A DNA stretch of 64,000 nt. Origin: an uncultured Verrucomicrobiae bacterium. Lineage in GTDB: Bacteria; Verrucomicrobiota; Verrucomicrobiia; Chthoniobacterales; UBA10450. The stretch is from NCBI GenBank assembly GCA_963834385.1, contig CAWIBO010000005.1, forward strand, positions 96,001 to 160,000, written 5' to 3'. This document shows, piece by piece, positions 1 to 64,000 of the stretch (positions are counted from its first letter, which is position 1; every line of letters starts with the position of its first letter). Position numbers and translations under genes: made by a program. The notes under the pieces are model-generated. The model was given only the letters and a program-made list of their open reading frames with translations. It searched no databases and had not been told where the DNA came from.

Positions 1-154
1 GGGCGAGGCTGACGCTTTGGAACGATTGCACCAGGTTGAGCATCGAATTGCGACGGCGCTGCACGCGATAGTCGCGCACCTGGTAACCGGCAAAGACAAG
101 GCCGACCATCACAGCCAGCGCCTCGATGATGTCCGCCAGGCTGCCGATTTCCAT
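1..154 (-). CDS. 5' part of a hypothetical membrane-anchored protein (runs off the window edge)
   Basis: Read manually: ATG at 154 overlaps the peptidase TAA (TAATG); MEIGSLADIIEALAVMVGLVFAGYQVRDYR..., open to position 1, with an N-terminal hydrophobic helix. Confidence 0.6.
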   Translation of the reverse strand, partial: MEIGSLADIIEALAVMVGLVFAGYQVRDYRVQRRRNSMLNLVQSFQSVSLA

Positions 155-2185
155 TACTCGGGCCGGGCGGGAACGGTGGCGCCCTTTCGTTTGTTCAAGT
201 GCCGGTCGAGAAAGGCGAGGATCGCGGAGTAGGCGCGCAGCTCGTTGGTCTTTTTGGTGAAACCGTGGCCTTCGTCGTCGAAGACGATGTAATCGACAAC
301 GCCCTTTCGCTTTTTGATCGCTTCGACGATCTCATCCGATTCCGCCTTGAGGACGCGCGGGTCGTTTGCACCCTGCAGGACGAGGAGCGGCCGCTCGATC
401 TTGTCGGCGTGGAAGAGGGGTGAAACTTCGCGCAGGCGATCAAGATCCGTCTGCGGATCGCCGATCTCGCGGTAGAGGGCCTTGCGCTCCGCTTCCCAGT
501 AGGCGGGGATGCTTTCGAGGGTGCGAACCCAGTTGGAGACACCAAAGATATCGACCCCGGCGGCGAACTCCTGCGGCTGGAAAGCGAGGGCGGCCAGGAC
601 CATGTAACCGCCGTAGGAGCCGCCCATGATCGCGATGCGGTCGCCCTGCACGAAATCCCGGCCGGCGAGAAAGTTTTTCGCGGCCACGCAATCCCAGAGC
701 GGCTCGCGGCCGTGTTTGCGGTCGTCGGCGGTGAAGAAGGTCTTCCCGTAACCGCTGGAGCCGCGGTTGTTCACGTCGAGCACGGCGTAACCGTGATTGA
801 CCAAAAACTGGAGAAGGGCGCTGTAGGTCAGGCGGGCCTGGCCGCCGGGGCCGCCGTGGACATTGATGATGCCGGGCACCTTCTGCCGGGCGCCGGCGCC
901 GTGCGGCCGGTAAAGGTTGGCCGGAACTTCCAGGCCGTCGAACGACTTGAATCGGACCACGGTGGCCTGGACGAGGTGCGCCGGGTCGATGGCGGGATTC
1001 AGCGCGTTGGTCAGCCTGGTGGCGTTCTTTTTCGCGACGTCATAAGAGGTAAAGGTTCGAAGGCGAGCGCGAGCCGTTGTGGTAAAAGGCGATCTTTTCC
1101 TCGCTATCGGCAAAGCGGACGCCGGTGATGTCGCCATGGGGCAGGTCAGGGAGCGGCACGGTTTCGCCGGTGGCCGTTTCGTAGATCTTCACGCGGGTGC
1201 GGGCGTCCTCATTGATCGAGACCAGCCGGTATTTGCCCTGGCGCGAGAAGTAGGTCGCGACGATGTCCCACGAAGCCTTTTCCACCGTTTCGTGACGGTC
1301 CGTGGCGGGATCGTAGCGGGCGAGCCAGGAAAATTCCGAGTCGCGGTTGGTCAGGTAATAAAGCTGCGCGGTGCCGGGAGCGAAGGCCTGGGCGCTGTTC
1401 GCCATTTCACCCTCGTGCGGGGTGAGGTGCTTCATTTTCCGGCTCTCGACGTCGTAAAGGTAAACGTCCGAATCGGCCGTGGAGACGCCCGGCTTGTCGA
1501 AGGCGATGAAACGTTTGTCGGAGGAAATCGCGGCAAACTCGAAGCCCTCGTCATTCTGGTAAACCAGCGCACGTTTCAGGTCCGCCACCGTCATTTCGTA
1601 AACGTCGAAAAACTTCGGGTCCCGCTCGTTGGTGGCGAAGAAGAAGGATTTCCGGTCGTGGCTCCAGGTGAGGAAACGCGCCTTGGTCTTTTCGCCCGGG
1701 GTCAGGTCCGTTTCCTTGCCGTCCGGCCCGCGCAGGTAAAGGTGATCGTTCTCGTTGCCGCCCTTGTCGTAGGTGTAGAGGAAACGATCGTCATTCGGGA
1801 AAGCCGAGACGATGAAGGTGCTTTCCTTTTTGGAATCGGTCAGGCGGCGGGGCGTTCCCCCGGCCAGGGGCATGCGGTAAACGTTGAAGATGCCGCTGCG
1901 GTTGCTGTGGAAGAGGATCGCTTTCTCGTCGTGCGTGAAGGAGCCCCCGCCGACCTTCTCGGTGTCCATGAACTCCTCGATGGTGTAGCGCTTCACGCCG
2001 CCCAGGGCGGGCGCGAGGGCGGCTTCGAGATCGGCGCGTTCTTTGGTGATCAAGGCTTTACCGGTGACATCGGGCGTCTGCCCCGGCGAAGGCCGCTGGT
2101 TGACCTGCGCGCACAGGGGAACGCCGCTCATGATAACCAACAGCGCGATGAGGGCGAATCGCTTCTCTCTCAGGAACCCGGCCAT
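154..2185 (-). CDS. S9 family (prolyl oligopeptidase-like) serine peptidase, secreted; frameshift near 1045
   Basis: ORF 1040..2185 gives a signal peptide and beta-propeller; ORF 154..1137 gives VHGGPG, GGSYGG nucleophile, NDPRV and DEGHG motifs. Confidence 0.9.
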
Positions 2186-2563
2186 TCAGGAAGTGCCGCC
2201 GAGGAGATTCTCGATCGTCTCCGACATTTCATCGGTGGAGACCGGTTTTTTCAAGTAAGCGTCGCCGCAGGTGGCGACCGCCTCCTTGTGCTCGGCCTCG
2301 TCGCCATAGGCGGAGTAATAAAGGACCGGCGTGCCGGGGCGCACTTCGCTGAGCGAACGGCAGAGATCGATGCCGCTGCCGTCGGGCAGCCGGATATCCA
2401 GGATGAAGAGGTCGAAATCGATTTCGCGCGCGAGCGCCAGCGCCTCGGCGATCGAGCCGGCCGTCATCACGCCATAGCCGCAATCGCCCAGGAGCGCCGC
2501 CATGAGGAGACGCGTGTCCTGGTGATCGTCCACGTGAAGAATTCGCGCGCGGGTCGTTTTCAT
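2186..2563 (-). CDS. single-domain response regulator (receiver)
   Basis: ILHVDD...LFILDIRLPDGSG...YSA...KKP receiver motifs; ATG at 2563. Confidence 0.9.
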   Translation of the reverse strand: MKTTRARILHVDDHQDTRLLMAALLGDCGYGVMTAGSIAEALALAREIDFDLFILDIRLPDGSGIDLCRSLSEVRPGTPVLYYSAYGDEAEHKEAVATCGDAYLKKPVSTDEMSETIENLLGGTS

Positions 2564-2651
2564 GCGGGCCTGCGTTACCAATAACGGGGAGGCGCGGCCA
2601 AGTCTCTTAAAAAACGCGTGCACCCGGGGCGGGGGCGGCTAAGGACGAGCT

Positions 2652-3791
2652 GTGCATTATCGCGTGGCGGTGGTTGGGCTTGGTTCCATGGGCAGTGCCG
2701 TGCTGGCGCATTGCGCGGGGCGCGGCGGCCCGGTGATCGGCTTTGAGCAATTCGAGCGCGGGCACGAGCTGGGGGCGTTCGCCGGGCGTTCCCGGCTGAT
2801 CCGCAAAGCCTATTTCGAGGACCCGGCCTACGTGCCGCTGCTGCAACGGGCTTATGCGCTCTGGCGCGAGCTGGAACGCGAGACCGCGACCGACCTTCTC
2901 ACGATCACCGGCGTTTTGCTGGCCGGGATTCCGGAATCGGAGGTGCTGGCCGGGTCGCAGCGGGCGGCCGCGCTGCACGATTTGCCGGTCGAGACGCTGG
3001 CGACGGCGGAACTGCGGGAGCGTTATCCGATGCTGGCGGTGGAGGAAGGGGAGATTGGCGTACTGGAGGAGGAAGCCGGCGTGCTGCGCCCGGAAGCGGC
3101 GGTGGAGGCCCATCTCCGGCTGGCGGAACAGCGCGGGGCGGAGATGCGCTTCGGTGTAGCGGTGCACGGGTGGTCTCCCGGCGCGCGGGGTTTCGCGCTG
3201 AACTGCGGCGGGGAAACGGTGACGGCGGACGCGCTTGTCCTGACCATGGGCCCCTGGTTCGGCGAAGTCATGCAGTCGGTCGGGGTGCGACTCCGGGTGC
3301 AGCGCAACGTGCAGGCGTGGTTCGCCCCGGCGAGCCCGGCCTTTGGCGCCGGCAGGTTTCCCGGGTTCCTGATCGATCGCCCCGGGTTTCCGGCGCCGCT
3401 TTACGGGTTCCCGGATTTCGGGGAAGGGGTGAAAGCCGCGTTTCACGGCCACGGCGAGGAGGTTGATCCGACGAGGGTGGACCGGGTGATCGACCAGGAG
3501 CGCGATATCAAGCCGATTGCCGCGGCGCTGGAAGCGTGGATGCCGGGCGCGGCCCATCGTTTTCAGCGAGGCAAGGTGTGTCTCTACGCGCTGACGCCGG
3601 ACGAACATTTCGTGGTCGACCGCCATCCCGCGCACCGGCAGGTGATTTTGTGCGGCGGCTTTTCCGGGCACGGCTTCAAGTTTGCGCCCGTGATCGGGGA
3701 GATCGCGAGCCAGCTTGTTTTCGAGGAAGCGACGCCGCACCCGATCGAGTTTCTTTCGCTCCGCCGCTTCGGGGGAAAGACCGGGGCGTGA
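2652..3791 (+). CDS. solA: N-methyl-L-tryptophan/monomeric sarcosine oxidase family flavoprotein
   Basis: GLGSMG FAD motif, SRLIRKAYFED, CLYALTPDEHF (covalent FAD Cys), GFSGHGFKFAP. Confidence 0.85.
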   Translation: MHYRVAVVGLGSMGSAVLAHCAGRGGPVIGFEQFERGHELGAFAGRSRLIRKAYFEDPAYVPLLQRAYALWRELERETATDLLTITGVLLAGIPESEVLAGSQRAAALHDLPVETLATAELRERYPMLAVEEGEIGVLEEEAGVLRPEAAVEAHLRLAEQRGAEMRFGVAVHGWSPGARGFALNCGGETVTADALVLTMGPWFGEVMQSVGVRLRVQRNVQAWFAPASPAFGAGRFPGFLIDRPGFPAPLYGFPDFGEGVKAAFHGHGEEVDPTRVDRVIDQERDIKPIAAALEAWMPGAAHRFQRGKVCLYALTPDEHFVVDRHPAHRQVILCGGFSGHGFKFAPVIGEIASQLVFEEATPHPIEFLSLRRFGGKTGA

Positions 3792-3900
3792 GCCTGGCGA
3801 ATGTTTTGGTTTGGCCCTGCGCGGTTAAGGCCCTTGCCTTCCGGGGCTCGCTTTCCGAGAATGGTGCCGGGGCCGCACCCTCCAACGGCTTACGTTTAAC

Positions 3901-5881
3901 ATGCCGGGCCTCTTCGCCGAACTGAAACGACGGAACGTCTACAAGGTGGGCGTGACTTACGCCGTCGTCGCGTGGCTCATCATCCAGGTCGTGACCTCGA
4001 CCTTCCCGGTGCTCGAGCTGCCGAACTGGGCCACCAAGCTGATCGTCGTCCTCGCGGTGCTCGGTTTCCCTGTGGCCGTCATCCTCGCCTGGGCCTTTGA
4101 AATGACGCCGACCGGAATCCAGCGAGCGCGGCCCTCCGATCCTCTCCAGCCATCAGGACGCGGCGGGCGGGCCTGGATATTCGTCGTGCTGGGCGCCGCC
4201 ACCGCTTCCCTGGCCATTTTTTTCCTTGGGCGGATGACGGCGCCGCCGGTGCCGTTGGCTGCGCCGGTCACCCACGAGAAATCGATCGCGGTGCTTCCTT
4301 TCGCCAATCTCAGCGAAGAGGTGGATAACGCCTATTTTGCGGACGGCATCCAGGACGAGATCCTGGCGCGGCTGAGCAAGATCGGAGACCTGAAGGTGAT
4401 CTCGCGAACGTCCACCCAGAAATACCGCGGCAAACCGGAGAATCTCCGGGCGATTGCGCAGGAACTCGGGGTGGCGAACATCCTGGAAGGTTCCGTGCGC
4501 AAAGTGGGCGACCAGGTGCGGGTGACCGTGCAGTTGATCAACGCGCTGAGCGACACCCATCTTTGGGCCGAGACCTACGAACGCAAGCTGCTTGATGTCT
4601 TTGCGGTGGAACGGGAGGTCGCGGAACGGATCGCCTCCACGCTCGAGGTCACGATGACCGGCCGCGAGAAGGCGGCGATCGCGCAAATTCCGACGCAAAA
4701 CCCGGAGGCTTACGACGCCTATCTGCGGGCCATCGCCCTGGATTCGTCACAAACCGGCGAGCGCACCGAGGAAGCCGTGATGTCGTTTCGGCGCGCGGTT
4801 GAGCTTGATCCGGATTTCGCCCTGGCCTGGGCAGGCCTGGCGCATCGCGAGGCTTTCCGTTATCAGGTGCGCGAACGGACCGAGGAGCAGCACGACCCTG
4901 GCCCGGGCCGCGGCCGAACGCGCGCTGCAGCTGCAGCCCCAGTCTCCCGAGTCGCTCGCGGCCATGGCCTCCTATCTTTACTACGTGAAGCGGGATTACG
5001 AGGGCGCCCTCGTCCGCCTCGAGGAAGCGCGGGCCCTCGCCCCGGGGCGGACCCTTGTCATCATGCTGACGGGACTGATCAAGCGCCGCCAGGGCCATCT
5101 CGATGAATGCATCGAGCTGATGCAACAGGCCGGTGTGCTTGATCCAAGGAACAACGACATCTGGATGAACCTGGCGCGGACCTATCGCGCCCAGGGACGC
5201 TTCAAGGAAGCGCACGCCATCTTTGATCGGGCCATCGTGATTGCGCCGGATGAGCCGGAGATCATCGGGGAGAAGGCGGAAAACTTTCTGGCCGCAGGCG
5301 AACTTGAAGCGGCCGGGGATTTTCTCGGGCGATATCCTGTCGCGCTAACCGGAAAGGTCTTTGAACCAGTTCTTCTCACGCTGCTGCGCCGCGACTTTCC
5401 GAACGCGCTCTCCCGCCTCGAACAAAAGGTGGAGGGCGAGCCGGCGCGCATAAAGCTGGCGGCGCGACTCGAGGGCGCGCGAATCAAACAGATCACGGGC
5501 AACGGCGCGGAAGCGCGGCCCATCTTCCAGGCCATCCGCGCGGAGGTGGAACAGTTGCAGACGGCAGGCGATCGCCATCAGCACCTGCGGGCGCAGTTAA
5601 TCGAGAGCGCGGCCTGGCTGGGTGATGCGGCCACGGTCGAGCGGGAACTCCCGGGTTATCTCGAGGAAGCCGAGAAAGACAAATGGACAGAGCCGCTGGC
5701 GGAGGAAACGGCCGCGATCGCGTTCGTGGCTCTCGGGCAGCTTGAGCGGGCGCTGCCGCATCTCGAGAAAGCGCTCAAGCCCTCCGCCCAGGGGCTGACG
5801 CCCGCTTATCTTCGCCTCGATTACAGATGGGACTCGGTCCGGCATCATCCCCGTTTCCAGGAACTGGCCTCGGGGAAATGA
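3901..5881 (+). CDS. membrane-anchored TolB-like/adenylate-cyclase-associated TPR protein; frameshift near 4895
   Basis: LFAELKRRNVYKV start, TM helices, KSIAVLPFANLS...YFADGIQDEIL domain in 3901..5106; TPRs and WDSVRHHPRFQEL tail in 4799..5881. Confidence 0.85.
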
Positions 5882-6576
5882 ATTTTTGGATCGGCACCTC
5901 CGGGTTCCAATACAAGGAATGGAAGGGGACGTTTTACCCGGAGGACCTGGCGGTGGCGAAGATGCTGCCGTATTACGCGGAGCGTTTTGGCACGACCGAG
6001 ATCAATTACTCGTTTCATCGCATCCCGAGCGCGAAGACGATTGACGGCTGGTTCAAGGCCACGCCCGACCGGTTCCGGTTCAGCCTGAAGGCGCCGCAGA
6101 AGGTGACCCATTTCGCCCGTCTGCGGAATTGCGGCGACACCATGCGCTACTTCGCGCAGGTGGCCGGCGACCTCGAAGCGAAACTGGGGCCGGTGTTGCT
6201 CCAACTCCCGCCCAACCTGAAGAAGGACGTCGTTCTCCTGCGCGAATTCCTGGTCGAAACGCCCCCGTCGCTCCGGCTCGCCTTCGAGTTCCGGCATGAG
6301 TCATGGCTCGACGACGAGGTTTACCAGGCGCTCCGGGAGAGAAACGCCGCGCTTTGCCTCGCCGAGAGCGAGAAACTTTCCACCCCGGTCGTGCCCACGG
6401 CGGATTTCGGTTATGTCCGTCTGCGACGGGAGGATTACGGACCGGCGGAGGTGAAAAGCTGGACCGAGAGGATCAGGTCCGTCGCCGGCTGGACGGAGGT
6501 GTTCGTCTACTTCAAGCACGAGGAGAGCGGCACCGGTCCCCGGCTCGCGGCGCAGATGCTTGAGCTGTTGGAGTAA
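5878..6576 (+). CDS. DUF72 (YecE) family protein
   Basis: IGTSGFQY..W...FYP, EINYSFHR, LLQLPP, FEFRHESW; ATG overlaps upstream TGA. Confidence 0.9.
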   Translation: MNFWIGTSGFQYKEWKGTFYPEDLAVAKMLPYYAERFGTTEINYSFHRIPSAKTIDGWFKATPDRFRFSLKAPQKVTHFARLRNCGDTMRYFAQVAGDLEAKLGPVLLQLPPNLKKDVVLLREFLVETPPSLRLAFEFRHESWLDDEVYQALRERNAALCLAESEKLSTPVVPTADFGYVRLRREDYGPAEVKSWTERIRSVAGWTEVFVYFKHEESGTGPRLAAQMLELLE

Positions 6577-6623
6577 CTGAGTGGTGGTGTGGGGCGAGCA
6601 GCGCGCGTAAGCGGCGCACAGGG

Positions 6624-6797
6624 CCCGTCATCCCGAGCCGCGCAGACGGCGAGGGACCTCGCGCATGGGGCTCCACCCCCGGGTTACGCGGAAGGTGGTG
6701 CCGGTGCGTGGGAAGCGTTGCTGCCTCTCACCGCTATTTCTGCGGACGTCGCGGCACGTTCTTCGCGGGGTCCCTCGCTGGCGCTCGGGATGACGGG
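6624..6797. repeat. REP-like inverted-repeat element between convergent genes
   Basis: cccgtcatcccgagc (6624-6638) is the exact reverse complement of 6783-6797; inner pair gcgagggacc (6649-6658) / ggtccctcgc (6769-6778). Confidence 0.8.
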
Positions 6798-6835
6798 GGC
6801 GCGCGGCCGGGCCGCGATCAACGGCCTAACGCGCC

Positions 6836-7684
6836 TCAGGCCGCGACGCGCCGCTTCTGCTTTACCAGCGCGGCGGTCGAGCGCGTGCGTGGTGCGCTCT
6901 TTTTTGGCTTCGTCGTCTGGGCGCGGTTCAGGCTGTCCTGCAGGACTTTGACCAGGTCGACCACGTTGGTCGTGCGTGCCTTGGGCGCGGGCGGCGTGGC
7001 GATCTCCTCGTCCCTGGCCTTCGACTCGATGAGTTCCATGACCGCCTCGCGGTACTCGTCCTTGTATTTCTCCGGCTCCCACGGCACCGACATGCTTTCG
7101 ATCAAGGTCTGCGCCATTTTCAGTTCCTTGTCGGTGATGGCGCCCTTCGGGGTCGCGCTCAGCTCCGAGGGCGAAAGAATCTCCTGGGCGAAATGCATCA
7201 ACTCGAGGATCAGGAAAAGTCCATCGGGCTTGACCGAGGCGAGGTGCTCGCGCTTGCTGATCACGACCTTGGCGATGCCGATCTTGCCGGTGCCAGTGAG
7301 CGCCTTGTGCAGGAGAGCATAGGCTTTCTCGCCCCCTTTCTGCGGCTCAAGGAAGTAGGGCTTGTAGAAAAACTTGGGGTCCACCTGGTCGATCTCCACG
7401 AAATCGCTGATGTCGATCGAATGGGTGGACTCGATGCGGACCTTCTCGAAATCCTCCTCGTTCATGATCACGTATTTGCCGCGCTCGTACTCGTAACCCT
7501 TCACGATCTGGTCGGCCGCGACCTCCTTCATGTCGGCGTCGGCGACTTTCTTGTAGCGGATCGGGCTGAGATCGCTCCGGCGGAGCTGGCGGAAACTGAT
7601 CTTTTCCTCGCGGGTGGCGGGGTAAACGGCGATCGGGATGTAAACCAACCCGAAGGAGATGCTGCCTTTCCAGATGGGACGCAT
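6836..7684 (-). CDS. ku: NHEJ Ku protein
   Basis: MRPIWKGSISFGLVYIP, IVKGYEY, VVDLVKVLQDSL, basic C-terminal tail. Confidence 0.95.
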   Translation of the reverse strand: MRPIWKGSISFGLVYIPIAVYPATREEKISFRQLRRSDLSPIRYKKVADADMKEVAADQIVKGYEYERGKYVIMNEEDFEKVRIESTHSIDISDFVEIDQVDPKFFYKPYFLEPQKGGEKAYALLHKALTGTGKIGIAKVVISKREHLASVKPDGLFLILELMHFAQEILSPSELSATPKGAITDKELKMAQTLIESMSVPWEPEKYKDEYREAVMELIESKARDEEIATPPAPKARTTNVVDLVKVLQDSLNRAQTTKPKKSAPRTRSTAALVKQKRRVAA

Positions 7685-7700
7685 AATAGTCGGTGGGGAA

Positions 7701-7732
7701 GTTATTTACAGTTATTCACAAGGGGATGTCAA
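7701..7732 (-). promoter_or_regulatory. candidate ku promoter: TTGACA -35 plus tandem GTTATT(T/C)ACA repeats
   Basis: tgtcaa at 7727-7732 reads TTGACA on the minus strand; 10-bp direct repeats at 7701-7710 and 7711-7720. Confidence 0.45.
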
Positions 7733-7770
7733 TGGCTCTGCAGAGCCAGGATCGTGCCGCCCCGTCTCCC

Positions 7771-8016
7771 TCACAGTTCCACCATGGTAACAATGAGCAA
7801 CACCGCCGCGTGCAGCAGGACCAAAATCACCATCCACATGCGCAAGTTCCCCGCCGCGGGACTGTCTACCCCCGGGTCCGCCCCGCGCCCGCTGAAAATG
7901 CGCTCGCGATGCCGGATAAAATAGACCGCGGCGCCGATCACCACCGCCAGGAGCAGGCCGAAAAAGATGCGCAGCCCCGTCGCTGAACCGCTCAAGGCGG
8001 CGAAAATGTCCGTCAT
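7771..8016 (-). CDS. small hypothetical membrane protein (2 TM)
   Basis: 81-aa ORF with two hydrophobic helices, co-oriented with neighbours. Confidence 0.6.
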   Translation of the reverse strand: MTDIFAALSGSATGLRIFFGLLLAVVIGAAVYFIRHRERIFSGRGADPGVDSPAAGNLRMWMVILVLLHAAVLLIVTMVEL

Positions 8017-8040
8017 TCCGGTTCTCTACCGCAGGATCGG

Positions 8041-8875
8041 TCAGAATTCATGTCGCATGAAGAACTGGTTCAGCTCCTCGCGCCCGAACCCGAGCGGGCG
8101 GCAGAGTTCTTCGCCCATTCCCTCCGGGAAAATGGCCGGCATGAAGAATTCACGCTCCGGGAAGCGCTGGATGACGGCGGCGAGCAAATCCTGGCGTTGC
8201 GCCGGCCCGGAGGTGTCGGTGGAAAGAACGCCCCGGATTTGCACCGGTGAAGCCGCCGGGTCGCTGATGACGAGGCGTTCGCTCCCGTGGCGAAAGGCGC
8301 GGGCGCCGGGGAGCCGGGCGAGGCCGTAGCGGGAGATTTGCCAGGGAATGGCGGGGAAATCGTCCGGCACCGGATCCTGCAGCGCGGTCAGCGTCGGGAT
8401 CTCCTCGATTTCGGGAAGCGCGTCGGCACGCGGCACCGGGCCGGCCGGCCGTCGCCAGGCGTAGAGCCGGCAAATTTCGAGAAAACCATGGCGGCGATAA
8501 AGTCTTAGGGCCGGTTCGTTTTGTTCGAACACCTCGAGCACCATGGCCCGGTCGCCGCGGAGTTTTGCCTCATCGAGCAGATGACCGAGAAGGGCGGCAG
8601 TGGTCCCGGTGCGCCGCGCCGCGGGCACGGTGCCCATGGCGGCGAGGCGGGAGACATCACCCGTGCGCGTGATGTAGCCGAACGAACCCGGCGCGCTCCC
8701 CGTGCCGGGCGAAACGGCTGTAGAAAATATCCGCTCCCTGCGCCATGAGGAAGCGGGCGAACCCGGGGGCGTCGAGCTCGTGAAACCCGGCGAGATAACC
8801 GGCAAACGCTTCGTTGAAAATCCTGTTCTGCGCGGCCAGCGGGACTTCGCAGGCCGGGATGATTTCAGTCGGCAT
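8041..8875 (-). CDS. GNAT family N-acetyltransferase; frameshift near 8690
   Basis: N-terminus MPTEIIPA...FNEAFAGY (8657..8875) continues in another frame with AMGTVPAARRTG, LEVFEQNEPALRLYRRHGF. Confidence 0.8.
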
Positions 8876-8944
8876 AAGCGGACATTAAACGGCGGTGCGG
8901 CGAATGGCGCTGCGTTTTTGCCGGAATCAAGGCATCCTGGGAAG

Positions 8945-11244
8945 GTGCGCGCGCTCCGGATCATTCTGCTTCTCCCCGCCCTGCTCGCGGTGGCAGGGCC
9001 GACGGCGCCGCCAGCCCCATCCCCGTTTCCGTGGCGGGGCGAACCGGGCCGACGGGAAAGCGTCAGCGAGATCATGCAAAGGGGGAAAACGGAAGAAGCG
9101 CGTCCCGCCCTGATGCGGGCGGAGTTCGAGGCGGCCCCGCCGTCGCGATCGGCCCGGCGGAAGAACGCGACCGCGCTGGTGGCAAAGGAACCGAAGGTGC
9201 AAGCCACGCCCGGGACGGGCCTCAGTTTTGATGCCGTGACCTATCCGGACGCGGCCACGGTCCCGCCTGACAGCATGGGCGATCTCGGCCCGGAGCAATT
9301 TCTAATCTGTGTGAACGGTCGTATCCGGACCTTTGACCGGGCCGGCCAGCCGGACGGGGTGCTCGACACCACGACTTCCAACTTTTTCGAGGCGGTGCGG
9401 GGCGAGGGGCAGACCGCCGATCCGCGGGTGCGCTACGACAAACTGAGCGGGCGCTGGTTCATCTCGATGCTTTCCTACGAAGGCCCGACCCGCATCGTGC
9501 TGGCGGTGAGCGCAGGGCCGGTCGCTTTCCGCGGCGACCGATTTCACCTTTTTCCAGTTCGGGTTCTCGCTCGTGGGCCCGACGCCCAACTCCGACACGG
9601 GGAGCTTTTTCGATTTCGACACCCTCGGGATCGACCGGCACGCGCTTTACATCGGGGGGAATGTCTTCTCGCCGCAGAGCCATCCGCCGCCCTACGTGGG
9701 TTCAACCGGTTTCGTGGTGAACAAGGCGGCGTTGCTGGGCGGCAACCTGGTGGTGACCGCTTTTCGCCAGATGGCGCAGCCCCGCCGGGGGCGGACCGTT
9801 CGCGCCGCAGGGCGTTGATCATGACGATCCCGCGGCGACGGAAGGATACTTTATCGGCACGGACGTTTCCTCGAGCGACCACCTGATCATTCGCCGGGTG
9901 CATGATCCGGGCGGGACACCGTCGCTCTCGGCGAACATCGCGGTGCCGATCCCGGCCACGGTGCCACCGATGGGAGGCGTGCCCGCGCTCGGCAGCAGTC
10001 ATCCGCTGGCCGATCTGGACGACCGGCTGTTTCAGGCGCGTTTGCATCGGGGACGTCTGGTGACCGGGCATAACATCGAAGTGGACGGGAACGGGGCGGC
10101 GGACAGTGTCGGCGGGCGCAATGGCGTGCGCTGGTATGAGATCGTGAACCTTTCCGGCACGCCGATGCTGGCGCAGGCCGGGACACTTTTTGATTCCGCC
10201 GCGACCAACCCGCGCAGCTACTGGATGGGATCGGGCGCGATCTCCGGGCAGGGACACATTGCGCTCGCCGCCAATGCCGCGGCGCCGGACGAATACCCGC
10301 AGGTGGCGGCGGCGCTGCATCTTGCTTCCGAGGCGGCGGGGACCCTGGGGCCGCCGGCGATCGTGCAAACCGCGACGGCCAACTGCAATGACCTGATGGA
10401 CCAGTTCAACCAGCATCGCTGGGGCGATTATTCCACGATGACGGTCGATCCCAAGGACGACATGACCTTCTGGACCATGCAGGAGTATGCGATTGCCCCG
10501 GACGCCTGGGCGGTGCGCGTGATTGAGTTAAAGGCGCCGCCGCCGGCCATTCCGGAAACGGCTTCCCCGGCCGCGCTCGCCCAGGGCGAGTTCGAGACCG
10601 AGGTCGAGGTCATTGGCGCCGCCGCCGACGGCAGCGGCTTTTTTGATCCGGGCCCCTCCTTTCCCAACCGGCTCCATGCTGCCGTCGGGGGCGGCGACGT
10701 CACGGTGCATTCCGTTACCTGGATCGATCCCACGCATTTCAAGATGAAGATTTCCGTGGCGCCGAGTGCTGCGCCCGGCTCGCGCACCGTTTCGGTGACA
10801 AATCCCGATGGGCAGGCTCGCGCCAGCAACGGGCCCCTGCTGGAGATCCAGGTGCCGACAGACAGCGATGCCGACGGCATCCCGGACTGGTGGATGAACC
10901 GCTTTTTTGGTCATCCCTCCGGCGAAGCCGGTGACAAGTCGGAAGCGGAGTCCGATGCGGACGGCGACGGGTTCAGCAACGGGGAGGAGTTCCGGGCGCG
11001 GACCGACCCGACCGATCCGGCGAGCGCGTTCCGGATCGTGTCGGTGCAACGGGAGGGAACGGCGGTGCTGGTGACCTTTCGCAGCGCGGCCGGGCTGAGC
11101 TACCGGCTGGAAGCGAAGACGACCGTGAACGCGCCGATGTGGGAAACGGTGACGGACAACGTCGCCGGCGGAGAGAACCAGACCGTGGTGACGGACCCGG
11201 CGGCGGGCAGCGCGAAGTTTTATCGCGTGGTGCTGCGGGAGTAG
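8945..11244 (+). CDS. secreted protein with IPT/Ig-like domain and DxDxDG C-terminal module; at least 2 frameshifts (~9525, ~9790)
   Basis: Signal peptide VRALRIILLLPALLAVAG; PPDSMGD, DPRVRYDKLSGRWF, RWGDYS, VTNPDG, DSDADGIPDWW spread over three frames. Confidence 0.7.
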
Positions 11245-11318
11245 CGACCGGCCCGGACATGCGGAAGCATGTCCCTCCGTGGGGGGACGCGCTTCCGCGC
11301 GTCCAGCTTGGGTGGCTG

Positions 11319-11810
11319 CTAATAGCGCAGCCGGACCAGCCGGGCCGGGTTTCCCGGAAACACGACAAGGAGATTGTCGTAGTCGTTTTCGCCGATGGTG
11401 AACGTGAGATCGTCGACGCCGAGCGCGCGCGCGATTTCCAGGACGGTGTTGGAATGACCGACCACGAGAGTGTTGCCTTGGGCGGCGCGGATTTTTTCCA
11501 CGAGGGGAGCGAGGTCGCGGCCCGGCACAACAACAGGCTCGAGTCCGGCGGCGCGCGCGGTCGGGGCGGCGGTGTCGCGCGTGCGTTTGAATTCGGTTAC
11601 GAAAACATGGCGGATGTCAGCGTCGCGCAGCAGCCGGGCGAGCAGGGCGGCCCGGGCGTGTCCCTGCTCGGATAAACCGGGGTCTTTCTCATGCGGGACA
11701 CGGCCGGGGTCGGCGCGTTCGGCATGGCGGACAAGGAAGACGGCGGACTGGGGAAAGGCGGACGGGGCCGTGACGGCGAGGCAAAGGAGGAGAAGCAGAC
11801 GCGTCATCAT
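11319..11810 (-). CDS. histidine phosphatase (SixA/phosphoglycerate mutase-like), exported
   Basis: Signal peptide, LVRHAER, GLSEQG, RTRDTA, VVGHSNT. Confidence 0.85.
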   Translation of the reverse strand: MMTRLLLLLCLAVTAPSAFPQSAVFLVRHAERADPGRVPHEKDPGLSEQGHARAALLARLLRDADIRHVFVTEFKRTRDTAAPTARAAGLEPVVVPGRDLAPLVEKIRAAQGNTLVVGHSNTVLEIARALGVDDLTFTIGENDYDNLLVVFPGNPARLVRLRY

Positions 11811-11893
11811 CTTCCGGTCTTGTGACGAGGGAAAGGAGGGCGGGCGCGGGAGAAGCATGACCTTCTTCCGCGCCCGGACTGCGTGCCGCGACC

Positions 11894-12043
11894 TTACTTG
11901 CCGATGAGGATAAAGATGCCGGCGAGGAGGGCGAGGATGCCGAGCAGGATGCCCGGGATGGCCACGCCCGCGAGGAGGACGATCCCCTGGAGGATGAGAT
12001 AGATCGCGAGCAGAAGCATGCCGATGGATTTGGTGAAGTTCAT
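11894..12043 (-). CDS. 49-aa two-helix membrane protein
   Basis: MNFTKSIGMLLLAIYLILQG...LAGIFILIGK, GC3-biased codons. Confidence 0.7.
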   Translation of the reverse strand: MNFTKSIGMLLLAIYLILQGIVLLAGVAIPGILLGILALLAGIFILIGK

Positions 12044-12146
12044 GCGCGCATCCTGAGTCGCGCGCGGGGGAAGTCGAGCGGGAAAAATGCCGGGCGGGCG
12101 GGATGCGGCGTGACGGCCTTCTCCGGGCCGCCTAGGATGCCGGTTC

Positions 12147-12704
12147 ATGACGTTGCCGGCCTGGCTGGGGATGATCTTTCTGGTTTCCGAGCTGCTGCTC
12201 ACGCTGACCCGTCGTTCACGGGGGAGCGGGGTGCGGCAGGATCGCAGCACCCTGCGCTTTATCTGGGTGGTCATTGCCGCCAGCGTGGCCGCCGGGCTTT
12301 GGACGGCGGACGCGTTCCCGCGGGCGGCGTTTTCGTTCCCGAAGGGGTTGGGAGGGCTGGCGGTGTTCCTTTTTGCGGGCGGACTCGCGCTGCGCTGGTG
12401 GGCGATTGTGGTGCTGGGGCGTTTCTTCACCGTGGACGTGCAGGTGGCGCCCGACCATGAACTGGTCGAGCGCGGACCGTTTCGCCTGGTCCGGCATCCC
12501 TCCTACTCGGGCGTCCTGCTGGCGTTTGTGGGATTTTCCCTTTCGCTGGAGAACTGGGCCGCTTTTGTCGTGATCATGGTGCCGGTGGTCGCGGTGTTCC
12601 TCCACCGGATAAAGGTGGAGGAAGCGGCGCTGACCGCGGCGCTGGGCGAACCGTACCGGGCCTACACGCGAAGGACGCGCCGGCTTCTTCCTTTTATCTA
12701 TTAG
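12147..12704 (+). CDS. isoprenylcysteine carboxylmethyltransferase (ICMT) family protein
   Basis: LGRFFT, HELVERGPFRLVRHPSYSG, RIKVEEAAL, YRAY..RT.RLLP. Confidence 0.9.
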   Translation: MTLPAWLGMIFLVSELLLTLTRRSRGSGVRQDRSTLRFIWVVIAASVAAGLWTADAFPRAAFSFPKGLGGLAVFLFAGGLALRWWAIVVLGRFFTVDVQVAPDHELVERGPFRLVRHPSYSGVLLAFVGFSLSLENWAAFVVIMVPVVAVFLHRIKVEEAALTAALGEPYRAYTRRTRRLLPFIY

Positions 12705-12755
12705 AAGCGGCGGCCCGGGCTTGCCATTGCGCGCCGGTCCTGTCTCGAATGGGGG

Positions 12756-13196
12756 ATGAACCCGCCTGACTCCTCCCCATCGCCCGCGGCCGGCTCACGC
12801 TGGACATTCTTCCGCGACGTCTTCGTGTTTCAGGGAAAAATGATGGTCGATAACGCGCGCGATTTTCTCCTTATCCCGGTCTCGCTCACCGCGGCCCTGT
12901 TTGATCTGCTCGTCGATGGCGGGCGCCGGGGCACCTTCTTTTACCAGGTGCTGCGCTGGGGGGCGGAGAGCGAGAAAATCATCGACGTTTACAGTCCGCT
13001 GACGCGCAGCGGCGAGGAGAAGGTATCGGGGGCCGCCTTCACGATCGACGCCGTGGTGGGAAAACTCGAGAGCGTGGTGGTGCGGGAGTGGGCGCGGGGC
13101 GGGACCGCCGCCAGTGTGAAAGCGGCCATGGACCGGGCGGCGGAACAGTTGCGAGGAGAAGGAGGAGGGGAGGGGGAGCGGGAGCGTGAATCGTGA
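12756..13196 (+). CDS. hypothetical protein
   Basis: 146-aa ORF, RDVFVFQGKMMVDNARDFLLIPVSL segment looks conserved; function unknown. Confidence 0.65.
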   Translation: MNPPDSSPSPAAGSRWTFFRDVFVFQGKMMVDNARDFLLIPVSLTAALFDLLVDGGRRGTFFYQVLRWGAESEKIIDVYSPLTRSGEEKVSGAAFTIDAVVGKLESVVVREWARGGTAASVKAAMDRAAEQLRGEGGGEGERERES

Positions 13197-13530
13197 GTGG
13201 TGAATTGTGAATGGTGGGAGTGGAACGAACGCGGTTATTCGTTATTCGTTATCAGGGTTCCGAGTTCAGGGTTCGGGGTTCAGATCACGGATCACCGATC
13301 ACGGCTTCTTCCCCTTCCTGCCTTCCTGGTTTCCTAATTCATCCCTTCTTCCTGATTTCAGCTTGTCAGCGTTTCAGTTGTCAGTTTTTCCGGAACGGAG
13401 GGGGGACGATTACGATTACGAGCACGAGTATGAGCACGAGAAGCCATTCTCTATCCTCATTCTTTTCCTGCCTTCCTGGTTTCCAAATTCAAAATTTCTT
13501 TTTCCTGAGTTCCTTCCTTCCTGATTCATC
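13185..13530. repeat. intergenic mosaic of short tandem-repeat families
   Basis: gtgaatc-type, ttattcg x2-3, agggttc-type x4, gatcacg x3, ttcctg-type, ttcag-type and cgatta/cgagca units in series. Confidence 0.85.
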
Positions 13531-13544
13531 ACAAGTATGAGGAC

Positions 13545-14741
13545 GTGAAACGCGGGCAGGTTATCGCGGATTTTTTCGGGCTGCGGCGCAATCTGGTCCT
13601 GCTGCTGGTCGCCATCTTCGTCATCGGGGCGGGGGAGGAACTCTGGATGCGGTTTCTCCCGAAATACCTGCAGGCGGTGGGCGCGACCGTCTTTATCATC
13701 GGGCTTTTCGACGGGTTGCGCACGGTGCTGGGAGCGCTTTACGCCTACCCCGGGGGCGTGCTCGTCGATCGCTTCGGTCATCGCCGCGCCCTTATCGCCT
13801 TTAACCTTCTCTCGGTGGCGGGCTACGCCCTTGTCCTCCTGATCCCGAACTGGGGCGGCGTCATCGCCGGGATGTTCCTGTTCCTTTCCTGGAGCTGCTT
13901 TTCCCTCCCGGCCACCTTCTCGCTCGTGGCGGCTTCGCTCAGCGCCGACCGCTACGCCATGGGCATTGGGGTCCAGTCCGTGATCAAGCGCGCCCCGATC
14001 ATGATCGCGCCCATCCTCGGCGGCATCCTGATTGATCAATACGGGATCGTCACGGGAACGCGGATCGGGCTCGGCATTTCCATCCTTCTTTCTTTGGCGA
14101 CGATCTTCGTCCAGCGCGGCGTGCGCGAGGAAGCGCCGGCGGGCCCGCCGCTGGAGCGCTGGGGATTCTGGCGCAGCCTCGGGAGTTTCAACGCGCCGCT
14201 GCGCCGGCTGCTCCTGAGCGACATCCTGGTGCGCTTTTGCGAACGGATCCCGTTTGCCTGGGTGGTGATTTACGCCATGGACACGCTCAACATGAGCGCG
14301 CGCCAGGTCGGGCTGCTCACCACCATCGAGGTGGCCACGGCCGCCGCCTGCATCATTCCGACCTCGTATTATGCCGACAAGTTCGGCCGGGAACGGTTTG
14401 TCCTCGTCACCTTCGTCATGTTCACCCTGTTTCCCCTGAGCCTGCTGGCGGCGAGCTCGTTTGGCCTGCTGGCCCTGGCTTTCTTTGTCCGCGGCTTGAA
14501 AGAGTTCGGCGATACCGCGCGCAAGGCGCTGATCGTCACGTTTTGCCCGCCCGGCCGGCGCGGCCAGATGGTGGGGGCGTATTACCTGGTGCGCGACCTG
14601 ATTGTGAGCCTGGCCGCGCTTCTCGGCGCCTTGCTCTGGAAGTTCGGGCCGGCGGTGAACTTCTACGGCGCCGCCCTCATGGGGGTGGCGGGGACGGTGG
14701 TTTACGCGCTCTCCCTGCGCGCGACAAAGGCGAAAGCCTAG
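13545..14741 (+). CDS. MFS transporter
   Basis: ~12 TM helices, GGVLVDRFGHRR and YADKFGRE loop motifs. Confidence 0.9.
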   Translation: MKRGQVIADFFGLRRNLVLLLVAIFVIGAGEELWMRFLPKYLQAVGATVFIIGLFDGLRTVLGALYAYPGGVLVDRFGHRRALIAFNLLSVAGYALVLLIPNWGGVIAGMFLFLSWSCFSLPATFSLVAASLSADRYAMGIGVQSVIKRAPIMIAPILGGILIDQYGIVTGTRIGLGISILLSLATIFVQRGVREEAPAGPPLERWGFWRSLGSFNAPLRRLLLSDILVRFCERIPFAWVVIYAMDTLNMSARQVGLLTTIEVATAAACIIPTSYYADKFGRERFVLVTFVMFTLFPLSLLAASSFGLLALAFFVRGLKEFGDTARKALIVTFCPPGRRGQMVGAYYLVRDLIVSLAALLGALLWKFGPAVNFYGAALMGVAGTVVYALSLRATKAKA

Positions 14742-15157
14742 GCCGGGCAGACGGACGCGAGCAGCTCGCGCACGCAGTTGATCAGCCCGCCGACCGGGAA
14801 CGGTTTGACGAGGTATTTCACTTCCTGCGTCTCGAGGAATTCCTTGATCGCGGGGTCGGCGGCATGGCCGGTAATGAAGATGAAGCGATCAGCCAGGCCG
14901 GGGCGCAGCTCGGTCGCCTTGAAGAAGAGTTCGTCGCCGCGCAGCCGGGGCATCATCAGGTCGCAGACGACCGCGTCGTATTCGTTCACCTTGATCTTGA
15001 GCAGGGCCTCGGCGCCGTCGTAGGCCAGGTCGACCAGAAAATTCTCATCCGCCAGGATCCATTGCAGGGCGGAGGCGAGCTGACGGTCGTCGTCCACGAG
15101 GAGAATGGCCTTGAGGGAGAGACTGTTGACGGGTGAATCGAGCGAGGATTGGTCCAT
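14738..15157 (-). CDS. single-domain response regulator (receiver)
   Basis: ILLVDDD, VVCDLMMPRLRG, FITG, LVKPF. Confidence 0.9.
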   Translation of the reverse strand: MDQSSLDSPVNSLSLKAILLVDDDRQLASALQWILADENFLVDLAYDGAEALLKIKVNEYDAVVCDLMMPRLRGDELFFKATELRPGLADRFIFITGHAADPAIKEFLETQEVKYLVKPFPVGGLINCVRELLASVCPA

Positions 15158-15276
15158 GGCAGGTGCCACTCTCCAAGCAGTCCCGATGCCACGGGGGGAA
15201 GAACGATGGGGGCGCCGGGTTCCCGGGTCCCATTTTTCGGGCTTTCCTGCCTGCGCAATTGAGGGAATTCTGCGGC

Positions 15277-16587
15277 GTGAACAGGTTCACCCTCATCGGC
15301 AGCGGTCTGGCCGGTGGGCTGCTGGCCGGGTTCCTCGGCCGGCGGGGCGACGAGGTGGCCTTGTACGAGCGCCGGCCCGATCCCGAGGCCGGCAACCAGG
15401 TCGGCGGCCGGTCCATCAACCTGGCCCTCTCCGCGCGCGGACTGCATGCGCTCAGCCAGCTTGGTTTGGCCGATGCCGTCCTCGCGCAGGCCATCGCCAT
15501 GCGGGGCCGGATGATCCACGACAAGGATGGCACCCTCCATTTTTCCGCCTACGACCGCGACCCGGCGAAGCACATCAACTCGATCGGGCGCGGCGCGCTC
15601 AACGCCGCCGTCCTGGAAGCCGCGCGCCAATTTCCGAATGTGCGGGTCGAGTTCAACCAGCGCTGCACCGAGGTCGACCTCGACCGACCGTCCGCGACCC
15701 TGCGCGCGACCGGGAGCGAGACGGAGAAAATCGTCACGGGCGATGCGATCATCGGCGTGGATGGCGCGTTCTCGGCCGTGCGCGGCGCGATGCAGCGCCT
15801 GAACCGCTTTGAGTACAGCCAGAGCTACCTGGCGCACGGCTACAAGGAGCTGACCATCCCGCCGGGTCCCGCCGGTCAGTGGCGCATGGAAAAAAACGCG
15901 CTCCATATCTGGCCGCGCCGGAGTTTCATGATGATTGCCCTGCCCAACCCGGACGGTTCCTTCACCTGCACGCTCTTCTGGGAGTTCGAGGGTCCGCGCA
16001 GCTTCGCCGCCATGCGTGGTGACGACGATGTTCGCCGGTTTTTCGACGAGGAGTTTCCGGACGCGGTCCCGTTGATGCCCGACTTGCTGACCGATTTTCG
16101 CGAGAACCCGACCGGATCGCTGGTGACGATTCGTTGCGAACCGTGGCATTACCAGGACAAGGTGGCGCTGGTGGGCGATGCCGCGCATGCGGTGGTCCCG
16201 TTCTACGGCCAGGGGATGAACGCGGCTTTCGAGGACTGCGTGGTGCTCGATGAATGCCTCGCGGAATTTTCCGGCGATCGGGGCCGCGCGTTCGCCGAGT
16301 ATTCGCGGCGGCGAAAGGAGAACGCCGACGCGCTGGCGGACCTGGCGGTGCAGAATTTCATCGAGATGCGCGACAAAACCGCCTCGCGCGTTTTCCGGTC
16401 GAAGAAAAGGATCGATCATTTCCTGGAGGGCGTCCTGCCGGGGATTTATCTGCCGCTCTACACCATGGTGTCGTTTACCCGGATCCCGTATGCCGAGGCG
16501 GCCCGGCGGGCCCGGTTGCAGGATCGCCTGCTCTACGGCGGCCTGGCCGCGTTGCTGCTGCTGGCGTTCGCGTTCCTGATCTTTTAG
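15277..16587 (+). CDS. kmo: kynurenine 3-monooxygenase
   Basis: GSGLAG, GRSINLALSARG, GYKELTIP, ALHIWPR, GDAAHAVVPFYGQGMNAAFED, PLYTMVSF. Confidence 0.95.
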   Translation: MNRFTLIGSGLAGGLLAGFLGRRGDEVALYERRPDPEAGNQVGGRSINLALSARGLHALSQLGLADAVLAQAIAMRGRMIHDKDGTLHFSAYDRDPAKHINSIGRGALNAAVLEAARQFPNVRVEFNQRCTEVDLDRPSATLRATGSETEKIVTGDAIIGVDGAFSAVRGAMQRLNRFEYSQSYLAHGYKELTIPPGPAGQWRMEKNALHIWPRRSFMMIALPNPDGSFTCTLFWEFEGPRSFAAMRGDDDVRRFFDEEFPDAVPLMPDLLTDFRENPTGSLVTIRCEPWHYQDKVALVGDAAHAVVPFYGQGMNAAFEDCVVLDECLAEFSGDRGRAFAEYSRRRKENADALADLAVQNFIEMRDKTASRVFRSKKRIDHFLEGVLPGIYLPLYTMVSFTRIPYAEAARRARLQDRLLYGGLAALLLLAFAFLIF

Positions 16588-17439
16588 CGGGCCGCTCCCG
16601 GGTCGAGGCGCTCGACGTGCGCGTAGACGTTGAAGGTGGGTGGGCGCAGGAACCCGATCAGGGTCAGCCCGGTATCGCGGGCGAAGGTGACGGCGAGGGT
16701 CGAGGGAGCCGAGACCGAGGCGAGCAGGGGAATCCCGGCGGCGAGCGCTTTCTGCACGATCTCGAGGGAGGCGCGCCCGCTGACGAGAAGAAGATGCCCG
16801 GGTAGCGGAAGCCGGCCATCGAGAAACGCCCGGCCGACCGCCTTGTCGACGGCGTTATGCCGCCCGATATCCTCACGCAGCACGACAAGCTCGCCCGCGG
16901 GATTGAAAGATGGCCGCAGCGTGGAGGCCGCCGGTGCGATTGAAATTGCCCTGGGCGGCGCGCATCAAAGCGGGCAGGGAGAGAAGGGTCTTCACCGGAA
17001 AACCCGGGGGCGCGATCGGTGGCAACGGTGGGAAGTTCTGCCGGATGCTGTCGATGCTGACTTTGCCGCAAAGACCGCACGAGCTCGAGATGGCGCCGAA
17101 ACGCCGAAGCTGGCCGAGGGCGGGCGTGCCGGCGAGGGTCAGGTTGATGGCGTTTCCGCGATCCTGCGGGCGCGCCGAGGGCGCCGCGTCGCGAAGATCG
17201 TTCCGCTCATGGATGATGCCTTCCGCAACCAAGAAGCCGGCGGCCAGTTCCTCGTCGTGGCCGGGTGTGCGCATGGTGATGGCGACGGTCTCTTCGCCGA
17301 CGCGGATCTCGAGCGGTTCCTCAACCGCGACCTCATCCTGCACGCACTCGAAGGTGCCGTCGGCGCGGTGGCGGGCGACCGTGCCGGCGCCGATGCCGCC
17401 GGGAGGGACCACGGGAGTTTCGCCTGATTCCCTGTTCAC
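16584..17439 (-). CDS. fdhD: formate dehydrogenase accessory sulfurtransferase; frameshift near 16900
   Basis: VEEPLEI, TMRTPGHDEELAAGFL, SSSCGLCG, TGGLHAA, then REDIGRHNAVDK and SAPSTLAV in the next frame. Confidence 0.92.
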
Positions 17440-17460
17440 AATCCCACCTTCACGCGGTAA

Positions 17461-17946
17461 TTGTCGCTTGTGCAAATCGCGCACCTTTATATTTCGCCCG
17501 GCCACAATTTCTTCGGCCACGCGGGCCGCCCCCCGGGCCAGCATCCGGCGGTCGCGGTTTCGTCGGTGGAATGCGTGGCGGGGCGCGGCCTCGAGGGCGA
17601 CCGCTTCCTTGATCACAAGAAGAACTACAAGGGACAGATCACCTTCTTTGCCGCGGAGGTGTTTGATGAACTTTGTGCCCGGTTCGGGGTGCACGACAAG
17701 GATCCATCGGTTTTGCGCCGGAACGTCATCACGCGCGGGCAGGACCTGAACAGGCTGATCGGGCAGGAGTTTGAGCTGCAGGGCGTGCTTTTGGCCGGGA
17801 TGGAGGAATGCCGCCCCTGTTTCTGGATGAACGAGGCTTTTGCCCCCGGCGCGGAGGAGTTCCTCAAGGGGCGCGGCGGTTTGCGGGCGCGAATTCTGAC
17901 CGACGGCTGCCTGCGAGTGACTGCGGAGCGGATGGCGTCGGCATGA
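17461..17946 (+). CDS. MOSC domain protein
   Basis: GLEGDRF, RRNVITRG, CRPCFWM, GRGGLRARIL. Confidence 0.88.
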   Translation: MSLVQIAHLYISPGHNFFGHAGRPPGQHPAVAVSSVECVAGRGLEGDRFLDHKKNYKGQITFFAAEVFDELCARFGVHDKDPSVLRRNVITRGQDLNRLIGQEFELQGVLLAGMEECRPCFWMNEAFAPGAEEFLKGRGGLRARILTDGCLRVTAERMASA

Positions 17947-18510
17947 TCCTCTCCGCGGTCCTTCTCACGGGCGGCGCCTCGCGTCGCATGGGGCGGGACA
18001 AGGCGGAGATGGACTGGCACGGCGAACCGCTCTGGCGGCGGCAGCTTCGGGTATTGGAGGAACTGGGACCAACGGAGGTTTTCGTTTCGGCGCGGACCGC
18101 GCCGCCCTGGCTTCCGGAAGGCGTTGAGTTCGTGGCCGACGAAGCGGAACCGCGCGGACCGCTGGGCGGAATGGCGGCTGTTTTCCGGAGGATGAAAGGC
18201 ACGCATCTTCTGGTGCTCGCGGTCGACATGCCCTTTATCACCATCGCCGACCTGCGTGCGGTGCTGGCACAATCAGGGGAAAAGCGCGGCGCCGTGCCGG
18301 TGGCGGGCGGAAGGGCGGAACCGCTGGCGGCGGTCTACCCGGCGGAAGCCGGCGACGAAGTGCAGAAGGCGCTGCAGGGAAACGATTTCTCGTTGCAACC
18401 GCTGATACAACGCCTGGCCGACCAAAACCTCATCACGCTGTGGCCGGTGCCCGGAGGAAAGAGCCGCGTCCTATCGCAGCATCAACACACCCGCGGATTT
18501 AGGAATTTAA
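17943..18510 (+). CDS. mobA: molybdenum cofactor guanylyltransferase; frameshift near 18460
   Basis: LTGGASRRMGRDKA, GPLGG, LAVDMP, EPLAAVY; SINTPADL* terminus lies in another frame ending 18510. Confidence 0.88.
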
Positions 18511-18720
18511 TTAGGAAAGGAGGAAAGCAGGATGGGGACGGTAGCGTGAGTCGTGAATGGTGAATCGTGAATCGTGAATCGTGGAGGATCGAGCGCCGCT
18601 CACGGACCACGGTCGGTACCGCCATCCTCCATGTTCAATTCTCCATCCTCGTCTTCTCCTGGTTTCCTGGTTTCCAAATTAGAGCCCTTCTTCCTGTTTT
18701 CCTGCTTTCCTGATTCATCC
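18511..18720. repeat. intergenic mosaic of short tandem repeats
   Basis: aggaaag units, gtgaatc x5-6, ccatcct units, ttcctg units. Confidence 0.8.
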
Positions 18721-21124
18721 TGTTCCCCGAATGAGGTCGTCCACGGCGCGTTGAGTTCCCTGTTCCGAGGCCGGCGTGATGCGGATGACGACGCTTTTGC
18801 TGGCGGGGGTGTTGCTGCGAAGGGCGGTGTGGTTGAGCGGCACAAGGACGTTGGCTTCCGGGAAATAGGTCGCGGCGCAGCGCCGGGGAATCTGGAAGGG
18901 CGCGACCATGAACCCGCGCGCGACGCGTTCTTCGCCCTCGTGAATGCTGGTGAGATCGACCACCTGTCCCTGTTGCAGGCCGGCGGCGGAAACATCCTCG
19001 GGGTTCAGGAAAACCACCCGGCGTCCGCGATAAATGCCGCGGTAGCGATCGTTCAACCCATAAATCGTGGTGTTAAACTGGTCGTGACTCCGGATCGACA
19101 TCATGAGGTATTCCCCTTCGCCGAGGGAGACGGAGTCGAGCGGCGAAACAATGAAGCGGGCCTTGCCGGTGGCGGTGTGAAACCGGCGATGATCGCGCGC
19201 GGCATTGGGCAGATAGAAAACATCGCGTCGGATGCGCTCATTGAAGTTCTCGAACCCCGGCACCACCCGGGCGATGTGATCGCGGATCCGGTCGTAATTC
19301 CCCGCCAGCTCCTCCCAGTGCACCGTGCTCCGACCATCCAGGGTGGCGCGGGCCAGGCCGGCCACGATGGCGGGTTCGCTGCGCAAATTCCCCGAGGCCG
19401 GCTCGAGGTGTCCGCGGGACGGGCTGATGATGCCCATGGAATCCTCCACGGTGACGAATTGTTCGCCCGAGATCTGCCGATCAATCTCGGCCCGTCCGAG
19501 GCACGGCAGGATGAGGGCGATTTCGCCGGTGACCAGGTGTGACCGGTTCAACTTGGTCGAGACGTGCGCGGTGACCCGGCAGGATTGCAGGGCGCGGGCG
19601 GTGCCGTCGGTATCGGGCGCCGCGGAGAGAAAATTGCCGCCGAGACCGAAGAAGAAGCGGATGGCGCCGGCCTGCATCCGGCGAATGGTGTCGACGGTAT
19701 CGACCCCGTGCGCGCGCGGCGGATTGAAAGCGAACTCGGCTCCGAGCCGGTCGAGAAAAGCGTCGCTCATCTTTTCCCAGATCCCCATGGTCCGGTCGCC
19801 CTGGACGTTGGAATGTCCGCGGACGGGACAAGGCCCGGCGCCGGGGCGTCCGATGTGGCCGCCGAGAAGGAGAAAGTTCATCACCTCCTGAATGGTGGCG
19901 ACGGCGTTGCGGTGCTGGGTCAGGCCCATGGCCCAGCAACAAATGATGCGCTTCGCCTTCATCGCGATGTCGGCGGCGGCCCGGATCTGGTCGCGGGTGA
20001 GACCGCTCCCGGAGAGGATTTCGGGCCAGGGCGTGGCGCGGGCGTGCTCGAGGTATTCCGCAAACCCGGAGGTGTGTTCGCGGATGAACTCGTGGTCAAA
20101 GACCGTCCCGGGGGCTCGTTCCTCGGCTTCGATCATCTCCCTGACCATCCCGCGGAGGGCCGCGAGATCGCCGTTGATCCGGATGGGCAGCCAGAGATCG
20201 CTGATGGCGCGTGCCGCGGTTCAGCAGCATTTTCGCCGGATACTTGAGGATGTTGCGATACTCCTGCGGGTTCGGGTTGACCACCTCCATCAGGCCGGGT
20301 TCGGGGAGGGGATTGAGAGCGACGATGCGGGCTCCGTTTCGTTTTGCCTCCTCCAGCGTGCTCAGCATGCGCGGATGATTGGTGCCCGGGTTTTGTCCCA
20401 GGATGAAGATCGCGTCCGCCTGCGCGAAATCCGAGAGCTTCACGCAGCCTTTGCCGACGCCGATGCTTTCGCCGAGCGCTTCGCCGCTCGATTCGTGGCA
20501 CATGTTCGAGCAGTCCGGCAGGTTGTTGGTGCCGAATTGGCGCACGAAGAGCTGGTAAAGAAACGCGGCCTCGTTGCTGGTGCGTCCGCTGGTGTAGAAG
20601 GCCGCCGCGTCCGGCGACGGCAGCGCGTTTAGCTCCCGGCCGAGAAGGGCAAAGGCTTCATCCCACGCGATTGGCTGGTAATGCGAAGCGCCGGCCCGTT
20701 TCACCATGGGCTCCACCAGGCGCCCCTGTTGCTCGAGCCAGTAATCGCTCCGCTCCCGCAGGTCGGCCAGGCTGTGCTCGCGAAAAAATTCCGCGCCGAT
20801 GTGCCGTCGCGTCGTTTCGCTCGCGATGGCCTTGGCGCCGTTCTCGCAGAATTCAAAGATGTTGCGATCGTGATCGGGACTCGGCCAGGCGCAGCTCTGG
20901 CAATCGAAGCCCTCCTTCTTGTTCACTTTCAGCCAGGTGCCGAGGCCGCGGAGCAGGCCGGTCTCGCGGGTGGCAAAGCGCAGGCTTTCGATGATTGCCT
21001 TGAGCCCGGCCGCGACGCGATGCGGTTCCTTCTGCCGCGGGGCGGTGGTTTCCGCCGGGGTGCGACCGGAGGCAAGACCTTTCGCGTGGTCTCCCGCCCT
21101 TTCCCGGCCGTTGGCGTCCTGCAT
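18715..21124 (-). CDS. FdhF/YdeP family molybdopterin oxidoreductase; frameshift near 20210
   Basis: GFDCQSCAWP, EFCENGAKA, YTSGRTSNE, NNLPDCSNMCHE, PVRGHSNVQGDRTMGI, RSHDQFNTTIYG. Confidence 0.92.
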
Positions 21125-21290
21125 TCGGAAAGAATATCTGAAAATAGGAAGATGTGGAGGGCGGGGAGGCAGGAGCGGCGGCCGGGCGGGGTGGAAGAGG
21201 CTTGCGCTCAGGCCCGGCGGTCCGGTAACCTGAGGAAGCAATCCGGCGGCGCGAGGGCGGAGCATCAACCGCTAACCGAAAGGAGTTCGT

Positions 21291-22637
21291 ATGAATCGTA
21301 TCTTCCTGCGCAGAATATGGATGGTCGCTCTGACCCTGCTTGTCCTGGGGGTCGCCCCGGGGCGCGTGCCTGCGGACGAGACCTGTTCCTCGCCTTATCT
21401 CGCCCGCATCGATGGGCAGGAAGAGTTTGTCTACGTCTGGACGTTGGGCGTCGAGGGTCTGGGCGATGGCTCGGACAAATTGGTGACCGTCGACGTCCGG
21501 CCGGGCTCGGAGACCTACGGAAAGGTGATTCATCAGCATTCCGTGGGCGGAAGGAACGAGGCGCACCACGGCGGGTTTACCGATGATCGCCGCCAGCTCT
21601 GGCTGGCCGGGCTGGAGAGCAGCCGGATTTTCATCTACGACGTCTACGGCGACCCGGCGAAACCGAAGTTCGTGCGGAGCATTGACGATCTGGCGGCGGC
21701 GAGCGGCGGGGCGATCGGACCGCATGGTGTGTATGCGCTCCCGGGACGCGTGTTGATCCCCTGTCTCTCCAACGCGAAGGAGAAGAACGGGCGGACGGCG
21801 CTGGTGGAATACGGGAACGACGGCAACTTCATCGCGACCCATTGGCTGCCGACAAAGGGATCAGCGGAAGGTCTGGCCGGGGCGGAGCATGCCGATGGCT
21901 ACGGTTATGACGCGCGGGTCCTGCCCCGCAAAAACCTGCTCCTGACCTCCTCTTTCACCGGCTGGAACAATTACACGCGGGATTTTGGCGCCCTGACGGC
22001 GGATGCGGCAGCGATGAAACAGTTCGGGAACACCATGGTGGCGTGGAATTTTCACACACGGAAACCGGAGAAGGTTTTCCATGTCCCCGGCGCGCCCCTT
22101 GAGATTCGCTGGGCCTGGGGGCGGGACCACAATTATGCCTTCACCGCGGCGGCGCTCACCTCCAGGCTCTGGCTGATCTATGAGGACAATAAGGGAGAAT
22201 GGCAGGCGAGCGAGACGGGCACGGTGGGAAACACGGAAACGGGCGTCCTGCCGGTCGACATCAGCCTGAGCGCCGATGACAAGACGCTCTTTGTCAGTTG
22301 TTTCGCCGACGGCAAATGCCGGGTTTACGATGTCTCCGATCCGCACCGGCCGAAACAGATCCTGGAGAAGGAGATCGGGCGCCAGGTCAACATGGTCTCG
22401 CAAAGCTGGGACGGGAAACGTCTCTACTTCACCAGTTCCGTCCTGGCGAGATGGGACAAGAAAGGGAAGGACAACGACCAGTTTCTGCGCGCCTACACCT
22501 GGAACGGGAAGGATCTGACGCCGACGTTTGCGCTTGATTTCAATGGTTTGAAGCTGGGCCGGCCCCACCACATGCTCTTTGGCGCGCGCAAGCTGGGCGC
22601 ACCGCGGCTGGACGCGAACGTGGCCTCGAACCAGTGA
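21291..22637 (+). CDS. mtoX: methanethiol oxidase (SBP56 family), periplasmic type
   Basis: Signal peptide then DETCSSPY; EAHHGGFTDDRR, SSFTGWNNY, PGAPLEIRW, PVDIS, WDKKG, GRPHHM resemble Hyphomicrobium MtoX as recalled; AAGGAG RBS. Confidence 0.85.
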   Translation: MNRIFLRRIWMVALTLLVLGVAPGRVPADETCSSPYLARIDGQEEFVYVWTLGVEGLGDGSDKLVTVDVRPGSETYGKVIHQHSVGGRNEAHHGGFTDDRRQLWLAGLESSRIFIYDVYGDPAKPKFVRSIDDLAAASGGAIGPHGVYALPGRVLIPCLSNAKEKNGRTALVEYGNDGNFIATHWLPTKGSAEGLAGAEHADGYGYDARVLPRKNLLLTSSFTGWNNYTRDFGALTADAAAMKQFGNTMVAWNFHTRKPEKVFHVPGAPLEIRWAWGRDHNYAFTAAALTSRLWLIYEDNKGEWQASETGTVGNTETGVLPVDISLSADDKTLFVSCFADGKCRVYDVSDPHRPKQILEKEIGRQVNMVSQSWDGKRLYFTSSVLARWDKKGKDNDQFLRAYTWNGKDLTPTFALDFNGLKLGRPHHMLFGARKLGAPRLDANVASNQ

Positions 22638-23329
22638 TTCTTTTTCCTCTATCCGCCCGGGCGGGCACGGTGGCCATGGGCCTGGCGCTCGCGCTGGGAG
22701 TCGCCGCCCAGGCCGGCGCGGAAGATGCGGGGAGCGGACGTCACCCGGATTTCGATTACGATCCGCCCTCGCCCGGTAGCTACGAACTTCCGGTGATCAA
22801 GACGGCCGCGGACGCTCCGTTGCGGGATGTCAGCAGCGCGCCGGTGCGGCTCCGGGAACTGACGGGCGGGCATGTCACCGTCCTGAGTTTCATCTACACG
22901 CGCTGCGGCGATGCGCGCGCCTGCCCCTACGCCTCGAGCGTTTTGAATGATCTGCACCAGGTCACCCGTGGCGATCCCGCGCTGGCCCGGAGCTTGCGCC
23001 TGCTTAGCGTCAGCTTTGATCCGGCGCACGATACCCCGGAACGCATGGCGGCCTACGGCGAGGCGGTGCGCGACGCCGGGGGCGGATGTGATTGGCGCTT
23101 CCTCACGCCGCGTTCCCTGGCCGATCTCCCCGGCCTGCTCATGGCCTACAATCAGAGCGTCAACAAAGCCACAGCCTCGCAACGGGCTGCCGGGCCGCTC
23201 TTTCACACCCTGCGCGTTTACCTCATCGACCGCGAACGCCGCATCCGAAACATCTACAGCTCGGGCACGCTCGACGGGCGCCTCCTCCTCTCCGACATCC
23301 GCACTCTTCTTCTCGAAGAGGTGCGGTAA
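22634..23329 (+). CDS. SCO1/SenC copper chaperone
   Basis: FIYTRCGDARACP, SVSFDPAHDTPE, HTLRVYLID; 4-nt overlap with mtoX. Confidence 0.9.
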   Translation: MILFPLSARAGTVAMGLALALGVAAQAGAEDAGSGRHPDFDYDPPSPGSYELPVIKTAADAPLRDVSSAPVRLRELTGGHVTVLSFIYTRCGDARACPYASSVLNDLHQVTRGDPALARSLRLLSVSFDPAHDTPERMAAYGEAVRDAGGGCDWRFLTPRSLADLPGLLMAYNQSVNKATASQRAAGPLFHTLRVYLIDRERRIRNIYSSGTLDGRLLLSDIRTLLLEEVR

Positions 23330-23689
23330 TCAGAGGTCGACGATTGCCTTGAACCCGCCCCAGGCCATGCGGGCGCAGTCGAACGGCAGCTTGCTCATGT
23401 CCATCATGCCCGCCATCCGCTTGTCTTCCCGGACGCACTTGTTCACCCGGTCGCGGTCACGGCGTGATTTATAACTGATGCAGGCGAAGACGATCGTCTC
23501 CCCGGCGCGCGGTTTGACCAGGCGGGGAAAGGGAAGGCCGACCGGCACCTTCAGGTCGTCGGCGACACACTCGCAATACTGCAGCGCGCCATGATCGCGG
23601 AAAATCTTCCCCGCTTTCCGGGCCAGCCGACGGTAGACCGGCAGGTTCTTTTTCAGGACGGGGAGAAGAAAGGCGTCGTAGTAGGCCAT
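23330..23689 (-). CDS. DUF1428 (YbaA) family protein
   Basis: YYDAFLLPV, HGALQYCECVADD, PFDCARMAWGGF. Confidence 0.85.
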   Translation of the reverse strand: MAYYDAFLLPVLKKNLPVYRRLARKAGKIFRDHGALQYCECVADDLKVPVGLPFPRLVKPRAGETIVFACISYKSRRDRDRVNKCVREDKRMAGMMDMSKLPFDCARMAWGGFKAIVDL

Positions 23690-23719
23690 CTCTCTTTCTG
23701 CGGGAAATTCGTGTGGCGG

Positions 23720-24400
23720 TCAATCGCGCCGGCGCGGTTCGCCCCAGCCGCCAGCGCCGCGATAGCTGCGAGCCCCAGTCAGGGCGAGCTGCTCGAGGCC
23801 GGGATCGAACTCGCGCGTCTTGCACCAGATCTTGAGCTCGTCGCCAAACCCGGCTTGGACGCAATCGTAACAGGCGGGAACCTCGTTTGCGTAACCGCCA
23901 TAAGTGGCGACGCGGGTCCCGAGGGGCCGACCGCCCAGTTGCGCGGCGAGATGCCGCGTGTAGCGGGAACGCAACCCCGGTTCGAGCGGAATTGTCCGGT
24001 CGATCACCGGGCCGCCAAATGAATGTTCCGTGAACGGATTGAAGAGATAGAACGCGTCGTAGTGGGAAAAATCGACCTCGAGCATGTTGGCGTGGCGGAA
24101 GGTGACGTTCTCCAGGCGGAGCTGGGTGGCTGTGGCCCGTGCGATCCTAATCAACTCTGCCCGTTGCTCGATTCCGGTGAAATGGCCGGCGGTGGACGCT
24201 GCCCCGGCGAGACAGAACTTGCCCGGGCCGCAGCCCACGTCGAGGACACGGCAGCCGGGGCGATCGACCAGCTCGCGCGCCGCCGCCGTGGCCACTTCCA
24301 GGGGAGTCCAAAAAGTCTTCGAGAGGGCGCGGAGATGTTCCGGATAGAGCGCATCGAACGATCGGTCGTCGACCGGAAAGGCTGTTTCCGTCGTGGTCAC
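23720..24400 (-). CDS. class I SAM-dependent methyltransferase
   Basis: FWTP, VLDVGCGPGKFC, GIEQR, YLFNPF; GTGA overlap with the ACMSD stop. Confidence 0.85.
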   Translation of the reverse strand: MTTTETAFPVDDRSFDALYPEHLRALSKTFWTPLEVATAAARELVDRPGCRVLDVGCGPGKFCLAGAASTAGHFTGIEQRAELIRIARATATQLRLENVTFRHANMLEVDFSHYDAFYLFNPFTEHSFGGPVIDRTIPLEPGLRSRYTRHLAAQLGGRPLGTRVATYGGYANEVPACYDCVQAGFGDELKIWCKTREFDPGLEQLALTGARSYRGAGGWGEPRRRD

Positions 24401-25449
24401 GGCAGACGAAGGAATTCGCGCACGGTCCCGGCGAGCAGTTGCTCCGCCGTGCCGGGCTCCAGGTCTCTCATCGACTCAATCAGCGCCCCCGGCCGTGCTT
24501 CGCCGAGCGGGAACGGGTAATCCGAGCCGAGGGCGATGCGTTCCGCGCCGAAAAGCTCCAGGAGCATGCGGAGCGCCCCGGCGTCGTGCACCAGCGAATC
24601 GACATAAAAGTGCGCCGGGCGAGAGACGCCCCCTACCTCCCGCCGCAGGTAGGAGCGGGGATTCACCTGGTTATCGACGGCAACAAGGTCGGGCCGCACG
24701 TGGAAGGCGTGCTCGAGCCGGCCGATGGTAAAAGGGAAGCCGCCGCCGCCGTGCGCGAAGGCGACGCGCAACTTCGGGAAACGCTCGAAGACGCCGCCGA
24801 ACATCATGCTGCAGATGGCGAGCGCGGTCTCGGCCGGCATCCCGACCAGCCAGGGCAGCCAGTAATTTGGCATGCGTTCCTTCCCGACCATGTCCCACGG
24901 GTGCACGAAGATGGCGGCGTCCAGCTCCTGCGCCGCGCTCCAGAAGACATCGAGGGCGCGATCATCCAGGTTGCGGCACCCGCCCGGATGGCAATGAACA
25001 TTGGCGTCGAGGTGCGACCCGATCTGTGCGCCCCGCAGGCCGAGTTCGCGCACGGCCCGCTCCAGTTCGCGCGCCGCCCGTTCCGGGTCCTGCAGCGGCA
25101 CCGTGGCCAGGCCGGCGAATTTTTCGGGGAATGCGCCGACGATTTCCGCGAGGTGATCGTTCAGGAAGCGCGCGAGATCAGCGGCGTCGTCTGGTTTGGC
25201 CCAGTAGGAGAACATCACCGGCACCGTCGACAGGACCTGCATGGCCACACCGGTTTCCTGCATCTCTTCGCAGCGCCGTTCCGGGTCCCACGCGTTCTCG
25301 CCGATCTCCCGGAAGAACCGGTCACCGATCATCATCCGCGCGCAGCACGGTTTGTGATGCTCGAGGCGGACGAACCCGGGATAGCCATAGCGGGCGTCGA
25401 GATCCGGCCATTCCCGCGGGAGAATGTGCGTATGGAGATCGATTTTCAC
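24397..25449 (-). CDS. nbaD: 2-amino-3-carboxymuconate-6-semialdehyde decarboxylase (ACMSD)
   Basis: IDLHTHILP, QVLSTVPVMFSYWA, FVHPWDM, WLVGMPAET, AHGGG, GSDYPFPLGE. Confidence 0.93.
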   Translation of the reverse strand: MKIDLHTHILPREWPDLDARYGYPGFVRLEHHKPCCARMMIGDRFFREIGENAWDPERRCEEMQETGVAMQVLSTVPVMFSYWAKPDDAADLARFLNDHLAEIVGAFPEKFAGLATVPLQDPERAARELERAVRELGLRGAQIGSHLDANVHCHPGGCRNLDDRALDVFWSAAQELDAAIFVHPWDMVGKERMPNYWLPWLVGMPAETALAICSMMFGGVFERFPKLRVAFAHGGGGFPFTIGRLEHAFHVRPDLVAVDNQVNPRSYLRREVGGVSRPAHFYVDSLVHDAGALRMLLELFGAERIALGSDYPFPLGEARPGALIESMRDLEPGTAEQLLAGTVREFLRLP

Positions 25450-25551
25450 GGGCCGAAAGAGCTATTTAGCCCGCCCGGACGGCATCGCACCAGAAGAGAA
25501 TATTGTCGGCGCTGGACAAGGCGCCCGGGGCCGGGCAGAGTGCCGCGCCCG

Positions 25552-25632
25552 ATGATCACTCGATCCGATTCCCAGCTCCAGCTTGCGGCCGGCACGGTCC
25601 GCCCGGGAATCGCCGGATACTGGCGTCGCTAA
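25552..25632 (+). CDS. putative trp leader peptide (26 aa)
   Basis: MITRSDSQLQLAAGTVRPGIAGYWRR*; the single TGG (25621-23) lies in the first hairpin arm. Confidence 0.55.
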   Translation: MITRSDSQLQLAAGTVRPGIAGYWRR

Positions 25633-25744
25633 CGCCAGCCCGCAGAGAAGCGTCCGTCCGCCTGGTGGACGCGAACCACTGCCCAGAGACCATCCGCCGC
25701 GGCCGGCCCGGCTGCGGGAACTGCAATCCTTTGTCCCGTTTTTT
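25620..25744 (+). promoter_or_regulatory. putative transcription attenuator
   Basis: Hairpin ctggcgt/acgccag; cccgcag (25639-45) pairs with ctgcggg (25712-18); competing cggga (25715-19)/tcccg (25734-38) stem followed by T6 (25739-44). Confidence 0.55.
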
Positions 25745-25748
25745 ACCC

Positions 25749-27041
25749 ATGTCATCCATTCCATCCTTATCCGCCGCCCTCGAGCTCGACAGCGCCGATC
25801 CGCTGGCCGGGTTTCGCGAGCGCTTTTATCTCCCGCCCGGCCAGATCTACCTCGACGGTAATTCGCTGGGCCTCCTTTCCCGCGAGGCCGAGCAAACGCT
25901 CATGGAGGTCTTCGGGAAATGGAAAACCGGCGGCATCAGCGGCTGGCTCGAGGGTGAGTCGCCCTGGTTCACCATGGCCGAGACCCTGGCCGCGCGCGTC
26001 GCTCCCCTCGTCGGCGCCGCGGCGGATGAGGTGGCCCTGGCCAATTCCATGACGATCAACCTGCACCAGCTCCTGGCCACGCTCTATCGCCCGGAGGCGC
26101 CGCGGAAGAAGGTGTTGATCGACGCGCACAGTTTTCCGACTGATCGCTACGCGCTCCGCAGTCATCTGCGTCTGCGCGGGCTCGACCCGGAAGAACACAT
26201 CGTGATCGCGCCGGCGGGCCGCTCGCGGTTCCTGGACGAGGATGAACTGGTGCGCGCGCTGGCGCAGCCCGGCCTGCAAATGGCCTTGTTGCCTTCCGTG
26301 GTTTACACCACCGGGCAGTTGCTCGATCTGCCGCGGCTTTGCCGGGTGGCCCGCGAGCACGACGTCATCATCGGGCTCGATCTCTCGCACTCTGTCGGCA
26401 TCCTGCCGCACGCACTGGATGAATGGGGCGCCGATTTTGCCGGGTGGGGCCACTATAAATGGTTGAACGCCGGGCCTGGCTCTGTCGCCGGCCTTTATCT
26501 GAACCGCCGGCATTTTGCCGCCAACGGCATGGTGGACGCCGGGCTGGCCGGCTGGTGGAGCGTGCACAAGGAAAGCATGTTCAACATGTCGGACGAATTT
26601 TTTCCGGGTCTCGGGGCTTCGGCGCTGCAGATCGGGACGCCGGCCCTGTTGAGCATGGCGCCCATCGGCGGCGCCTTGCGCCCGGTGGAGGAGGCCGGGA
26701 TCGAGCGGATCCGGGCCAAATCGATTGCGCTGACGGAGTTCATCATGTCGGCGGTCGAGCAGGAGCTTGCCGGGGAGGGTTTCCGTTTGGGGACGCCCCG
26801 CGAAGCAAAACGCCGGGGCGGTCATGTCTCCGTGCGGCATGAGCAGGCGCAGGCACTTTCGCTGGCCTTGCGTGAGCGCGGCGTTGTGCCCGATTTCCGC
26901 AAGCCGGATGTCATCCGTTTCGCGCCATCGCCGCTCTACAACACCTTTGCGGAATGCTGGGAAGCGATCGCGATCCTGAAAGAGATCGCGACCAGCGGGT
27001 CCCATGAGGCCTTCAGCGCCGCGCGCAGCCTGGTCACATGA
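25749..27041 (+). CDS. kynU: kynureninase
   Basis: DPLAGFRERF, IYLDGNSLGL, FPTDRY, DLSHSVG, YKWLNAGPG (PLP Lys), PDFRKPDVIRFAPSPLYN. Confidence 0.95.
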   Translation: MSSIPSLSAALELDSADPLAGFRERFYLPPGQIYLDGNSLGLLSREAEQTLMEVFGKWKTGGISGWLEGESPWFTMAETLAARVAPLVGAAADEVALANSMTINLHQLLATLYRPEAPRKKVLIDAHSFPTDRYALRSHLRLRGLDPEEHIVIAPAGRSRFLDEDELVRALAQPGLQMALLPSVVYTTGQLLDLPRLCRVAREHDVIIGLDLSHSVGILPHALDEWGADFAGWGHYKWLNAGPGSVAGLYLNRRHFAANGMVDAGLAGWWSVHKESMFNMSDEFFPGLGASALQIGTPALLSMAPIGGALRPVEEAGIERIRAKSIALTEFIMSAVEQELAGEGFRLGTPREAKRRGGHVSVRHEQAQALSLALRERGVVPDFRKPDVIRFAPSPLYNTFAECWEAIAILKEIATSGSHEAFSAARSLVT

Positions 27042-28150
27042 GCATGGAAAGCAAACGCCGGCCGGCCTGGCTGCTCCCGACACCGGCGCGCCGTGACGAA
27101 GGCGAAGCGGCGCTGCCGGTGCGATCGCTCCTGGTGCAGTTGATGCAGGGGAAGGACCTGTCGCGGGATGAGGCCGCCCTTCTTTTCGGCGCAGCCATGG
27201 ATGAACGGGCCAGCGACGCGCAGATCGGCGCGGCCTTGGTGGCGCTGGCCGTGAAAGGCGAGACGGTGGAGGAACTCACCGGCATGGCGGAAGCCATGCG
27301 GGCGCGCGCCGTCCGCATCCGGACGCGCCATGAACGGTTCGTCGATACCGCCGGGACGGGATCGAGTCATGCCAAGACGTTCAACGTCTCGACCGCGGCC
27401 GCCTTTGTCTGTTCCGGGGCGGGTCTGCCGGTGGCCAAGCATGGGAGCCGGGCCGCCACCAGCCTCTCGGGCAGCGCGGATGTTCTCGGCGAACTTGGGG
27501 TGAATGTGCAGACCGACGCGGCCACGGCCGCACGCTGTCTCGATGAGATCGGCATCTGTTTCCTTTTTGCGCCTCTTTATCACCGGGCCACCGCCCGCGT
27601 CGCCGGGATTCGGCGCGAACTCGGCGTGCACACCACCTTTAATCTTCTCGGTCCGCTGACCAACCCGGCGGGCGCCCCCTTCCAGGTCATCGGGGTCTGG
27701 CATGAAGCGCTGCTCGAGCCGCTGGCGCACACGCTCCTCGCCCTCGGGACAAAGCGCGCCTGGGTGGTCCATGGGCGCGACGGACTGGACGAGATCACCA
27801 CGAGCGGACCGACGTTGGTCGCGGAGGTTCGGGAGGGAACGGTCCAGCGCCGCACGGTAGTTCCGGCTGATTTTGGGCTGGCGACTTCTTCTTCCCTGGC
27901 GGAACTCCGCGGAGGCACTCCCCGTGACAACGCCGGGCTGATCCGCGCCGTTCTTGCGGGTCAGGACGGAGTGCGTGTCGAAGGGGCGCGCGACCTGATC
28001 GTGGCGAACGCGGCCGCGGCGCTTTTCGTGGGCGGCCACGCGGAAACACTCCCGGCGGCTGCTGAGCTCGCACGCGAAAGCATCCGCGCGGGCGCCGCCC
28101 TCACAAAGGTCGAACAATTAATTCAATGGACCGGGGGCAAGGCGTCATGA
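27038..28150 (+). CDS. trpD: anthranilate phosphoribosyltransferase
   Basis: DTAGTG, TFNVST, VAKHGSR, SGSAD, FNLLGPLTNP, DGLDE. Confidence 0.96.
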   Translation: MSMESKRRPAWLLPTPARRDEGEAALPVRSLLVQLMQGKDLSRDEAALLFGAAMDERASDAQIGAALVALAVKGETVEELTGMAEAMRARAVRIRTRHERFVDTAGTGSSHAKTFNVSTAAAFVCSGAGLPVAKHGSRAATSLSGSADVLGELGVNVQTDAATAARCLDEIGICFLFAPLYHRATARVAGIRRELGVHTTFNLLGPLTNPAGAPFQVIGVWHEALLEPLAHTLLALGTKRAWVVHGRDGLDEITTSGPTLVAEVREGTVQRRTVVPADFGLATSSSLAELRGGTPRDNAGLIRAVLAGQDGVRVEGARDLIVANAAAALFVGGHAETLPAAAELARESIRAGAALTKVEQLIQWTGGKAS

Positions 28151-28956
28151 GCGATTTTCTCTCCAAAATCCTGGCCGCGCGGCGGGCCCGCGTGGCGAGG
28201 GATTTTTCGCCCGCGGTGCGCCCCTCCTGGCGGGAAAGGGCTGCGTTCGCCCGGGCCCGGCGGGACCATTTCTGTTTGCGCACGGCCCTGGCGGCCAGCA
28301 CGGGCCTGATCGCCGAGTTCAAACGCCGTTCGCCTTCCCGCGGTTTGATCCGGCCGGAGGCCGACCCTGCCCTCGTCGCCGCGCAATATGCCGAGGGCGG
28401 CGCCTGTGCCGTCTCCGTCCTGACCGAGCCGGATTTTTTTCAGGGCTCGCTTGCCGATCTCAGGGCGGCACGCGAAGCGGTTTCCCTGCCGGTTTTGCGC
28501 AAGGATTTTATCGTCGATGAAGTGCAGATCGACGAGGCCGCGGTGGCGGGCGCGGAGGCGGTGCTCCTGATCGTGGCCGCACTGGGCGATGGGGAGCTCG
28601 AACGTTTCCGTCGCCGGGCCGAGGATGACCTTGGCCTGGATGCGCTGGTCGAGGTGCACACGCCGGAAGAGATGCGTCGCGCCGCCGGGAGCGGAGCCAG
28701 TCTGATCGGGGTAAACAACCGGAACCTGTCGACCTTTGCCGTCTCTCTCGACACCTCGGAGGAACTGGCGCTGCTCGCGCCCGAAGGATCCGTGCTCGTG
28801 AGCGAGAGCGGGATTCATGGCCGCGCCGACGTTGAACGCCTGCGTGCTCTCGGGTATCGCGGGTTCCTCGTCGGTGAAGCGCTCATGCGCTCCGATCATC
28901 CCGCGGCGCTCCTGCGATCTCTTGGCGGCGCGGTGAATGGGAGCGTGCACCGATGA
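28147..28956 (+). CDS. trpC: indole-3-glycerol phosphate synthase
   Basis: IAEFKRRSPSRG, SVLTEPDFFQGS, LRKDFI, GVNNRNL, VSESGI, LVGEALMR. Confidence 0.96.
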   Translation: MSDFLSKILAARRARVARDFSPAVRPSWRERAAFARARRDHFCLRTALAASTGLIAEFKRRSPSRGLIRPEADPALVAAQYAEGGACAVSVLTEPDFFQGSLADLRAAREAVSLPVLRKDFIVDEVQIDEAAVAGAEAVLLIVAALGDGELERFRRRAEDDLGLDALVEVHTPEEMRRAAGSGASLIGVNNRNLSTFAVSLDTSEELALLAPEGSVLVSESGIHGRADVERLRALGYRGFLVGEALMRSDHPAALLRSLGGAVNGSVHR

Positions 28957-29615
28957 GAACGGGCAAGGTGGGAGTAAAGGTTTGTGGCGTCACCACGGTT
29001 GAAGACGCCCTCATCTGCGGGGGCGCCGGCGTGGACTGGATCGGGTTGAACTTCTCGGCCACGAGCGTCCGGCAGGTGCCGCTGGACCGGGCACGGGACA
29101 TCACCCGGGCCGTGCGGGCGAAGCATGCCGGGATGCGTTTCATCGGCCTTTTCGTGAACCAACCGGCGGAGGAGATCGAAACGATCGTGAACACTCTCAT
29201 GCTCGACGGGGTGCAGTTGCACGGGCGCGAGACGCCCTCCGAGGTCGCCGCCATCCGCGCGCCGTGGGTGATCAAGGCGTTGCCTGTCGCCCCCGGCTTC
29301 AACCCGGAGTCTGTCCGGGCCTACCCTTGCGATGCGATCCTGCTCGACGCCTGGAGCCCGACCGCTGCCGGCGGCACGGGTGCGAGTTTCCCGTGGGAGA
29401 TCGCGGCCGCCGTTCGTCCCCTCGTCCGATGTTTGCTCCTGGCGGGCGGGCTCCACGACGGCAACGTTGCGCGCGCCATTGCCGCCGCGCGCCCCGACCT
29501 GGTCGATGTCTGCAGTGGCGTGGAATCAGCGCCGGGGCGCAAGGACGGCGAGAAGGTGCGCCGTTTTGTCGAGGAGACGCGCGCCGCGCTGCAACCGGAG
29601 GGAGTCGCGTCATGA
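28953..29615 (+). CDS. trpF: phosphoribosylanthranilate isomerase
   Basis: [37 protein letters not shown]. Confidence 0.95.
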
Positions 29616-30829
29616 CAAAATTTCGTTCCGAGCCGGATGCGGCCGGCTTTTGGGGACCGTTCGGTGGTCGTTTTGTGGCGGAGACGCTGATGGCGCCATT
29701 GGAGGAACTGACAAAGGCGTTTCGCGAAGCGCAGGCGGATGCCGGGTTTCTGCGAGAACTCGATGGATTGCGGCGCGAATACACGGGGCGCCCGACCCCC
29801 CTGGGATTTGCCGCGCGCCTGACGGAGCACGCCGGAGGGGCGCGCATTTATCTCAAGCGGGAGGATCTGCTGCACACCGGGGCGCACAAGATCAACAACG
29901 CGCTCGGGCAGGGCCTGCTCGCGCGACGCATGGGAAAACGCCGGATTATCGCCGAGACCGGGGCGGGCCAGCATGGCGTGGCCACGGCGACCGTTTGTTC
30001 GCTGCTCGGTCTCGAGTGCGTCATTTACATGGGAGAAGAGGATGCGCGGCGCCAGGAACCGAATCTCCATCGCATGCGCCTCCTCGGGGCCGAGGTGCGC
30101 CTGGTTTCGCAGGGATCGCGCACGCTCAAGGATGCCATCAATGAGGCGTTGCGCGACTGGGTCACGCACGCCCGCGAGACTTACTATCTTTTGGGGAGCG
30201 CGCTCGGTCCGCATCCGTATCCGCTGATGGTGCGGGAGTTCCAGAAGGTGATCGGGCAGGAGACGCGGGCGCAGTTCCGGGCCCGCGTTCGGCGCAATCC
30301 GGATGCGCTCGTTGCCTGCGTCGGCGGCGGCTCCAACGCGATCGGATTCTTCCACGCTTTTCTCTCCGATACCGGCGTCCGCCTGCTCGGCGTCGAGGCC
30401 GGTGGAAAGGGGAGCGGGCTTGGAGAACATGCGGCCCGTTTCCGCAAGCGGGGCGGGGGACGCCCCGGCGTTTTGCACGGCACCCACAGTTACGTCCTGC
30501 AGGACAAGGCCGGGCAGATTGCGAGCACGCATTCGATCTCCGCCGGGCTCGATTATCCGGCGATCGGCCCGGAGCACGCCTTCCTGCGCGACCGGAAGCG
30601 CGTCGAGTATGTCGCCGTGGGTGACCGCGCCGCTCTTCAGGCCTTGGAACTTCTTGCCCGGCTGGAAGGAATCATTCCCGCGCTCGAATCGGCCCATGCG
30701 GTCGCGCAGGCTCTCCTGCTCGCGCCCACCATGTCGCGGCGCCAGGCCATCGTGGTCAATCTCTCCGGCCGGGGCGACAAGGATCTCGGCGCCCTCTCTG
30801 CGCCGCCGGTCAGGACGGGCCGGTTATGA
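29612..30829 (+). CDS. trpB: tryptophan synthase beta chain
   Basis: [52 protein letters not shown]. Confidence 0.98.
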
Positions 30830-31627
30830 GCGTTTTGCGTGACAGCTTTGCCGCCGTGCGCGCTTCCGGACGTCACGGGGTCATTCCGTTCCTGGTCGCA
30901 GGCGACCCCGACCTCGCCACCACCGGCAGGCTGGTGCGGGAACTGAGCGCGTTGCAGCCCGTCGCGATCGAGATCGGTGTTCCCTTCAGTGACCCATCGG
31001 CCGACGGCCCGGTGATCCAGCGCGCTTCCGGCCGGGCGCTGCGTCGCGGCACCACCCTGGCGAACGTGCTCGAGCATTTGAAAAAGACGCGAACAGCCGC
31101 GCGGGCTCCCCTGGTTCTGTTCACCTATTACAATCCGTTGTTGCAGCTTGGTCTGGCCAACTTCGCCGGGAAAGCTGCGCGCGCGGGCGTGGCCGGTGTC
31201 CTGGTGGTCGACCTTCCGGCCGAGGCGGCCGGCGCCCTGCGGGGCCATCTTTCCCGGAAAGGCCTCGACCTTATCCTCCTGGTCGCGCCGACCACCTCGG
31301 CGGATCGGCTTCGACAGATTGCGCGGACCGCTTCCGGTTTTATCTACGCCGTGGCTCGCACGGGGGTGACCGGTAACACCCGCGGCCACTCCGACGAATC
31401 CGCGGAACTGGTAGAGCGTCTTCGTGCTCTGACGTCTCTCCCTGTGGCGGTCGGCTTCGGGATCAGGACCCGGGCCCGGGTTGGGCAGGTCTGCCGTTAC
31501 GCCGACGCCGCGGTGGTCGGCTCCGCCCTCGTGGAAACGATTGAGAAAGCCTCGGCCGGTCCCCAAAAGGCCCGACGGCGGTGACGTCGTCGCGCAGGCG
31601 ATGCGGTATGCGCGGACGCTCTTCTAA
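30826..31627 (+). CDS. trpA: tryptophan synthase alpha chain; probable frameshift near 31565 (annotated frame stops at 31584)
   Basis: [43 protein letters not shown]; alternative-frame tail [14 protein letters not shown] ends at 31627. Confidence 0.95.
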
Positions 31628-32205
31628 TCGCGGAACGGCTTCACCGGCTCCGGTTTCGGCACTTTGTGTCCGCAGTTTTTGCAGGTGCGCCGGGCGTCGT
31701 CGTTCCAGAAATCGAGCATGGCCTTGCTGAACGCCTGGACGATGTCGGCACAATCGAAATCGATGTCTTCCACCAGCGCCTCGCATTTTTCGCAGTAAAA
31801 GATGACGTGCTCGTGCTCGCCGGCCGGTCGGCGGCGCTCCACCACCAGCCCGAGCGTGTCGGGCGGGCGCACCGGCGCGTGCGGGACATTCGGTGGAATG
31901 AAAAAGGTTTCACCCTCGCGCACGAGATGATCGACGATGTGATCGCCCTCGCGGATGCGCACCTTGATATCGCCTTTCAGCTGGTGGAAAAACTCCTCGG
32001 AATCGACCTGGTGAAAATCGTTCCGGGCATTTGGTCCCTTGATGATCATCACGAAAAAATCGCGGCCATCGTAGAGATACTGATTGCTCACCGGCGGCTT
32101 GAAGTTGTCCCGGTTCTTCTCCACCCAGCCCATCAGGTCGATGGGCGCCTGCACGGAGGAACCGGTTTCCGAAGGGGAGGCGGGAGCGGCGACGGCGTTG
32201 GCCAT
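31624..32205 (-). CDS. nbaC: 3-hydroxyanthranilate 3,4-dioxygenase
   Basis: KPPVSN, GPNARNDFH, EEFFHQLKG, PPNVPHAP, VVERRR, rubredoxin-like YCEKC and TCKNC. Confidence 0.93.
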   Translation of the reverse strand: MANAVAAPASPSETGSSVQAPIDLMGWVEKNRDNFKPPVSNQYLYDGRDFFVMIIKGPNARNDFHQVDSEEFFHQLKGDIKVRIREGDHIVDHLVREGETFFIPPNVPHAPVRPPDTLGLVVERRRPAGEHEHVIFYCEKCEALVEDIDFDCADIVQAFSKAMLDFWNDDARRTCKNCGHKVPKPEPVKPFRD

Positions 32206-32270
32206 GAGAAAAGGCTAGGGAGAGCCGGGGGGCGGCGTCAAACCGAAGCGGACTCCGCCGCTTCGCGGAC

Positions 32271-32310
32271 AAAGAAAAACCGCGCATGACCTTGCGGCCA
32301 TGCGCGGTTT
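32271..32310 (-). terminator. rho-independent terminator
   Basis: 12-bp stem aaaccgcgcatg/catgcgcggttt ending in a T-rich tract on the minus strand, just downstream of the small ORF. Confidence 0.8.
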
Positions 32311-32331
32311 CGCGCGTTCAGGAGGGAAAGC

Positions 32332-32487
32332 TTAGCTCTGGCGGGTCTGCTCAGTGCCGGTTCCCGGCGTGTGCTGGCCCGGCGTGTTCGGGCGGCCCAT
32401 GTCCTTCTGCTCCTTGCCCTTTTCGGTCACCGGAGTCTCGGGCTTGGTCTGATGTTCCTGCGGCTTGTTGGTTTTCGGATCGTTCAT
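32332..32487 (-). CDS. 51-aa hydrophilic small protein (absent from the ORF track)
   Basis: MNDPKTNKPQEHQTKPETPVTEKGKEQKDMGRPNTPGQHTPGTGTEQTRQS*; purine-rich RBS aaggaaagggaa and its own terminator. Confidence 0.7.
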   Translation of the reverse strand: MNDPKTNKPQEHQTKPETPVTEKGKEQKDMGRPNTPGQHTPGTGTEQTRQS

Positions 32488-32747
32488 ATTTGTTCCCTTT
32501 CCTTTTGGTTATGAGCCGGCTTTCACTTGGGCGCTTTGGAGACCAATAGTATCAAAAATGCGCCATTTCCGGCCGGCTCGCGGCCTCCTTAAATATCAAA
32601 CCCATTCCCGAGGGGGAACGGGCTAATGACCAATTATAGGCCTGAAACGCCGTTTTGGCAAGGGCTCAGGGCTAAAAAAGCCAAATTCTATCGGGTTTTC
32701 GCGATTTACCCGGCTGCTCCGCCATTGGCGATCGACTGGCCTTAAAA

Positions 32748-33549
32748 CTAGGCCAAGTCGCGCAGCGGTCGCCCGGACCGGCCCCGGAGCACCGCCATGA
32801 TCTCGGCCAGCACGCTGATCGCGATCTCGGCCGGCGCGTCGGCCCCGAGGTCGAGCCCAAGCGGCGCATACACCCGCCCGAGTTGCTCCGCGGTCGCGCC
32901 GTCGGCCCGCAGCCGGTCAAAGACCATCCGCACTTTGCGCCGGCTTCCGATCATCCCCAGATACCCAAGGCCGGAAAGCGGCAGCGCGGCCGCCAGGGCT
33001 TCCCGATCGATCTCGTGATTGCGGGAGACCAGCACCAGCGCCTCGGTTTCTCCCCAACTGCGCGCGCGAATGAACTCCGGCGCGCTCAGCTTGGTCTGCC
33101 GGAGCGCGCCCGCCGGGAAACCGTCGAGCTGGTCAGGCCGGTCTTCGGTCACGGTGACGGAAAATCCGGCCTGGAGGGCGAGCCGGGCGATGGCGCGGGC
33201 GCAATGCCCGCCGCCGACGAGATGGATGGTTTCGCCGGCCACCTGCGGTTCGATCAGGAGTGTGACCTCGCCGCCGCAGATGGCGCCGAAAGATTCGGGG
33301 TCGCCCTCGTGCAGCGGATACGTCCGCAGCGCGGGTTCTCCGCTGGGCAAGGCGCGCACGCGCTTCTTCGATCGCCAGCGACTCGAGTTTGCCGCCGCCG
33401 ATGGTGCCGCTGCTCCGGCCGTCGGCGTAGACGATCATCTTGGCCCCGGCGGCGCGCGGGACCGAGCCGGTGCAGGCGGCCACGGTCACAAGCGCGCAGG
33501 GTTGCCGGGCGCGTCGGGCCGCCAGCAGTTCCTCGAGCAGATCAGTCAT
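32748..33549 (-). CDS. xdhC: XdhC/CoxI family xanthine dehydrogenase maturation factor; frameshift near 33355
   Basis: GSVPRAAGAKM, GTIGGGKLE, then ICGGEV, VGGGHC, YLGMIGSRRK, PLGLDLGA..PAEIAIS. Confidence 0.9.
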
Positions 33550-34387
33550 GGCGGACAACGCTCACCTCGATTTGTCCGTGCGGTTCGTCGATCGGGACGA
33601 AGACATCGTTTGGGTTGTCGAGACCGAACGGAGCCAGATTGATGAGCAGGCAATGCTTGTTCGGCATGGCCAGGTCGAGCCGCTCAATCTCGGCGCAGGC
33701 GGCCAGCGCGGCTTCGCCCATCTGGAAAAGCGTGGTTTGCGCAGAGGGACTGTAGTTTTGCGCAAAGACGGTCAGCATCGCCTCGAGAATGGCGCGGTTC
33801 GCCGTGGCATGGCTCTGCGGGGTCCGCGCAAAATACCACGTGGCGCTGAACGACGTCCCAAGGATGCGGTCAGCCGTCTCCGGCAGGGTGGTGAATTCGT
33901 CTCTCGGATAATTCTCGAAACCGGAGCCGGTGCTCTTGAGCAGGACGAGATCGCGAATGCCGGAGGCGACCGTGGCCGCTCCCTGGCGGCAGACGACGCG
34001 GGTGAAGGGGCGCGCCTCGTTCCCGGCGAGAAAGGAATGGTCGTGCGGTTTTCCCGCCACCACCATGCGCTCCCAGCGACGCTCGCTGATCTCGATCTGC
34101 GCCTCCTGCACCTGCGGATAACGCGTCACGAAATGGTCGCCCAGGACGACCGCGAACTTCTCGAGCTCGTTGCCGAGATGCTGGCGGGCCATGACGTTGA
34201 CCGTGTTCTTGATCGTGTCGGTCGCGACCACTTTCGTGTTGTCGCCCGCGGTGTAGGAACTCTCGAAATCGCCCCGGAGCAGGGCCATGACGCTGATATC
34301 CTTGAGGGTATGAAGAGGGCCGTCCCGCAGGACCTTGAGGACGCGGACCCGGCCTTTCCCGTAACGGTGATCGATCACCTTAGCCAT
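33542..34387 (-). CDS. pucL: uricase (factor-independent urate hydroxylase)
   Basis: YGKGRV, VVATDTIKNTV, LKSTGSGF, FTTLPE, SPSAQ, MPNKH, PHGQI. Confidence 0.96.
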   Translation of the reverse strand: MAKVIDHRYGKGRVRVLKVLRDGPLHTLKDISVMALLRGDFESSYTAGDNTKVVATDTIKNTVNVMARQHLGNELEKFAVVLGDHFVTRYPQVQEAQIEISERRWERMVVAGKPHDHSFLAGNEARPFTRVVCRQGAATVASGIRDLVLLKSTGSGFENYPRDEFTTLPETADRILGTSFSATWYFARTPQSHATANRAILEAMLTVFAQNYSPSAQTTLFQMGEAALAACAEIERLDLAMPNKHCLLINLAPFGLDNPNDVFVPIDEPHGQIEVSVVRHD

Positions 34388-34424
34388 TGCCGCCCAGAAA
34401 TAATTCGTTTAAGCCGGCAAGGCG

Positions 34425-34919
34425 ATGCCAAACCTCGAGGAAATCAACGCGATGGACCGGGCCGGGTTTACCCGGCACCTGGGACCGCTCTTTGAGCATT
34501 CGCCCTGGGTGGCGGAACGGACCTGGCCGGAACGCCCTTTTCCCGGGGAGAAAGAGCTGCACGCCGCCCTTTGCCGGACGGTGCGGGAGGCGGACGCCGC
34601 CGAACAGCTCGCGCTGATCGCGGCCCACCCGGACCTGGTGACAAAAGCCGTGCTCACCCGCGAATCGCAGGGCGAACAGGCCAGCGCCGGGCTCGGCTCG
34701 CTCACGGAAGCGGAGGCGCAGGCCTTCCGGGAATACAACGCCGCCTACCGCGCGCGTTTCGGGTTTCCCTTCATCATCTGCGCCCGGCTCAATAAAAAAG
34801 AGGCGATCCTGGAGGCGTTCCCCCGGCGCCTGGAGAATTCGCGCGAGAAAGAGATCGAAACCGCCCTCGAAGAAATATACAAGATTGCGGAGTTGCGCCT
34901 GCGCGACCTGATCGGATGA
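34425..34919 (+). CDS. uraD: OHCU decarboxylase
   Basis: [38 protein letters not shown]. Confidence 0.95.
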
Positions 34920-35242
34920 GCATGCTTTCCACCCACGTCCTTGATACGGCCAAAGGCCGGCCCGCCGCCGGCATGAAGATCGAGCTGCGCTCGCTTGACC
35001 GGGACGAACTGTTGAAAACGGTGAGCACGAACGCCGACGGCCGGACCGACGCCCCGCTGCTCGCGGCCGATGAGATGAAAGCGGGCCGCTACGAGCTGCT
35101 TTTCCACGTGGGCGATTATTTCGGCGAACGGAAGTTTCTTGATGTCGTGCCGGTGCGTTTCACGATTTCCGACGCCGGCGCGAAGTATCATGTGCCGCTG
35201 CTTGTCTCTCCCTGGAGCTACAGCACGTATCGGGGAAGCTGA
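34916..35242 (+). CDS. uraH: 5-hydroxyisourate hydrolase
   Basis: LSTHVLD, YHVPLL, C-terminal YRGS. Confidence 0.96.
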
Positions 35243-35244
35243 AG

Positions 35245-35585
35245 AGGTTTAACCACAGAGACGCAGAGGGCGCAGAGGGGGAGCTTTGGGGGAAAGTTGG
35301 GAGACGGCGGGTGTTTGCTGGAAGAGGACAGGATTTACAGGATGGACAGGATTTAAAGGGGTCTTTACGTGGTTTTCTTGCAGGCACAGCCCGGGCATAC
35401 GATTCACGATTCACCATTCACGACTCACGCCCCTTTCCCTCCCCCGGTAGGGCGAGACTCCGTCGAGCCTGGGAGTAGGTTTAACCACAGAGACGCAGAG
35501 GGCGCAGAGGAGGAGCTTTGGGGGAAACTTGGGAGACGGCGCGTGTTTATTGGAAGAGGACAGGATTAACAGGATGGACAGGATT
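35245..35585. repeat. 109-bp direct repeat pair flanking a heptamer array and a GTAG-type REP
   Basis: 35245-35353 vs 35477-35585, 6 mismatches by eye; gattcac-type x4 at 35401; gtagggcgagactccgtcgagcc at 35447. Confidence 0.9.
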
Positions 35586-35718
35586 GCAGGACGCAGGCGT
35601 TCACGACCCTCGCAAAGATCCGGATGGCGCGACGACGGCAGTTTGTGCGATACCTTTGCCCCAATGCTTCACCTCTTCTCTGCGACCTCCGCGACCTCTG
35701 CGTGAGGCCACTCCGGAC

Positions 35719-36729
35719 ATGACCGAGAGAGACCAGACACCGCCCGGCCTCGTTGATCTCGCCGCCGCCCGCGTGGGCGGGCTCGCCCTCGTGGCCAACG
35801 ACGAATTTTTCGCCGAGAAAGAAAACCTGCTCAAGCCGGGCCGCGGCATCTTCATCCCCGACAAATACACCGATCACGGCAAATGGATGGATGGCTGGGA
35901 AAGCCGGCGCCGGCGCACGCCCGGTCACGACTGGTGCGTGGTCCAGCTCGGGATGCGCGGGATCATTCGCCAGGTCGACATCGACACCAACCATTTCCTG
36001 GGGAACCATCCGCCCTTTGCCTCTCTCGAAGCGCTCGACCTGCGCGAGAAGATCGACCGCGCGGCGGTGGAAAAGCTTCCCTGGAGCCCGTTGCTCGAGA
36101 AATCGCCGCTCAACCCCGGCTCACAGAACCTGTGCAACGTCGCGAACGACCAGCCTTGGACGCATGTGAAGCTGAACATCTTTCCGGATGGCGGCGTGGC
36201 CCGCCTTCGCGTTTACGGAGTGGTGGTGCCCGACTGGAGCCAGTTCAAGCCGGGCGAAGCGATTGACCTGGCGGCGATCGAGAACGGCGGCGTCCCGCTC
36301 GCCTGCAGCGACATGTTCTTTTCCTCGATGCACAACCTGATCATGCCCGGTCGCTCGGAAAACATGGGCGACGGCTGGGAAACAAAACGCCGGCGCGGGC
36401 CGGGACACGACTGGCTTATCCTGAAGCTCGGCCGGCCGGGCACAATCGAGAAAATCGAAGTCGACACCAACCATTTCAAGGGGAACTACCCCGACACCTG
36501 CTCGATTGAAGGCTGCGCCGCACCGGAGGCCACCGTCGAGAGTCTTCAGAGCGACGCGGTCAAGTGGCGCGAGATCCTGCCAAAAACAAAACTCCAGGCC
36601 GACACGCGCCACTACTTCGAACGCGAGTTGTCTCCACTGCCGGATTGTTCCCATCTCCGGCTCAACATTTTCCCCGACGGCGGCGTCAGCCGTCTGCGCG
36701 TCTGGGGCCGATTGCCAGCGCCCGCATGA
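35719..36729 (+). CDS. alc: allantoicase
   Basis: Internally duplicated DGWESRRRR/DGWETKRRR, DTNHF.GN, IFPDGGV.RLRV. Confidence 0.95.
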   Translation: MTERDQTPPGLVDLAAARVGGLALVANDEFFAEKENLLKPGRGIFIPDKYTDHGKWMDGWESRRRRTPGHDWCVVQLGMRGIIRQVDIDTNHFLGNHPPFASLEALDLREKIDRAAVEKLPWSPLLEKSPLNPGSQNLCNVANDQPWTHVKLNIFPDGGVARLRVYGVVVPDWSQFKPGEAIDLAAIENGGVPLACSDMFFSSMHNLIMPGRSENMGDGWETKRRRGPGHDWLILKLGRPGTIEKIEVDTNHFKGNYPDTCSIEGCAAPEATVESLQSDAVKWREILPKTKLQADTRHYFERELSPLPDCSHLRLNIFPDGGVSRLRVWGRLPAPA

Positions 36730-38023
36730 GTGATTTTGATGTTCTTGTGCGCGGTCGCGGGCACGCGATCGGCATCTCGACGGGAAGGTGCGGCTTGTGG
36801 GCAAAGCCTGACCGGGAGCGCCCCGCGCGAGCTCGGAGGTTGAGCACCTTCTTCTTTTGCCCGGGGTGATCGATGCGCATGTGCATTTTAATGATCCGGG
36901 GCGGGCGGACTGGGAGGGGTGGGAGACCGGTTCGCGCGCGGCGGCGGCGGGCGGGATCACCACGGTCTTCGATATGCCGTTGAATGCGCATCCGCCGACG
37001 ATTGACGGTCCGAGCTTCGATGAGAAGAAGGCGGCGGCGGAACGACAATCGTCCGTCGATTTCGGGCTCTGGGGCGGGCTCGTCCCGGGCAACGTCGAGC
37101 AACTGGAAACGCTGCGTGACCGCGGCGTGGTCGGCTTGAAGGCGTTCATGTCGAACAGCGGGATTGACGATTTCGAGGCGGTGGACGACGCCACCCTGCG
37201 CGACGGAATGAAGGAAGCGGCCCGGCTTGGTTTGCTCGTGGCCGTGCACGCCGAGTCGGAAAAAATCACGCGCGAACTCACCGCGCAGGCCCGCGCCAAA
37301 GGAGGGAGCTCGGTGCGCGATTATCTTGATTCCCGACCGGTGGCGGCGGAGCTCGACGCGATCAAGCGCGCGGTCGAGATCGCCGGCGAAACCGGTGGCC
37401 GTTTGCATATCGTGCATGTGAGCAGCGGACGCGGGGTCCGCCTGGTCGCGGAGGCGCGCCGGGCCGGGGTTGATGTCACCTGCGAGACCTGTCCGCATTA
37501 CCTGATCCTGACCGACGACGACATGGTTGCGCTCGGCGCGGTGGCAAAATGCGCGCCGCCGCTCCGGCCGGCCGCGGACCAAAAGGAGCTGCGCGCGAGC
37601 CTTGGCGAGGTCACCACCATCGGCTCCGACCATTCGCCGTCGCCGCCGGAGATGAAGGCGCGCGATAATTTTTTCGATGTCTGGGGCGGCATTTCCGGTT
37701 GTCAGCATCTCCTGCCGCTCCTTTGCGGGATGAATGATTTGTCGTCCGGCGAGATTATCCGGCTGACCAGTGTGGACGTAGCCCGGCGGTTTAACCTGCG
37801 CGGGAAAGGCGGGTTGGAGGTAGGGAACGACGCCGATTTTGTCCTGGTCGATCCGGCCCCGGCGGAGATCACGCGCGACGGTCTTTATTACCGGCACAAA
37901 CAGACGCCTTACCTCGGGCGGCGCCTCCCCCGGGTGGTCGCTGTATTTTTGCGCGGACAAAGTCTCTTCGAGAATGGTAGCTTCACCACCCGGCCCAACG
38001 GACGGTTCGTGCGGCCGACCTGA
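36726..38023 (+). CDS. allB: allantoinase; frameshift in 36780-36855
   Basis: ATG 36726 overlaps the alc stop; PGVIDAHVHFNDPGR, DMPLN, ETCPHYL, KCAPPLR, GSDHSP, WGGISG. Confidence 0.92.
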
Positions 38024-38026
38024 TCG

Positions 38027-39384
38027 ATGAGCCACCGCACCAGCCTTTCCCCCACCGAGAACGACGAAATCAGCGCCGCGCTGCGCGAAGCGAACCGCGC
38101 CTTCATGCAGCAATACCCCGGCGAATCCGACCGGCGCCAGGCGGTCCACACCGTTTATGGCGGCGCGCATCTTTTCAAGGCGGACGCCGCGGCCAAGCTG
38201 GGGCAGGTGGCGCTCCGCTCGCTCGAGGAACATGCGCCTGACGCCGGGGCTCTCATGGGCGTGCTCGGGATCGGGGAGTCGGCCCTCGGCGCGAAGATTT
38301 ATGAGCGGGTGCAAGGAAAAGTTGAAGCGCGAACCGGTGGAAGATTTCCGGCTCGATTTCGAGGACGGCTACGGCAACCGGGCTGACGACGAGGAGGATG
38401 GGCACGCCGCCGGCAGCGCCGCGGAAGTGGCGCGCGGCTTTGCGGCCGGAACGCTGCCGCCGTTCATCGGCATTCGGATCAAACCCCTGAACGAGGACCT
38501 GCGCGCCCGGAGCGTGCGCACCCTGGACATTTTCATCACCACGCTTGTCTGCGGAAACGAAAGGAAAGCTGCCCGACAATTTTGTGGTCACGGTGCCGAA
38601 GATCCAGCTCCCGGAACAAATGACCGCCGCGGTGCGCTACTTCGAGGCGCTGGAGAAAAAGAACGGTCTCCCGGCCGGATCGCTCCAGATCGAACCGATG
38701 ATCGAGACCCCGCAGGCGATCATCAATCGCCGGGGCGAGATCGCGGTCAGCTCGCTCATCGAGGCGGGAGCCGGCCGTTGCCGCAGCATTCATTTCGGCG
38801 TTTACGATTATACCGCGTCGTGCGGCATCACCGCCGCCTACCAGGCCATGCGGCATTCGACGTGCGATTTTGCGCGGCAGATGATGCTGGTCTCGACCGC
38901 CGGGACCGGTGTTCATCTTTCCGACGGCGCGACCAACATTCTCCCGGTGGCCCCGCATCGCGCCGCGGCCGGCGAAAAACTGACGGCGGCGCAGATCGAA
39001 CAGAACCGGGCCGCGGTGCACGGCGCGTGGAAACTCGGGTACGACGACAACATGCATTCGCTCCGGAATGGCTATTACCAGGGGTGGGACCTGCACCCGG
39101 CGCAGTTCGTCACGCGTTACGCCGCGGTTTATCATTTCTTTCTCGGCGGTCTCGAGAGCGCCTCGCACCGGCTGAAGACGTTTGTCGAGAAGGCGGCCCT
39201 GGCCTCGCTTTTCGGCGATGTCTTTGACGACGCCGCCACCGGCCAGGGACTGCTCAATTTCTTCCTGCGCGGCATGGCCTGCGGCGCCATCACGGAGGAG
39301 GAAGCGCTCCAGACCGGCCTCACCCTCGAGGAAATCCGGTCACGCTCTTTTTACAAGATCCTGAAAGGACGTCGCCAGGGTTGA
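38027..39384 (+). CDS. HpcH/HpaI aldolase/citrate lyase-like protein (DUF6986-like); frameshifts near 38315 and 38550
   Basis: YPGES..RQAVHTVYGGAHLF, PVEDFRLDFEDGYG, PFIGIRIK, VPKI, MIETP, HFGVYDY, LSDGATN, YQGWDLHPAQ over three frames. Confidence 0.8.
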
Positions 39385-39408
39385 GACGGCGCGCGTGATG
39401 ATCCGGAG

Positions 39409-42400
39409 ATGAGCGCGGGCCTGGAGTTTCGGTTGAACGGCGCGCCCGTGCGCGTCGAGGGCGTTTCCCCGAACGTCACGCTGCTGAACTGGCTGCGGGA
39501 ACGCGGCCTGACCGGTTCCAAGGAGGGCTGCGCCGAGGGCGATTGCGGCGCCTGCTCGGTGGCGATCGTCGATCGCGACGCGAAAGGGCAGGCGATGCTA
39601 CCGCTCCGTCAACAGTTGCCTGATGCCGCTCCCGTTGGTCGCCGGGCGCGATGTGATCACGGTGGAAGGCGTCGCGGGCGAGGCGGGCAAAGACGGGGAA
39701 GCCGCGGGCCGGAACGGTGGCTGTGCGCTGCACCCGGTGCAGCAGGCCATGGTGGAACATTTCGGATCGCAATGCGGCTATTGCACGCCCGGGTTCATCA
39801 TGTCGCTCTTTGAAGGGTATTATCGGAAGGATCTCACCACCCCGGGCCAGCTCGACGAACAACTCTGCGGCAATCTCTGCCGGTGCACCGGTTACCGGCC
39901 GATCCGCGACGCGGCGCGGGCGGCCCTGGCCGTGCGCGAAAAGAACGATCGGTTTTTGGCGGAGCTCAAAGGCGGGAAAGGCAGGATCGGTTCCGTCCGT
40001 TACGCCAGTGGCGGTGAAAAATTTCTCCGGCCCGTCTCCCTGGCGAAACTGTTCGCGGCCATGCAGGAAAATCCGGAGGCGCGCCTGATCGCGGGAGCGA
40101 CCGAGCTCGGCCTCGAGATCACCAAGAAGTTCAGGAAGTTCCCCGTCCTGATCTCATTGGAGGCGGTGCCGGAGTTGAACGAGGTGAGCGCCGACGCCTC
40201 GACCTGGACGATTGGCGCCGCCACCAACCTGACCCGGCTCGATGATCTTCTCGGAGCGGAATATCCCGAGCTGCACGAGATGCTCATCCTTTTCGGGTCG
40301 CGCCAGATCCGCAACCGCGCCACTCTCGGCGGCAACCTCGTCACGGCCTCGCCGATTGGCGACTCGGCGCCGGTCCTGCTCGCGCTCGAGGCCAGCGTGA
40401 TTCTGGCTTCCGCCACGGGCGAACGCACCCTTCCGCTCGACCAGTTCTTTGTTTCCTATCGCCAAACGGCCCTGGCGCCCGGCGAAATTCTCAAGGCCGT
40501 GCTGCTGCCCCGCTTCCCGGAAAAAGAACGGGTGGTTCGCCGTTTCTACAAGGTGTCGAAGCGGCGCGAGATGGATATCAGCACCGTGGCCGGTGCGTTT
40601 GTCCTGCGCCTGGACGAACGAAACGTCATCACCCGCGCCCGGCTCGCCTATGGCGGCGTCGCGGCCATGCCGGTCCGGGCGCGCGCGACCGAGCAGGCCC
40701 TCGAAGGCCGCGCCTGGGATGAGGCAGACCCTCGCGGCGGTGCGGCCCACGCTGGAGAAGGAGTTCGCGCCGATCTCGGATGTGCGCGGCAGCGCGGCTT
40801 ACCGGGGACGGCTCATCGCCAGTCTGCTCGAGAAATGTTTTGCCGGGGAAGATTCCCTTGCGGCCGAAGTGACAACGCCGCTGTCGAGACCCGCCGTCCG
40901 ATGCCGAGTGCCTTGCGCAAAACGGCGTCGCTGCCGCACGAAAGCGCGCACAAACACGTCACCGGCGAAGCGGTTTATGTGGATGACCGCGCCCAGAGTG
41001 AGGAGATGCTCGAGGTCTGTCCGGTCTGCGCGCCGCATGCCCGGGCAAAGATTATCGCGCGCGACGCGGCCGCGGCCCGCGCCCTCCCGGGTGTCCGCGC
41101 CGTGCTCCTGGCCGAGGATGTGCCGGGATTAAACGATGTCGGGGCGGTGCGGCACGACGAAATCCTGCTGGCCGACCGGGAAGTCTTTTACCACGGGCAG
41201 ATCGTTGCGCTGGTCGTGGCCGAGACGGAAGAGATCGCCCGGGCGGCGGCGGCTTTGGTCGCGGTCGAATACGAGCCGATGCCTCCGATCTTCACGATTG
41301 AAGAGGCCATTGCGGCCGAAAGTTTTCACACTGAACCGAACTTTATCCGGCGCGGTGATGTCGGTTTGGCGTTGCGTGAGGCGTCCAGCCGCCTTCAAGG
41401 CGAGTTCTCCTTTGGCGGCCAGGACCATTTCTACCTGGAAACGAATGCCGCCTGGGCCGAGGCGGGTGAAGACGGCACGATCTTCGTCAGCTCCTCCACG
41501 CAGCATCCCTCCGAGGTGCAGCACATCGTCGCCCACGTGCTCAAGCTGCCGATGAGCAGCGTGGTGGTGGAATGCCCGCGCATGGGCGGCGGGTTCGGCG
41601 GCAAGGAAACGCAGGCGGCCGGTCTGGCGGCGCTCGCCGCGCTCGCGGCCACGATGACGCGGCGAAAGGTCCGGATCCGTTACAACCGCGACCAGGACAT
41701 GATGATCACCGGCAAACGGCATCCGTTCCTTGGGCGGTTCGAGGTGGGCTTCACCCCGGAAGGTCTTCTGACGGCGGCGCGGGTCGAGCTTTTCTCGAAC
41801 GGCGGCTGGTCGCTCGATCTTTCCCGCGCGGTGACTGATCGCGCCGTTTTTCATCTCGATAACGCTTATTACATCCCGAACGTTGAGTTCAGCGGCGCGG
41901 TGGCAAAGACAAACCTCGCTTCCAACACCGCCTTTCGCGGATTTGGCGGCCCGCAGGGAATGCTGGTGATCGAGGAGATCCTTGATCGCGTGGCGCGCGC
42001 CACCGGCCTGGCCCCCGAGATGGTGCGGGAACGCAATCTTTATCGCGGGACCGGCGAGACCAACACCACGCATTACGGCCAGGAGATCGAGGACAACCGG
42101 ATCCAGCGTGTCTGGCACGAGCTGATGGAATCCAGCGAGTTTGCGGGGCGCCGCGCAGAGCAGCGCCGGTGGAACGCGGAGCACCAGCATCGGAAGCGGG
42201 GGCTGGCCATGACGCCGGTCAAGTTCGGGATCTCCTTTACCACCACCCACCTGAACCAGGCCGGCGCGCTCGTCCTGCTCTACCAGGATGGGACGGCGCA
42301 GGTGAACCATGGCGGCACCGAGATGGGGCAGGGCGTCTACAGCAACATCGCGCTGATTGCCGCGCGCGAGCTCGGCTTTTCGCCCGACCGCATCCGGGTC

Positions 42401-43279
42401 ATGGCCACCCGCACTGACAAGGTGCCGAACACCTCCGCCACCGCCGCTTCCTGCGGCACCGACCTGAACGGCGCGGCCGTGCGCGATGCCTGCCTGACCC
42501 TGCGGAAGCGCCTGCTTCCGTTCGCGGTCGAACTGGTGACGGCCAAAACGGGACGCGCGCTTCCGCCGGAGAAGATCGCGTTTCTCGACAACTTCGTTTT
42601 CGATCTGGAAATGCCCGGCCAGCAGGTGCCGGTGGCGGAGGTTCTCCAGCGGGCCTATTTCGCCCGGACGAGCCTGAGCGCGACCGGTTTTTACAAAACG
42701 CCCGATATCAACTACGACCGCGAGGCGGGACGCGGGAAACCGTTCCATTATTTTGCGGTCGGCGCCGCCGTGAGCGAGGTCGAGGTGGATGGTCTCACCG
42801 GGATGCACCAAATTCGGCGGGTCGATATCCTGCACGACGCGGGCGACCCGGTGAATTACGGGATCACGCGCGGCCAGATCGAGGGCGGGTTTGTGCAGGG
42901 AGCGGGCTGGCTCACCTGCGAGGAGCTGGTCTGGGATTCCGACGGCCGGTTGCGGACCCATTCGCCCGACACCTACAAGATCCCGGCGGTGGGGGACGCG
43001 CCGGATCTGTTCAACGTCCAGCTCTTGAGCGAGGCGACCCAGGCCAACGTGGTGCACGGGAGCAAGGCGGTGGGCGAACCGCCGCTCATGCTGGCGATCT
43101 CCGTGCGCGAGGCGATTCGCGACGCGGTGGCGGCGTTTGTTGAAGCGGAAGGCCCGGTGCCGCTGGCCTCCCCGGCCACGGCTGAGGCGATCTCGAACGC
43201 GATCGCCGGGCGATCAAGCCGGCCGAAACCGGCCGACGCCACCCCGGAGCATGCCATGGCCGATACGGTTCTGCAGTGA
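39409..43279 (+). CDS. xdhB: xanthine dehydrogenase: 2Fe-2S, FAD and molybdopterin domains (XdhA-XdhB, possibly fused); frameshifts near 39595 and 40730-40900
   Basis: [77 protein letters not shown]. Confidence 0.93.
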
Positions 43280-43287
43280 ACCTCCCG

Positions 43288-43334
43288 GGTAGGGTGGGCG
43301 TCCCGCCCGCCGGTCCGGGCGTCTCGCCCGGACG
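43288..43334. repeat. GTAG-type REP-like palindrome pair
   Basis: gtagggtgggcgtcccgcccgcc followed by gtccgggcgtctcgcccggac hairpin just after the xdh stop. Confidence 0.65.
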
Positions 43335-43501
43335 CACTTTCGTGTCCCCTCTACGCGCAGAGCCTATTTTTTCCGGGAGTAAGCAAGAGCGGTCAGAGTC
43401 CGACAAACCCGTTCCGCATCCGGTGGTTTATCCCGCTGGCCAAGCGCGTTAACTCGCGGCTATGATCCCGTGCCCGCCGGCCAACCGGGGATGGCGAATC
43501 G

Positions 43502-45232
43502 ATGAGACAACTCCAGCATAAACTGAGCGTGGCCCGCGGCGAAGAGCCGGCGGAATTGCTCTTCAAGAACGCGCGCCTGATCAATGTCTTCAGCGGCGAG
43601 ATCCATCCGGCCAGCGTGGCGGTGGACGACGGGCGGGTGATCGGTTTCGGAGATTATGAAGCGCGGGAAACCATCGATCTCGAAGGGGCTTTCCTCGCCC
43701 CCGGGCTGATTGACGGGCATTTTCACGTCGAAAGCACGCTCGTGACCGTGCCGGAGTTCGCGCGCGCGGTGGTGCCGCGAGGGACTTCCGCGATGGTGAT
43801 CGATCCGCACGAACTGACCAACGTCCTTGGGCGTGAAGGTATCGATTATGTGGTGGCGGCGAGCCGCGGACTGCCGATCGACTTTTTTATCATGCTGCCG
43901 TCGTGCGTCCCGGCGACCCACCTCGAGACGAGCGGCGCGCGCCTGCAGGCTTCCGATCTCGCCGAGATGATCAACGGCGAGCGCGTGGCTGGCGTGGCGG
44001 AGCTGATGAATTATCCGGGCGTTTTCCTGGGACTGGAAACAGAGCTGGCCAAGGTTCGCGCGGGCAAGGGCAAGCTGATCGACGGTCACGCCCCGGGCTT
44101 GCGCGGGCGCAACCTGAACGCCTACGCCCTCGCCGGGGTCCGCTCCGATCACGAGAGCACGGAGCTGGAGGAAGCGCGGGAGAAACTGCGGCTCGGGTTT
44201 CATCTCCTCGTGCGCGAGGGGAGCACGGAACGCAATCTCGAGCACCTCATTCCGCTCGTGACCCCGCAAAACTCGTCCAACTGCTCGTTTGCCACCGACG
44301 ATAAACTGCCGAGCGATCTGCTCGACGAAGGCCACATCGATCACTCGATCCGCAAGGCCATCGGGCTCGGCCTCGACCCGGTCACCGCCGTCCAGATGGG
44401 CACGATCAACACCGCCCGCCATTATCGCCTGCGCAATCATGGCGCGATCGCGCCGCGTTACTGGGCTGATTTCATTGTCCTCGATGACCTGACGACCTTC
44501 AAAATCCGGCGCGTCTACAAAAAGGGCCGGCTGGTCGCGGAGGAAGGGCGTTATCTCGGGGAGAAGGTCGCGGCCCCGCCGTCGCCCCGCCAAAGCATGA
44601 ATGTCCGTTTCGGGGGCGCGACCGACATCGCGGTCCAGGCCGCAGGCGCCGAAAAGATCCGGGTGATCGAGATCATTCCCGATCAGATCGTGACGAATTC
44701 CGTGGAGCTGAAACCGAAGATCGAGGAGGACCGCATTGTCTCCGATCCGTCCCGCGACATCCTCAAGCTTGTGGTGGTGGAACGGCACCATGGCACCGGC
44801 AACGTCGGGGTCGGGTTTGTTCGCGGCTTTGGCCTGAAAAACGGCGCCCTCGGTTCGACCGTGGCCCACGACGCGCACAACATCGTGGTGGTGGGGGTGG
44901 CGGATGATGACATCGTGGCGGCGGTGCAGGCCTTGGAGAAAATGGGCGGCGGGCAGCTGGCGGTGGAGCAGGGGAAGGTGACCGCTTCGCTGCCGTTGCC
45001 GATCGCCGGGCTGATCTCCGACCGCCCGCTGGCGGAAGTGGTGGAGCAGTTGCGGGGATTGAACGCCGCCGCGGCGACGCTCGGGACCGCGCTCCCGGCC
45101 CCGTTCATGTCGCTTTCTTTCCTCAGCCTTTCCCCGATCCCCGCGCTCAAGTTGACCGACCAGGGGCTGGTGGACGCCGTGAGAATGGAGCTGATCCCGC
45201 TGATCGCAGTGCCGAAAAGCAAAGCCCCGTGA
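43502..45232 (+). CDS. ade: adenine deaminase
   Basis: PGLIDGHFHVES, DPHE, SCVPAT, DGHAP, SDHE, REGS, TDD, STVAHDAHN. Confidence 0.96.
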   Translation: MRQLQHKLSVARGEEPAELLFKNARLINVFSGEIHPASVAVDDGRVIGFGDYEARETIDLEGAFLAPGLIDGHFHVESTLVTVPEFARAVVPRGTSAMVIDPHELTNVLGREGIDYVVAASRGLPIDFFIMLPSCVPATHLETSGARLQASDLAEMINGERVAGVAELMNYPGVFLGLETELAKVRAGKGKLIDGHAPGLRGRNLNAYALAGVRSDHESTELEEAREKLRLGFHLLVREGSTERNLEHLIPLVTPQNSSNCSFATDDKLPSDLLDEGHIDHSIRKAIGLGLDPVTAVQMGTINTARHYRLRNHGAIAPRYWADFIVLDDLTTFKIRRVYKKGRLVAEEGRYLGEKVAAPPSPRQSMNVRFGGATDIAVQAAGAEKIRVIEIIPDQIVTNSVELKPKIEEDRIVSDPSRDILKLVVVERHHGTGNVGVGFVRGFGLKNGALGSTVAHDAHNIVVVGVADDDIVAAVQALEKMGGGQLAVEQGKVTASLPLPIAGLISDRPLAEVVEQLRGLNAAAATLGTALPAPFMSLSFLSLSPIPALKLTDQGLVDAVRMELIPLIAVPKSKAP

Positions 45233-45867
45233 AAATTTACGATATTTCGCGCGTGCTCTCGTCCGAACTGGCGCCGTGGCCGGGCGACACCACGTTCCAG
45301 TATGAGCTGGCGGCCACCATTGCCGGCGGTTACTCCGTGAACGTCGGCCGCGTCACGGCCAGCATTCATACCGGCAGCCATGTGGACGCCTTCTATCACT
45401 TCGACGATGCCGGGAAAAAACTGGAGGCGCTCGAGCTGGAACGTTACCTGGGCCCGGCCCTTGTCGTTGATGTGACCGCGAAATGCGGCCGCGATCCGGC
45501 TGCCGTTATTTCCGTGACCGATCTCGAGCCGTTTGTGGCGCGGAACGTGGCCCGGTTGCTCCTGCGCACCGGTGGCTGGCCCGACTCGAACCGCTTTCCC
45601 GCCTCGATTCCCGTGATGGCGCCCGACGTTCCGGAATACCTGCGGGAAACGGGGGTGCGACTCCTTGGGCTTGATGTGCCGTCGGTGGACGCGATTGACT
45701 CGAAAGATCTGAAGAATCACCACGCCCTCGCGGCCGCCGATGTGGCGATTCTCGAGGGACTCGATCTTTCAGGGATTGAGGCCGGCGAGTATATGCTCTC
45801 CGCACTGCCGCTGCGGATTGCCGGGGCGGACGGTTCGCCGGTGCGCGCTGTTCTCTGGCGCGACTGA
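45229..45867 (+). CDS. cyclase family metallohydrolase, KynB (kynurenine formamidase)-like
   Basis: WPGDT, HTGSHVDAFYH, LGLDVPSVD, ILEGLDL, ADGSPVRAVL. Confidence 0.8.
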   Translation: MKIYDISRVLSSELAPWPGDTTFQYELAATIAGGYSVNVGRVTASIHTGSHVDAFYHFDDAGKKLEALELERYLGPALVVDVTAKCGRDPAAVISVTDLEPFVARNVARLLLRTGGWPDSNRFPASIPVMAPDVPEYLRETGVRLLGLDVPSVDAIDSKDLKNHHALAAADVAILEGLDLSGIEAGEYMLSALPLRIAGADGSPVRAVLWRD

Positions 45868-45871
45868 CCCG

Positions 45872-47344
45872 ATGCGTTCCCCGACGGAACCGGCCTGGCT
45901 GGAAGAGCCCGGAACTTTCTGGATGCTGGCGGGGCTGATCGTGCTGCTTTTCGCCCTGACCAATCTGCCCTGGACGCTGGACGACTATGACCAGGCCAAA
46001 CAGGCCTACACCTCGTTCGAGATGGTGGAAGGCGGGCAATGGCTCTACCAGCACACGCCCAATGGAAAGACCGCGACAAAGCCGCCTTTGCTGGGGTGGA
46101 TCTCGGCTGGTCTCTATTCTTCCACCGGCTCGTGGGAGCTGGCCTGGCGTCTGCCACCGCTTCTTTCCGCGTTGATCCTGCTCGGGGTGATTTATCGCGC
46201 GGCCGCCAATGCCTTCGGCGCCGCCGCCGGGCTCATGGCGCTGGGTGCCGCCGGCCTCAATTTTCTTTCACCGCGCCTTGCGACTCTTGTCCGGACCGAC
46301 ATGACCCTGGCGCTGCTGATTTTTCTGCTCGGCTGGCAGATCTGGCAAAAGGTGCGGCGAAACGAGCCCTGGGAATTCGAGGATCGCCTGATCGCCTTTC
46401 TTCTCCTGGCCGCGGCCATGCTGATCAAAGGCCCGATCGTTTACGCTTTTCTCTGGCCGGGCCTGGTCGCTTTTCACTTCTGGAAACGGCGACGCGCCCC
46501 GCAGGTGCGGGCCTGGTGCGGCTGGTCGCCCTGGTTCTGGTCGCTCGTTCTTTTCCTCGGCTGGGCCGTGGGCGGCATCTTTTTCATGCCGGGATTTTTT
46601 GATGATGTCGTGATGAAAGAGTTCCTCGGGCGCTTCGGCGAAACGGCGCACCGGCCGCAACCGTTCTATTTCTATCTGCCGCATTTGCTCTGGCGCATGG
46701 CGCCCTGGAGCGTCCTGCTCCTCGCTTTTGCCGTTCTGTTGCGACGGGAACGCGGCGCCGCGCGCCCGCCGATGCAGCCGGAAACGGCCTGGCTCGTCTG
46801 CTGGGTGCTCGGCGCCCTCGTGGTCATGTCCCTGATCCCGTCGAAACGCGTGGACCGGATTTATCCCGTGGTCCCGCCGCTGGCGCTTTTGCTCGGCCTC
46901 ACCTACCAGCGACTGGTTGCGCGGGAGGAACTGCGCGCCCGGGCGCGCCAATGGGCGACGCTGACCCTGCTGGCCGCGGCGGTTGCGGCCACCGGCTACA
47001 CCACCGCCAGGATTTATTTTTCCTGGCGGGCGGACGATGCCGCCCTGACCCGTTTCGCCGGGCAGGTCCGGGAGGAAGCCGCCCGGCACGACTGGCAGTA
47101 TGCCGTGGTCGGCAAACGGCACGAGGGACTGCTGCTCTACCTTGGCAAACTGCGCTTCGTCAGCCTGGAAGAAGCGGCACGACTCTGGCGCGAGGGCGCA
47201 ATCGACGCCGTGGTGGCGCCGGATGACGAGCGCGCGCGGCTCCTGCGCGATCTCGAGGGATCCATCCCGGCCTGGCCGGAGGTGCGTTCCCCGCGGAAAC
47301 GCAATGCGCATTACATCATGCTGGCGCGTTCGCGCGCCCCTTAG
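45872..47344 (+). CDS. ArnT/GT39-like membrane glycosyltransferase
   Basis: DQAKQAY, TKPPLLGW, AWRLP, VRTDM, LIKGP, QPFYFY, SKR..RIYP; many TM helices. Confidence 0.82.
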   Translation: MRSPTEPAWLEEPGTFWMLAGLIVLLFALTNLPWTLDDYDQAKQAYTSFEMVEGGQWLYQHTPNGKTATKPPLLGWISAGLYSSTGSWELAWRLPPLLSALILLGVIYRAAANAFGAAAGLMALGAAGLNFLSPRLATLVRTDMTLALLIFLLGWQIWQKVRRNEPWEFEDRLIAFLLLAAAMLIKGPIVYAFLWPGLVAFHFWKRRRAPQVRAWCGWSPWFWSLVLFLGWAVGGIFFMPGFFDDVVMKEFLGRFGETAHRPQPFYFYLPHLLWRMAPWSVLLLAFAVLLRRERGAARPPMQPETAWLVCWVLGALVVMSLIPSKRVDRIYPVVPPLALLLGLTYQRLVAREELRARARQWATLTLLAAAVAATGYTTARIYFSWRADDAALTRFAGQVREEAARHDWQYAVVGKRHEGLLLYLGKLRFVSLEEAARLWREGAIDAVVAPDDERARLLRDLEGSIPAWPEVRSPRKRNAHYIMLARSRAP

Positions 47345-47389
47345 AAAAGCGTTCCGCTTTCGTCCCGGAACAGCTACGTTTTCGCCGCG

Positions 47390-47906
47390 ATGACTTTCCC
47401 GAAGGATCATCTCGAAACGCTCTGGTGCCCGTGGCGGGTCGAGTATTTCGAGCAGGAGAAAAACCCCGCGTTTCTCGAGGAGGCGGCCCGCGCGACCGAC
47501 GACGCGGCGCACCTGGTTTTAACGCGGCGAAAGAACGCCTTTCTGCTCATGAACCGGTATCCTTATTCGGTGGGGCATCTCCTGGCCGTGCCTTATCGCA
47601 AGGTTGGCGACCCTGCGGCCCTCGGCGAAAACGAGGTGCTCGATCTCTGGAACCTCGCCCTGCGGGGCCAGAAACTTCTGCGGGAGGTAACCCGGGCGGA
47701 AGGATTCAACATCGGCCTGAACCTGGGGGAATGCGCGGGGGCGGGGGTGCCCGACCATCTGCACCTGCATATTGTGCCCGCGCTGGAGCGGCGACACCAA
47801 TTTCATGCCGATCCTCGGCGGACCCCGCCTGCTGGGGGAAGCTTTGCAGGGTCTTTACGAAAAGCTGCTGACAGCGCAGGAACAGCTCGCTACGAATAGG
47901 GTATGA
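47390..47906 (+). CDS. HIT family hydrolase; frameshift near 47780
   Basis: LWCPWR, MNRYPY..GHLL, GFNIGLNLG..AGAG, HLHLHIVP; then RWSGDTNFMP in the next frame, ending TGA 47906 (ATGA overlap). Confidence 0.88.
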
Positions 47907-48550
47907 CGACTCCGAACACCTGGATCGAGCCGCCGCCGCGCAAAGGCATGGGATGTTTTGCCAAGGGCTGCCTCATCCTGTTTGCTTTCACCGCTCTCCT
48001 GATTGTCGCCCTGGTCGCCGGTGGCGTCTTCGCCGTGCGCAAGGTCAAGACCGAGTTTCTCCCGGGGGAACCGTTGCCCATGCCGCCGGTGCAATATGTC
48101 GAGTCCGAGATTCGTTCCGCCGACGAACGCTGGGACACCTTCGTCGATACCTCGGAAGCCGGGCAACCGGCCCGGATTGAGCTGACCGAAAAGGAGGTCA
48201 ACGATCTGCTCGCGGCCGATCCCGACACGCGCGGCCGATTTTATGTCACCCTTTCCGAGAACACCGGGAAGCTTCAGATCTCCATCCCGCTCAAGGACGT
48301 GCCGTTCCTGAACGATCGTTATCTCAACGCCGTGGCCGTGGTCGCGGCCGGAGCCGACAAGACGATCCCGGGAGCCGAGGTGCGCCAGATCCAGATCAAT
48401 GGCCGCGATTTCTCCAACGACGTCCTCGACTGGCAATACCAGTCGAAATCGGTGCGCGGCGCTGCGGAGGATTTCGCGAAGGACCAGAACATCACGCTCT
48501 TCGACATTGTCGACGGCAAACTGATCCTCGAGGCGAACTCGCCCCGCTGA
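47903..48550 (+). CDS. hypothetical membrane-anchored protein
   Basis: PPPRKGMGCFAKGCLIL followed by a TM helix and a soluble domain. Confidence 0.75.
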   Translation: MTTPNTWIEPPPRKGMGCFAKGCLILFAFTALLIVALVAGGVFAVRKVKTEFLPGEPLPMPPVQYVESEIRSADERWDTFVDTSEAGQPARIELTEKEVNDLLAADPDTRGRFYVTLSENTGKLQISIPLKDVPFLNDRYLNAVAVVAAGADKTIPGAEVRQIQINGRDFSNDVLDWQYQSKSVRGAAEDFAKDQNITLFDIVDGKLILEANSPR

Positions 48551-50200
48551 TCAGGGCCGGATGATTTCGCGCGCGAAAACGTTGATCTGGCCGCTGCCCT
48601 GTTTGCGGATCTCCGTGATCTCAAACGGCCGCAAGCCGTCCCGGACGATGATGCTTCCCTGCGCGGGGAGGGGATAGCCCGCCGGGAAATCGACCACCAC
48701 GCGGGTGGAACTCCCGGCCCCGGCCAGCCGGAGAACCGTGTCGGTCAGTCGGCCGCGCGGCCGGAGCACGGCGCGGTTGGCGTCGACGAAGTTCACCACG
48801 AATTGTCCGCGCAGGTAATAGCGTTCGCCGGCGGTGCCACGTTCCGCCACCTCGTTGATCTCCGCCGGATTGATCAAACGGCCCGCGGGCATCTTGCCCG
48901 GGTCGAAAACGCGCCAGGAACCGCCCCCGGCGGTCGAAGCGAGTGAATTGTTGTCCTGTTCCGGCACCGGGATGGCCGGCAAGACCGTCGGTGGCGTCAC
49001 GGCCTCCGGTTCCGCCTCGGCCACGGCATCGGCCTCATCATCAGCCGGCTGCGCGCGCGGCGCCACGATTGGCGGCACTGCCGGCGCCGGGGTGGACTTC
49101 GCGATTTGGCGGGGTGTCGGGGTCGGCGTTGCCGCCGGCGCGACCACACGTTCCTCGCCCTCGCTCGCGGGCTCGGGCGCCTTCGCCGGGGCCGTCTCGT
49201 TTTTCGCCACGGTCATCGGCGTTGCCGTTGCCACCGGTGAAGCCGTCGCGGCCGCGGCGGTCACCGGAGCCGGCGTTTCACCCCCGACAGCCTGGGCCGG
49301 GGCCACGCGGATCAGCTCGTTCTCGGCCGGGGTTTCCTTCGCTGACGCAGCAGAGGCGGCATCGGCCACCGCCGGGCTCGCGGTTTCCACCGGCAATCCC
49401 TGGCGGAACCGTTCGTAGCGCGTCTCGGCCACGCGACGCAGCGGTTCCTTGAAGAGCGGCCAGCCCGCCACCAGGTTCAGGTCATTCGGCGGCTCGAGGC
49501 TGAAAGTGGCGGTCCCGCGCGTGACGGTGTAGCTCCCGTAAAGCAGCGGGACCGCGGTGATCAGCAGCCGGCCATCGGGCAAACGGGTCGCGCGGATGAT
49601 GGCGGAAAGATCGTGCGTCCGCTCCAGCCGAATCTCCAGCCCGGTCGCCAGCGTCTGTTTCATCAGCGGCACATCCTGCGGGTTGCCCGGATAGAGATGC
49701 TCCATGAGCAGTTCGCCGCGGTCGGAGGCGCGGGTCAGCGCCACCATGCCGTTGGTAAAGATGTCGTCGTCGCCCAGCTCGCGCGCGTCGAGAATCTCGT
49801 AGCGCCCAACCACGTATGGAATCCGGCCGGAGACGTGCTGAAAGTTGCGGATGTAGTTGCGGGTTAGCTCGGCGTTTTTCTTGGCCAGCTCGGCCGGCCG
49901 CATCGCGATGTAACGCTCGTAGATCTGTTTCGGGCTGAGGAATTCGCCCCCGGGTGCGGCCGTCAGCTCGAACCGCTTCGGCGGATCGATCTTTTGCAGC
50001 TTTTGCAGGATGCGATAGCTGTCCGGCCGTTCCGGTTGCCCGAAGATGTAATAACTGCCGAGCCAGGCGGCGAGCGCGAAGCCCATCAGTAAAAGCAGCG
50101 TGATGGTCCAGCCGAAAAAATTCGTCCGGCGATGGGGCCGCGCATACCGCTCATCATAGCGGAAGAGCGTCTGGTCTAGCTCACGCTGGTGGCGCGTCAC
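48551..50200 (-). CDS. hypothetical protein with TM anchor and Ala/Pro/Thr-rich linker
   Basis: 549-aa ORF, one TM helix, two globular regions. Confidence 0.75.
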   Translation of the reverse strand: MTRHQRELDQTLFRYDERYARPHRRTNFFGWTITLLLLMGFALAAWLGSYYIFGQPERPDSYRILQKLQKIDPPKRFELTAAPGGEFLSPKQIYERYIAMRPAELAKKNAELTRNYIRNFQHVSGRIPYVVGRYEILDARELGDDDIFTNGMVALTRASDRGELLMEHLYPGNPQDVPLMKQTLATGLEIRLERTHDLSAIIRATRLPDGRLLITAVPLLYGSYTVTRGTATFSLEPPNDLNLVAGWPLFKEPLRRVAETRYERFRQGLPVETASPAVADAASAASAKETPAENELIRVAPAQAVGGETPAPVTAAAATASPVATATPMTVAKNETAPAKAPEPASEGEERVVAPAATPTPTPRQIAKSTPAPAVPPIVAPRAQPADDEADAVAEAEPEAVTPPTVLPAIPVPEQDNNSLASTAGGGSWRVFDPGKMPAGRLINPAEINEVAERGTAGERYYLRGQFVVNFVDANRAVLRPRGRLTDTVLRLAGAGSSTRVVVDFPAGYPLPAQGSIIVRDGLRPFEITEIRKQGSGQINVFAREIIRP

Positions 50201-50207
50201 GTGGCGG

Positions 50208-50540
50208 CTATTTCGCGGTGGGCTCGAACGACGTGCCGCACCCGCAGGTGCGGGCCGCGTTCGGATTCACAATGCGGAAACCGGTGCCGGTCAGGCCGTC
50301 ATGATAATCCAGGGTCGCGCCGGCGAGGTGCTGGGCGCTCTCGGCGTCGACGAGGAAATCCACCCCGTCGCGGCTGACCACGGCGTCGTCGCCTTTGCGG
50401 GCGTCGAGCAGCATCTCGTATTGCAGACCGGAGCAGCCGCCCCGGGCAATCTGCACGCGCAGACCTTTCCCCTCGCTCCCAGGCTGGTCTTGCAGGAGCG
50501 AATGGAGGTGGCGCACGGCGCTGTCGGTCACTTCAATCAT
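50208..50540 (-). CDS. IscA/HesB iron-sulfur cluster assembly accessory protein
   Basis: GGCSGLQY, LDY, NPNAARTCGCGTSF. Confidence 0.95.
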   Translation of the reverse strand: MIEVTDSAVRHLHSLLQDQPGSEGKGLRVQIARGGCSGLQYEMLLDARKGDDAVVSRDGVDFLVDAESAQHLAGATLDYHDGLTGTGFRIVNPNAARTCGCGTSFEPTAK

Positions 50541-50603
50541 GCCTGAAACGAAACTATCGCCGCAGGGGTTCAAGTCAACCGGCGCATGTCCCGTCAGCCG
50601 TTT

Positions 50604-50737
50604 ATCACCACAGAGAAGACAGAGGACACAGAGAACGGCAACCCCCGGTGGGGCGCGACTCGGTCGAGCCTGAGAGCAGGTTTAACCACAGAGACGCAGA
50701 GGGCGCAGAGGGGGAGCCTTGGGGAAACTGGGAGACG
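50604..50737. repeat. third copy of the REP + cacagag composite repeat
   Basis: 50642-50737 matches 35441-35537 (cccccgg-REP-aggtttaaccacagagacgcagagggcgcagagg...ggagacg). Confidence 0.85.
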
Positions 50738-50767
50738 ACCCGGGGCTTGGGGGGGCCAAAGCGGCGG

Positions 50768-51901
50768 TTAACGCCGCCGCCGGTCGCGGTCGTCGCGGCG
50801 GTTGTCCCGGCGATCATCCCGTTTCTTTTCCGCCGCTTCTTTTTTGCCGGGCGCGTCGATCTGGCGGAACTGACCCTGGTTGCGGCTGGCCAGCCCCTGC
50901 AACATCCGGCGTTCCTCGGCTTTCTCGCCACCGGTGACATAATAGATCACATGCAGCTTGGCTTTTTTGGTCAGGGTTTTCTGGCCTTCGTCGGCCACCT
51001 TCCAAATCTCCGAATCCTCGATCGGAGCGAGACCTCCCCCTTCCTGGGCCGCAGTGGCATTGCCATCGGTGAGCATGTAAATCGTTTCCGGTCGGAGTTT
51101 GAAGGCTTCCTCGAGGGCGTAATCGTGCCGGGTGCCGCCGGGTCTGCCGCGCGGTTTGGCCCGGCCGAAATCGACTTCCTCCAGGATATGCTGGATGGCG
51201 GCCTGCTTGTTTTCCTCCGTCGCCGCCACCAGCTCCGGTTTCCACGAATAGGCGCCGCCTGACCATCGGACAATGCCGAAGCGCGTGGCCGGGGTCAGGT
51301 TTTCCACCAGGCGGATGGCCTCATCGCGCACGGCCTGGAACGCCTGCTCCTTCCCCTTCTTGAGCAGGGAACGCTCGGCGGCGTCACCGGTGCGGGTGAA
51401 CATCGAGTTGGAAACGTCGATCATGATGAGGATGTTGCTGCTGGTGTCGCGGATGCCGAAGAAGTTGATCTGCGAACCGGTGCCGGTGCCGCCGGCTGAG
51501 CCGGGTGCGCCGGTGGCCGCGCCGAGCCGGCTGGTGGCGCCGGCGGCGCCCATCATGACCGGCTGGGTGGCCTGCTTCGGGACGGGAAGCGAGGGCATGT
51601 CGGGCAGCGTGACCTTGGAAAGACCGGTGGTGAGGACGCGCTTGGTCACCGCCGGGGGAGCGCTCTGCGTTTTCTGCTGCATCTGCACCTTGTGCTGGAG
51701 GGCGCGCTCGGAGGGATTAGGCGATTTCGGCCCGGCCTGGAAGGTCAGCTTCCGTTTTGCGGTGTAGCGGGAGACGACGAAATAACCGGCGCCTACGCCG
51801 AAGAGAAGATGGACCGCGATGCTGACGATGAGGAATTCGCGGGCCCACCACCACGGCTTTTTCTTCGCCACAGGCGGTTGCGGGAGGGCAGGGTCTTCCA
51901 T
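50768..51901 (-). CDS. membrane-anchored vWA-domain protein
   Basis: SIAVHLL TM, Pro-rich linker, FFGI, IDVSNSM MIDAS, GGT, IYMLTDG. Confidence 0.8.
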   Translation of the reverse strand: MEDPALPQPPVAKKKPWWWAREFLIVSIAVHLLFGVGAGYFVVSRYTAKRKLTFQAGPKSPNPSERALQHKVQMQQKTQSAPPAVTKRVLTTGLSKVTLPDMPSLPVPKQATQPVMMGAAGATSRLGAATGAPGSAGGTGTGSQINFFGIRDTSSNILIMIDVSNSMFTRTGDAAERSLLKKGKEQAFQAVRDEAIRLVENLTPATRFGIVRWSGGAYSWKPELVAATEENKQAAIQHILEEVDFGRAKPRGRPGGTRHDYALEEAFKLRPETIYMLTDGNATAAQEGGGLAPIEDSEIWKVADEGQKTLTKKAKLHVIYYVTGGEKAEERRMLQGLASRNQGQFRQIDAPGKKEAAEKKRDDRRDNRRDDRDRRRR

Positions 51902-51957
51902 GGGTGGTCTGCTACCTTAGCCGTATGGGGATTGGGCGCGCCAGCGCGATCCGGGGA

Positions 51958-54900
51958 CTAACGCGAGATTCGCAGGCGAATATAACGGGGAGAAACTGTG
52001 CCGAGGTCGCGCACGGTCACGGTCCGGATGCCGTTAATGGTGGAATCGCTCAGGATCTGCACGGAGGCGGCGCTGCTGTCCCAGGTGCCCAGGTTGCCCG
52101 AGACTTCCGCCACGCGGGTGACACCGCCGGCGCCGGCCGGATGGCTGAAAGTCATGACGAGGTGGCCGCTGACCATTTGCACCGCGGGCAGTTTGTGGAC
52201 GTCGGGCGTGCTCGGATCGGAGCCAAGACCGAATTCCGCGAGGCTGCTCAAGCCGTCGCTGTCGAGATCAAGAGTGTCGTTCAGCGCATCGGGGATCAGC
52301 TCGCTCTGGCCGGGAATACCGGCGCCGGAACGGTTGAAATAGCGGATAAGGCCGCTCGCATTGGTGAGGCTGCCGCCCGGGGCCAGGCCCAGCGTGGAAG
52401 AGACGGTAAGGGTGCGGCCGGCCGTGTCGATCGCTCCCTGGACGTTGAGGCTCCCGGGAATAACGGCGTCATTCGTGAGCGTCCACGTTTTGCCGGAGGG
52501 GATGGTGGCTGACCCGTCATTCCCCAGGACGAGGATTTGGAAGGTCTGGGCGGCCACTTCGTTGCTGGTAAAGCGTTCGAGCACGATGGAGAACAGATCG
52601 CCGCCGCCGACGTTCGGGATGCCGCTGAGCACACCGGTGTCCTCGTCCAGGGCCAGGCCGGGCACGGGTTCGTTCCCGGCACCAAAGCGAAATTTCGGCA
52701 CCTGGTTCAGGGCGCCGGAGCGGAGATCAGCGACGAACTGTGTGTTGTTGCCGCCATTGCCGGCGCCCGGCGTGACCGGGGGCGCGGTGGCGTTGCCGAT
52801 GATCCAATTGGCCAAAAGATCGGCGCCTGCGTCGGTGTTCCCGGTGAAATAAGCGCCCTTGTTCGCGCCGACCGAGCCGAATTTGGGATCGTAGACGTTT
52901 TCATTATTCAGGGAGAGCGCGTCCACGATGACCCCGCCGGTGCTGCTCCGGACGACGATGCTCTCCGCGCCGCTGTTACCCAGGCCGCCCCAGGTGCCGG
53001 CGGTAAAGAGCGTGGCGTTGTTATGCGGCGCGATGACCGTCTTGCTCGCGATATTGACGCTATCGGCGGGCAGGACGGTATCCTTGTCGCCGGCGTTATA
53101 GATAACGATGAGAGTGCCGGCGGGCACGTTGCTCCAGACACCGCCACCCTTGAAGGTGGTGTAGGTGCCCTGTCGGTCGGCCACGGTGTAGCCGGAGAGG
53201 TCGGAGGGAACCAGGACCAGCAGCTCGATCCATTCCTTGCTGCCGCCATTGCCCTGGCTGAACTCGTTGATGATCAGCGACCGCGAAAACTGCGCGTTTT
53301 GTCCGGTGACGAAGAGATCGGAGTCGTAGGAGAAAGCCTGTCCATGCTGGGTCAGGGAAGGTGGCCGCCGGTTGACCGCGACGGCGGTGGTGTAGAAAGG
53401 CGCGCCACTCGCCCCACCGGCACTGGGCGTGATGCGGCAGCGCACAAGATGTCCGCTCTGGGCTTCACCAAGGGCAAGACTGGCGGTCGTGGCCCCGGGG
53501 ATGGGCGTAAAAGCAACGTTATCCGCCGTCTGTTCCCACTCATAAGCCAGGGTCACCGGGTCGCCTTCGGGATCGTTCGCGGTGACACTGGAAACCATCA
53601 GAATTTGATCGGTGAAAGCCGTGCCGGAGGGAAGAATGGTCGCGGCGGTCACGACAGGCGGCTGATTGACCGGGCCCGCCGGGGTGCCGAAGACCTTGAG
53701 GGAGACGCTGGTGAGTGTGCCCAAGTCGGTCGCGGCGAGATCGGCGATCTGGAGGGTCCAGGTCCCCTGGGAATTCTCGGCCCAGTTGCGCACGGTGGAA
53801 AAGGTCCAGCTGCTGTAGTTGTCGCCGCTGTCACTATGAACCTCGGAGAGGCGGCTGGCGGTGCCATTGGGCGAGGTCAGGGTGATGGCCAGGTCCCCGC
53901 GATAGGTGTGGGTAACGCTGACCGTAACGGTGACGTGTTCGACCCGAATGTTTGTGGCGGAAAGATCGAAGGTCCGTGTGATACCGGTGGGATTATTGTC
54001 GGGGATGGCCACGCTCAGGCCGGACTGGGTGGAGGTCGCGCTGGTTTGCGCGCCCAGATTGGACCAGGTGGCGGAGAGGGCCACGGCGGCATCGACGTCC
54101 ATCATTCCGGCGCCAAAATTATGGTTAAAATTCAGGCCGGCCGCGTTGACGATCCAATCGGCGTTGGACGGGTTCACCTTTTTGGCGGTACGAATCAGGA
54201 TCTCCTGCACGTCGCGCCAGCCGAGGTTGGGATTGACCTGCAGCATGAGGGCGACGCCACCGGCGGCGAGCGGCGTGGCGGAGGACGTGCCGCCAAAATC
54301 GTTCGTGTAATTGTTGTCGGAAAGTTCGCCGGCCACCGCGCCGTTGTTGTATCCGCTGGTGCCGGTCAGGTCGGTGGTGACGATCCCGAGGGTACCGGTG
54401 GTCCCGCTGGAGGGCGCGGAGATGACGACGTTCGCGCCCGGCTCACTGTAAAACGCCCGGTTGCCCTTGTTGTCCACGGCCCCGACCGAAATCGTGTAGA
54501 TCGAGTTGGCGTAGCCATCGTAGTTCGAGTTATCGAGCGAGCCCGCGCCATTGCCGCCGGCCCAGAGGATGATTGTGCCAAGCCCGCCGCGCCCCGTCTG
54601 GGCGGCGTTGGCCAGCGCAGCAGCGGTCAGGCTGCCGGGTCCTTCGAGGGTGGAGCCGTCGTCAGACGGTCCCCAGGAATTGCTCTTCACCTGGATCAGG
54701 TCGTTTCTCCAGGCCATGGCGTCCGCCTCCTGCGAGTCGGTCGTGGCCGCGCCGATCAGGCGCAAGCCGACCAGGGTCGCTTCCGGGGCGGCGCCGGAAA
54801 CGCCGACCCCGTTGTTGCCGCGTGCCGCGGCCACGCCGGCACAGGAGGTGCCGTGAAAATCAAAGGCGACGTTCGGGCTCGGGTCGTCGGGGGTGGCGTC

Positions 54901-55647
54901 GTTCCAATCATGGTCGTTCACCGTGTCGATGTTCGGTGAGAGATCGGGATGCGTGAGCTGGAGGCCGTCATCAACAATGCCGATGCGGATGCCGGTGCCG
55001 CGGTAGGTGTTCCAGACGTTGGTGAGATTGACGTCGGTCCCGGCGAGGCCACCGCTCTGCCCGGTGTTGGCGAGGTGCCATTGCTGGTTAAAGAAAGTGT
55101 CGTTTGGAATCAGCTTCTTCACCTGTTGCCGGGCCAGTTCCGGCTCCGCGCTGATGACTTCCGCCGAGCCCCGCAGCGCTTTCGCGGCCGCCAGCGCGCC
55201 CCCGGTGCGGGTCGCTTCAAAAATGGCGTAGTCGCCGGCCGGGGCGGGTCCGCGATAAACAAGGCGGTGCCGCCGCGCGATCTTCACCGGATCAGTCCCC
55301 GGGCGGAGCCGGGCCGTGATCAGGCGGGTCAGGATGCGGCGCTGGGCGTCGGTCCGGGCTGCTCCCTTTTCGTAGAGGACCAGGCGCGCCTCTTTTCGGC
55401 GGGCCTGCCCGAGGACGATGGCTTCGCGCCGGGCCGCTTCCGCGTTGCCGGCGCGGATGGCCACCTTCTCGCCCGGGCCGCTGGCGTCGTCGAGGTGGAC
55501 TTCGTCCGTGGCGATCTCAAAGACGCGCGGTTGTCCCGCGTCCTGAATGACCTGTTCGGAGGCGGAGATGGTGGCGTCGACCTGGGCGTGGACGATGGAA
55601 AATGAGGCCAGCGCGAGGCCGGCAAGGAGCAGATGGGGGGATTTCAA
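51958..55647 (-). CDS. secreted S8 kexin/furin-like protease with P-domain and accessory domains
   Basis: Signal peptide; IVDDG, HGTSCAG, AGGNG, GTSSATP; WRDVQEIL; VEHVTVTV..HTYRGDL..LTSPNGT P-domain; IINEF..EWIEL lamin-tail-like domain. Confidence 0.92.
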   Translation of the reverse strand: MKSPHLLLAGLALASFSIVHAQVDATISASEQVIQDAGQPRVFEIATDEVHLDDASGPGEKVAIRAGNAEAARREAIVLGQARRKEARLVLYEKGAARTDAQRRILTRLITARLRPGTDPVKIARRHRLVYRGPAPAGDYAIFEATRTGGALAAAKALRGSAEVISAEPELARQQVKKLIPNDTFFNQQWHLANTGQSGGLAGTDVNLTNVWNTYRGTGIRIGIVDDGLQLTHPDLSPNIDTVNDHDWNDATPDDPSPNVAFDFHGTSCAGVAAARGNNGVGVSGAAPEATLVGLRLIGAATTDSQEADAMAWRNDLIQVKSNSWGPSDDGSTLEGPGSLTAAALANAAQTGRGGLGTIILWAGGNGAGSLDNSNYDGYANSIYTISVGAVDNKGNRAFYSEPGANVVISAPSSGTTGTLGIVTTDLTGTSGYNNGAVAGELSDNNYTNDFGGTSSATPLAAGGVALMLQVNPNLGWRDVQEILIRTAKKVNPSNADWIVNAAGLNFNHNFGAGMMDVDAAVALSATWSNLGAQTSATSTQSGLSVAIPDNNPTGITRTFDLSATNIRVEHVTVTVSVTHTYRGDLAITLTSPNGTASRLSEVHSDSGDNYSSWTFSTVRNWAENSQGTWTLQIADLAATDLGTLTSVSLKVFGTPAGPVNQPPVVTAATILPSGTAFTDQILMVSSVTANDPEGDPVTLAYEWEQTADNVAFTPIPGATTASLALGEAQSGHLVRCRITPSAGGASGAPFYTTAVAVNRRPPSLTQHGQAFSYDSDLFVTGQNAQFSRSLIINEFSQGNGGSKEWIELLVLVPSDLSGYTVADRQGTYTTFKGGGVWSNVPAGTLIVIYNAGDKDTVLPADSVNIASKTVIAPHNNATLFTAGTWGGLGNSGAESIVVRSSTGGVIVDALSLNNENVYDPKFGSVGANKGAYFTGNTDAGADLLANWIIGNATAPPVTPGAGNGGNNTQFVADLRSGALNQVPKFRFGAGNEPVPGLALDEDTGVLSGIPNVGGGDLFSIVLERFTSNEVAAQTFQILVLGNDGSATIPSGKTWTLTNDAVIPGSLNVQGAIDTAGRTLTVSSTLGLAPGGSLTNASGLIRYFNRSGAGIPGQSELIPDALNDTLDLDSDGLSSLAEFGLGSDPSTPDVHKLPAVQMVSGHLVMTFSHPAGAGGVTRVAEVSGNLGTWDSSAASVQILSDSTINGIRTVTVRDLGTVSPRYIRLRISR

Positions 55648-55756
55648 GTGCGCGCTGTTTAGCTGGCGGGCGCCGCGGCTTCAATCAAAAAGCGTCGCTT
55701 TGACGGAAGAACCCGTAACATTCCTGTGGCGGCCTTCTTGCAGCCTCTCTTTAATC

Positions 55757-57157
55757 ATGACGATTAGCGACCCAATTTTTGCGGGGCGCATCCAGCTTTT
55801 GCGGGGCGGGGAGGGGGCGAAAGGCGATTACGTCCTCTACTGGATGCAGCAGTCGCAGCGCGCCCGGTGGAACCACGCGCTCGAGTACGCGGTCCTCCGG
55901 GCGAACGCGTCCGGCCTTCCCCTGGTCGTCTGCTTTGGCCTCACCGCCGGTTATCCCGAGGCGAACCTCCGCCATTACACTTTTCTCCTGGAAGGCCTCG
56001 CCGACACCGCGCGCGCCCTTGAGAAACGGGGCGCGCGTTTTGTCCTCCGGCTGGGCGAACCTGACGCGGTGGCCCTGGCCCTGGGCAAAAAGGCCGCCCT
56101 GATCGTTTGCGATCGCGGGTATCTCCGCCACCAGAAAGCATGGCGCCGCCGGGTGGCGCGCGAGGCGCGCTGCCCGGTCGAGCAGGTGGAAAGCGATGTC
56201 ATCGTGCCGGTGAACATCGCCTCGGACAAGGCGGAGTATGCCGCCCGCACCCTGCGGCCGAAGCTGCAGCGCGTCCTGGAGGAATTTCTCCGCCCGGTGC
56301 GCCCGGCAAAACTGAAACAGAAGGCGACGCGGCTGAAGCTGGCGGGGGAACCGCTCGACGACCCGGCGATGCTGCTGCGCAAACTGAAGCTGGACCGTTC
56401 CGTCGGCGACGTATCCGAATTTTTTCGCGGGGGCACGGGTGTGGCGGAAAAGATTTTCCGGAAATTTTTGCGGGAGAAGTTCGCCGATTACCGCGAACAC
56501 CGGAACCAGCCGCAGACGAACGATGTTTCGCACATGAGCAAGTATCTGCATTTCGGGCAGATCTCGCCGCTTTGGCTGGCCTGGGAGGCACGGCGCGCCG
56601 GGCGGGCCGGCCGGCAGAACGTTTACAGTTTCATCGACGAGCTGCTGGTCCGGCGCGAGCTCTCCATGAACTGGTGTGAGTTCAACGAAAAGTACGACGA
56701 CTACGCCTCGCTGCCGGATTGGGCCCGGACCACGCTGGCGGAGCACCGGAACGACAAGCGCCCCCACCGCTACCGCCGGGCGGAACTGGAAGCGGCGAAA
56801 ACGCACGATGAATACTGGAACGCGGCCATGCGCGAGATGACCGCGACCGGCTACATGCACAATTACATGCGGATGTACTGGGGCAAAAAAATCCTCGAAT
56901 GGTCGAAAACGCCGGAAGAGGCGCATGCCGTCACCCTGGCCCTGAACAACAAATATTTTCTCGATGGCCGCGATGCCAATTCCTTTGCCAACGTCGCCTG
57001 GGTCTTTGGCCAGCACGATCGGCCCTGGGGCGAACGCGAAATTTTCGGCAAGGTCCGTTACATGAACGCGCGCGGGCTCGAGCGGAAGTGCGACATCAAG
57101 GCCTACGTCGAGAAGGTGGAGAAATTGAGCCGCAGGTCGGCCGCGAGCGGGAAGTGA
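55757..57157 (+). CDS. class II CPD photolyase
   Basis: VLYWMQQSQR, SHMSKYLHFGQIS, ELLVRRELS.N, GYMHNYMRMYWGKKILEW, LDGRDAN, HDRPW, IFGKVRYM. Confidence 0.95.
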   Translation: MTISDPIFAGRIQLLRGGEGAKGDYVLYWMQQSQRARWNHALEYAVLRANASGLPLVVCFGLTAGYPEANLRHYTFLLEGLADTARALEKRGARFVLRLGEPDAVALALGKKAALIVCDRGYLRHQKAWRRRVAREARCPVEQVESDVIVPVNIASDKAEYAARTLRPKLQRVLEEFLRPVRPAKLKQKATRLKLAGEPLDDPAMLLRKLKLDRSVGDVSEFFRGGTGVAEKIFRKFLREKFADYREHRNQPQTNDVSHMSKYLHFGQISPLWLAWEARRAGRAGRQNVYSFIDELLVRRELSMNWCEFNEKYDDYASLPDWARTTLAEHRNDKRPHRYRRAELEAAKTHDEYWNAAMREMTATGYMHNYMRMYWGKKILEWSKTPEEAHAVTLALNNKYFLDGRDANSFANVAWVFGQHDRPWGEREIFGKVRYMNARGLERKCDIKAYVEKVEKLSRRSAASGK

Positions 57158-57870
57158 TCCGAGGCCATTCGGCTGAGCGGTGTCTTTTCCACCCAAACCC
57201 GATCGGCCACCAGGCAGTCGTTCACAAAGATGTGGTCTACTGCGAGGAGGGGCCGGCCGGTCGGGTAGGAGGCGAGCGAGCCCGATTCACGTGTCCGCTG
57301 CGAGACCCGGGTGAGATTTTGCGAGAGGAGCTGGAGGGCGCGCGAACGGGGTGTGCTGTTGAAGTCCCCCAGGAGGATGACCGGTTCATGCGGGGGAATC
57401 AGGCCGAGCCAGTCCGGGCCGGCGAGCTGGCGCGCCTGTTCCGGCCGTTCCCGCCAGCCGAGCCCGAGATGGGTATTGAGGCAATGGAGAATGCCAAAGG
57501 GCGAATCGATCGCCACCCAGAGCGCACCGCGCGTCTCCCGGCAATACCAGGGGCTGGGGCAGGTGAGCTCGGCCGCGTGCCGGACTTCAAACGGCAGCCG
57601 GCTGATGATGGCATCGCCGTAATGCTCGTCGCCCACGCGCATGGCCGGGTGGAAAGCGCGGTGCCAGCCGAGTTCCGCGGCAATCAGGGCGGCCTGATCA
57701 ACGCCGGCACTGCGTTTCCGGTTCAGGTCGAGCTCCTGCAAGCCGACGACGTCCGCGCCGAGCGCGGCAATGACCTCGGCGATCCGCTTCTCCGACCGCC
57801 GGCCGTCGGTGCCGACGCAACTGTGGACGTTGTAGGTGACGACGCGAAGGCGCGCCGGGTCCGCGGCCAT
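57103..57870 (-). CDS. endonuclease/exonuclease/phosphatase family protein
   Basis: TYNVH, GLQE, NTHLGL, GDFN, DHIF, SDHFPL. Confidence 0.9.
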   Translation of the reverse strand: MAADPARLRVVTYNVHSCVGTDGRRSEKRIAEVIAALGADVVGLQELDLNRKRSAGVDQAALIAAELGWHRAFHPAMRVGDEHYGDAIISRLPFEVRHAAELTCPSPWYCRETRGALWVAIDSPFGILHCLNTHLGLGWRERPEQARQLAGPDWLGLIPPHEPVILLGDFNSTPRSRALQLLSQNLTRVSQRTRESGSLASYPTGRPLLAVDHIFVNDCLVADRVWVEKTPLSRMASDHFPLAADLRLNFSTFST

Positions 57871-57872
57871 GG

Positions 57873-59170
57873 CTACAGTTGAGAACGGAAGATGGCCGCG
57901 GCGTTGCCAAGGAGGCGCTGCGACAGCGGCCGGCGCTGCCAGTCCGCCAGCGTGACCTCGCGCGAACGCGCCTTGTCCTCCTCAAAAATCTCGATGATGC
58001 CGCCGGCAGAAATTCAGTGTCGAGGACGTTCAGGTTGGCCTCCTCGTTCAGGCGCAGCGAGCGGTTGTCGAAATTGGCGGAACCGACCGAGGCCCAGCAT
58101 TCGTCGACGAGGAAATATTTGCAGTGGAACCGCGCCGGCAGGTACTCGTAGAAGCGAGCCCCGGCTTCCAAAAGCGGTTTCCAACGCGTCTGGCCGACCA
58201 GTCGGATGGTCTGGGCGTCGATGTCGGGGCCGGGCGTAATGATCTCCACCTTCACGCCGCGCTGGCAGGCCTCAACAAGGGTTTGGCGGCAAAGGTCGTC
58301 CGGGATGAAATAGGCATTGGCGATCCGGATATGCCGGCGGGCAGCGGCGATGGAGAGAAGCAGCATCATGCGGGCGCTGTCGGCCCCCTCGCTGTTGGAG
58401 CTCTTGAAAACCTGGGACCGCATCTCGCCGTGCTCGGTGATCGCAGGAAAATAAATGTCGCCATGCAAAACCTGCGCGCGCGTCTGCATCCAATTGTCCA
58501 TGAAAGCGTGTTGCATTTGGCCAACGGTCGGCCCGCGCACCCGGTAATGGTTGTCGCGCCAGTGGCCACGGGTGCGCCCGTCGCCGAGCCATGGGTCCGC
58601 AATGCCGGCTCCGCCGATGAATCCGGTTCGGCCATCGACCACCAACAGCTTGCGATGGGTGCGGAAGTTCATCTGGAGCAAATTGGCGAAGCGAAAGATT
58701 TCGAGCTCGACCGGCGCTTCGCGCAGCAGGTTCAGCGAAGGTCCCCTCAGGCCGTCGCAGCCAAGCGCATCCTGCAGCACGTGGACCTTCACCCCTGCGC
58801 GGGACTTGGCCGCGAGTGCCTGGGCAAAGACATGGGTCAGCATTCCCTCCGTCCAAAGGAAATTCTCCATGGTGATGGAGTGCTCGGCCGACTCGATCGC
58901 CTCCAGCATGGCCGGATAAATCTCGTCCCCGTTGCGCAGGATGGTGATCTCATTCCCTTCCAGGAGGGGCGGGCCAAGCAGGGTGCCCATGGTGCGGCCG
59001 AAGGTGTCGTCGCCGCAGCGGTAATCGGCGTGGATCGGACAGCGGATTTTCTTTTCGGACTCGAGAAAGTTCCGGGTGATGAAAAGCGTGACCCCGGTGA
59101 TGCCGGCGGCCCAGGCCATGCGGACGGGCCAGTTCGGCTTGCAATGGGGAAGTCGCCGCATCCCGTGCAC
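57873..59170 (-). CDS. cardiolipin synthase-like phospholipase D; frameshift near 58010
   Basis: Two HKD motifs, HRKLLVVDG and HCKYFLVDE; GSANFDNRS; true tail ...IFRSQL* ends at 57873. Confidence 0.9.
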
Positions 59171-59222
59171 TAGCTACGACGGGCGGGAGATGCAACCGAT
59201 AACCCAATAAACCGGTGACCTG

Positions 59223-59255
59223 CGCAGCAGGTTTTTCCGCGGAGTTCCTGCTGCG
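59223..59255. terminator. hairpin immediately downstream of recQ
   Basis: 9-bp stem cgcagcagg/cctgctgcg; no clear U tract. Confidence 0.4.
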
Positions 59256-59257
59256 GC

Positions 59258-61064
59258 TCAGGCGGCGCTTTCGTGGAGCGTAATTGCAGCAAGGAACGTC
59301 TCGGCGAAATCCCGCAGTTTCTGTTCGCCCACGCCCGGCAGGTCGCCAAACTGAGGTCTTGCCGGCCGGCTTGGCCGCGGCCATGGCCCGCAGGGTGGCA
59401 TCGGAAAAGATCACGTAGGCCGGGACGCCACGCGCGTCGGCCAGCTCACGCCGCACCTGGCGCAGTTTCTCGAAGAGAACCTCGTCGCACTCGATTTCAC
59501 CGGCGCGCCGCCGGCGTTTTTTTCCCGGGGCGGAGGCCGCCACCTGCGTGAGCGTGATCGGGCGTCGCTCGCGCAGGGCGGCCCGTCCCTCGGAGTGAGG
59601 GAAAGGGTGGCGAACTTCCCGGGGGCGGCTTCCACCAACCCCAGCCGGAGCAACTCGCGCCCGAGGGCCTGCCAGCGTTTCCGGTCAAGCTCCGCCCCGA
59701 TGCCGTAGGTCGAAAGCTGCTCGTGCCCGCGCCGTTTGATCGCCTCGTTCGCTCCGCCGACCAGCACCTCGACCACGTGATTGAGACCGAAGCCGAAGCC
59801 TTCCCGCGCGTGAATGCGATGGACGCAGGAAAGGAATTTCTGGGCGGGAATGGTGCCGTCGAAAGTTTCGCGGGGCTCCAGGCAGTTGTCGCAGCCGCCG
59901 CAGTTGGTTCCCGGGGTGTTTTCCCCGAAATAGGCGAGCAGGGTGGCACCGCCGGCAGTCCCGCGTTTCCGCGTAGTCCACCATGGTGCGAAGCTGTTCG
60001 CGGGCGAGACGCTGTTCCGTCTCGCTCTTTTCGTCGATGAACCGGCGTTGTTTCACGACGTCGCCCGCGCTGAAAAGGAGAATGCAATCGGCGGGCAGCC
60101 CATCGCGCCCGGCGCGTCCGGTCTCCTGGTAGTAGCTCTCGAGGTTCTTGGGCAGATCGTAGTGCACCACGAAGCGGACGTTCGGCTTGTTGATGCCCAT
60201 GCCGAAGGCGATGGTCGCGGCGATCACGCGGACGTCGTCGCGCAGGAACGCCTCCTGGTTCTTCGCGCGCTTCTTCGGGTCGAGCCCGGCGTGATAAGGG
60301 CGCGGCGGGGATTCCATCCGCGCGCAGTTTCTCCGCCACGCTCTCCGTCACTTTGCGGCTGGCGCAATAAATGATGCCGCATTCTCCCGGGCGCGCCTGG
60401 ACGAAGGGTCCGGAGCTGCTCGTAAGCGGAACCCTTGGCCTCGCACCCGGTAGGTGAGATTCGGCCGGTTGAAGCTGGCGACGTAACACTTCGGCTCGCG
60501 CAGTTTCAGTTGCTTCAGGATGTCGTCCCGCACCCGTTCCGTGGCGGTGGCGGTCAGCGCCATCACCGGCACGTCGGGGAAATGCGAGCGGATCTTCTTC
60601 AATTCCCGGTATTCCGGCCGGAAATCGTGGCCCCATTCGCTGATGCAATGAGCTTCGTCGATCGCGATCTGGGCGATGTTCCAGTTGAGCGCGCGGTCGA
60701 GGAAACCCTCGAGCATGAGACGCTCCGGGGCGACATAGAGCAGGCGATAATCGCCGCGGTGCAGGTCGCGCAGGCGGGAACGCGCTTCGCCGGCCTCGAG
60801 GGTCGAGTTGAGAAAGGTGGCGGGCACCCCGGCCGCCCGGAGGGCGTCGACCTGGTCCTTCATCAGGGCGATCAGAGGCGAGACGACAATGGTCAGCCCA
60901 TCCCGGAGAAGGGCGGGCAGCTGGAAACAAAGCGATTTGCCGCCGCCGGTCGGCATCAGGGCGAAAACATCGCGCCCGGCGAGCGCGTCGCGCACGATCT
61001 CCTCCTGTAACGGGCGAAACTCGTCGTAGCCGAAGTATTTTTTAAGGGCGCTGTGGAGATCCAC
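59258..61064 (-). CDS. recQ: DNA helicase RecQ (helicase, RQC, HRDC); several frameshifts
   Basis: MPTGGGKSLCFQLPA, DEAHCISEWGHDFRPEY, ATIAFGMGINK, YYQETGRAGRDG, LSTYGIG, VPAYVIFSDATL across four or more frames. Confidence 0.93.
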
Positions 61065-61127
61065 CGCGGCATGTTGATTTCGAATGGGCCCGGCCACAAG
61101 CCAAAGCGCGGCCGCCCGCGCGCCGTC

Positions 61128-61508
61128 TCACGGTTCCTCGTAGCCCAGCACCCGCGCGCTCATCGCGCCGCGGGCCGGGTCGTTCTGGAACATCACCCAG
61201 GCCTCGCGCTGTCCGCGGCGGGGCAGGAACTGGAGATTAACCTCCGCCTCCTCGGGCCCTTCGGAAGAATTCAGCGTGACCCGCAACTGCACGTTTTCGG
61301 CCGTGTGATCCCCCGCGTTCCGCACCCGGAGAGGCACGGCGAACTGATCACCGCGAGGCTCGGGCGTCCCGATCTCGATGCGGATATCGGGCGGCGAATC
61401 GTCCACCTGCCGGCTCTGGAGGACAAGGAAGATGAGGACCGCGGCGATGAGCAGGGCGCTGAAGCCGAAGACGGTCCATTCCAGCCAGTTTTTCTTGACG
61501 CTTTTCAT
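61128..61508 (-). CDS. TIGR02588 family protein
   Basis: KNWLEWTVF, VRNAGDHTAENV, VLGYEEP; follows the TIGR02587 gene with a 4-nt overlap. Confidence 0.8.
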   Translation of the reverse strand: MKSVKKNWLEWTVFGFSALLIAAVLIFLVLQSRQVDDSPPDIRIEIGTPEPRGDQFAVPLRVRNAGDHTAENVQLRVTLNSSEGPEEAEVNLQFLPRRGQREAWVMFQNDPARGAMSARVLGYEEP

Positions 61509-62353
61509 TGCAGAAGAAGACGGCCGGCCGAGGCGCCGAGGGTGGCGGCGAGGCCGAGCACGACCGTCTCCGCCACGCAGGTAAGCGGAGTGGCTTCCTC
61601 GAAGCGACCAAAAAACCAGAGAATGCCGGCGGAGACGACGAGGGCGATGGCGTAGCTGATGGTGGTGCCGACGACGACGGAAAAGCGGCCCTGGCCGCGC
61701 ACAAACCGGCGCGATCCCATGAACTCGATGTAGTAGAGAATGAGCGCCGTCAGCAGGAGCGAGAGCAGGACAAGACCAAGCAGCATCTCGACCGAGCTTT
61801 GCGTCGCGATCAGGACCACCTCGTCGGTCGGGGCGACGTTGGCCGCGAAAAGAACCGCGCCGCAACAGGCGATGACAATCTGGCCGCCGAAGTGAATCTC
61901 GTCGCGTGCGCCGTTCTTGAAGCCGGCACGCTTCTTTTTCTTCTCCGGTTCGCCGCCGCCCAGTTGGGAAGTGCCGACGGAAATGCCGATGGCGACGGTC
62001 ATGGCCTCGACCGTTATCTTGCCGACGACTTCATACAACGGCGTTTCGCCGTCCACCTGTCCGAGGAGGATGAGCACGCCCATGGCCACGAGCAAACCGA
62101 GGCCCATTTCCTCCACCGAATCGATCACGACCTCGGTCCAGGAAGCGTCCTCGTGCAGGCCGGCATAACGGTTGTAACCGAGGAGGAGCAGGAAAACGCC
62201 CCCGAGATAAAGCAGGAGCTGCCAGGGCTCGGCTTTAAAGCCGGCCCACCAGATCTCCATGGTGTAGAGAAGCGGCAGGCTGAACATGAGGCCGCCGGCG
62301 ATGCCCCGGGCGTACTCGCGCAGGGAATTGCCAACCGGCGGGGCGACCGTCAT
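61505..62353 (-). CDS. TIGR02587 family membrane protein
   Basis: RGIAGGLMFSLPLLYTMEIWW, NVAPTDEV, GASAGRLL. Confidence 0.85.
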   Translation of the reverse strand: MTVAPPVGNSLREYARGIAGGLMFSLPLLYTMEIWWAGFKAEPWQLLLYLGGVFLLLLGYNRYAGLHEDASWTEVVIDSVEEMGLGLLVAMGVLILLGQVDGETPLYEVVGKITVEAMTVAIGISVGTSQLGGGEPEKKKKRAGFKNGARDEIHFGGQIVIACCGAVLFAANVAPTDEVVLIATQSSVEMLLGLVLLSLLLTALILYYIEFMGSRRFVRGQGRFSVVVGTTISYAIALVVSAGILWFFGRFEEATPLTCVAETVVLGLAATLGASAGRLLLQ

Positions 62354-62394
62354 ACAGGCAATTCGCACCGGATGGCCGGGGCGCGTGTTTTTGT

Positions 62395-62997
62395 TCAGGC
62401 CGGCCGGGGCATCTCGAAGCGGTCGCGGGTTCGGCAATACCAATGCGGGCTGGCCATGCGCCCAATGACATGGAGCCGCTCCGTCCTGATCCGCAGCCTT
62501 TCGCGGTCGATGAATTCGTCCCGCACATGCAGCCGTTTCACCCGGCCGATGATGACGCGGTTGCCCTCGATCTCGAGCGTGCCCCATTCGGTGCATTCAA
62601 AGCTGGCGGGCGATTCCGCGATGCGCGGCGGCTTCACCACCGAGGAGGGGAGCGTTTTCAGACCGGTCGATTCCAGTTCGTTCGTGCCATGGGGCAGGGA
62701 GGCGGAGGTCTGGTTCATTGCTTCGCCCAGGGCTTCGTCTACGAGGTTGACGACAAACTCGCGCGTCGCGCGAATGTTGCGCGCGGTGTCCTTCGGTTCG
62801 CCGTCGGCCCGGTCGCCCGGGCAGATCATGAGCATGGCGGGATTGCCCCCGATGGCGTTAAAGAAACTGAAAGGCGCCGCATTCAGTTTCCCGTCGGGTG
62901 AGAGCGAAGTGACCCAGGCGATCGGCCGCGGCGTCACCAGTGAAACCAGCATCGCGTAACTGCGCCCGGCGTGTTCTCCTTCGAGATCGAGTTCCAT
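62395..62997 (-). CDS. flavin reductase (DIM6/NTAB) family protein
   Basis: VTPRPIAWV, NAAPFSFFN, KDTARNI..TREFVVN, PPRIAESP. Confidence 0.9.
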   Translation of the reverse strand: MELDLEGEHAGRSYAMLVSLVTPRPIAWVTSLSPDGKLNAAPFSFFNAIGGNPAMLMICPGDRADGEPKDTARNIRATREFVVNLVDEALGEAMNQTSASLPHGTNELESTGLKTLPSSVVKPPRIAESPASFECTEWGTLEIEGNRVIIGRVKRLHVRDEFIDRERLRIRTERLHVIGRMASPHWYCRTRDRFEMPRPA

Positions 62998-63020
62998 GGC
63001 GGAATGTATACGCAAATCGT

Positions 63021-63049
63021 CCGCAGATTGCGCAGATTTACACAGATTA
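63021..63049. repeat. short tandem (c)gcagatt-type repeat
   Basis: cgcagatt g cgcagatt ta cacagatt, intergenic. Confidence 0.55.
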
Positions 63050-63082
63050 AAGCAGCCTGAATCCGCGGAGTTCTTGCCCAGG

Positions 63083-64000
63083 CTACGACCGGCGCTGCTT
63101 GATTGCCGCCAGAATCTCCGCGACCACTTCATCGCGCGGCCGGGCCCCGAGGTTGCCCTGGCCGTGCACGCGCACGCTGACGGCGCCGGCCTCGAGGTCG
63201 CGCGCGCCGAGCACGAGCATGGTGTGGACTTTCATCTGCTCGGCGCTGGAGATCTTGGCCTTGATATGATCGTTGCTCGCGTCGAGCTCGCAGCGGACCT
63301 GGGCCGAGCGGAGTTCCGCCTGAAGGGCGCGCGCATACTCCAGGAGCGGCGCCTCGTCCCCGATGGGCAGGATGCGGACCTGTTCCGGGGCGAGCCAGAG
63401 CGGGAAATTGCCGGCGTAATGCTCGATGAGGAAGCCAATGAAGCGCTCGTGCGTGCCGAGCGGCGCCCGGTGGATGCAGAGCGGATGTTTCTCCGTGTTA
63501 TCGCGGTCCTTGTAGACCAGCCCAAAGCGGGGCGGCACCGCGAAATCGACCTGGTTGGTCGCAATGGAAAACTCGCGCCCGATCGCGCTCCAGACCTGCA
63601 CATCGATCTTGGGGCCGTAAAAGGCGGCTTCGTTCGGGACCTCCACGTAGTTGATCCCGCTGCGCTGGAGAACGCCGCGCACCATTTCCTCCGTCCGGAG
63701 CCAGAGAGGCGAGTTGTCGACAAACTTCTGGCCGAGCCGGGCCGGGTCGTGCGTGGAGAAGCGCATGACGTATTTCTCGATCCCGAAGATCTTGAAGTAG
63801 TCGAGGTAGAGCTGGTTGACCGCGTTGAACTCGGCCTCGAACTGCTCTTCGGTGCAGTAGATGTGAGCGTCGTTCATCTGCATGGAGCGAACGCGCATCA
63901 GGCCGAAGAGTTCGCCTGATTGTTCGTAGCGGTAGCAGGTGCCGTATTCGGCAAAGCGCAGCGGGAGGTCGCGATAACTGTGCGGCACCGCAGCGAAAAG
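63083..64000 (-). CDS. thrS: threonyl-tRNA synthetase, 3' part (5' end outside the window)
   Basis: SYRDLPLRFAE, YRYEQSGEL.GLMRVR, DAH, AFYGPKID, IHRAPLGTHERF, PLWLAPEQV. Confidence 0.97.
   Translation of the reverse strand, partial: LFAAVPHSYRDLPLRFAEYGTCYRYEQSGELFGLMRVRSMQMNDAHIYCTEEQFEAEFNAVNQLYLDYFKIFGIEKYVMRFSTHDPARLGQKFVDNSPLWLRTEEMVRGVLQRSGINYVEVPNEAAFYGPKIDVQVWSAIGREFSIATNQVDFAVPPRFGLVYKDRDNTEKHPLCIHRAPLGTHERFIGFLIEHYAGNFPLWLAPEQVRILPIGDEAPLLEYARALQAELRSAQVRCELDASNDHIKAKISSAEQMKVHTMLVLGARDLEAGAVSVRVHGQGNLGARPRDEVVAEILAAIKQRRS

Follow-up and report, generated by a model that had tools for sequence, protein, structure and literature searches.

A conserved tryptophan-codon leader precedes a kynureninase-headed trp operon in Chthoniobacterales and is a candidate ribosome-stalling sensor

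INTRODUCTION

Why should the gene for kynureninase, normally a catabolic enzyme, stand at the head of an operon for Trp biosynthesis, behind a short reading frame that ends with a Trp codon? The question is raised by a locus in a 64,000-nucleotide stretch of DNA (hereafter the window) from an uncultured Verrucomicrobiae bacterium. An earlier note, made from the letters of the window, had read the region upstream of kynU as a leader-peptide attenuator in which a ribosome stalled at the Trp codon frees an antiterminator, and one reaching the stop codon masks it. The general model of ribosome-mediated attenuation is set out in the accessible parts of 10.1101/834739, PMC6614838 and 10.1101/606483. 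The operons of Chlamydia caviae, C. felis as well as C. pecorum show the order trpR-trpD-trpC-trpF-trpB-trpA-kynU-prsA (Xie et al. 2002, as described in PMC3937554), and the accessible text of PMC3937554 states that kynU and prsA are known in no other trp operon.

RESULTS

The operon and its genome

In the window the gene order is kynU-trpD-trpC-trpF-trpB-trpA, with overlapping stops and starts of successive genes (Table 1); neither prsA nor trpR is present in this operon, which ends at trpA with a convergent gene next. The divergently transcribed amidohydrolase gene, which from sequence and context we take to code for an ACMS decarboxylase (ACMSD), is the divergent neighbour at most leader loci.

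The window's own genome (G000; 2.9 Mb, 5 contigs, 89.6% complete) carries aroC, and no anthranilate synthase or other chorismate-binding enzyme was found in it with PF00425 or TIGR00564, nor did tblastn with the TrpE of a relative return anything; since this genome is incomplete and most relatives are fragmented MAGs, the absence of trpE is unproven genome by genome. G000 also encodes TDO, a second kynureninase (40% identity), Rho, a KMO-like protein whose best match is VioC, and a KynB-like protein with a score just under the cut-off. The KynB-like cyclase gene directly follows that of adenine deaminase, and its role in kynurenine formation is therefore uncertain. Neither TrpR nor TRAP was found in G000.

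The relatives with a close kynU orthologue are Chthoniobacterales, and our comparison set consisted of 51 genome loci with such an orthologue, in 25 of which trp genes lie directly after kynU. At L052, L055, L058, L063, L064, L067 and L074 the gene immediately after kynU is trpC or trpF, trpD or trpC being non-adjacent, and no trpD was located in these genomes. The TrpD proteins linked to kynU share a conserved N-terminal extension, RRP[AS]WLLPTP[AT]RRD, which has a Trp codon close to the start (window 27038-27110; L003, L005, L010 and L011). This extension was not seen at the TrpD start in aroF-trpGE operons, and it could be a second Trp-sensitive coupling point.

Table 1. Coordinates of the features of the leader and operon in the window
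Feature	Position	Strand	Remark
Amidohydrolase, divergent from leader	24397..25449	-	PF04909
Predicted sigma-70-type promoter, TGGACA-17-CAGAGT	25513..25541	+	Motif and spacing recur in orthologous leaders
trpL-like leader ORF, 26 codons, MITRSDSQLQLAAGTVRPGIAGYWRR (then stop)	25552..25632	+	Orthologues 23-33 codons, conserved W-R-R end
P1 stem, 5' part of leader ORF (25563-73) with segment just upstream of Trp codon (25605-18)	25563..25618	+	Duplex -16.3 kcal/mol, z -2.9
Local hairpin over Trp codon, 1:2-like, candidate pause hairpin	25620..25638	+	P=0.99, free RNA
Putative sensor Trp codon, TGG	25621..25623	+	Invariant in 20 aligned leaders
H2, conserved post-stop hairpin, 2:3-like	25650..25672	+	82% of cells paired vs 31-41% slid
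C-rich, G-poor spacer end with U-run (25739-44), no Shine-Dalgarno before start codon	25689..25748	+	Candidate Rho-loading and/or open initiation region
H3, GC-rich spacer hairpin	25698..25716	+	-14.3 kcal/mol
kynU2, kynureninase	25749..27041	+	TIGR01814 above cut-off
trpD	27038..28150	+	TIGR01245 above cut-off; 4-nt overlap with kynU stop
trpC	28126..28956	+	NF001377 above cut-off
trpF	28953..29615	+	NF002298, E 3e-54, below curated cut-off
trpB	29612..30829	+	TIGR00263 above cut-off
trpA, last gene of operon	30826..31584	+	TIGR00262 above cut-off
3-Hydroxyanthranilate 3,4-dioxygenase, convergent on trpA, outside operon	31624..32205	-	PF06052; TIGR03037 above cut-off

The leader ORF follows the trp genes

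The reading frame on which the earlier note was built proved real and conserved, with orthologues of the same W-R-R end upstream of kynU in related genomes. In the window it opens with the ATG at 25552, closes with the TAA at 25630-32 and has the C-terminus GYWRR. Of the 51 loci, 19 have upstream of kynU a reading frame of 23-33 codons whose body varies and whose end is of the W-R-R type, in most cases YWRR-stop; the frame is kept over this whole length, with synonymous variation in the Tyr (TAT/TAC) and Arg (CGT/CGC/CGG) codons. At L069 and L055 the W-R-R is no longer followed by a stop and the reading frame continues over another 5-6 codons, so that the position of the stop is not strictly fixed. 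The motif TAYTGGCGNCG lies upstream of kynU in 15 of the 51 loci, and it occurs 18 times in the 2.9 Mb of G000, about 1e-3 per 400-nt window; the short leader pattern was run over 355 genomes, and this run serves as a background rate only. Among the 983 G000 genes with a gap of at least 120 nt, as called by a simple codon-score finder, a single one, that which begins the kynU operon, is preceded by a short ORF ending [YW]W-x-x-stop, and no other convincing amino-acid leader ORF was found in G000 for internal comparison.

The 20 kynU-type leaders analysed were picked for carrying TGG, and specificity was tested by comparing gene contexts. The leader is present in 17 of the 23 kynU-trp loci with at least 300 nt upstream and missing from 6 of the 23, two further loci being too short upstream; it is also present at both kynU loci whose downstream side is cut off. 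Where no trp genes lie downstream of kynU it was found in 0 of 23 loci (0/20 without adjacent trp genes, 0/3 with kynU after trpA). The genomes are kin, and contingency p-values for leader against context are therefore too strong. L083, which has no upstream DNA, was excluded from the leader and TrpE counts; these counts include the unpublished genomes G387, G407 and G417 (L046, L066 and L076), all in the no-leader group, on which the conclusions do not depend. The leader of L086 is identical to one from G226.

A related leader also stands before ordinary aroF-trpG-trpE-trpD operons, at 3 of 8 operon heads, none being found at the remaining 5; among 20 trpE regions, in most of which trpE sits inside an operon or by itself, none has a leader motif right in front of trpE. 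In genus g10 a query of leader plus aroF matched 52 of 71 genomes, and 28 of the best 30 loci have an ORF of 23-27 codons ending W-R or W-W (one of the others is truncated, one masked). Many g10 leaders (L236-L265) have an AUG or GUG opening a mini-ORF of 2-7 codons just before the aroF start, 25-35 nt upstream of aroF, which is missing in some. Wider searches added no context: a longer leader pattern over 211 genomes gave mostly chance matches (among the 30 loci listed, 4 by kynU and none by aroF or trpE), covariance model R1 over 147 genomes gave 7 strong matches, all known leaders, the rest having E>4e-4, and a metagenome scan gave one close kynU, without upstream DNA.

By these comparisons the leader ORF is real, conserved and associated with trp genes rather than with kynU. 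Since it also precedes ordinary aroF-trpG-trpE operons, we conclude that it would be the trpL of this family, retained when kynU became the operon's first gene; and because the element also serves de novo Trp operons, its direction is presumably starvation-on. The note had remarked on biosynthetic logic applied to a catabolic gene: the logic appears to hold, this being a likely starvation-on Trp leader, and the paradox does not, as kynU here heads trpDCFBA, apparently in the place of anthranilate synthase. The note's caveat that there is only one Trp codon loses its force, since 13/20 kynU-type leaders (where this is the commonest state) and 11/28 g10 leaders have one.

This distribution also bears on the reading of the leader as a TnaC-like arrest peptide, at whose end free Trp would stall the ribosome and so induce kynureninase for catabolism. 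A length of 23-28 codons is tunnel-sized, the TDO, KynB-like and KMO-like genes of G000 would fit a catabolic role, and Rho is a plausible effector; yet a leader that never precedes kynU without trp genes but does precede aroF-trpG-trpE, with an unconserved peptide body and in front of trpDCFBA genes whose induction by excess Trp would be futile, makes this reading hardly credible.

The promoter noted upstream, TGGACA (25513-18), 17 nt and CAGAGT (25536-41), is present, and the form TGGACA-16/17-CA(A/G)(A/G)TT recurs in 13 of 20 kynU-type leaders, although a consensus scan of the window called 0 promoters and none at this site. In g10 a TCGACA-type -35 box lies at the equivalent position in 27/28 leaders and the distance from it to the ATG is 29-31 nt in 26/28, which places the ATG at the expected start site, and the leader ORF is thus predicted to be leaderless. 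The distance is 29-30 nt in 6/20 kynU-type leaders. In the window the ATG lies 33 nt after the -35 box, about 3 nt past the expected start site, and this copy is predicted to be near-leaderless.

A kynureninase with residues of the kynurenine type

Alignment of KynU2 to PDB 1QZ9, 7S3V and 3E9K places its residues W66 and G296-T297 opposite a Trp and a Gly-Thr in the enzyme from Pseudomonas (1QZ9), and its W/T pair opposite the Trp/Thr of an engineered kynurenine-selective human variant (7S3V); the wild-type human enzyme and the G000 paralogue, KynU1, have His and Ser-Asn. W with GT is found in 47 of 51 KynU2 orthologues, the other 4 being partly unseen, and H with SN in 20 of 23 paralogue rows. 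According to the accessible part of PMC11329768, W102/T333 (human positions) marks a preference for kynurenine and H102/N333 one for 3-hydroxykynurenine, and the W/T motif is a correlate that is not strictly required for kynurenine activity. On the strength of W66/T297, KynU2 likely yields anthranilate, the substrate of TrpD. KynU2 itself contains 9 Trp residues.

Of 28 genomes with trp-linked kynU2, 5 gave a full-length TrpE-like match, one more a fragment and another a distant match, vs full-length matches in 10 of 20 with unlinked kynU2, a comparison among kin genomes that are not independent and whose completeness is not given. Among the 19 leader-bearing relatives 15 have no TrpE match, 1 has a fragment and 3 have a full TrpE; in these 3 of 19 it is encoded elsewhere in the genome, and they need not rely on salvage. 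In three leader-bearing genomes trpE-trpG lies elsewhere, which suggests that kynU joined the operon before trpE was lost. Genome G019 (95% complete, with a kynU-trp operon) has only a C-terminal trpE fragment (C10:140871-141143, a 103-aa frame), possibly decay in progress or a contig artefact. G020, G033 and G003 (96-100% complete) are without trpE and trpB and appear to be full auxotrophs.

Structure of the leader RNA

Taken alone, the window would make a weak case. No promoter was called, its 211-nt leader region shows no more folding stability than shuffled sequence (z -0.71), and Rfam gave only 4 weak unrelated matches, far under the gathering score. The complementary strings of the earlier note are all in place: ctggcgt (25620-26) with acgccag (25632-38), gcgtcc (25650-55) with ggacgc (25667-72), cccgcag (25639-45) with ctgcggg (25712-18), and cggga (25715-19) with tcccg (25734-38), followed by T6 (25739-44). 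The first pair, which encloses the TGG, forms with near certainty in free RNA the hairpin that the note drew, and the second, a stem after the leader stop, is kept in position among orthologues.

The switch proposed from the last two pairs, a cccgcag/ctgcggg antiterminator against a cggga/tcccg-T6 intrinsic terminator, finds little in its favour beyond the strings themselves, the T6 that abuts the stem and a cost of only 2 kcal/mol for forcing the terminator. The antiterminator has a pairing probability of 0.000 in all 8 constrained folds and is unseen in orthologues. The terminator reaches P 0.05-0.36, is weak and is not conserved; moreover it is likelier with a ribosome at Trp (P 0.14-0.36) than in free RNA or with one at the stop (0.05-0.11), the direction opposite to that proposed. 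Folding with the ribosome placed at the Trp codon vs the stop, the check suggested for this switch, thus did not favour it, and H3, which had gone unmentioned, competes by taking ctgcgg, the arm that the antiterminator needs. Hairpins of variable sequence occupy the H3 position in most orthologues. With neither element conserved, we regard this switch as very improbable. The consensus scan gave one other weak terminator-like site, at 25713-25 (0.3+/-0.6 expected).

The structures that recur among orthologues, to differing degrees, are the hairpin over the Trp codon, H2 and P1. Alignment A4 covers 14 of the 20 kynU-type leaders, and alignment A5 23 of the 30 g10 loci plus L192. The WRR codons of orthologues pair with a segment 15-25 nt on, with 86% of cells paired and 1 compensatory cell, and the RNAalifold consensus pairs these codons with the 5' arm of H2; a hairpin over the Trp codon appears in 16/16 nascent-length folds, barely beyond shuffles (mean z -0.56). 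H2 begins about 15 nt after the stop codon and has a mean z of -1.5, with z <0 in 18 of 20 leaders; it shows no compensatory change in a 14-sequence core and is kept with different sequences in divergent leaders. The 1:2 and H2 helices share a CGC in orthologues, whereas the window's two hairpins do not overlap and coexist. The comparison of orthologous leaders that the note had asked for thus came out in part as hoped, with the Trp codon invariant (in leaders chosen for TGG) and H2 kept, and in part not, covariation of 1:2 and H2 being close to nil.

P1 is significant at p<=0.05 in 19 of 24 g10 leaders, where RNAalifold draws an 8-bp helix with wobble and 2 compensatory columns. In kynU-type leaders the duplex test was significant in only 3 of 20, and 71% of cells are paired vs 33-42% in slid controls, with a covariation of 0.163 vs 0.115+/-0.020. 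The sequence of P1 differs among g10, kynU-type leaders and the window, which has a third sequence; the partner of the leader's start in P1 sits 5-20 nt before the Trp codon. Masking of the Trp region raises start accessibility in 20/24 g10 and 12/20 kynU-type leaders, and in the window from 0.33 to 0.57. P1 also weighs against the view that the window's leader came along with the promoter as a relic and has ceased to regulate in G000. Such a view would fit the absence of the leader from 6/23 kynU-trp operons and the rather divergent window copy (CM score 54 vs 63-78 bits for five others), but the ORF, Trp codon and H2 of the window are intact and P1 has been rebuilt from a different sequence, and we consider it most unlikely.

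Candidate outputs of the leader

The end of the spacer is C-rich and G-poor: the C-G skew of the last 60 nt has a mean of 0.33 in 20 leaders vs 0.07+/-0.21 in 565 G000 upstream regions (called with the same simple finder), the window's spacer, at 0.23, standing at the 79th percentile of these regions. The body of the leader ORF has a modest C>G skew, with a mean of 0.18. The skew could also reflect merely an open, SD-free initiation region. SD-like motifs precede only 11% of the 565 predicted G000 starts, and of the 130 convergent gaps in this genome just 10 contain a hairpin-plus-U terminator; both SD pairing and intrinsic termination appear to be used sparingly by this organism. Two strong rho-family matches lie in G000 at C2:180018-181244 and C2:1256100-1257179.

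TTTT occurs in the last 25 nt of 16 of 20 leaders vs 8% of the background, the U-run lying 5-15 nt before the ATG, and this conservation is an argument for an output in which transcription terminates or pauses at the U-run in a factor-independent way. Once freed, the 3' arm of H2 would then form a long-range pairing with a C/U-rich segment 25-45 nt before the ATG and make an atypical weak terminator; indeed, when the H2 5' arm is masked, arm 3 folds onto a downstream segment in L047, L053, L064, L079 and L082, and in L064 and L079 this helix ends near the U-run. Against this, most orthologues have a gap of 10-20 unpaired, C/A-rich bases between any helix and the U-run, a strict hairpin-plus-U-tract pattern was found in 3/20 leaders only, at unrelated positions, and g10 leaders have no U-tract after the last hairpin. 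We therefore hold such an output to be unlikely, if less so than the switch of the earlier note.

Equilibrium folding of stalled vs free leaders, run on the orthologues with a GC[AUG]UC core (4 leaders have none), gave no consistent switch: the mean P of the H2 base was 0.52 vs 0.50, that of 1:2 only 0.09, and the accessibility of the spacer 0.49 vs 0.47. Start-site accessibility did not change consistently, staying at about 0.72-0.77 in all modelled states. This speaks against translational attenuation of the mycobacterial leaderless poly-Cys type, in which vacated WRR codons would pair near the kynU start and block translation, polarity being secondary. The predicted leaderless architecture does fit the mycobacterial system, as far as that is described in the accessible part of 10.1101/834739, and in L051, L052, L053 and L059 a complement of 7-9 bp to the WRR arm lies at a distance of 20-30 nt ahead of the ATG. 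A general role for such pairing was rejected, however, since it is significant in 4/20 kynU-type and 0/24 g10 leaders and non-significant in the window, and G000 makes little use of SD sequences; we judge this output improbable.

DISCUSSION

Our comparisons show that the promoter, the leader ORF, its Trp codon and the post-stop hairpin are conserved and linked to trp genes. On balance we favour the reading in which the conserved W-R-R leader is a ribosome-stalling sensor that turns kynU-trpDCFBA on when charged tRNA-Trp is scarce, Trp then being made from kynurenine-derived anthranilate. The proposed sensing of Trp by stalling at UGG is well supported by the anatomy of the leader, and a ribosome that had loaded at the 5' end or close to it would very probably stall on the UGG during Trp starvation and thereby raise expression of the operon.

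How the signal is read out is the weakest step, in which our confidence falls a little short of even. When Trp is plentiful the ribosome would leave, P1 would form across the leader start and so prevent reloading, and the bare, C-rich leader of 200 nt would let Rho terminate in the spacer or in early kynU; a ribosome stalled on UGG would lie over the WRR arm and also over the 3' arm of P1, so that in this model the leader stays loaded and Rho is blocked. No intrinsic terminator would take part. Rho is favoured here because the leaders have no terminator and no occlusion of the start site, because rho is present and intrinsic terminators are rare, and because of the C-rich spacer and P1.

As to the product, quite probably KynU2 cleaves kynurenine to anthranilate for TrpD and so replaces TrpE/TrpG, and the H/N-type KynU1 would serve the 3-hydroxykynurenine/NAD route. 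The kynurenine may be of external origin or a product of the TDO/KynB route in the cell itself, and in either case the outcome would be recovery of Trp rather than its net synthesis from chorismate.

Compared with known systems, the leader resembles the trpL leaders of E. coli and of trpE(G) in Sinorhizobium: a short ORF before Trp biosynthesis genes has one or more near-terminal Trp codons followed by Arg, with a hairpin over the Trp codon and a potentially competing hairpin after the stop. It differs in that most copies carry a single Trp codon where trpL has 2-3 in tandem, in a length of 23-33 rather than 14 codons, in being often leaderless by prediction with P1 over the leader start, in having no Rfam match and no TrpR found in the genome, and in having no conserved intrinsic terminator; of the hallmarks of a classical trpL, an upstream ORF with a Trp codon was found and an intrinsic 3:4 terminator with U-tract was not. 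With the mycobacterial poly-Cys ORFs, as described in the accessible part of 10.1101/834739, it shares a leaderless architecture (here predicted), the absence of an intrinsic terminator and a sensor ORF that carries the cognate codons at its 3' end. In the mycobacterial case the tract, once vacated, base-pairs with the SD of the gene that follows, whereas no such conserved pairing, and no hiding of a downstream initiation region by the sensor codons, was found here, in leaders with Trp instead of Cys codons, in a different phylum and with low SD use. According to the accessible text of 10.1101/2022.06.01.494293, Rho acts in translated leaders, causing conditional termination at uORFs of M. tuberculosis. 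The present leader has the marks of such a Rho-dependent uORF attenuator in the rho gene of its genome and in its C-rich, G-poor stretch, a moderate skew that also allows the alternative reading given above. In E. coli, tnaC, which stands before a catabolic gene, is induced by Trp through peptide-specific arrest. The present leader is like it in its approximately 24 codons, in the spacer before the first gene and in the Rho-dependent control proposed here, and unlike it in its variable peptide body and biosynthetic context, neither a conserved peptide body nor a catabolic context having been found.

The operon itself is like the recapture operon of Chlamydia caviae, in which kynU also accompanies trpD, C, F, B and A in an operon without anthranilate synthase; there anthranilate comes from kynurenine, as we propose here. 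It is unlike it in belonging to free-living soil bacteria, in having kynU first and not near the end, in the absence of prsA and trpR from the operon, in a genome that also encodes TDO, a KynB-like protein and another kynureninase, of the H/N type, and in a putative control that, as far as seen, lies with the leader alone. Within the literature covered, which took in few subscription journals and no older computational surveys of attenuators, no earlier description was found of a terminator-less trpL-like sensor or of a kynU-headed trp operon in free-living bacteria. Two things thus appear to be new here: a putative sensor of the trpL kind that does not pass the intrinsic-terminator test, and, in such bacteria, a trp operon with kynU at its head.

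Chthoniobacterales are abundant soil bacteria that are often called amino-acid auxotrophs from missing pathway genes (according to the accessible part of PMC7343977). If kynU replaces trpE/G, some apparent Trp auxotrophs would be scavengers of kynurenine or anthranilate, which would alter metabolic models and isolation media, and trp operons that contain kynU would gain a second representative, found outside intracellular pathogens. The roughly 50 natural variants of the leader, a putative Trp sensor that is terminator-less and often single-codon, offer a test set for the control of Rho or pausing by a stalled ribosome. A wider picture, which we put forward as possible though doubtful, is that soil Chthoniobacterales have developed, independently of Chlamydia, a Trp-kynurenine-Trp loop in which one kynureninase would lead to NAD and another would replace anthranilate synthase, with kynurenine as a scavenged or stored reserve of Trp; the loop would be gated by a new attenuator architecture, leaderless, single-Trp, self-silencing through a stem over the start codon, and acting through Rho without a terminator hairpin.

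Other genes in the window

Positions 32748-45232 of the window hold a purine/urate degradation cluster with genes for an XdhC-like protein, urate oxidase and adenine deaminase and, judging from sequence, probably also OHCU decarboxylase, HIU hydrolase, allantoicase and allantoinase. A formate-dehydrogenase-like molybdoprotein is encoded in two overlapping frames at 18715-21124, possibly through a frameshift or a sequencing error. Positions 21321-23329 hold a methanethiol oxidase gene (NF052453 above cut-off) and, after it, a gene that presumably codes for a SCO-family copper protein.

Follow-up and report, generated by a model that had tools for sequence, protein, structure and literature searches.

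Expression of the E. coli trpEDCBA operon is subject to trpL-type leader-peptide attenuation, in which a short upstream ORF carries Trp codons near its end. A eukaryote-like, five-step kynurenine pathway to quinolinate was reportedly described in bacteria by Kurnasov and colleagues in 2003. According to two articles, a chlamydial trp operon without anthranilate synthase carries a kynureninase gene (kynU), whose product is predicted to feed anthranilate to TrpD, with Wood et al. 2004 among the sources (PMC3937554, PMC5897657). A 2014 review states that kynU was known in no other trp operon (PMC3937554), and Pseudomonas channels its anthranilate into catechol or quinolone signals (PMC5897657). 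Here we describe a kynU-headed trp operon in a stretch of 64,000 nucleotides (hereafter the window) of a 2.9-Mb MAG that is 89.6% complete (G000). A first-pass annotation, made from the window alone, had called its source a probable verrucomicrobium, and the MAG indeed belongs to the Chthoniobacterales (Verrucomicrobiota). No description of a kynU-headed trp operon in this group was found in the literature searched.

Gene content and conservation of the operon

Profile searches identify six intact and tightly coupled genes in the order kynU-trpD-trpC-trpF-trpB-trpA at window positions 25749-31584 (Table 1). This is the order that the first-pass annotation had proposed, and all six genes were found as described by TIGRFAM, NCBIfam and Pfam matches. 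The ATGA start/stop overlaps that it had placed at 27038, 28147, 28953, 29612 and 30826 are likewise present at all five junctions; its span of 25749..31627 is right at the start but too long at the end, since the trpA stop lies 43 bases earlier. It had also noted that no trpR or PRPP synthase gene is adjacent, and the neighbours are in fact the genes for ACMSD and HAAO. The ATGA overlaps by themselves suggest co-transcription from kynU through trpA. TrpD, TrpB and TrpA were judged by TIGRFAM equivalog cut-offs and TrpC by NF001377; TrpF stays under its NCBIfam cut-off (NF002298, 183.8 bits vs 215) and matches the Pfam PRAI model over its full length. A genome search including tblastn found a single copy of TrpD in G000.

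Table 1. Coordinates of the operon, its upstream region and the kynurenine-pathway genes in the window
Feature	Position	Strand	Evidence or detail
KMO, kynurenine 3-monooxygenase	15133..16587	+	374 bits to KMO 6lkd, 325 bits to other top KMO chains
ACMSD, 2-amino-3-carboxymuconate-6-semialdehyde decarboxylase	24397..25449	-	404 bits to human ACMSD chains; PF04909
Candidate trp leader ORF, 26 codons + stop	25552..25632	+	MITRSDSQLQLAAGTVRPGIAGYWRR
Leader-to-kynU spacer	25633..25748	+	T-run at 25739-25744, immediately 5' of start codon
kynU, "type B" kynureninase, 430 aa	25749..27041	+	TIGR01814 320.4 bits (cut-off 246.4)
trpD, anthranilate phosphoribosyltransferase ("class I")	27038..28150	+	TIGR01245 386.5 bits, above cut-off
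trpC, indole-3-glycerol-phosphate synthase	28147..28956	+	PF00218 259.9 bits; NF001377 277.5 (cut-off 260)
trpF, phosphoribosylanthranilate isomerase	28953..29615	+	PF00697 (PRAI) 129.7 bits, full length
trpB, tryptophan synthase beta	29612..30829	+	TIGR00263 587.4 bits, above cut-off
trpA, tryptophan synthase alpha	30826..31584	+	TIGR00262 241 bits, above cut-off
HAAO, 3-hydroxyanthranilate 3,4-dioxygenase	31624..32205	-	TIGR03037 169.9 bits; PF06052
Arylformamidase, KynB-like kynurenine formamidase	45229..45867	+	TIGR03035 212 bits, just below cut-off 223

A pattern scan for type-B kynU across 185,579 species genomes gave 51 loci, all from Chthoniobacterales (Verrucomicrobiota), of which 28 are linked to trp genes and 13 are not, while contig ends interrupt the remaining 10; linkage is therefore seen in 28 of the 41 informative related loci. 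The kynU-trp adjacency, for which a survey had been suggested in the first-pass annotation, is thus conserved, and it takes four layouts: kynU-trpD... in 18 loci, kynU-trpCFBA in four, kynU-trpFBA in three and trp(F)BA-kynU in three.

The leader ORF and the origin of the trp genes

The candidate leader ORF upstream of kynU has its one Trp codon three codons ahead of the stop, and ends in ...YWRR-stop 116 nt upstream of kynU; only one copy exists in G000. Homologous leader ORFs have 23-31 codons (mostly 26-28) and end in WRR-stop (WRS-stop in L073), and 13 of 18 begin with MD(R/C). Their first Arg codon varies at the wobble base (CGT/CGC/CGG), and alignment A3 shows no variation in the core TGGCG.CG.T.A. 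Some relatives have leaders with two or three Trp codons, including WW in G009. In two genomes, G012 and G009, like leaders (...YWRRLN-stop and ...AWWR-stop, respectively) precede DAHPS-trpG-trpE-trpDCFBA. Among evaluable trp-linked kynU loci the leader is present in 15 of 23 and absent in eight, and it occurs in none of the 13 unlinked loci. The spacer is also partly conserved in relatives, which share a GACGCATCCGT-like block and the T-run. The leader/spacer region has no Rfam match and no canonical or convincing terminator (fold z-score -1.27), nor was a terminator/antiterminator or other structure beyond chance found in it, with RNAalifold returning 5 pairs only and duplex energies beating shuffles at p<0.05 in 4/18 (far) and 2/18 (near) sequences. 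We infer that the ORF, which is predicted to be translated, is a trpL-like leader that regulates the operon.

In a TrpD tree of family sequences, the kynU-linked TrpDs, including that of the window, form one clade (SH-aLRT 98) nested in a clade (100) with three trpE-linked class I TrpDs. By this tree, the trp genes of the operon evidently derive locally, from the DAHPS-trpGEDCFBA operon of the family. Such a local source fits an origin independent of the chlamydial operon, from which it is apparently separate.

Anthranilate synthase and the two kynureninases

The first-pass annotation had noted that the window lacks trpE and trpG, an absence that extends to the whole genome: an HMM search of G000 gave 0 matches to PF00425 (chorismate-binding enzyme), no TIGR00566 (trpG) match exceeded the cut-off, and tblastn with a family TrpE query gave no match. 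Because G000 retains chorismate synthase along with two DAHP synthases, the loss is specific to anthranilate synthase. PF00425 is absent from 21 of the 28 genomes with kynU-trp linkage, most related genomes being fragmented MAGs without reported completeness, vs six of the 24 family genomes sampled; it is present in the other 18 and in 16/16 same-order genomes. The kynurenine route would be optional in the seven linked genomes that have a chorismate-binding enzyme, where one match is a short contig-end piece and one is weak (113 bits).

A search for a second kynU, also suggested in the first-pass annotation, found one: a type A kynureninase is encoded 76 kb from the operon copy (G000:C5:45919-47145), its match to human KYNU reaching 402 bits. 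The operon enzyme (type B) matches TIGR01814 over model positions 2-399 of 400 and the KYNU_C domain with 119 bits, and its score to P. fluorescens kynureninase (1QZ9, 211 bits) is much like that to human KYNU (209 bits). Its Lys237, invariant in alignment A1 and part of a YK(Y/W)LN motif, aligns in PDB alignments with the motif lysines of human KYNU (SYKYLN) and of the P. fluorescens enzyme (TYKYLN), and we take it to be the PLP-binding lysine. According to the same PDB alignments, type B has Trp66 and Gly296-Thr297 where human KYNU has His102 and Ser332-Asn333, and the Trp recurs in 50/50 and the Gly-Thr in 47/47 of the related type-B loci covering those sites; type A has His and Ser-Asn there. 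One published paper describes W102/T333 as strictly conserved in bacterial kynurenine-preferring kynureninases and H102/N333 as the hallmark of 3-hydroxykynurenine-preferring ones, with the W/T motif a correlate that kynurenine activity does not biochemically require (PMC11329768). The Trp/Thr motif suggests that the operon kynureninase prefers kynurenine, and type A fits the genome's own TDO-KynB-KMO-HAAO-ACMSD pathway. HAAO, which is convergent with trpA and present in 23 of 24 family genomes, belongs to this pathway and lies outside the operon. KMO is the competing branch at kynurenine. ACMSD, divergent from the leader and kynU and paired with HAAO in relatives, points to catabolism too. 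TDO and NadA are also present in G000.

A probable kynurenine-to-tryptophan route and its alternatives

Several features read from sequence, namely the gene set and its coupling, the lack of trpE/G, the type B specificity motif, conservation and the leader, make it likely that the operon makes tryptophan from kynurenine and not from chorismate, and that kynU replaced DAHPS-trpG-trpE behind a Trp-codon leader. The proposal of the first-pass annotation that KynU stands in for anthranilate synthase is supported by the lack of a chorismate-binding enzyme here and in most linked relatives, together with the W/T motif, the leader and the adjacency. The type B kynureninase would hydrolyse L-kynurenine to anthranilate and alanine, and TrpD, TrpC, TrpF and TrpBA would then turn anthranilate into tryptophan. 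In its origin, kynU would have replaced DAHP synthase-trpG-trpE as the leading genes of a family-specific trp operon that covered the whole pathway, and it lies directly behind the leader of that operon; from this position the whole unit, kynU included, would presumably be induced when charged tRNA-Trp runs short. Since anthranilate synthase is missing from G000, a net gain of tryptophan should depend on outside kynurenine, N-formylkynurenine, anthranilate or indole, the last two of which the operon enzymes can also use. The kynurenine may be imported, as the scavenging proposed in the first-pass annotation would require, or self-made. It could be made internally because TDO and a KynB-like formamidase are both encoded in G000, and kynurenine from these enzymes may be recaptured instead of entering KMO, type A kynureninase, HAAO and ACMSD; an internal tryptophan-to-kynurenine-to-tryptophan loop brings no net gain, which counts against synthesis from kynurenine.

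It is improbable that type B serves tryptophan catabolism or NAD synthesis, with its trp adjacency a mere matter of neighbourhood and the trp genes either using external anthranilate or indole or being relics. HAAO and ACMSD do flank the operon, the kynurenine pathway of the family is complete, and the surroundings of unlinked type B look catabolic, with HAAO, ACMSD, TDO and a Rieske oxygenase (TDO-kynU in L023, L054 and L066). However, a separate His/Asn-type kynureninase is already available to the 3-hydroxy branch, type B itself carries the kynurenine-type motif, and ATGA coupling to trpD together with four independent linked layouts argues for joint use. Moreover, a Trp-codon leader like those before the family trpE operons is found ahead of trp-linked kynU but never ahead of unlinked copies. 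None of the trp genes is degraded, and a survey of trpD found it in 48 of 49 kynU-B genomes, including 31/31 without PF00425.

A trpDCFBA set can by itself use anthranilate or indole, and the operon might therefore be mainly a salvage system for these compounds, with kynU a minor extra input and kynurenine unimportant as a natural source of tryptophan. No kynurenine transporter was identified, and one genome (G001) keeps trpD without PF00425 and without type B. We nevertheless give this explanation little credence: among the 28 linked loci, kynU is the first, leader-proximal gene in 25, and its sequence is conserved (72-80% identity). Three sampled family genomes are without both trpE and type B, and two of them have lost trpD as well, G003 (96% complete) and G020 (100% complete). 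That anthranilate synthase is present but unassembled, so that the replacement is an artefact of MAG incompleteness and kynU an accessory first gene, would accord with the 89.6% completeness of G000, with the seven linked genomes that have PF00425 and with a trpE C-terminal piece interrupted by a contig end in G019/G058. This is very improbable in view of the failure of both HMM and tblastn searches in G000, of the lack of a PF00425 match in G004 (97% complete) and in a linked assembly containing a 4.02-Mb contig titled "chromosome 1", and of the higher frequency of absence among linked genomes than in the family sample.

Synthesis of tryptophan from kynurenine would have wider implications. 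We suggest tentatively, as a possibility on the weaker side of even, that a widespread family of soil Verrucomicrobia gave up chorismate-derived anthranilate and makes tryptophan from kynurenine or N-formylkynurenine, perhaps environmental (dead biomass, oxidised tryptophan), with induction on tryptophan starvation via the trpL-like leader. Kynurenine would then be a traded soil nutrient, and genome-based tryptophan auxotrophy calls for this group would be wrong or incomplete. Reconstructions published for the order, from MAGs that may or may not belong to this family, reported that aromatic amino-acid pathways were lacking or that tryptophan synthesis was one enzyme short, and tryptophan auxotrophy calls in Chthoniobacterales need re-reading. 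In addition, the locus suggests that kynurenine-type compounds are usable outside animal hosts, adds to the type A enzyme a second natural kynureninase of the same cell whose specificity motif is the opposite one, and offers a simple testable case of in-place replacement of a pathway's first step.

Each of the known systems resembles the locus in part. The five-step kynurenine pathway is represented in G000 by TDO, formamidase, KMO, type A kynureninase and HAAO, with NadA also encoded; it accounts for type A but not for the operon copy. The anthranilate branch of Pseudomonas (kynA/kynB/kynU) has in common with this genome a Trp/Thr kynureninase, TDO plus formamidase and anthranilate as the predicted product, but Pseudomonas keeps anthranilate synthase, whereas here kynU is predicted from the overlap to be translationally coupled to trpD. 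As in trpL attenuation, a short ORF with a Trp codon near its end lies 5' of the first gene; in contrast, Trp is encoded just once in the window copy, neither a terminator/antiterminator pair nor an Rfam match was found for its region, and the first gene encodes a kynureninase. The chlamydial operon is alike in carrying kynU in a trp operon without trpE/G, within a genome without trpE/G. However, its kynU is second to last rather than first, and it includes trpR and a PRPP synthase gene, both missing from the window operon. The window operon, unlike the chlamydial one, is preceded by a Trp-codon leader ORF and has trp genes apparently taken from a local DAHPS-trpGEDCFBA operon. The hosts differ as well, the chlamydial one being an obligate intracellular pathogen on host kynurenine and this one a soil Chthoniobacterales bacterium with 2.9 Mb and its own TDO, KMO, HAAO and ACMSD. 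A replacement of anthranilate synthase by kynureninase that, in the literature searched, was known only from three chlamydial species on host kynurenine thus appears to have a counterpart among soil Chthoniobacterales, in no fewer than 28 species-level genomes, with a candidate leader of its own and, in most of them, no anthranilate synthase.

An intact kynureninase-led operon without anthranilate synthase

The kynU operon is real and conserved. Profile searches gave a full-length family match for each of its six genes, the kynureninase (hereafter type B) scoring 320.4 bits with TIGR01814 (cut-off 246.4), and the kynU start at 25749 is consistent with the N-termini of five relatives. The ATGA start/stop overlaps described in the first-pass annotation were confirmed at every junction (27038, 28147, 28953, 29612 and 30826); its span was right at the start, 25749, and overshot at the end, which it put at 31627, the trpA stop being at 31584. 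The source genome G000, a Chthoniobacterales MAG of 2.91 Mb in 5 contigs and 89.6% complete, in which the window occupies C5:96001-160000, has one copy each of trpD, C, F, B and A. A reading of these trp genes as decaying relics was rejected, since every one of the six frames is intact and gives a full-length match. The type-B protein is relatively rich in Trp (9 of 430 residues), with 2 of 405 in TrpB and 0 in TrpA.

Table. Coordinates of the features discussed (window positions unless a contig or locus is named; L-numbers are type-B kynU loci of relatives)
Feature	Position	Strand	Remarks
Candidate leader ORF	25552-25632		26 codons, MITRSDSQLQLAAGTVRPGIAGYWRR-stop; ends 116 nt before kynU start
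kynU-trpD-trpC-trpF-trpB-trpA	25749-31584	+	six genes, one direction
Type-B kynureninase	25749-27041	+	first gene of the operon
Type-A kynureninase	G000:C5:45919-47145		about 76 kb upstream of type B
TDO	G000:C2:990519-991481		contig C2
KynB-like arylformamidase	45229-45867		212 bits, below the cut-off of 223
KMO	15133-16587		374 bits to a solved KMO structure
HAAO	31624-32205	-	
ACMSD	24397-25449	-	404 bits to human enzyme
Short TDO, example	L013:2602-3387		
Rieske alpha subunit, examples	L010:11982-13163; L011:11604-12950; L013:877-2019; L018:55-1191		
Purine-breakdown cluster	32748-47344		XdhC-like factor, urate oxidase, OHCU decarboxylase, hydroxyisourate hydrolase, allantoicase, allantoinase, adenine deaminase; fused xanthine dehydrogenase (1218 aa, XdhA and XdhB parts in one frame)
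FdhF/YdeP-family molybdopterin oxidoreductase	18715-21268	-	overlapping ORFs 20096-21268 and 18715-20148, matching model positions 2-248 and 280-743
MtoX methanethiol oxidase and SCO1/SenC-like copper chaperone gene	21291-23329	+	MtoX 679.5 bits (cut-off 650)

The absence of trpE and trpG, first noted for the window, extends to the whole of G000. The profile search of the genome with PF00425, the family of chorismate-binding enzymes that includes TrpE, PabB and MenF, gave no match, all 14 control genomes being positive; TIGR00566, for trpG/pabA, gave only weak matches to other amidotransferases; and a TrpE query from a family member gave no tblastn match. Since G000 encodes chorismate synthase and two DAHP synthases, the gap is a specific one and does not reflect loss of the aromatic pathway as a whole. 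PF00425 is present in all 16 genomes of the same order outside the GTDB family of G000 and in 18 of the 24 other family genomes, the six without it being G001, G003, G004, G013, G018 and G020 (96, 96, 97, 84, 73 and 100% complete, respectively). G003 and G020 also have no trpD and no type-B kynU, and by the PF00425, trpD and type-B searches they look like full tryptophan auxotrophs; G001, without trpE and type B, keeps trpD. Within this one family, tryptophan synthesis is being reshaped along several different lines.

Linkage and a candidate leader in relatives

Adjacency of kynU and trp genes recurs among relatives, as the first-pass annotation had proposed checking. The layouts of 51 type-B loci, all belonging to Chthoniobacterales/Verrucomicrobiota MAGs, were mapped by tblastn. 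Linkage was found in 28, namely kynU-trpD... in 18 (15 with all of trpDCFBA and 3 cut by a contig end), kynU-trpCFBA in 4, kynU-trpFBA in 3 and trp(F)BA-kynU in 3; 13 have no trp neighbour despite enough flank, and 10 are uninformative owing to contig ends. No trpE or trpG lies beside kynU in any of the 51. Whole-genome searches covered the genomes behind 49 loci (L068 and L069 excluded), of which 48 have trpD and 44 TDO. PF00425 is missing from 21 of 28 linked, 6 of 13 unlinked and 4 of 8 uninformative genomes, and from 19 of 26 linked and 6 of 11 unlinked genomes (with presence in 15 of 21 family genomes) in a recount excluding those flagged as unpublished (G002, G007, G014, G054, G057, G072, G078 and G089); we read these counts as a pattern and not a test, the genomes being related and non-independent and the completeness of the locus-derived ones unreported. 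The linked genomes without PF00425 include G086 (locus L070), an assembly with a 4.02-Mb contig titled 'chromosome: 1', and two of the seven linked positives are doubtful: in G058 the match is an 83-residue fragment at the edge of a contig, and in G070 it reaches 113 bits, a typical TrpE scoring about 300.

In six loci (L044, L045, L063, L064, L066 and L070) the tblastn matches are irregular: trp, kynU or ACMSD is split into two pieces, or the kynU match span is inflated (L064 and L070), and one trpD has an in-frame TGA. Either assembly error of the MAGs or operon decay in some lineages would account for such matches; we provisionally take them as assembly error.

A candidate leader ORF, present in a single copy in G000, precedes kynU (Table). 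The leader ORFs of relatives have 23-31 codons, end in WRR-stop (WRS-stop in L073) and lie 102-134 nt from kynU; the YWR ending occurs in 15 of 18 and an MD(R/C) start in 13 of 18, and several have one or two further Trp codons. Across the 18-sequence alignment the core TGGCG.CG.T.A is invariant, with variation at the wobble base of the first Arg codon. Such an ORF is found in 15 of the 23 evaluable loci with kynU at the head of trp genes and in two loci whose linkage is unknown, but in none of the 13 unlinked loci and none of the 3 with kynU after trpA. In family members with a DAHPS-trpG-trpE operon, ...SRYWRRLN-stop (G012) and ...ALAWWR-stop, with two Trp codons (G009), lie upstream of that operon; G023 was left out of the comparison, its upstream sequence being too short. 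We take the leader to be the trpL-like leader of the family operon, putatively inherited by the kynU operon, in which case kynU would be expressed as a tryptophan-biosynthetic gene.

An Rfam scan of 25400-25800 with E up to 10 gave only a chance frameshift-site match on the other strand, a promoter scan gave no promoter-like site, and terminator-like sites were no commoner than in shuffles, with no canonical terminator. The single-sequence fold had z = -1.27, and RNAalifold on 18 leader regions gave 5 pairs and no useful covariation. The Trp-codon segment pairs with a GGCG(C/A)C block in MFE folds; the duplex energies are no better than those of mononucleotide shuffles in most sequences, and therefore we make no structural claim for the leader. 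A tandem TGG TGG near 25680 was rejected as a leader, since it is not conserved and its frame has no start codon.

Two kynureninases and an animal-like kynurenine pathway

A second kynU, for which a genome search had been suggested, does exist in G000. This type-A enzyme matches human KYNU with 402 bits and has His and Ser-Asn at the positions of human His102 and Ser332-Asn333. Type B matches the human and the P. fluorescens enzymes with some 210 bits each and has Trp66 and Gly296-Thr297 there, with Trp in 50 of 50 and Gly-Thr in 47 of 47 related loci covering those sites. According to PMC11329768, H102/N333 is the hallmark of enzymes preferring 3-hydroxykynurenine, and W102/T333 is strictly conserved in bacterial kynurenine-preferring enzymes and not biochemically essential. 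The kynurenine pathway of G000, in which NadA is also present, is complete and, judged by its sequences, strikingly animal-like. With the rest of the pathway encoded, type A has a clear role in the 3-hydroxy branch, which leaves type B as the extra enzyme. Among the 24 family genomes type A and HAAO are near-universal and type B is patchy; HAAO occurs in 23 of 24, versus only 1 of the 16 genomes from elsewhere in the order. The best 120 homologues of the operon kynU are all soil or Chthoniobacterales proteins, 72-80% identical, with no outgroup and no chlamydial protein among them. A search of sequencing runs listed no RNA data set, and two soil DNA runs contained only 6% of the words.

Several neighbouring genes deserve mention. 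The family has two kinds of TDO, a long form matching the Pfam model end to end (250-274 bits) and a short form, about 260-290 aa long, matching it in two pieces (about 130 bits); the TDO beside type-B kynU is the short one (L023, L054, L066, L034 and L056). The alpha subunit of a Rieske-type ring-hydroxylating oxygenase recurs next to ACMSD, HAAO and kynU in relatives (15 of 51 loci by tblastn), the best tblastn match in G000 being only 28% identical, on contig C3; as a guess, this oxygenase might act in anthranilate or kynurenine-related hydroxylation. A purine-breakdown cluster is directly followed by the KynB-like formamidase, and in G005 type-B kynU directly adjoins adenine deaminase and xanthine dehydrogenase. 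A frameshift, an assembly error or a recoded codon may explain why the FdhF/YdeP-family gene is split. The MtoX gene is followed by a SCO1/SenC-like copper chaperone gene, which it overlaps by 4 bases.

Origin, mechanism and known systems

DAHP synthase-trpG-trpE-trpD-trpC-trpF-trpB-trpA form a single operon in G009, G012 and G023, none of which has a full-length type B. Family trpD falls into two classes by score. In a quick IQ-TREE analysis of TrpD (39 rows, SH-aLRT support only, midpoint root for drawing), the TrpDs of these three genomes group with 16 kynU-linked TrpDs in a single clade (support 100), parted by a long branch (1.46) from other family and same-order TrpDs, and the kynU-linked ones are monophyletic within it (support 98). 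In G012 the DAHPS-trpG-trpE operon is followed, about 6 kb downstream, by an ACMSD-HAAO pair; in G019, as in the window, the kynU operon is flanked by ACMSD on one side and HAAO on the other. Most simply, a kynureninase recruited from neighbouring tryptophan-catabolic genes would have replaced DAHPS-trpG-trpE once, and the remaining anthranilate synthase would have been lost afterwards in most descendants.

Type B likely converts kynurenine to anthranilate, which TrpDCFBA would carry on to tryptophan, and such a kynurenine-fed tryptophan operon is quite probably the core mechanism. The operon would be induced when tRNA-Trp charging is low. Because there is no anthranilate synthase, net tryptophan synthesis would require an external source of kynurenine, N-formylkynurenine, anthranilate or indole; no kynurenine transporter was identified. 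The cell's own TDO and formamidase would make kynurenine, and therefore the operon could equally recapture kynurenine otherwise lost down the KMO branch.

For 'Candidatus Udaeobacter', of the same order, a 2016 preprint gives the aromatic amino-acid pathways as absent, and a 2020 paper reports all but 1 of the 12 enzymes of the tryptophan pathway. In the searched full texts, which cover only a minority of subscription journals, no case of kynureninase replacing anthranilate synthase was found beyond the chlamydial one, for which a review (PMC5897657) names only Chlamydia psittaci. The closest known system is the chlamydial trpR-trpDCFBA-kynU-prsA operon, and the operon described here appears to have arisen independently of it.
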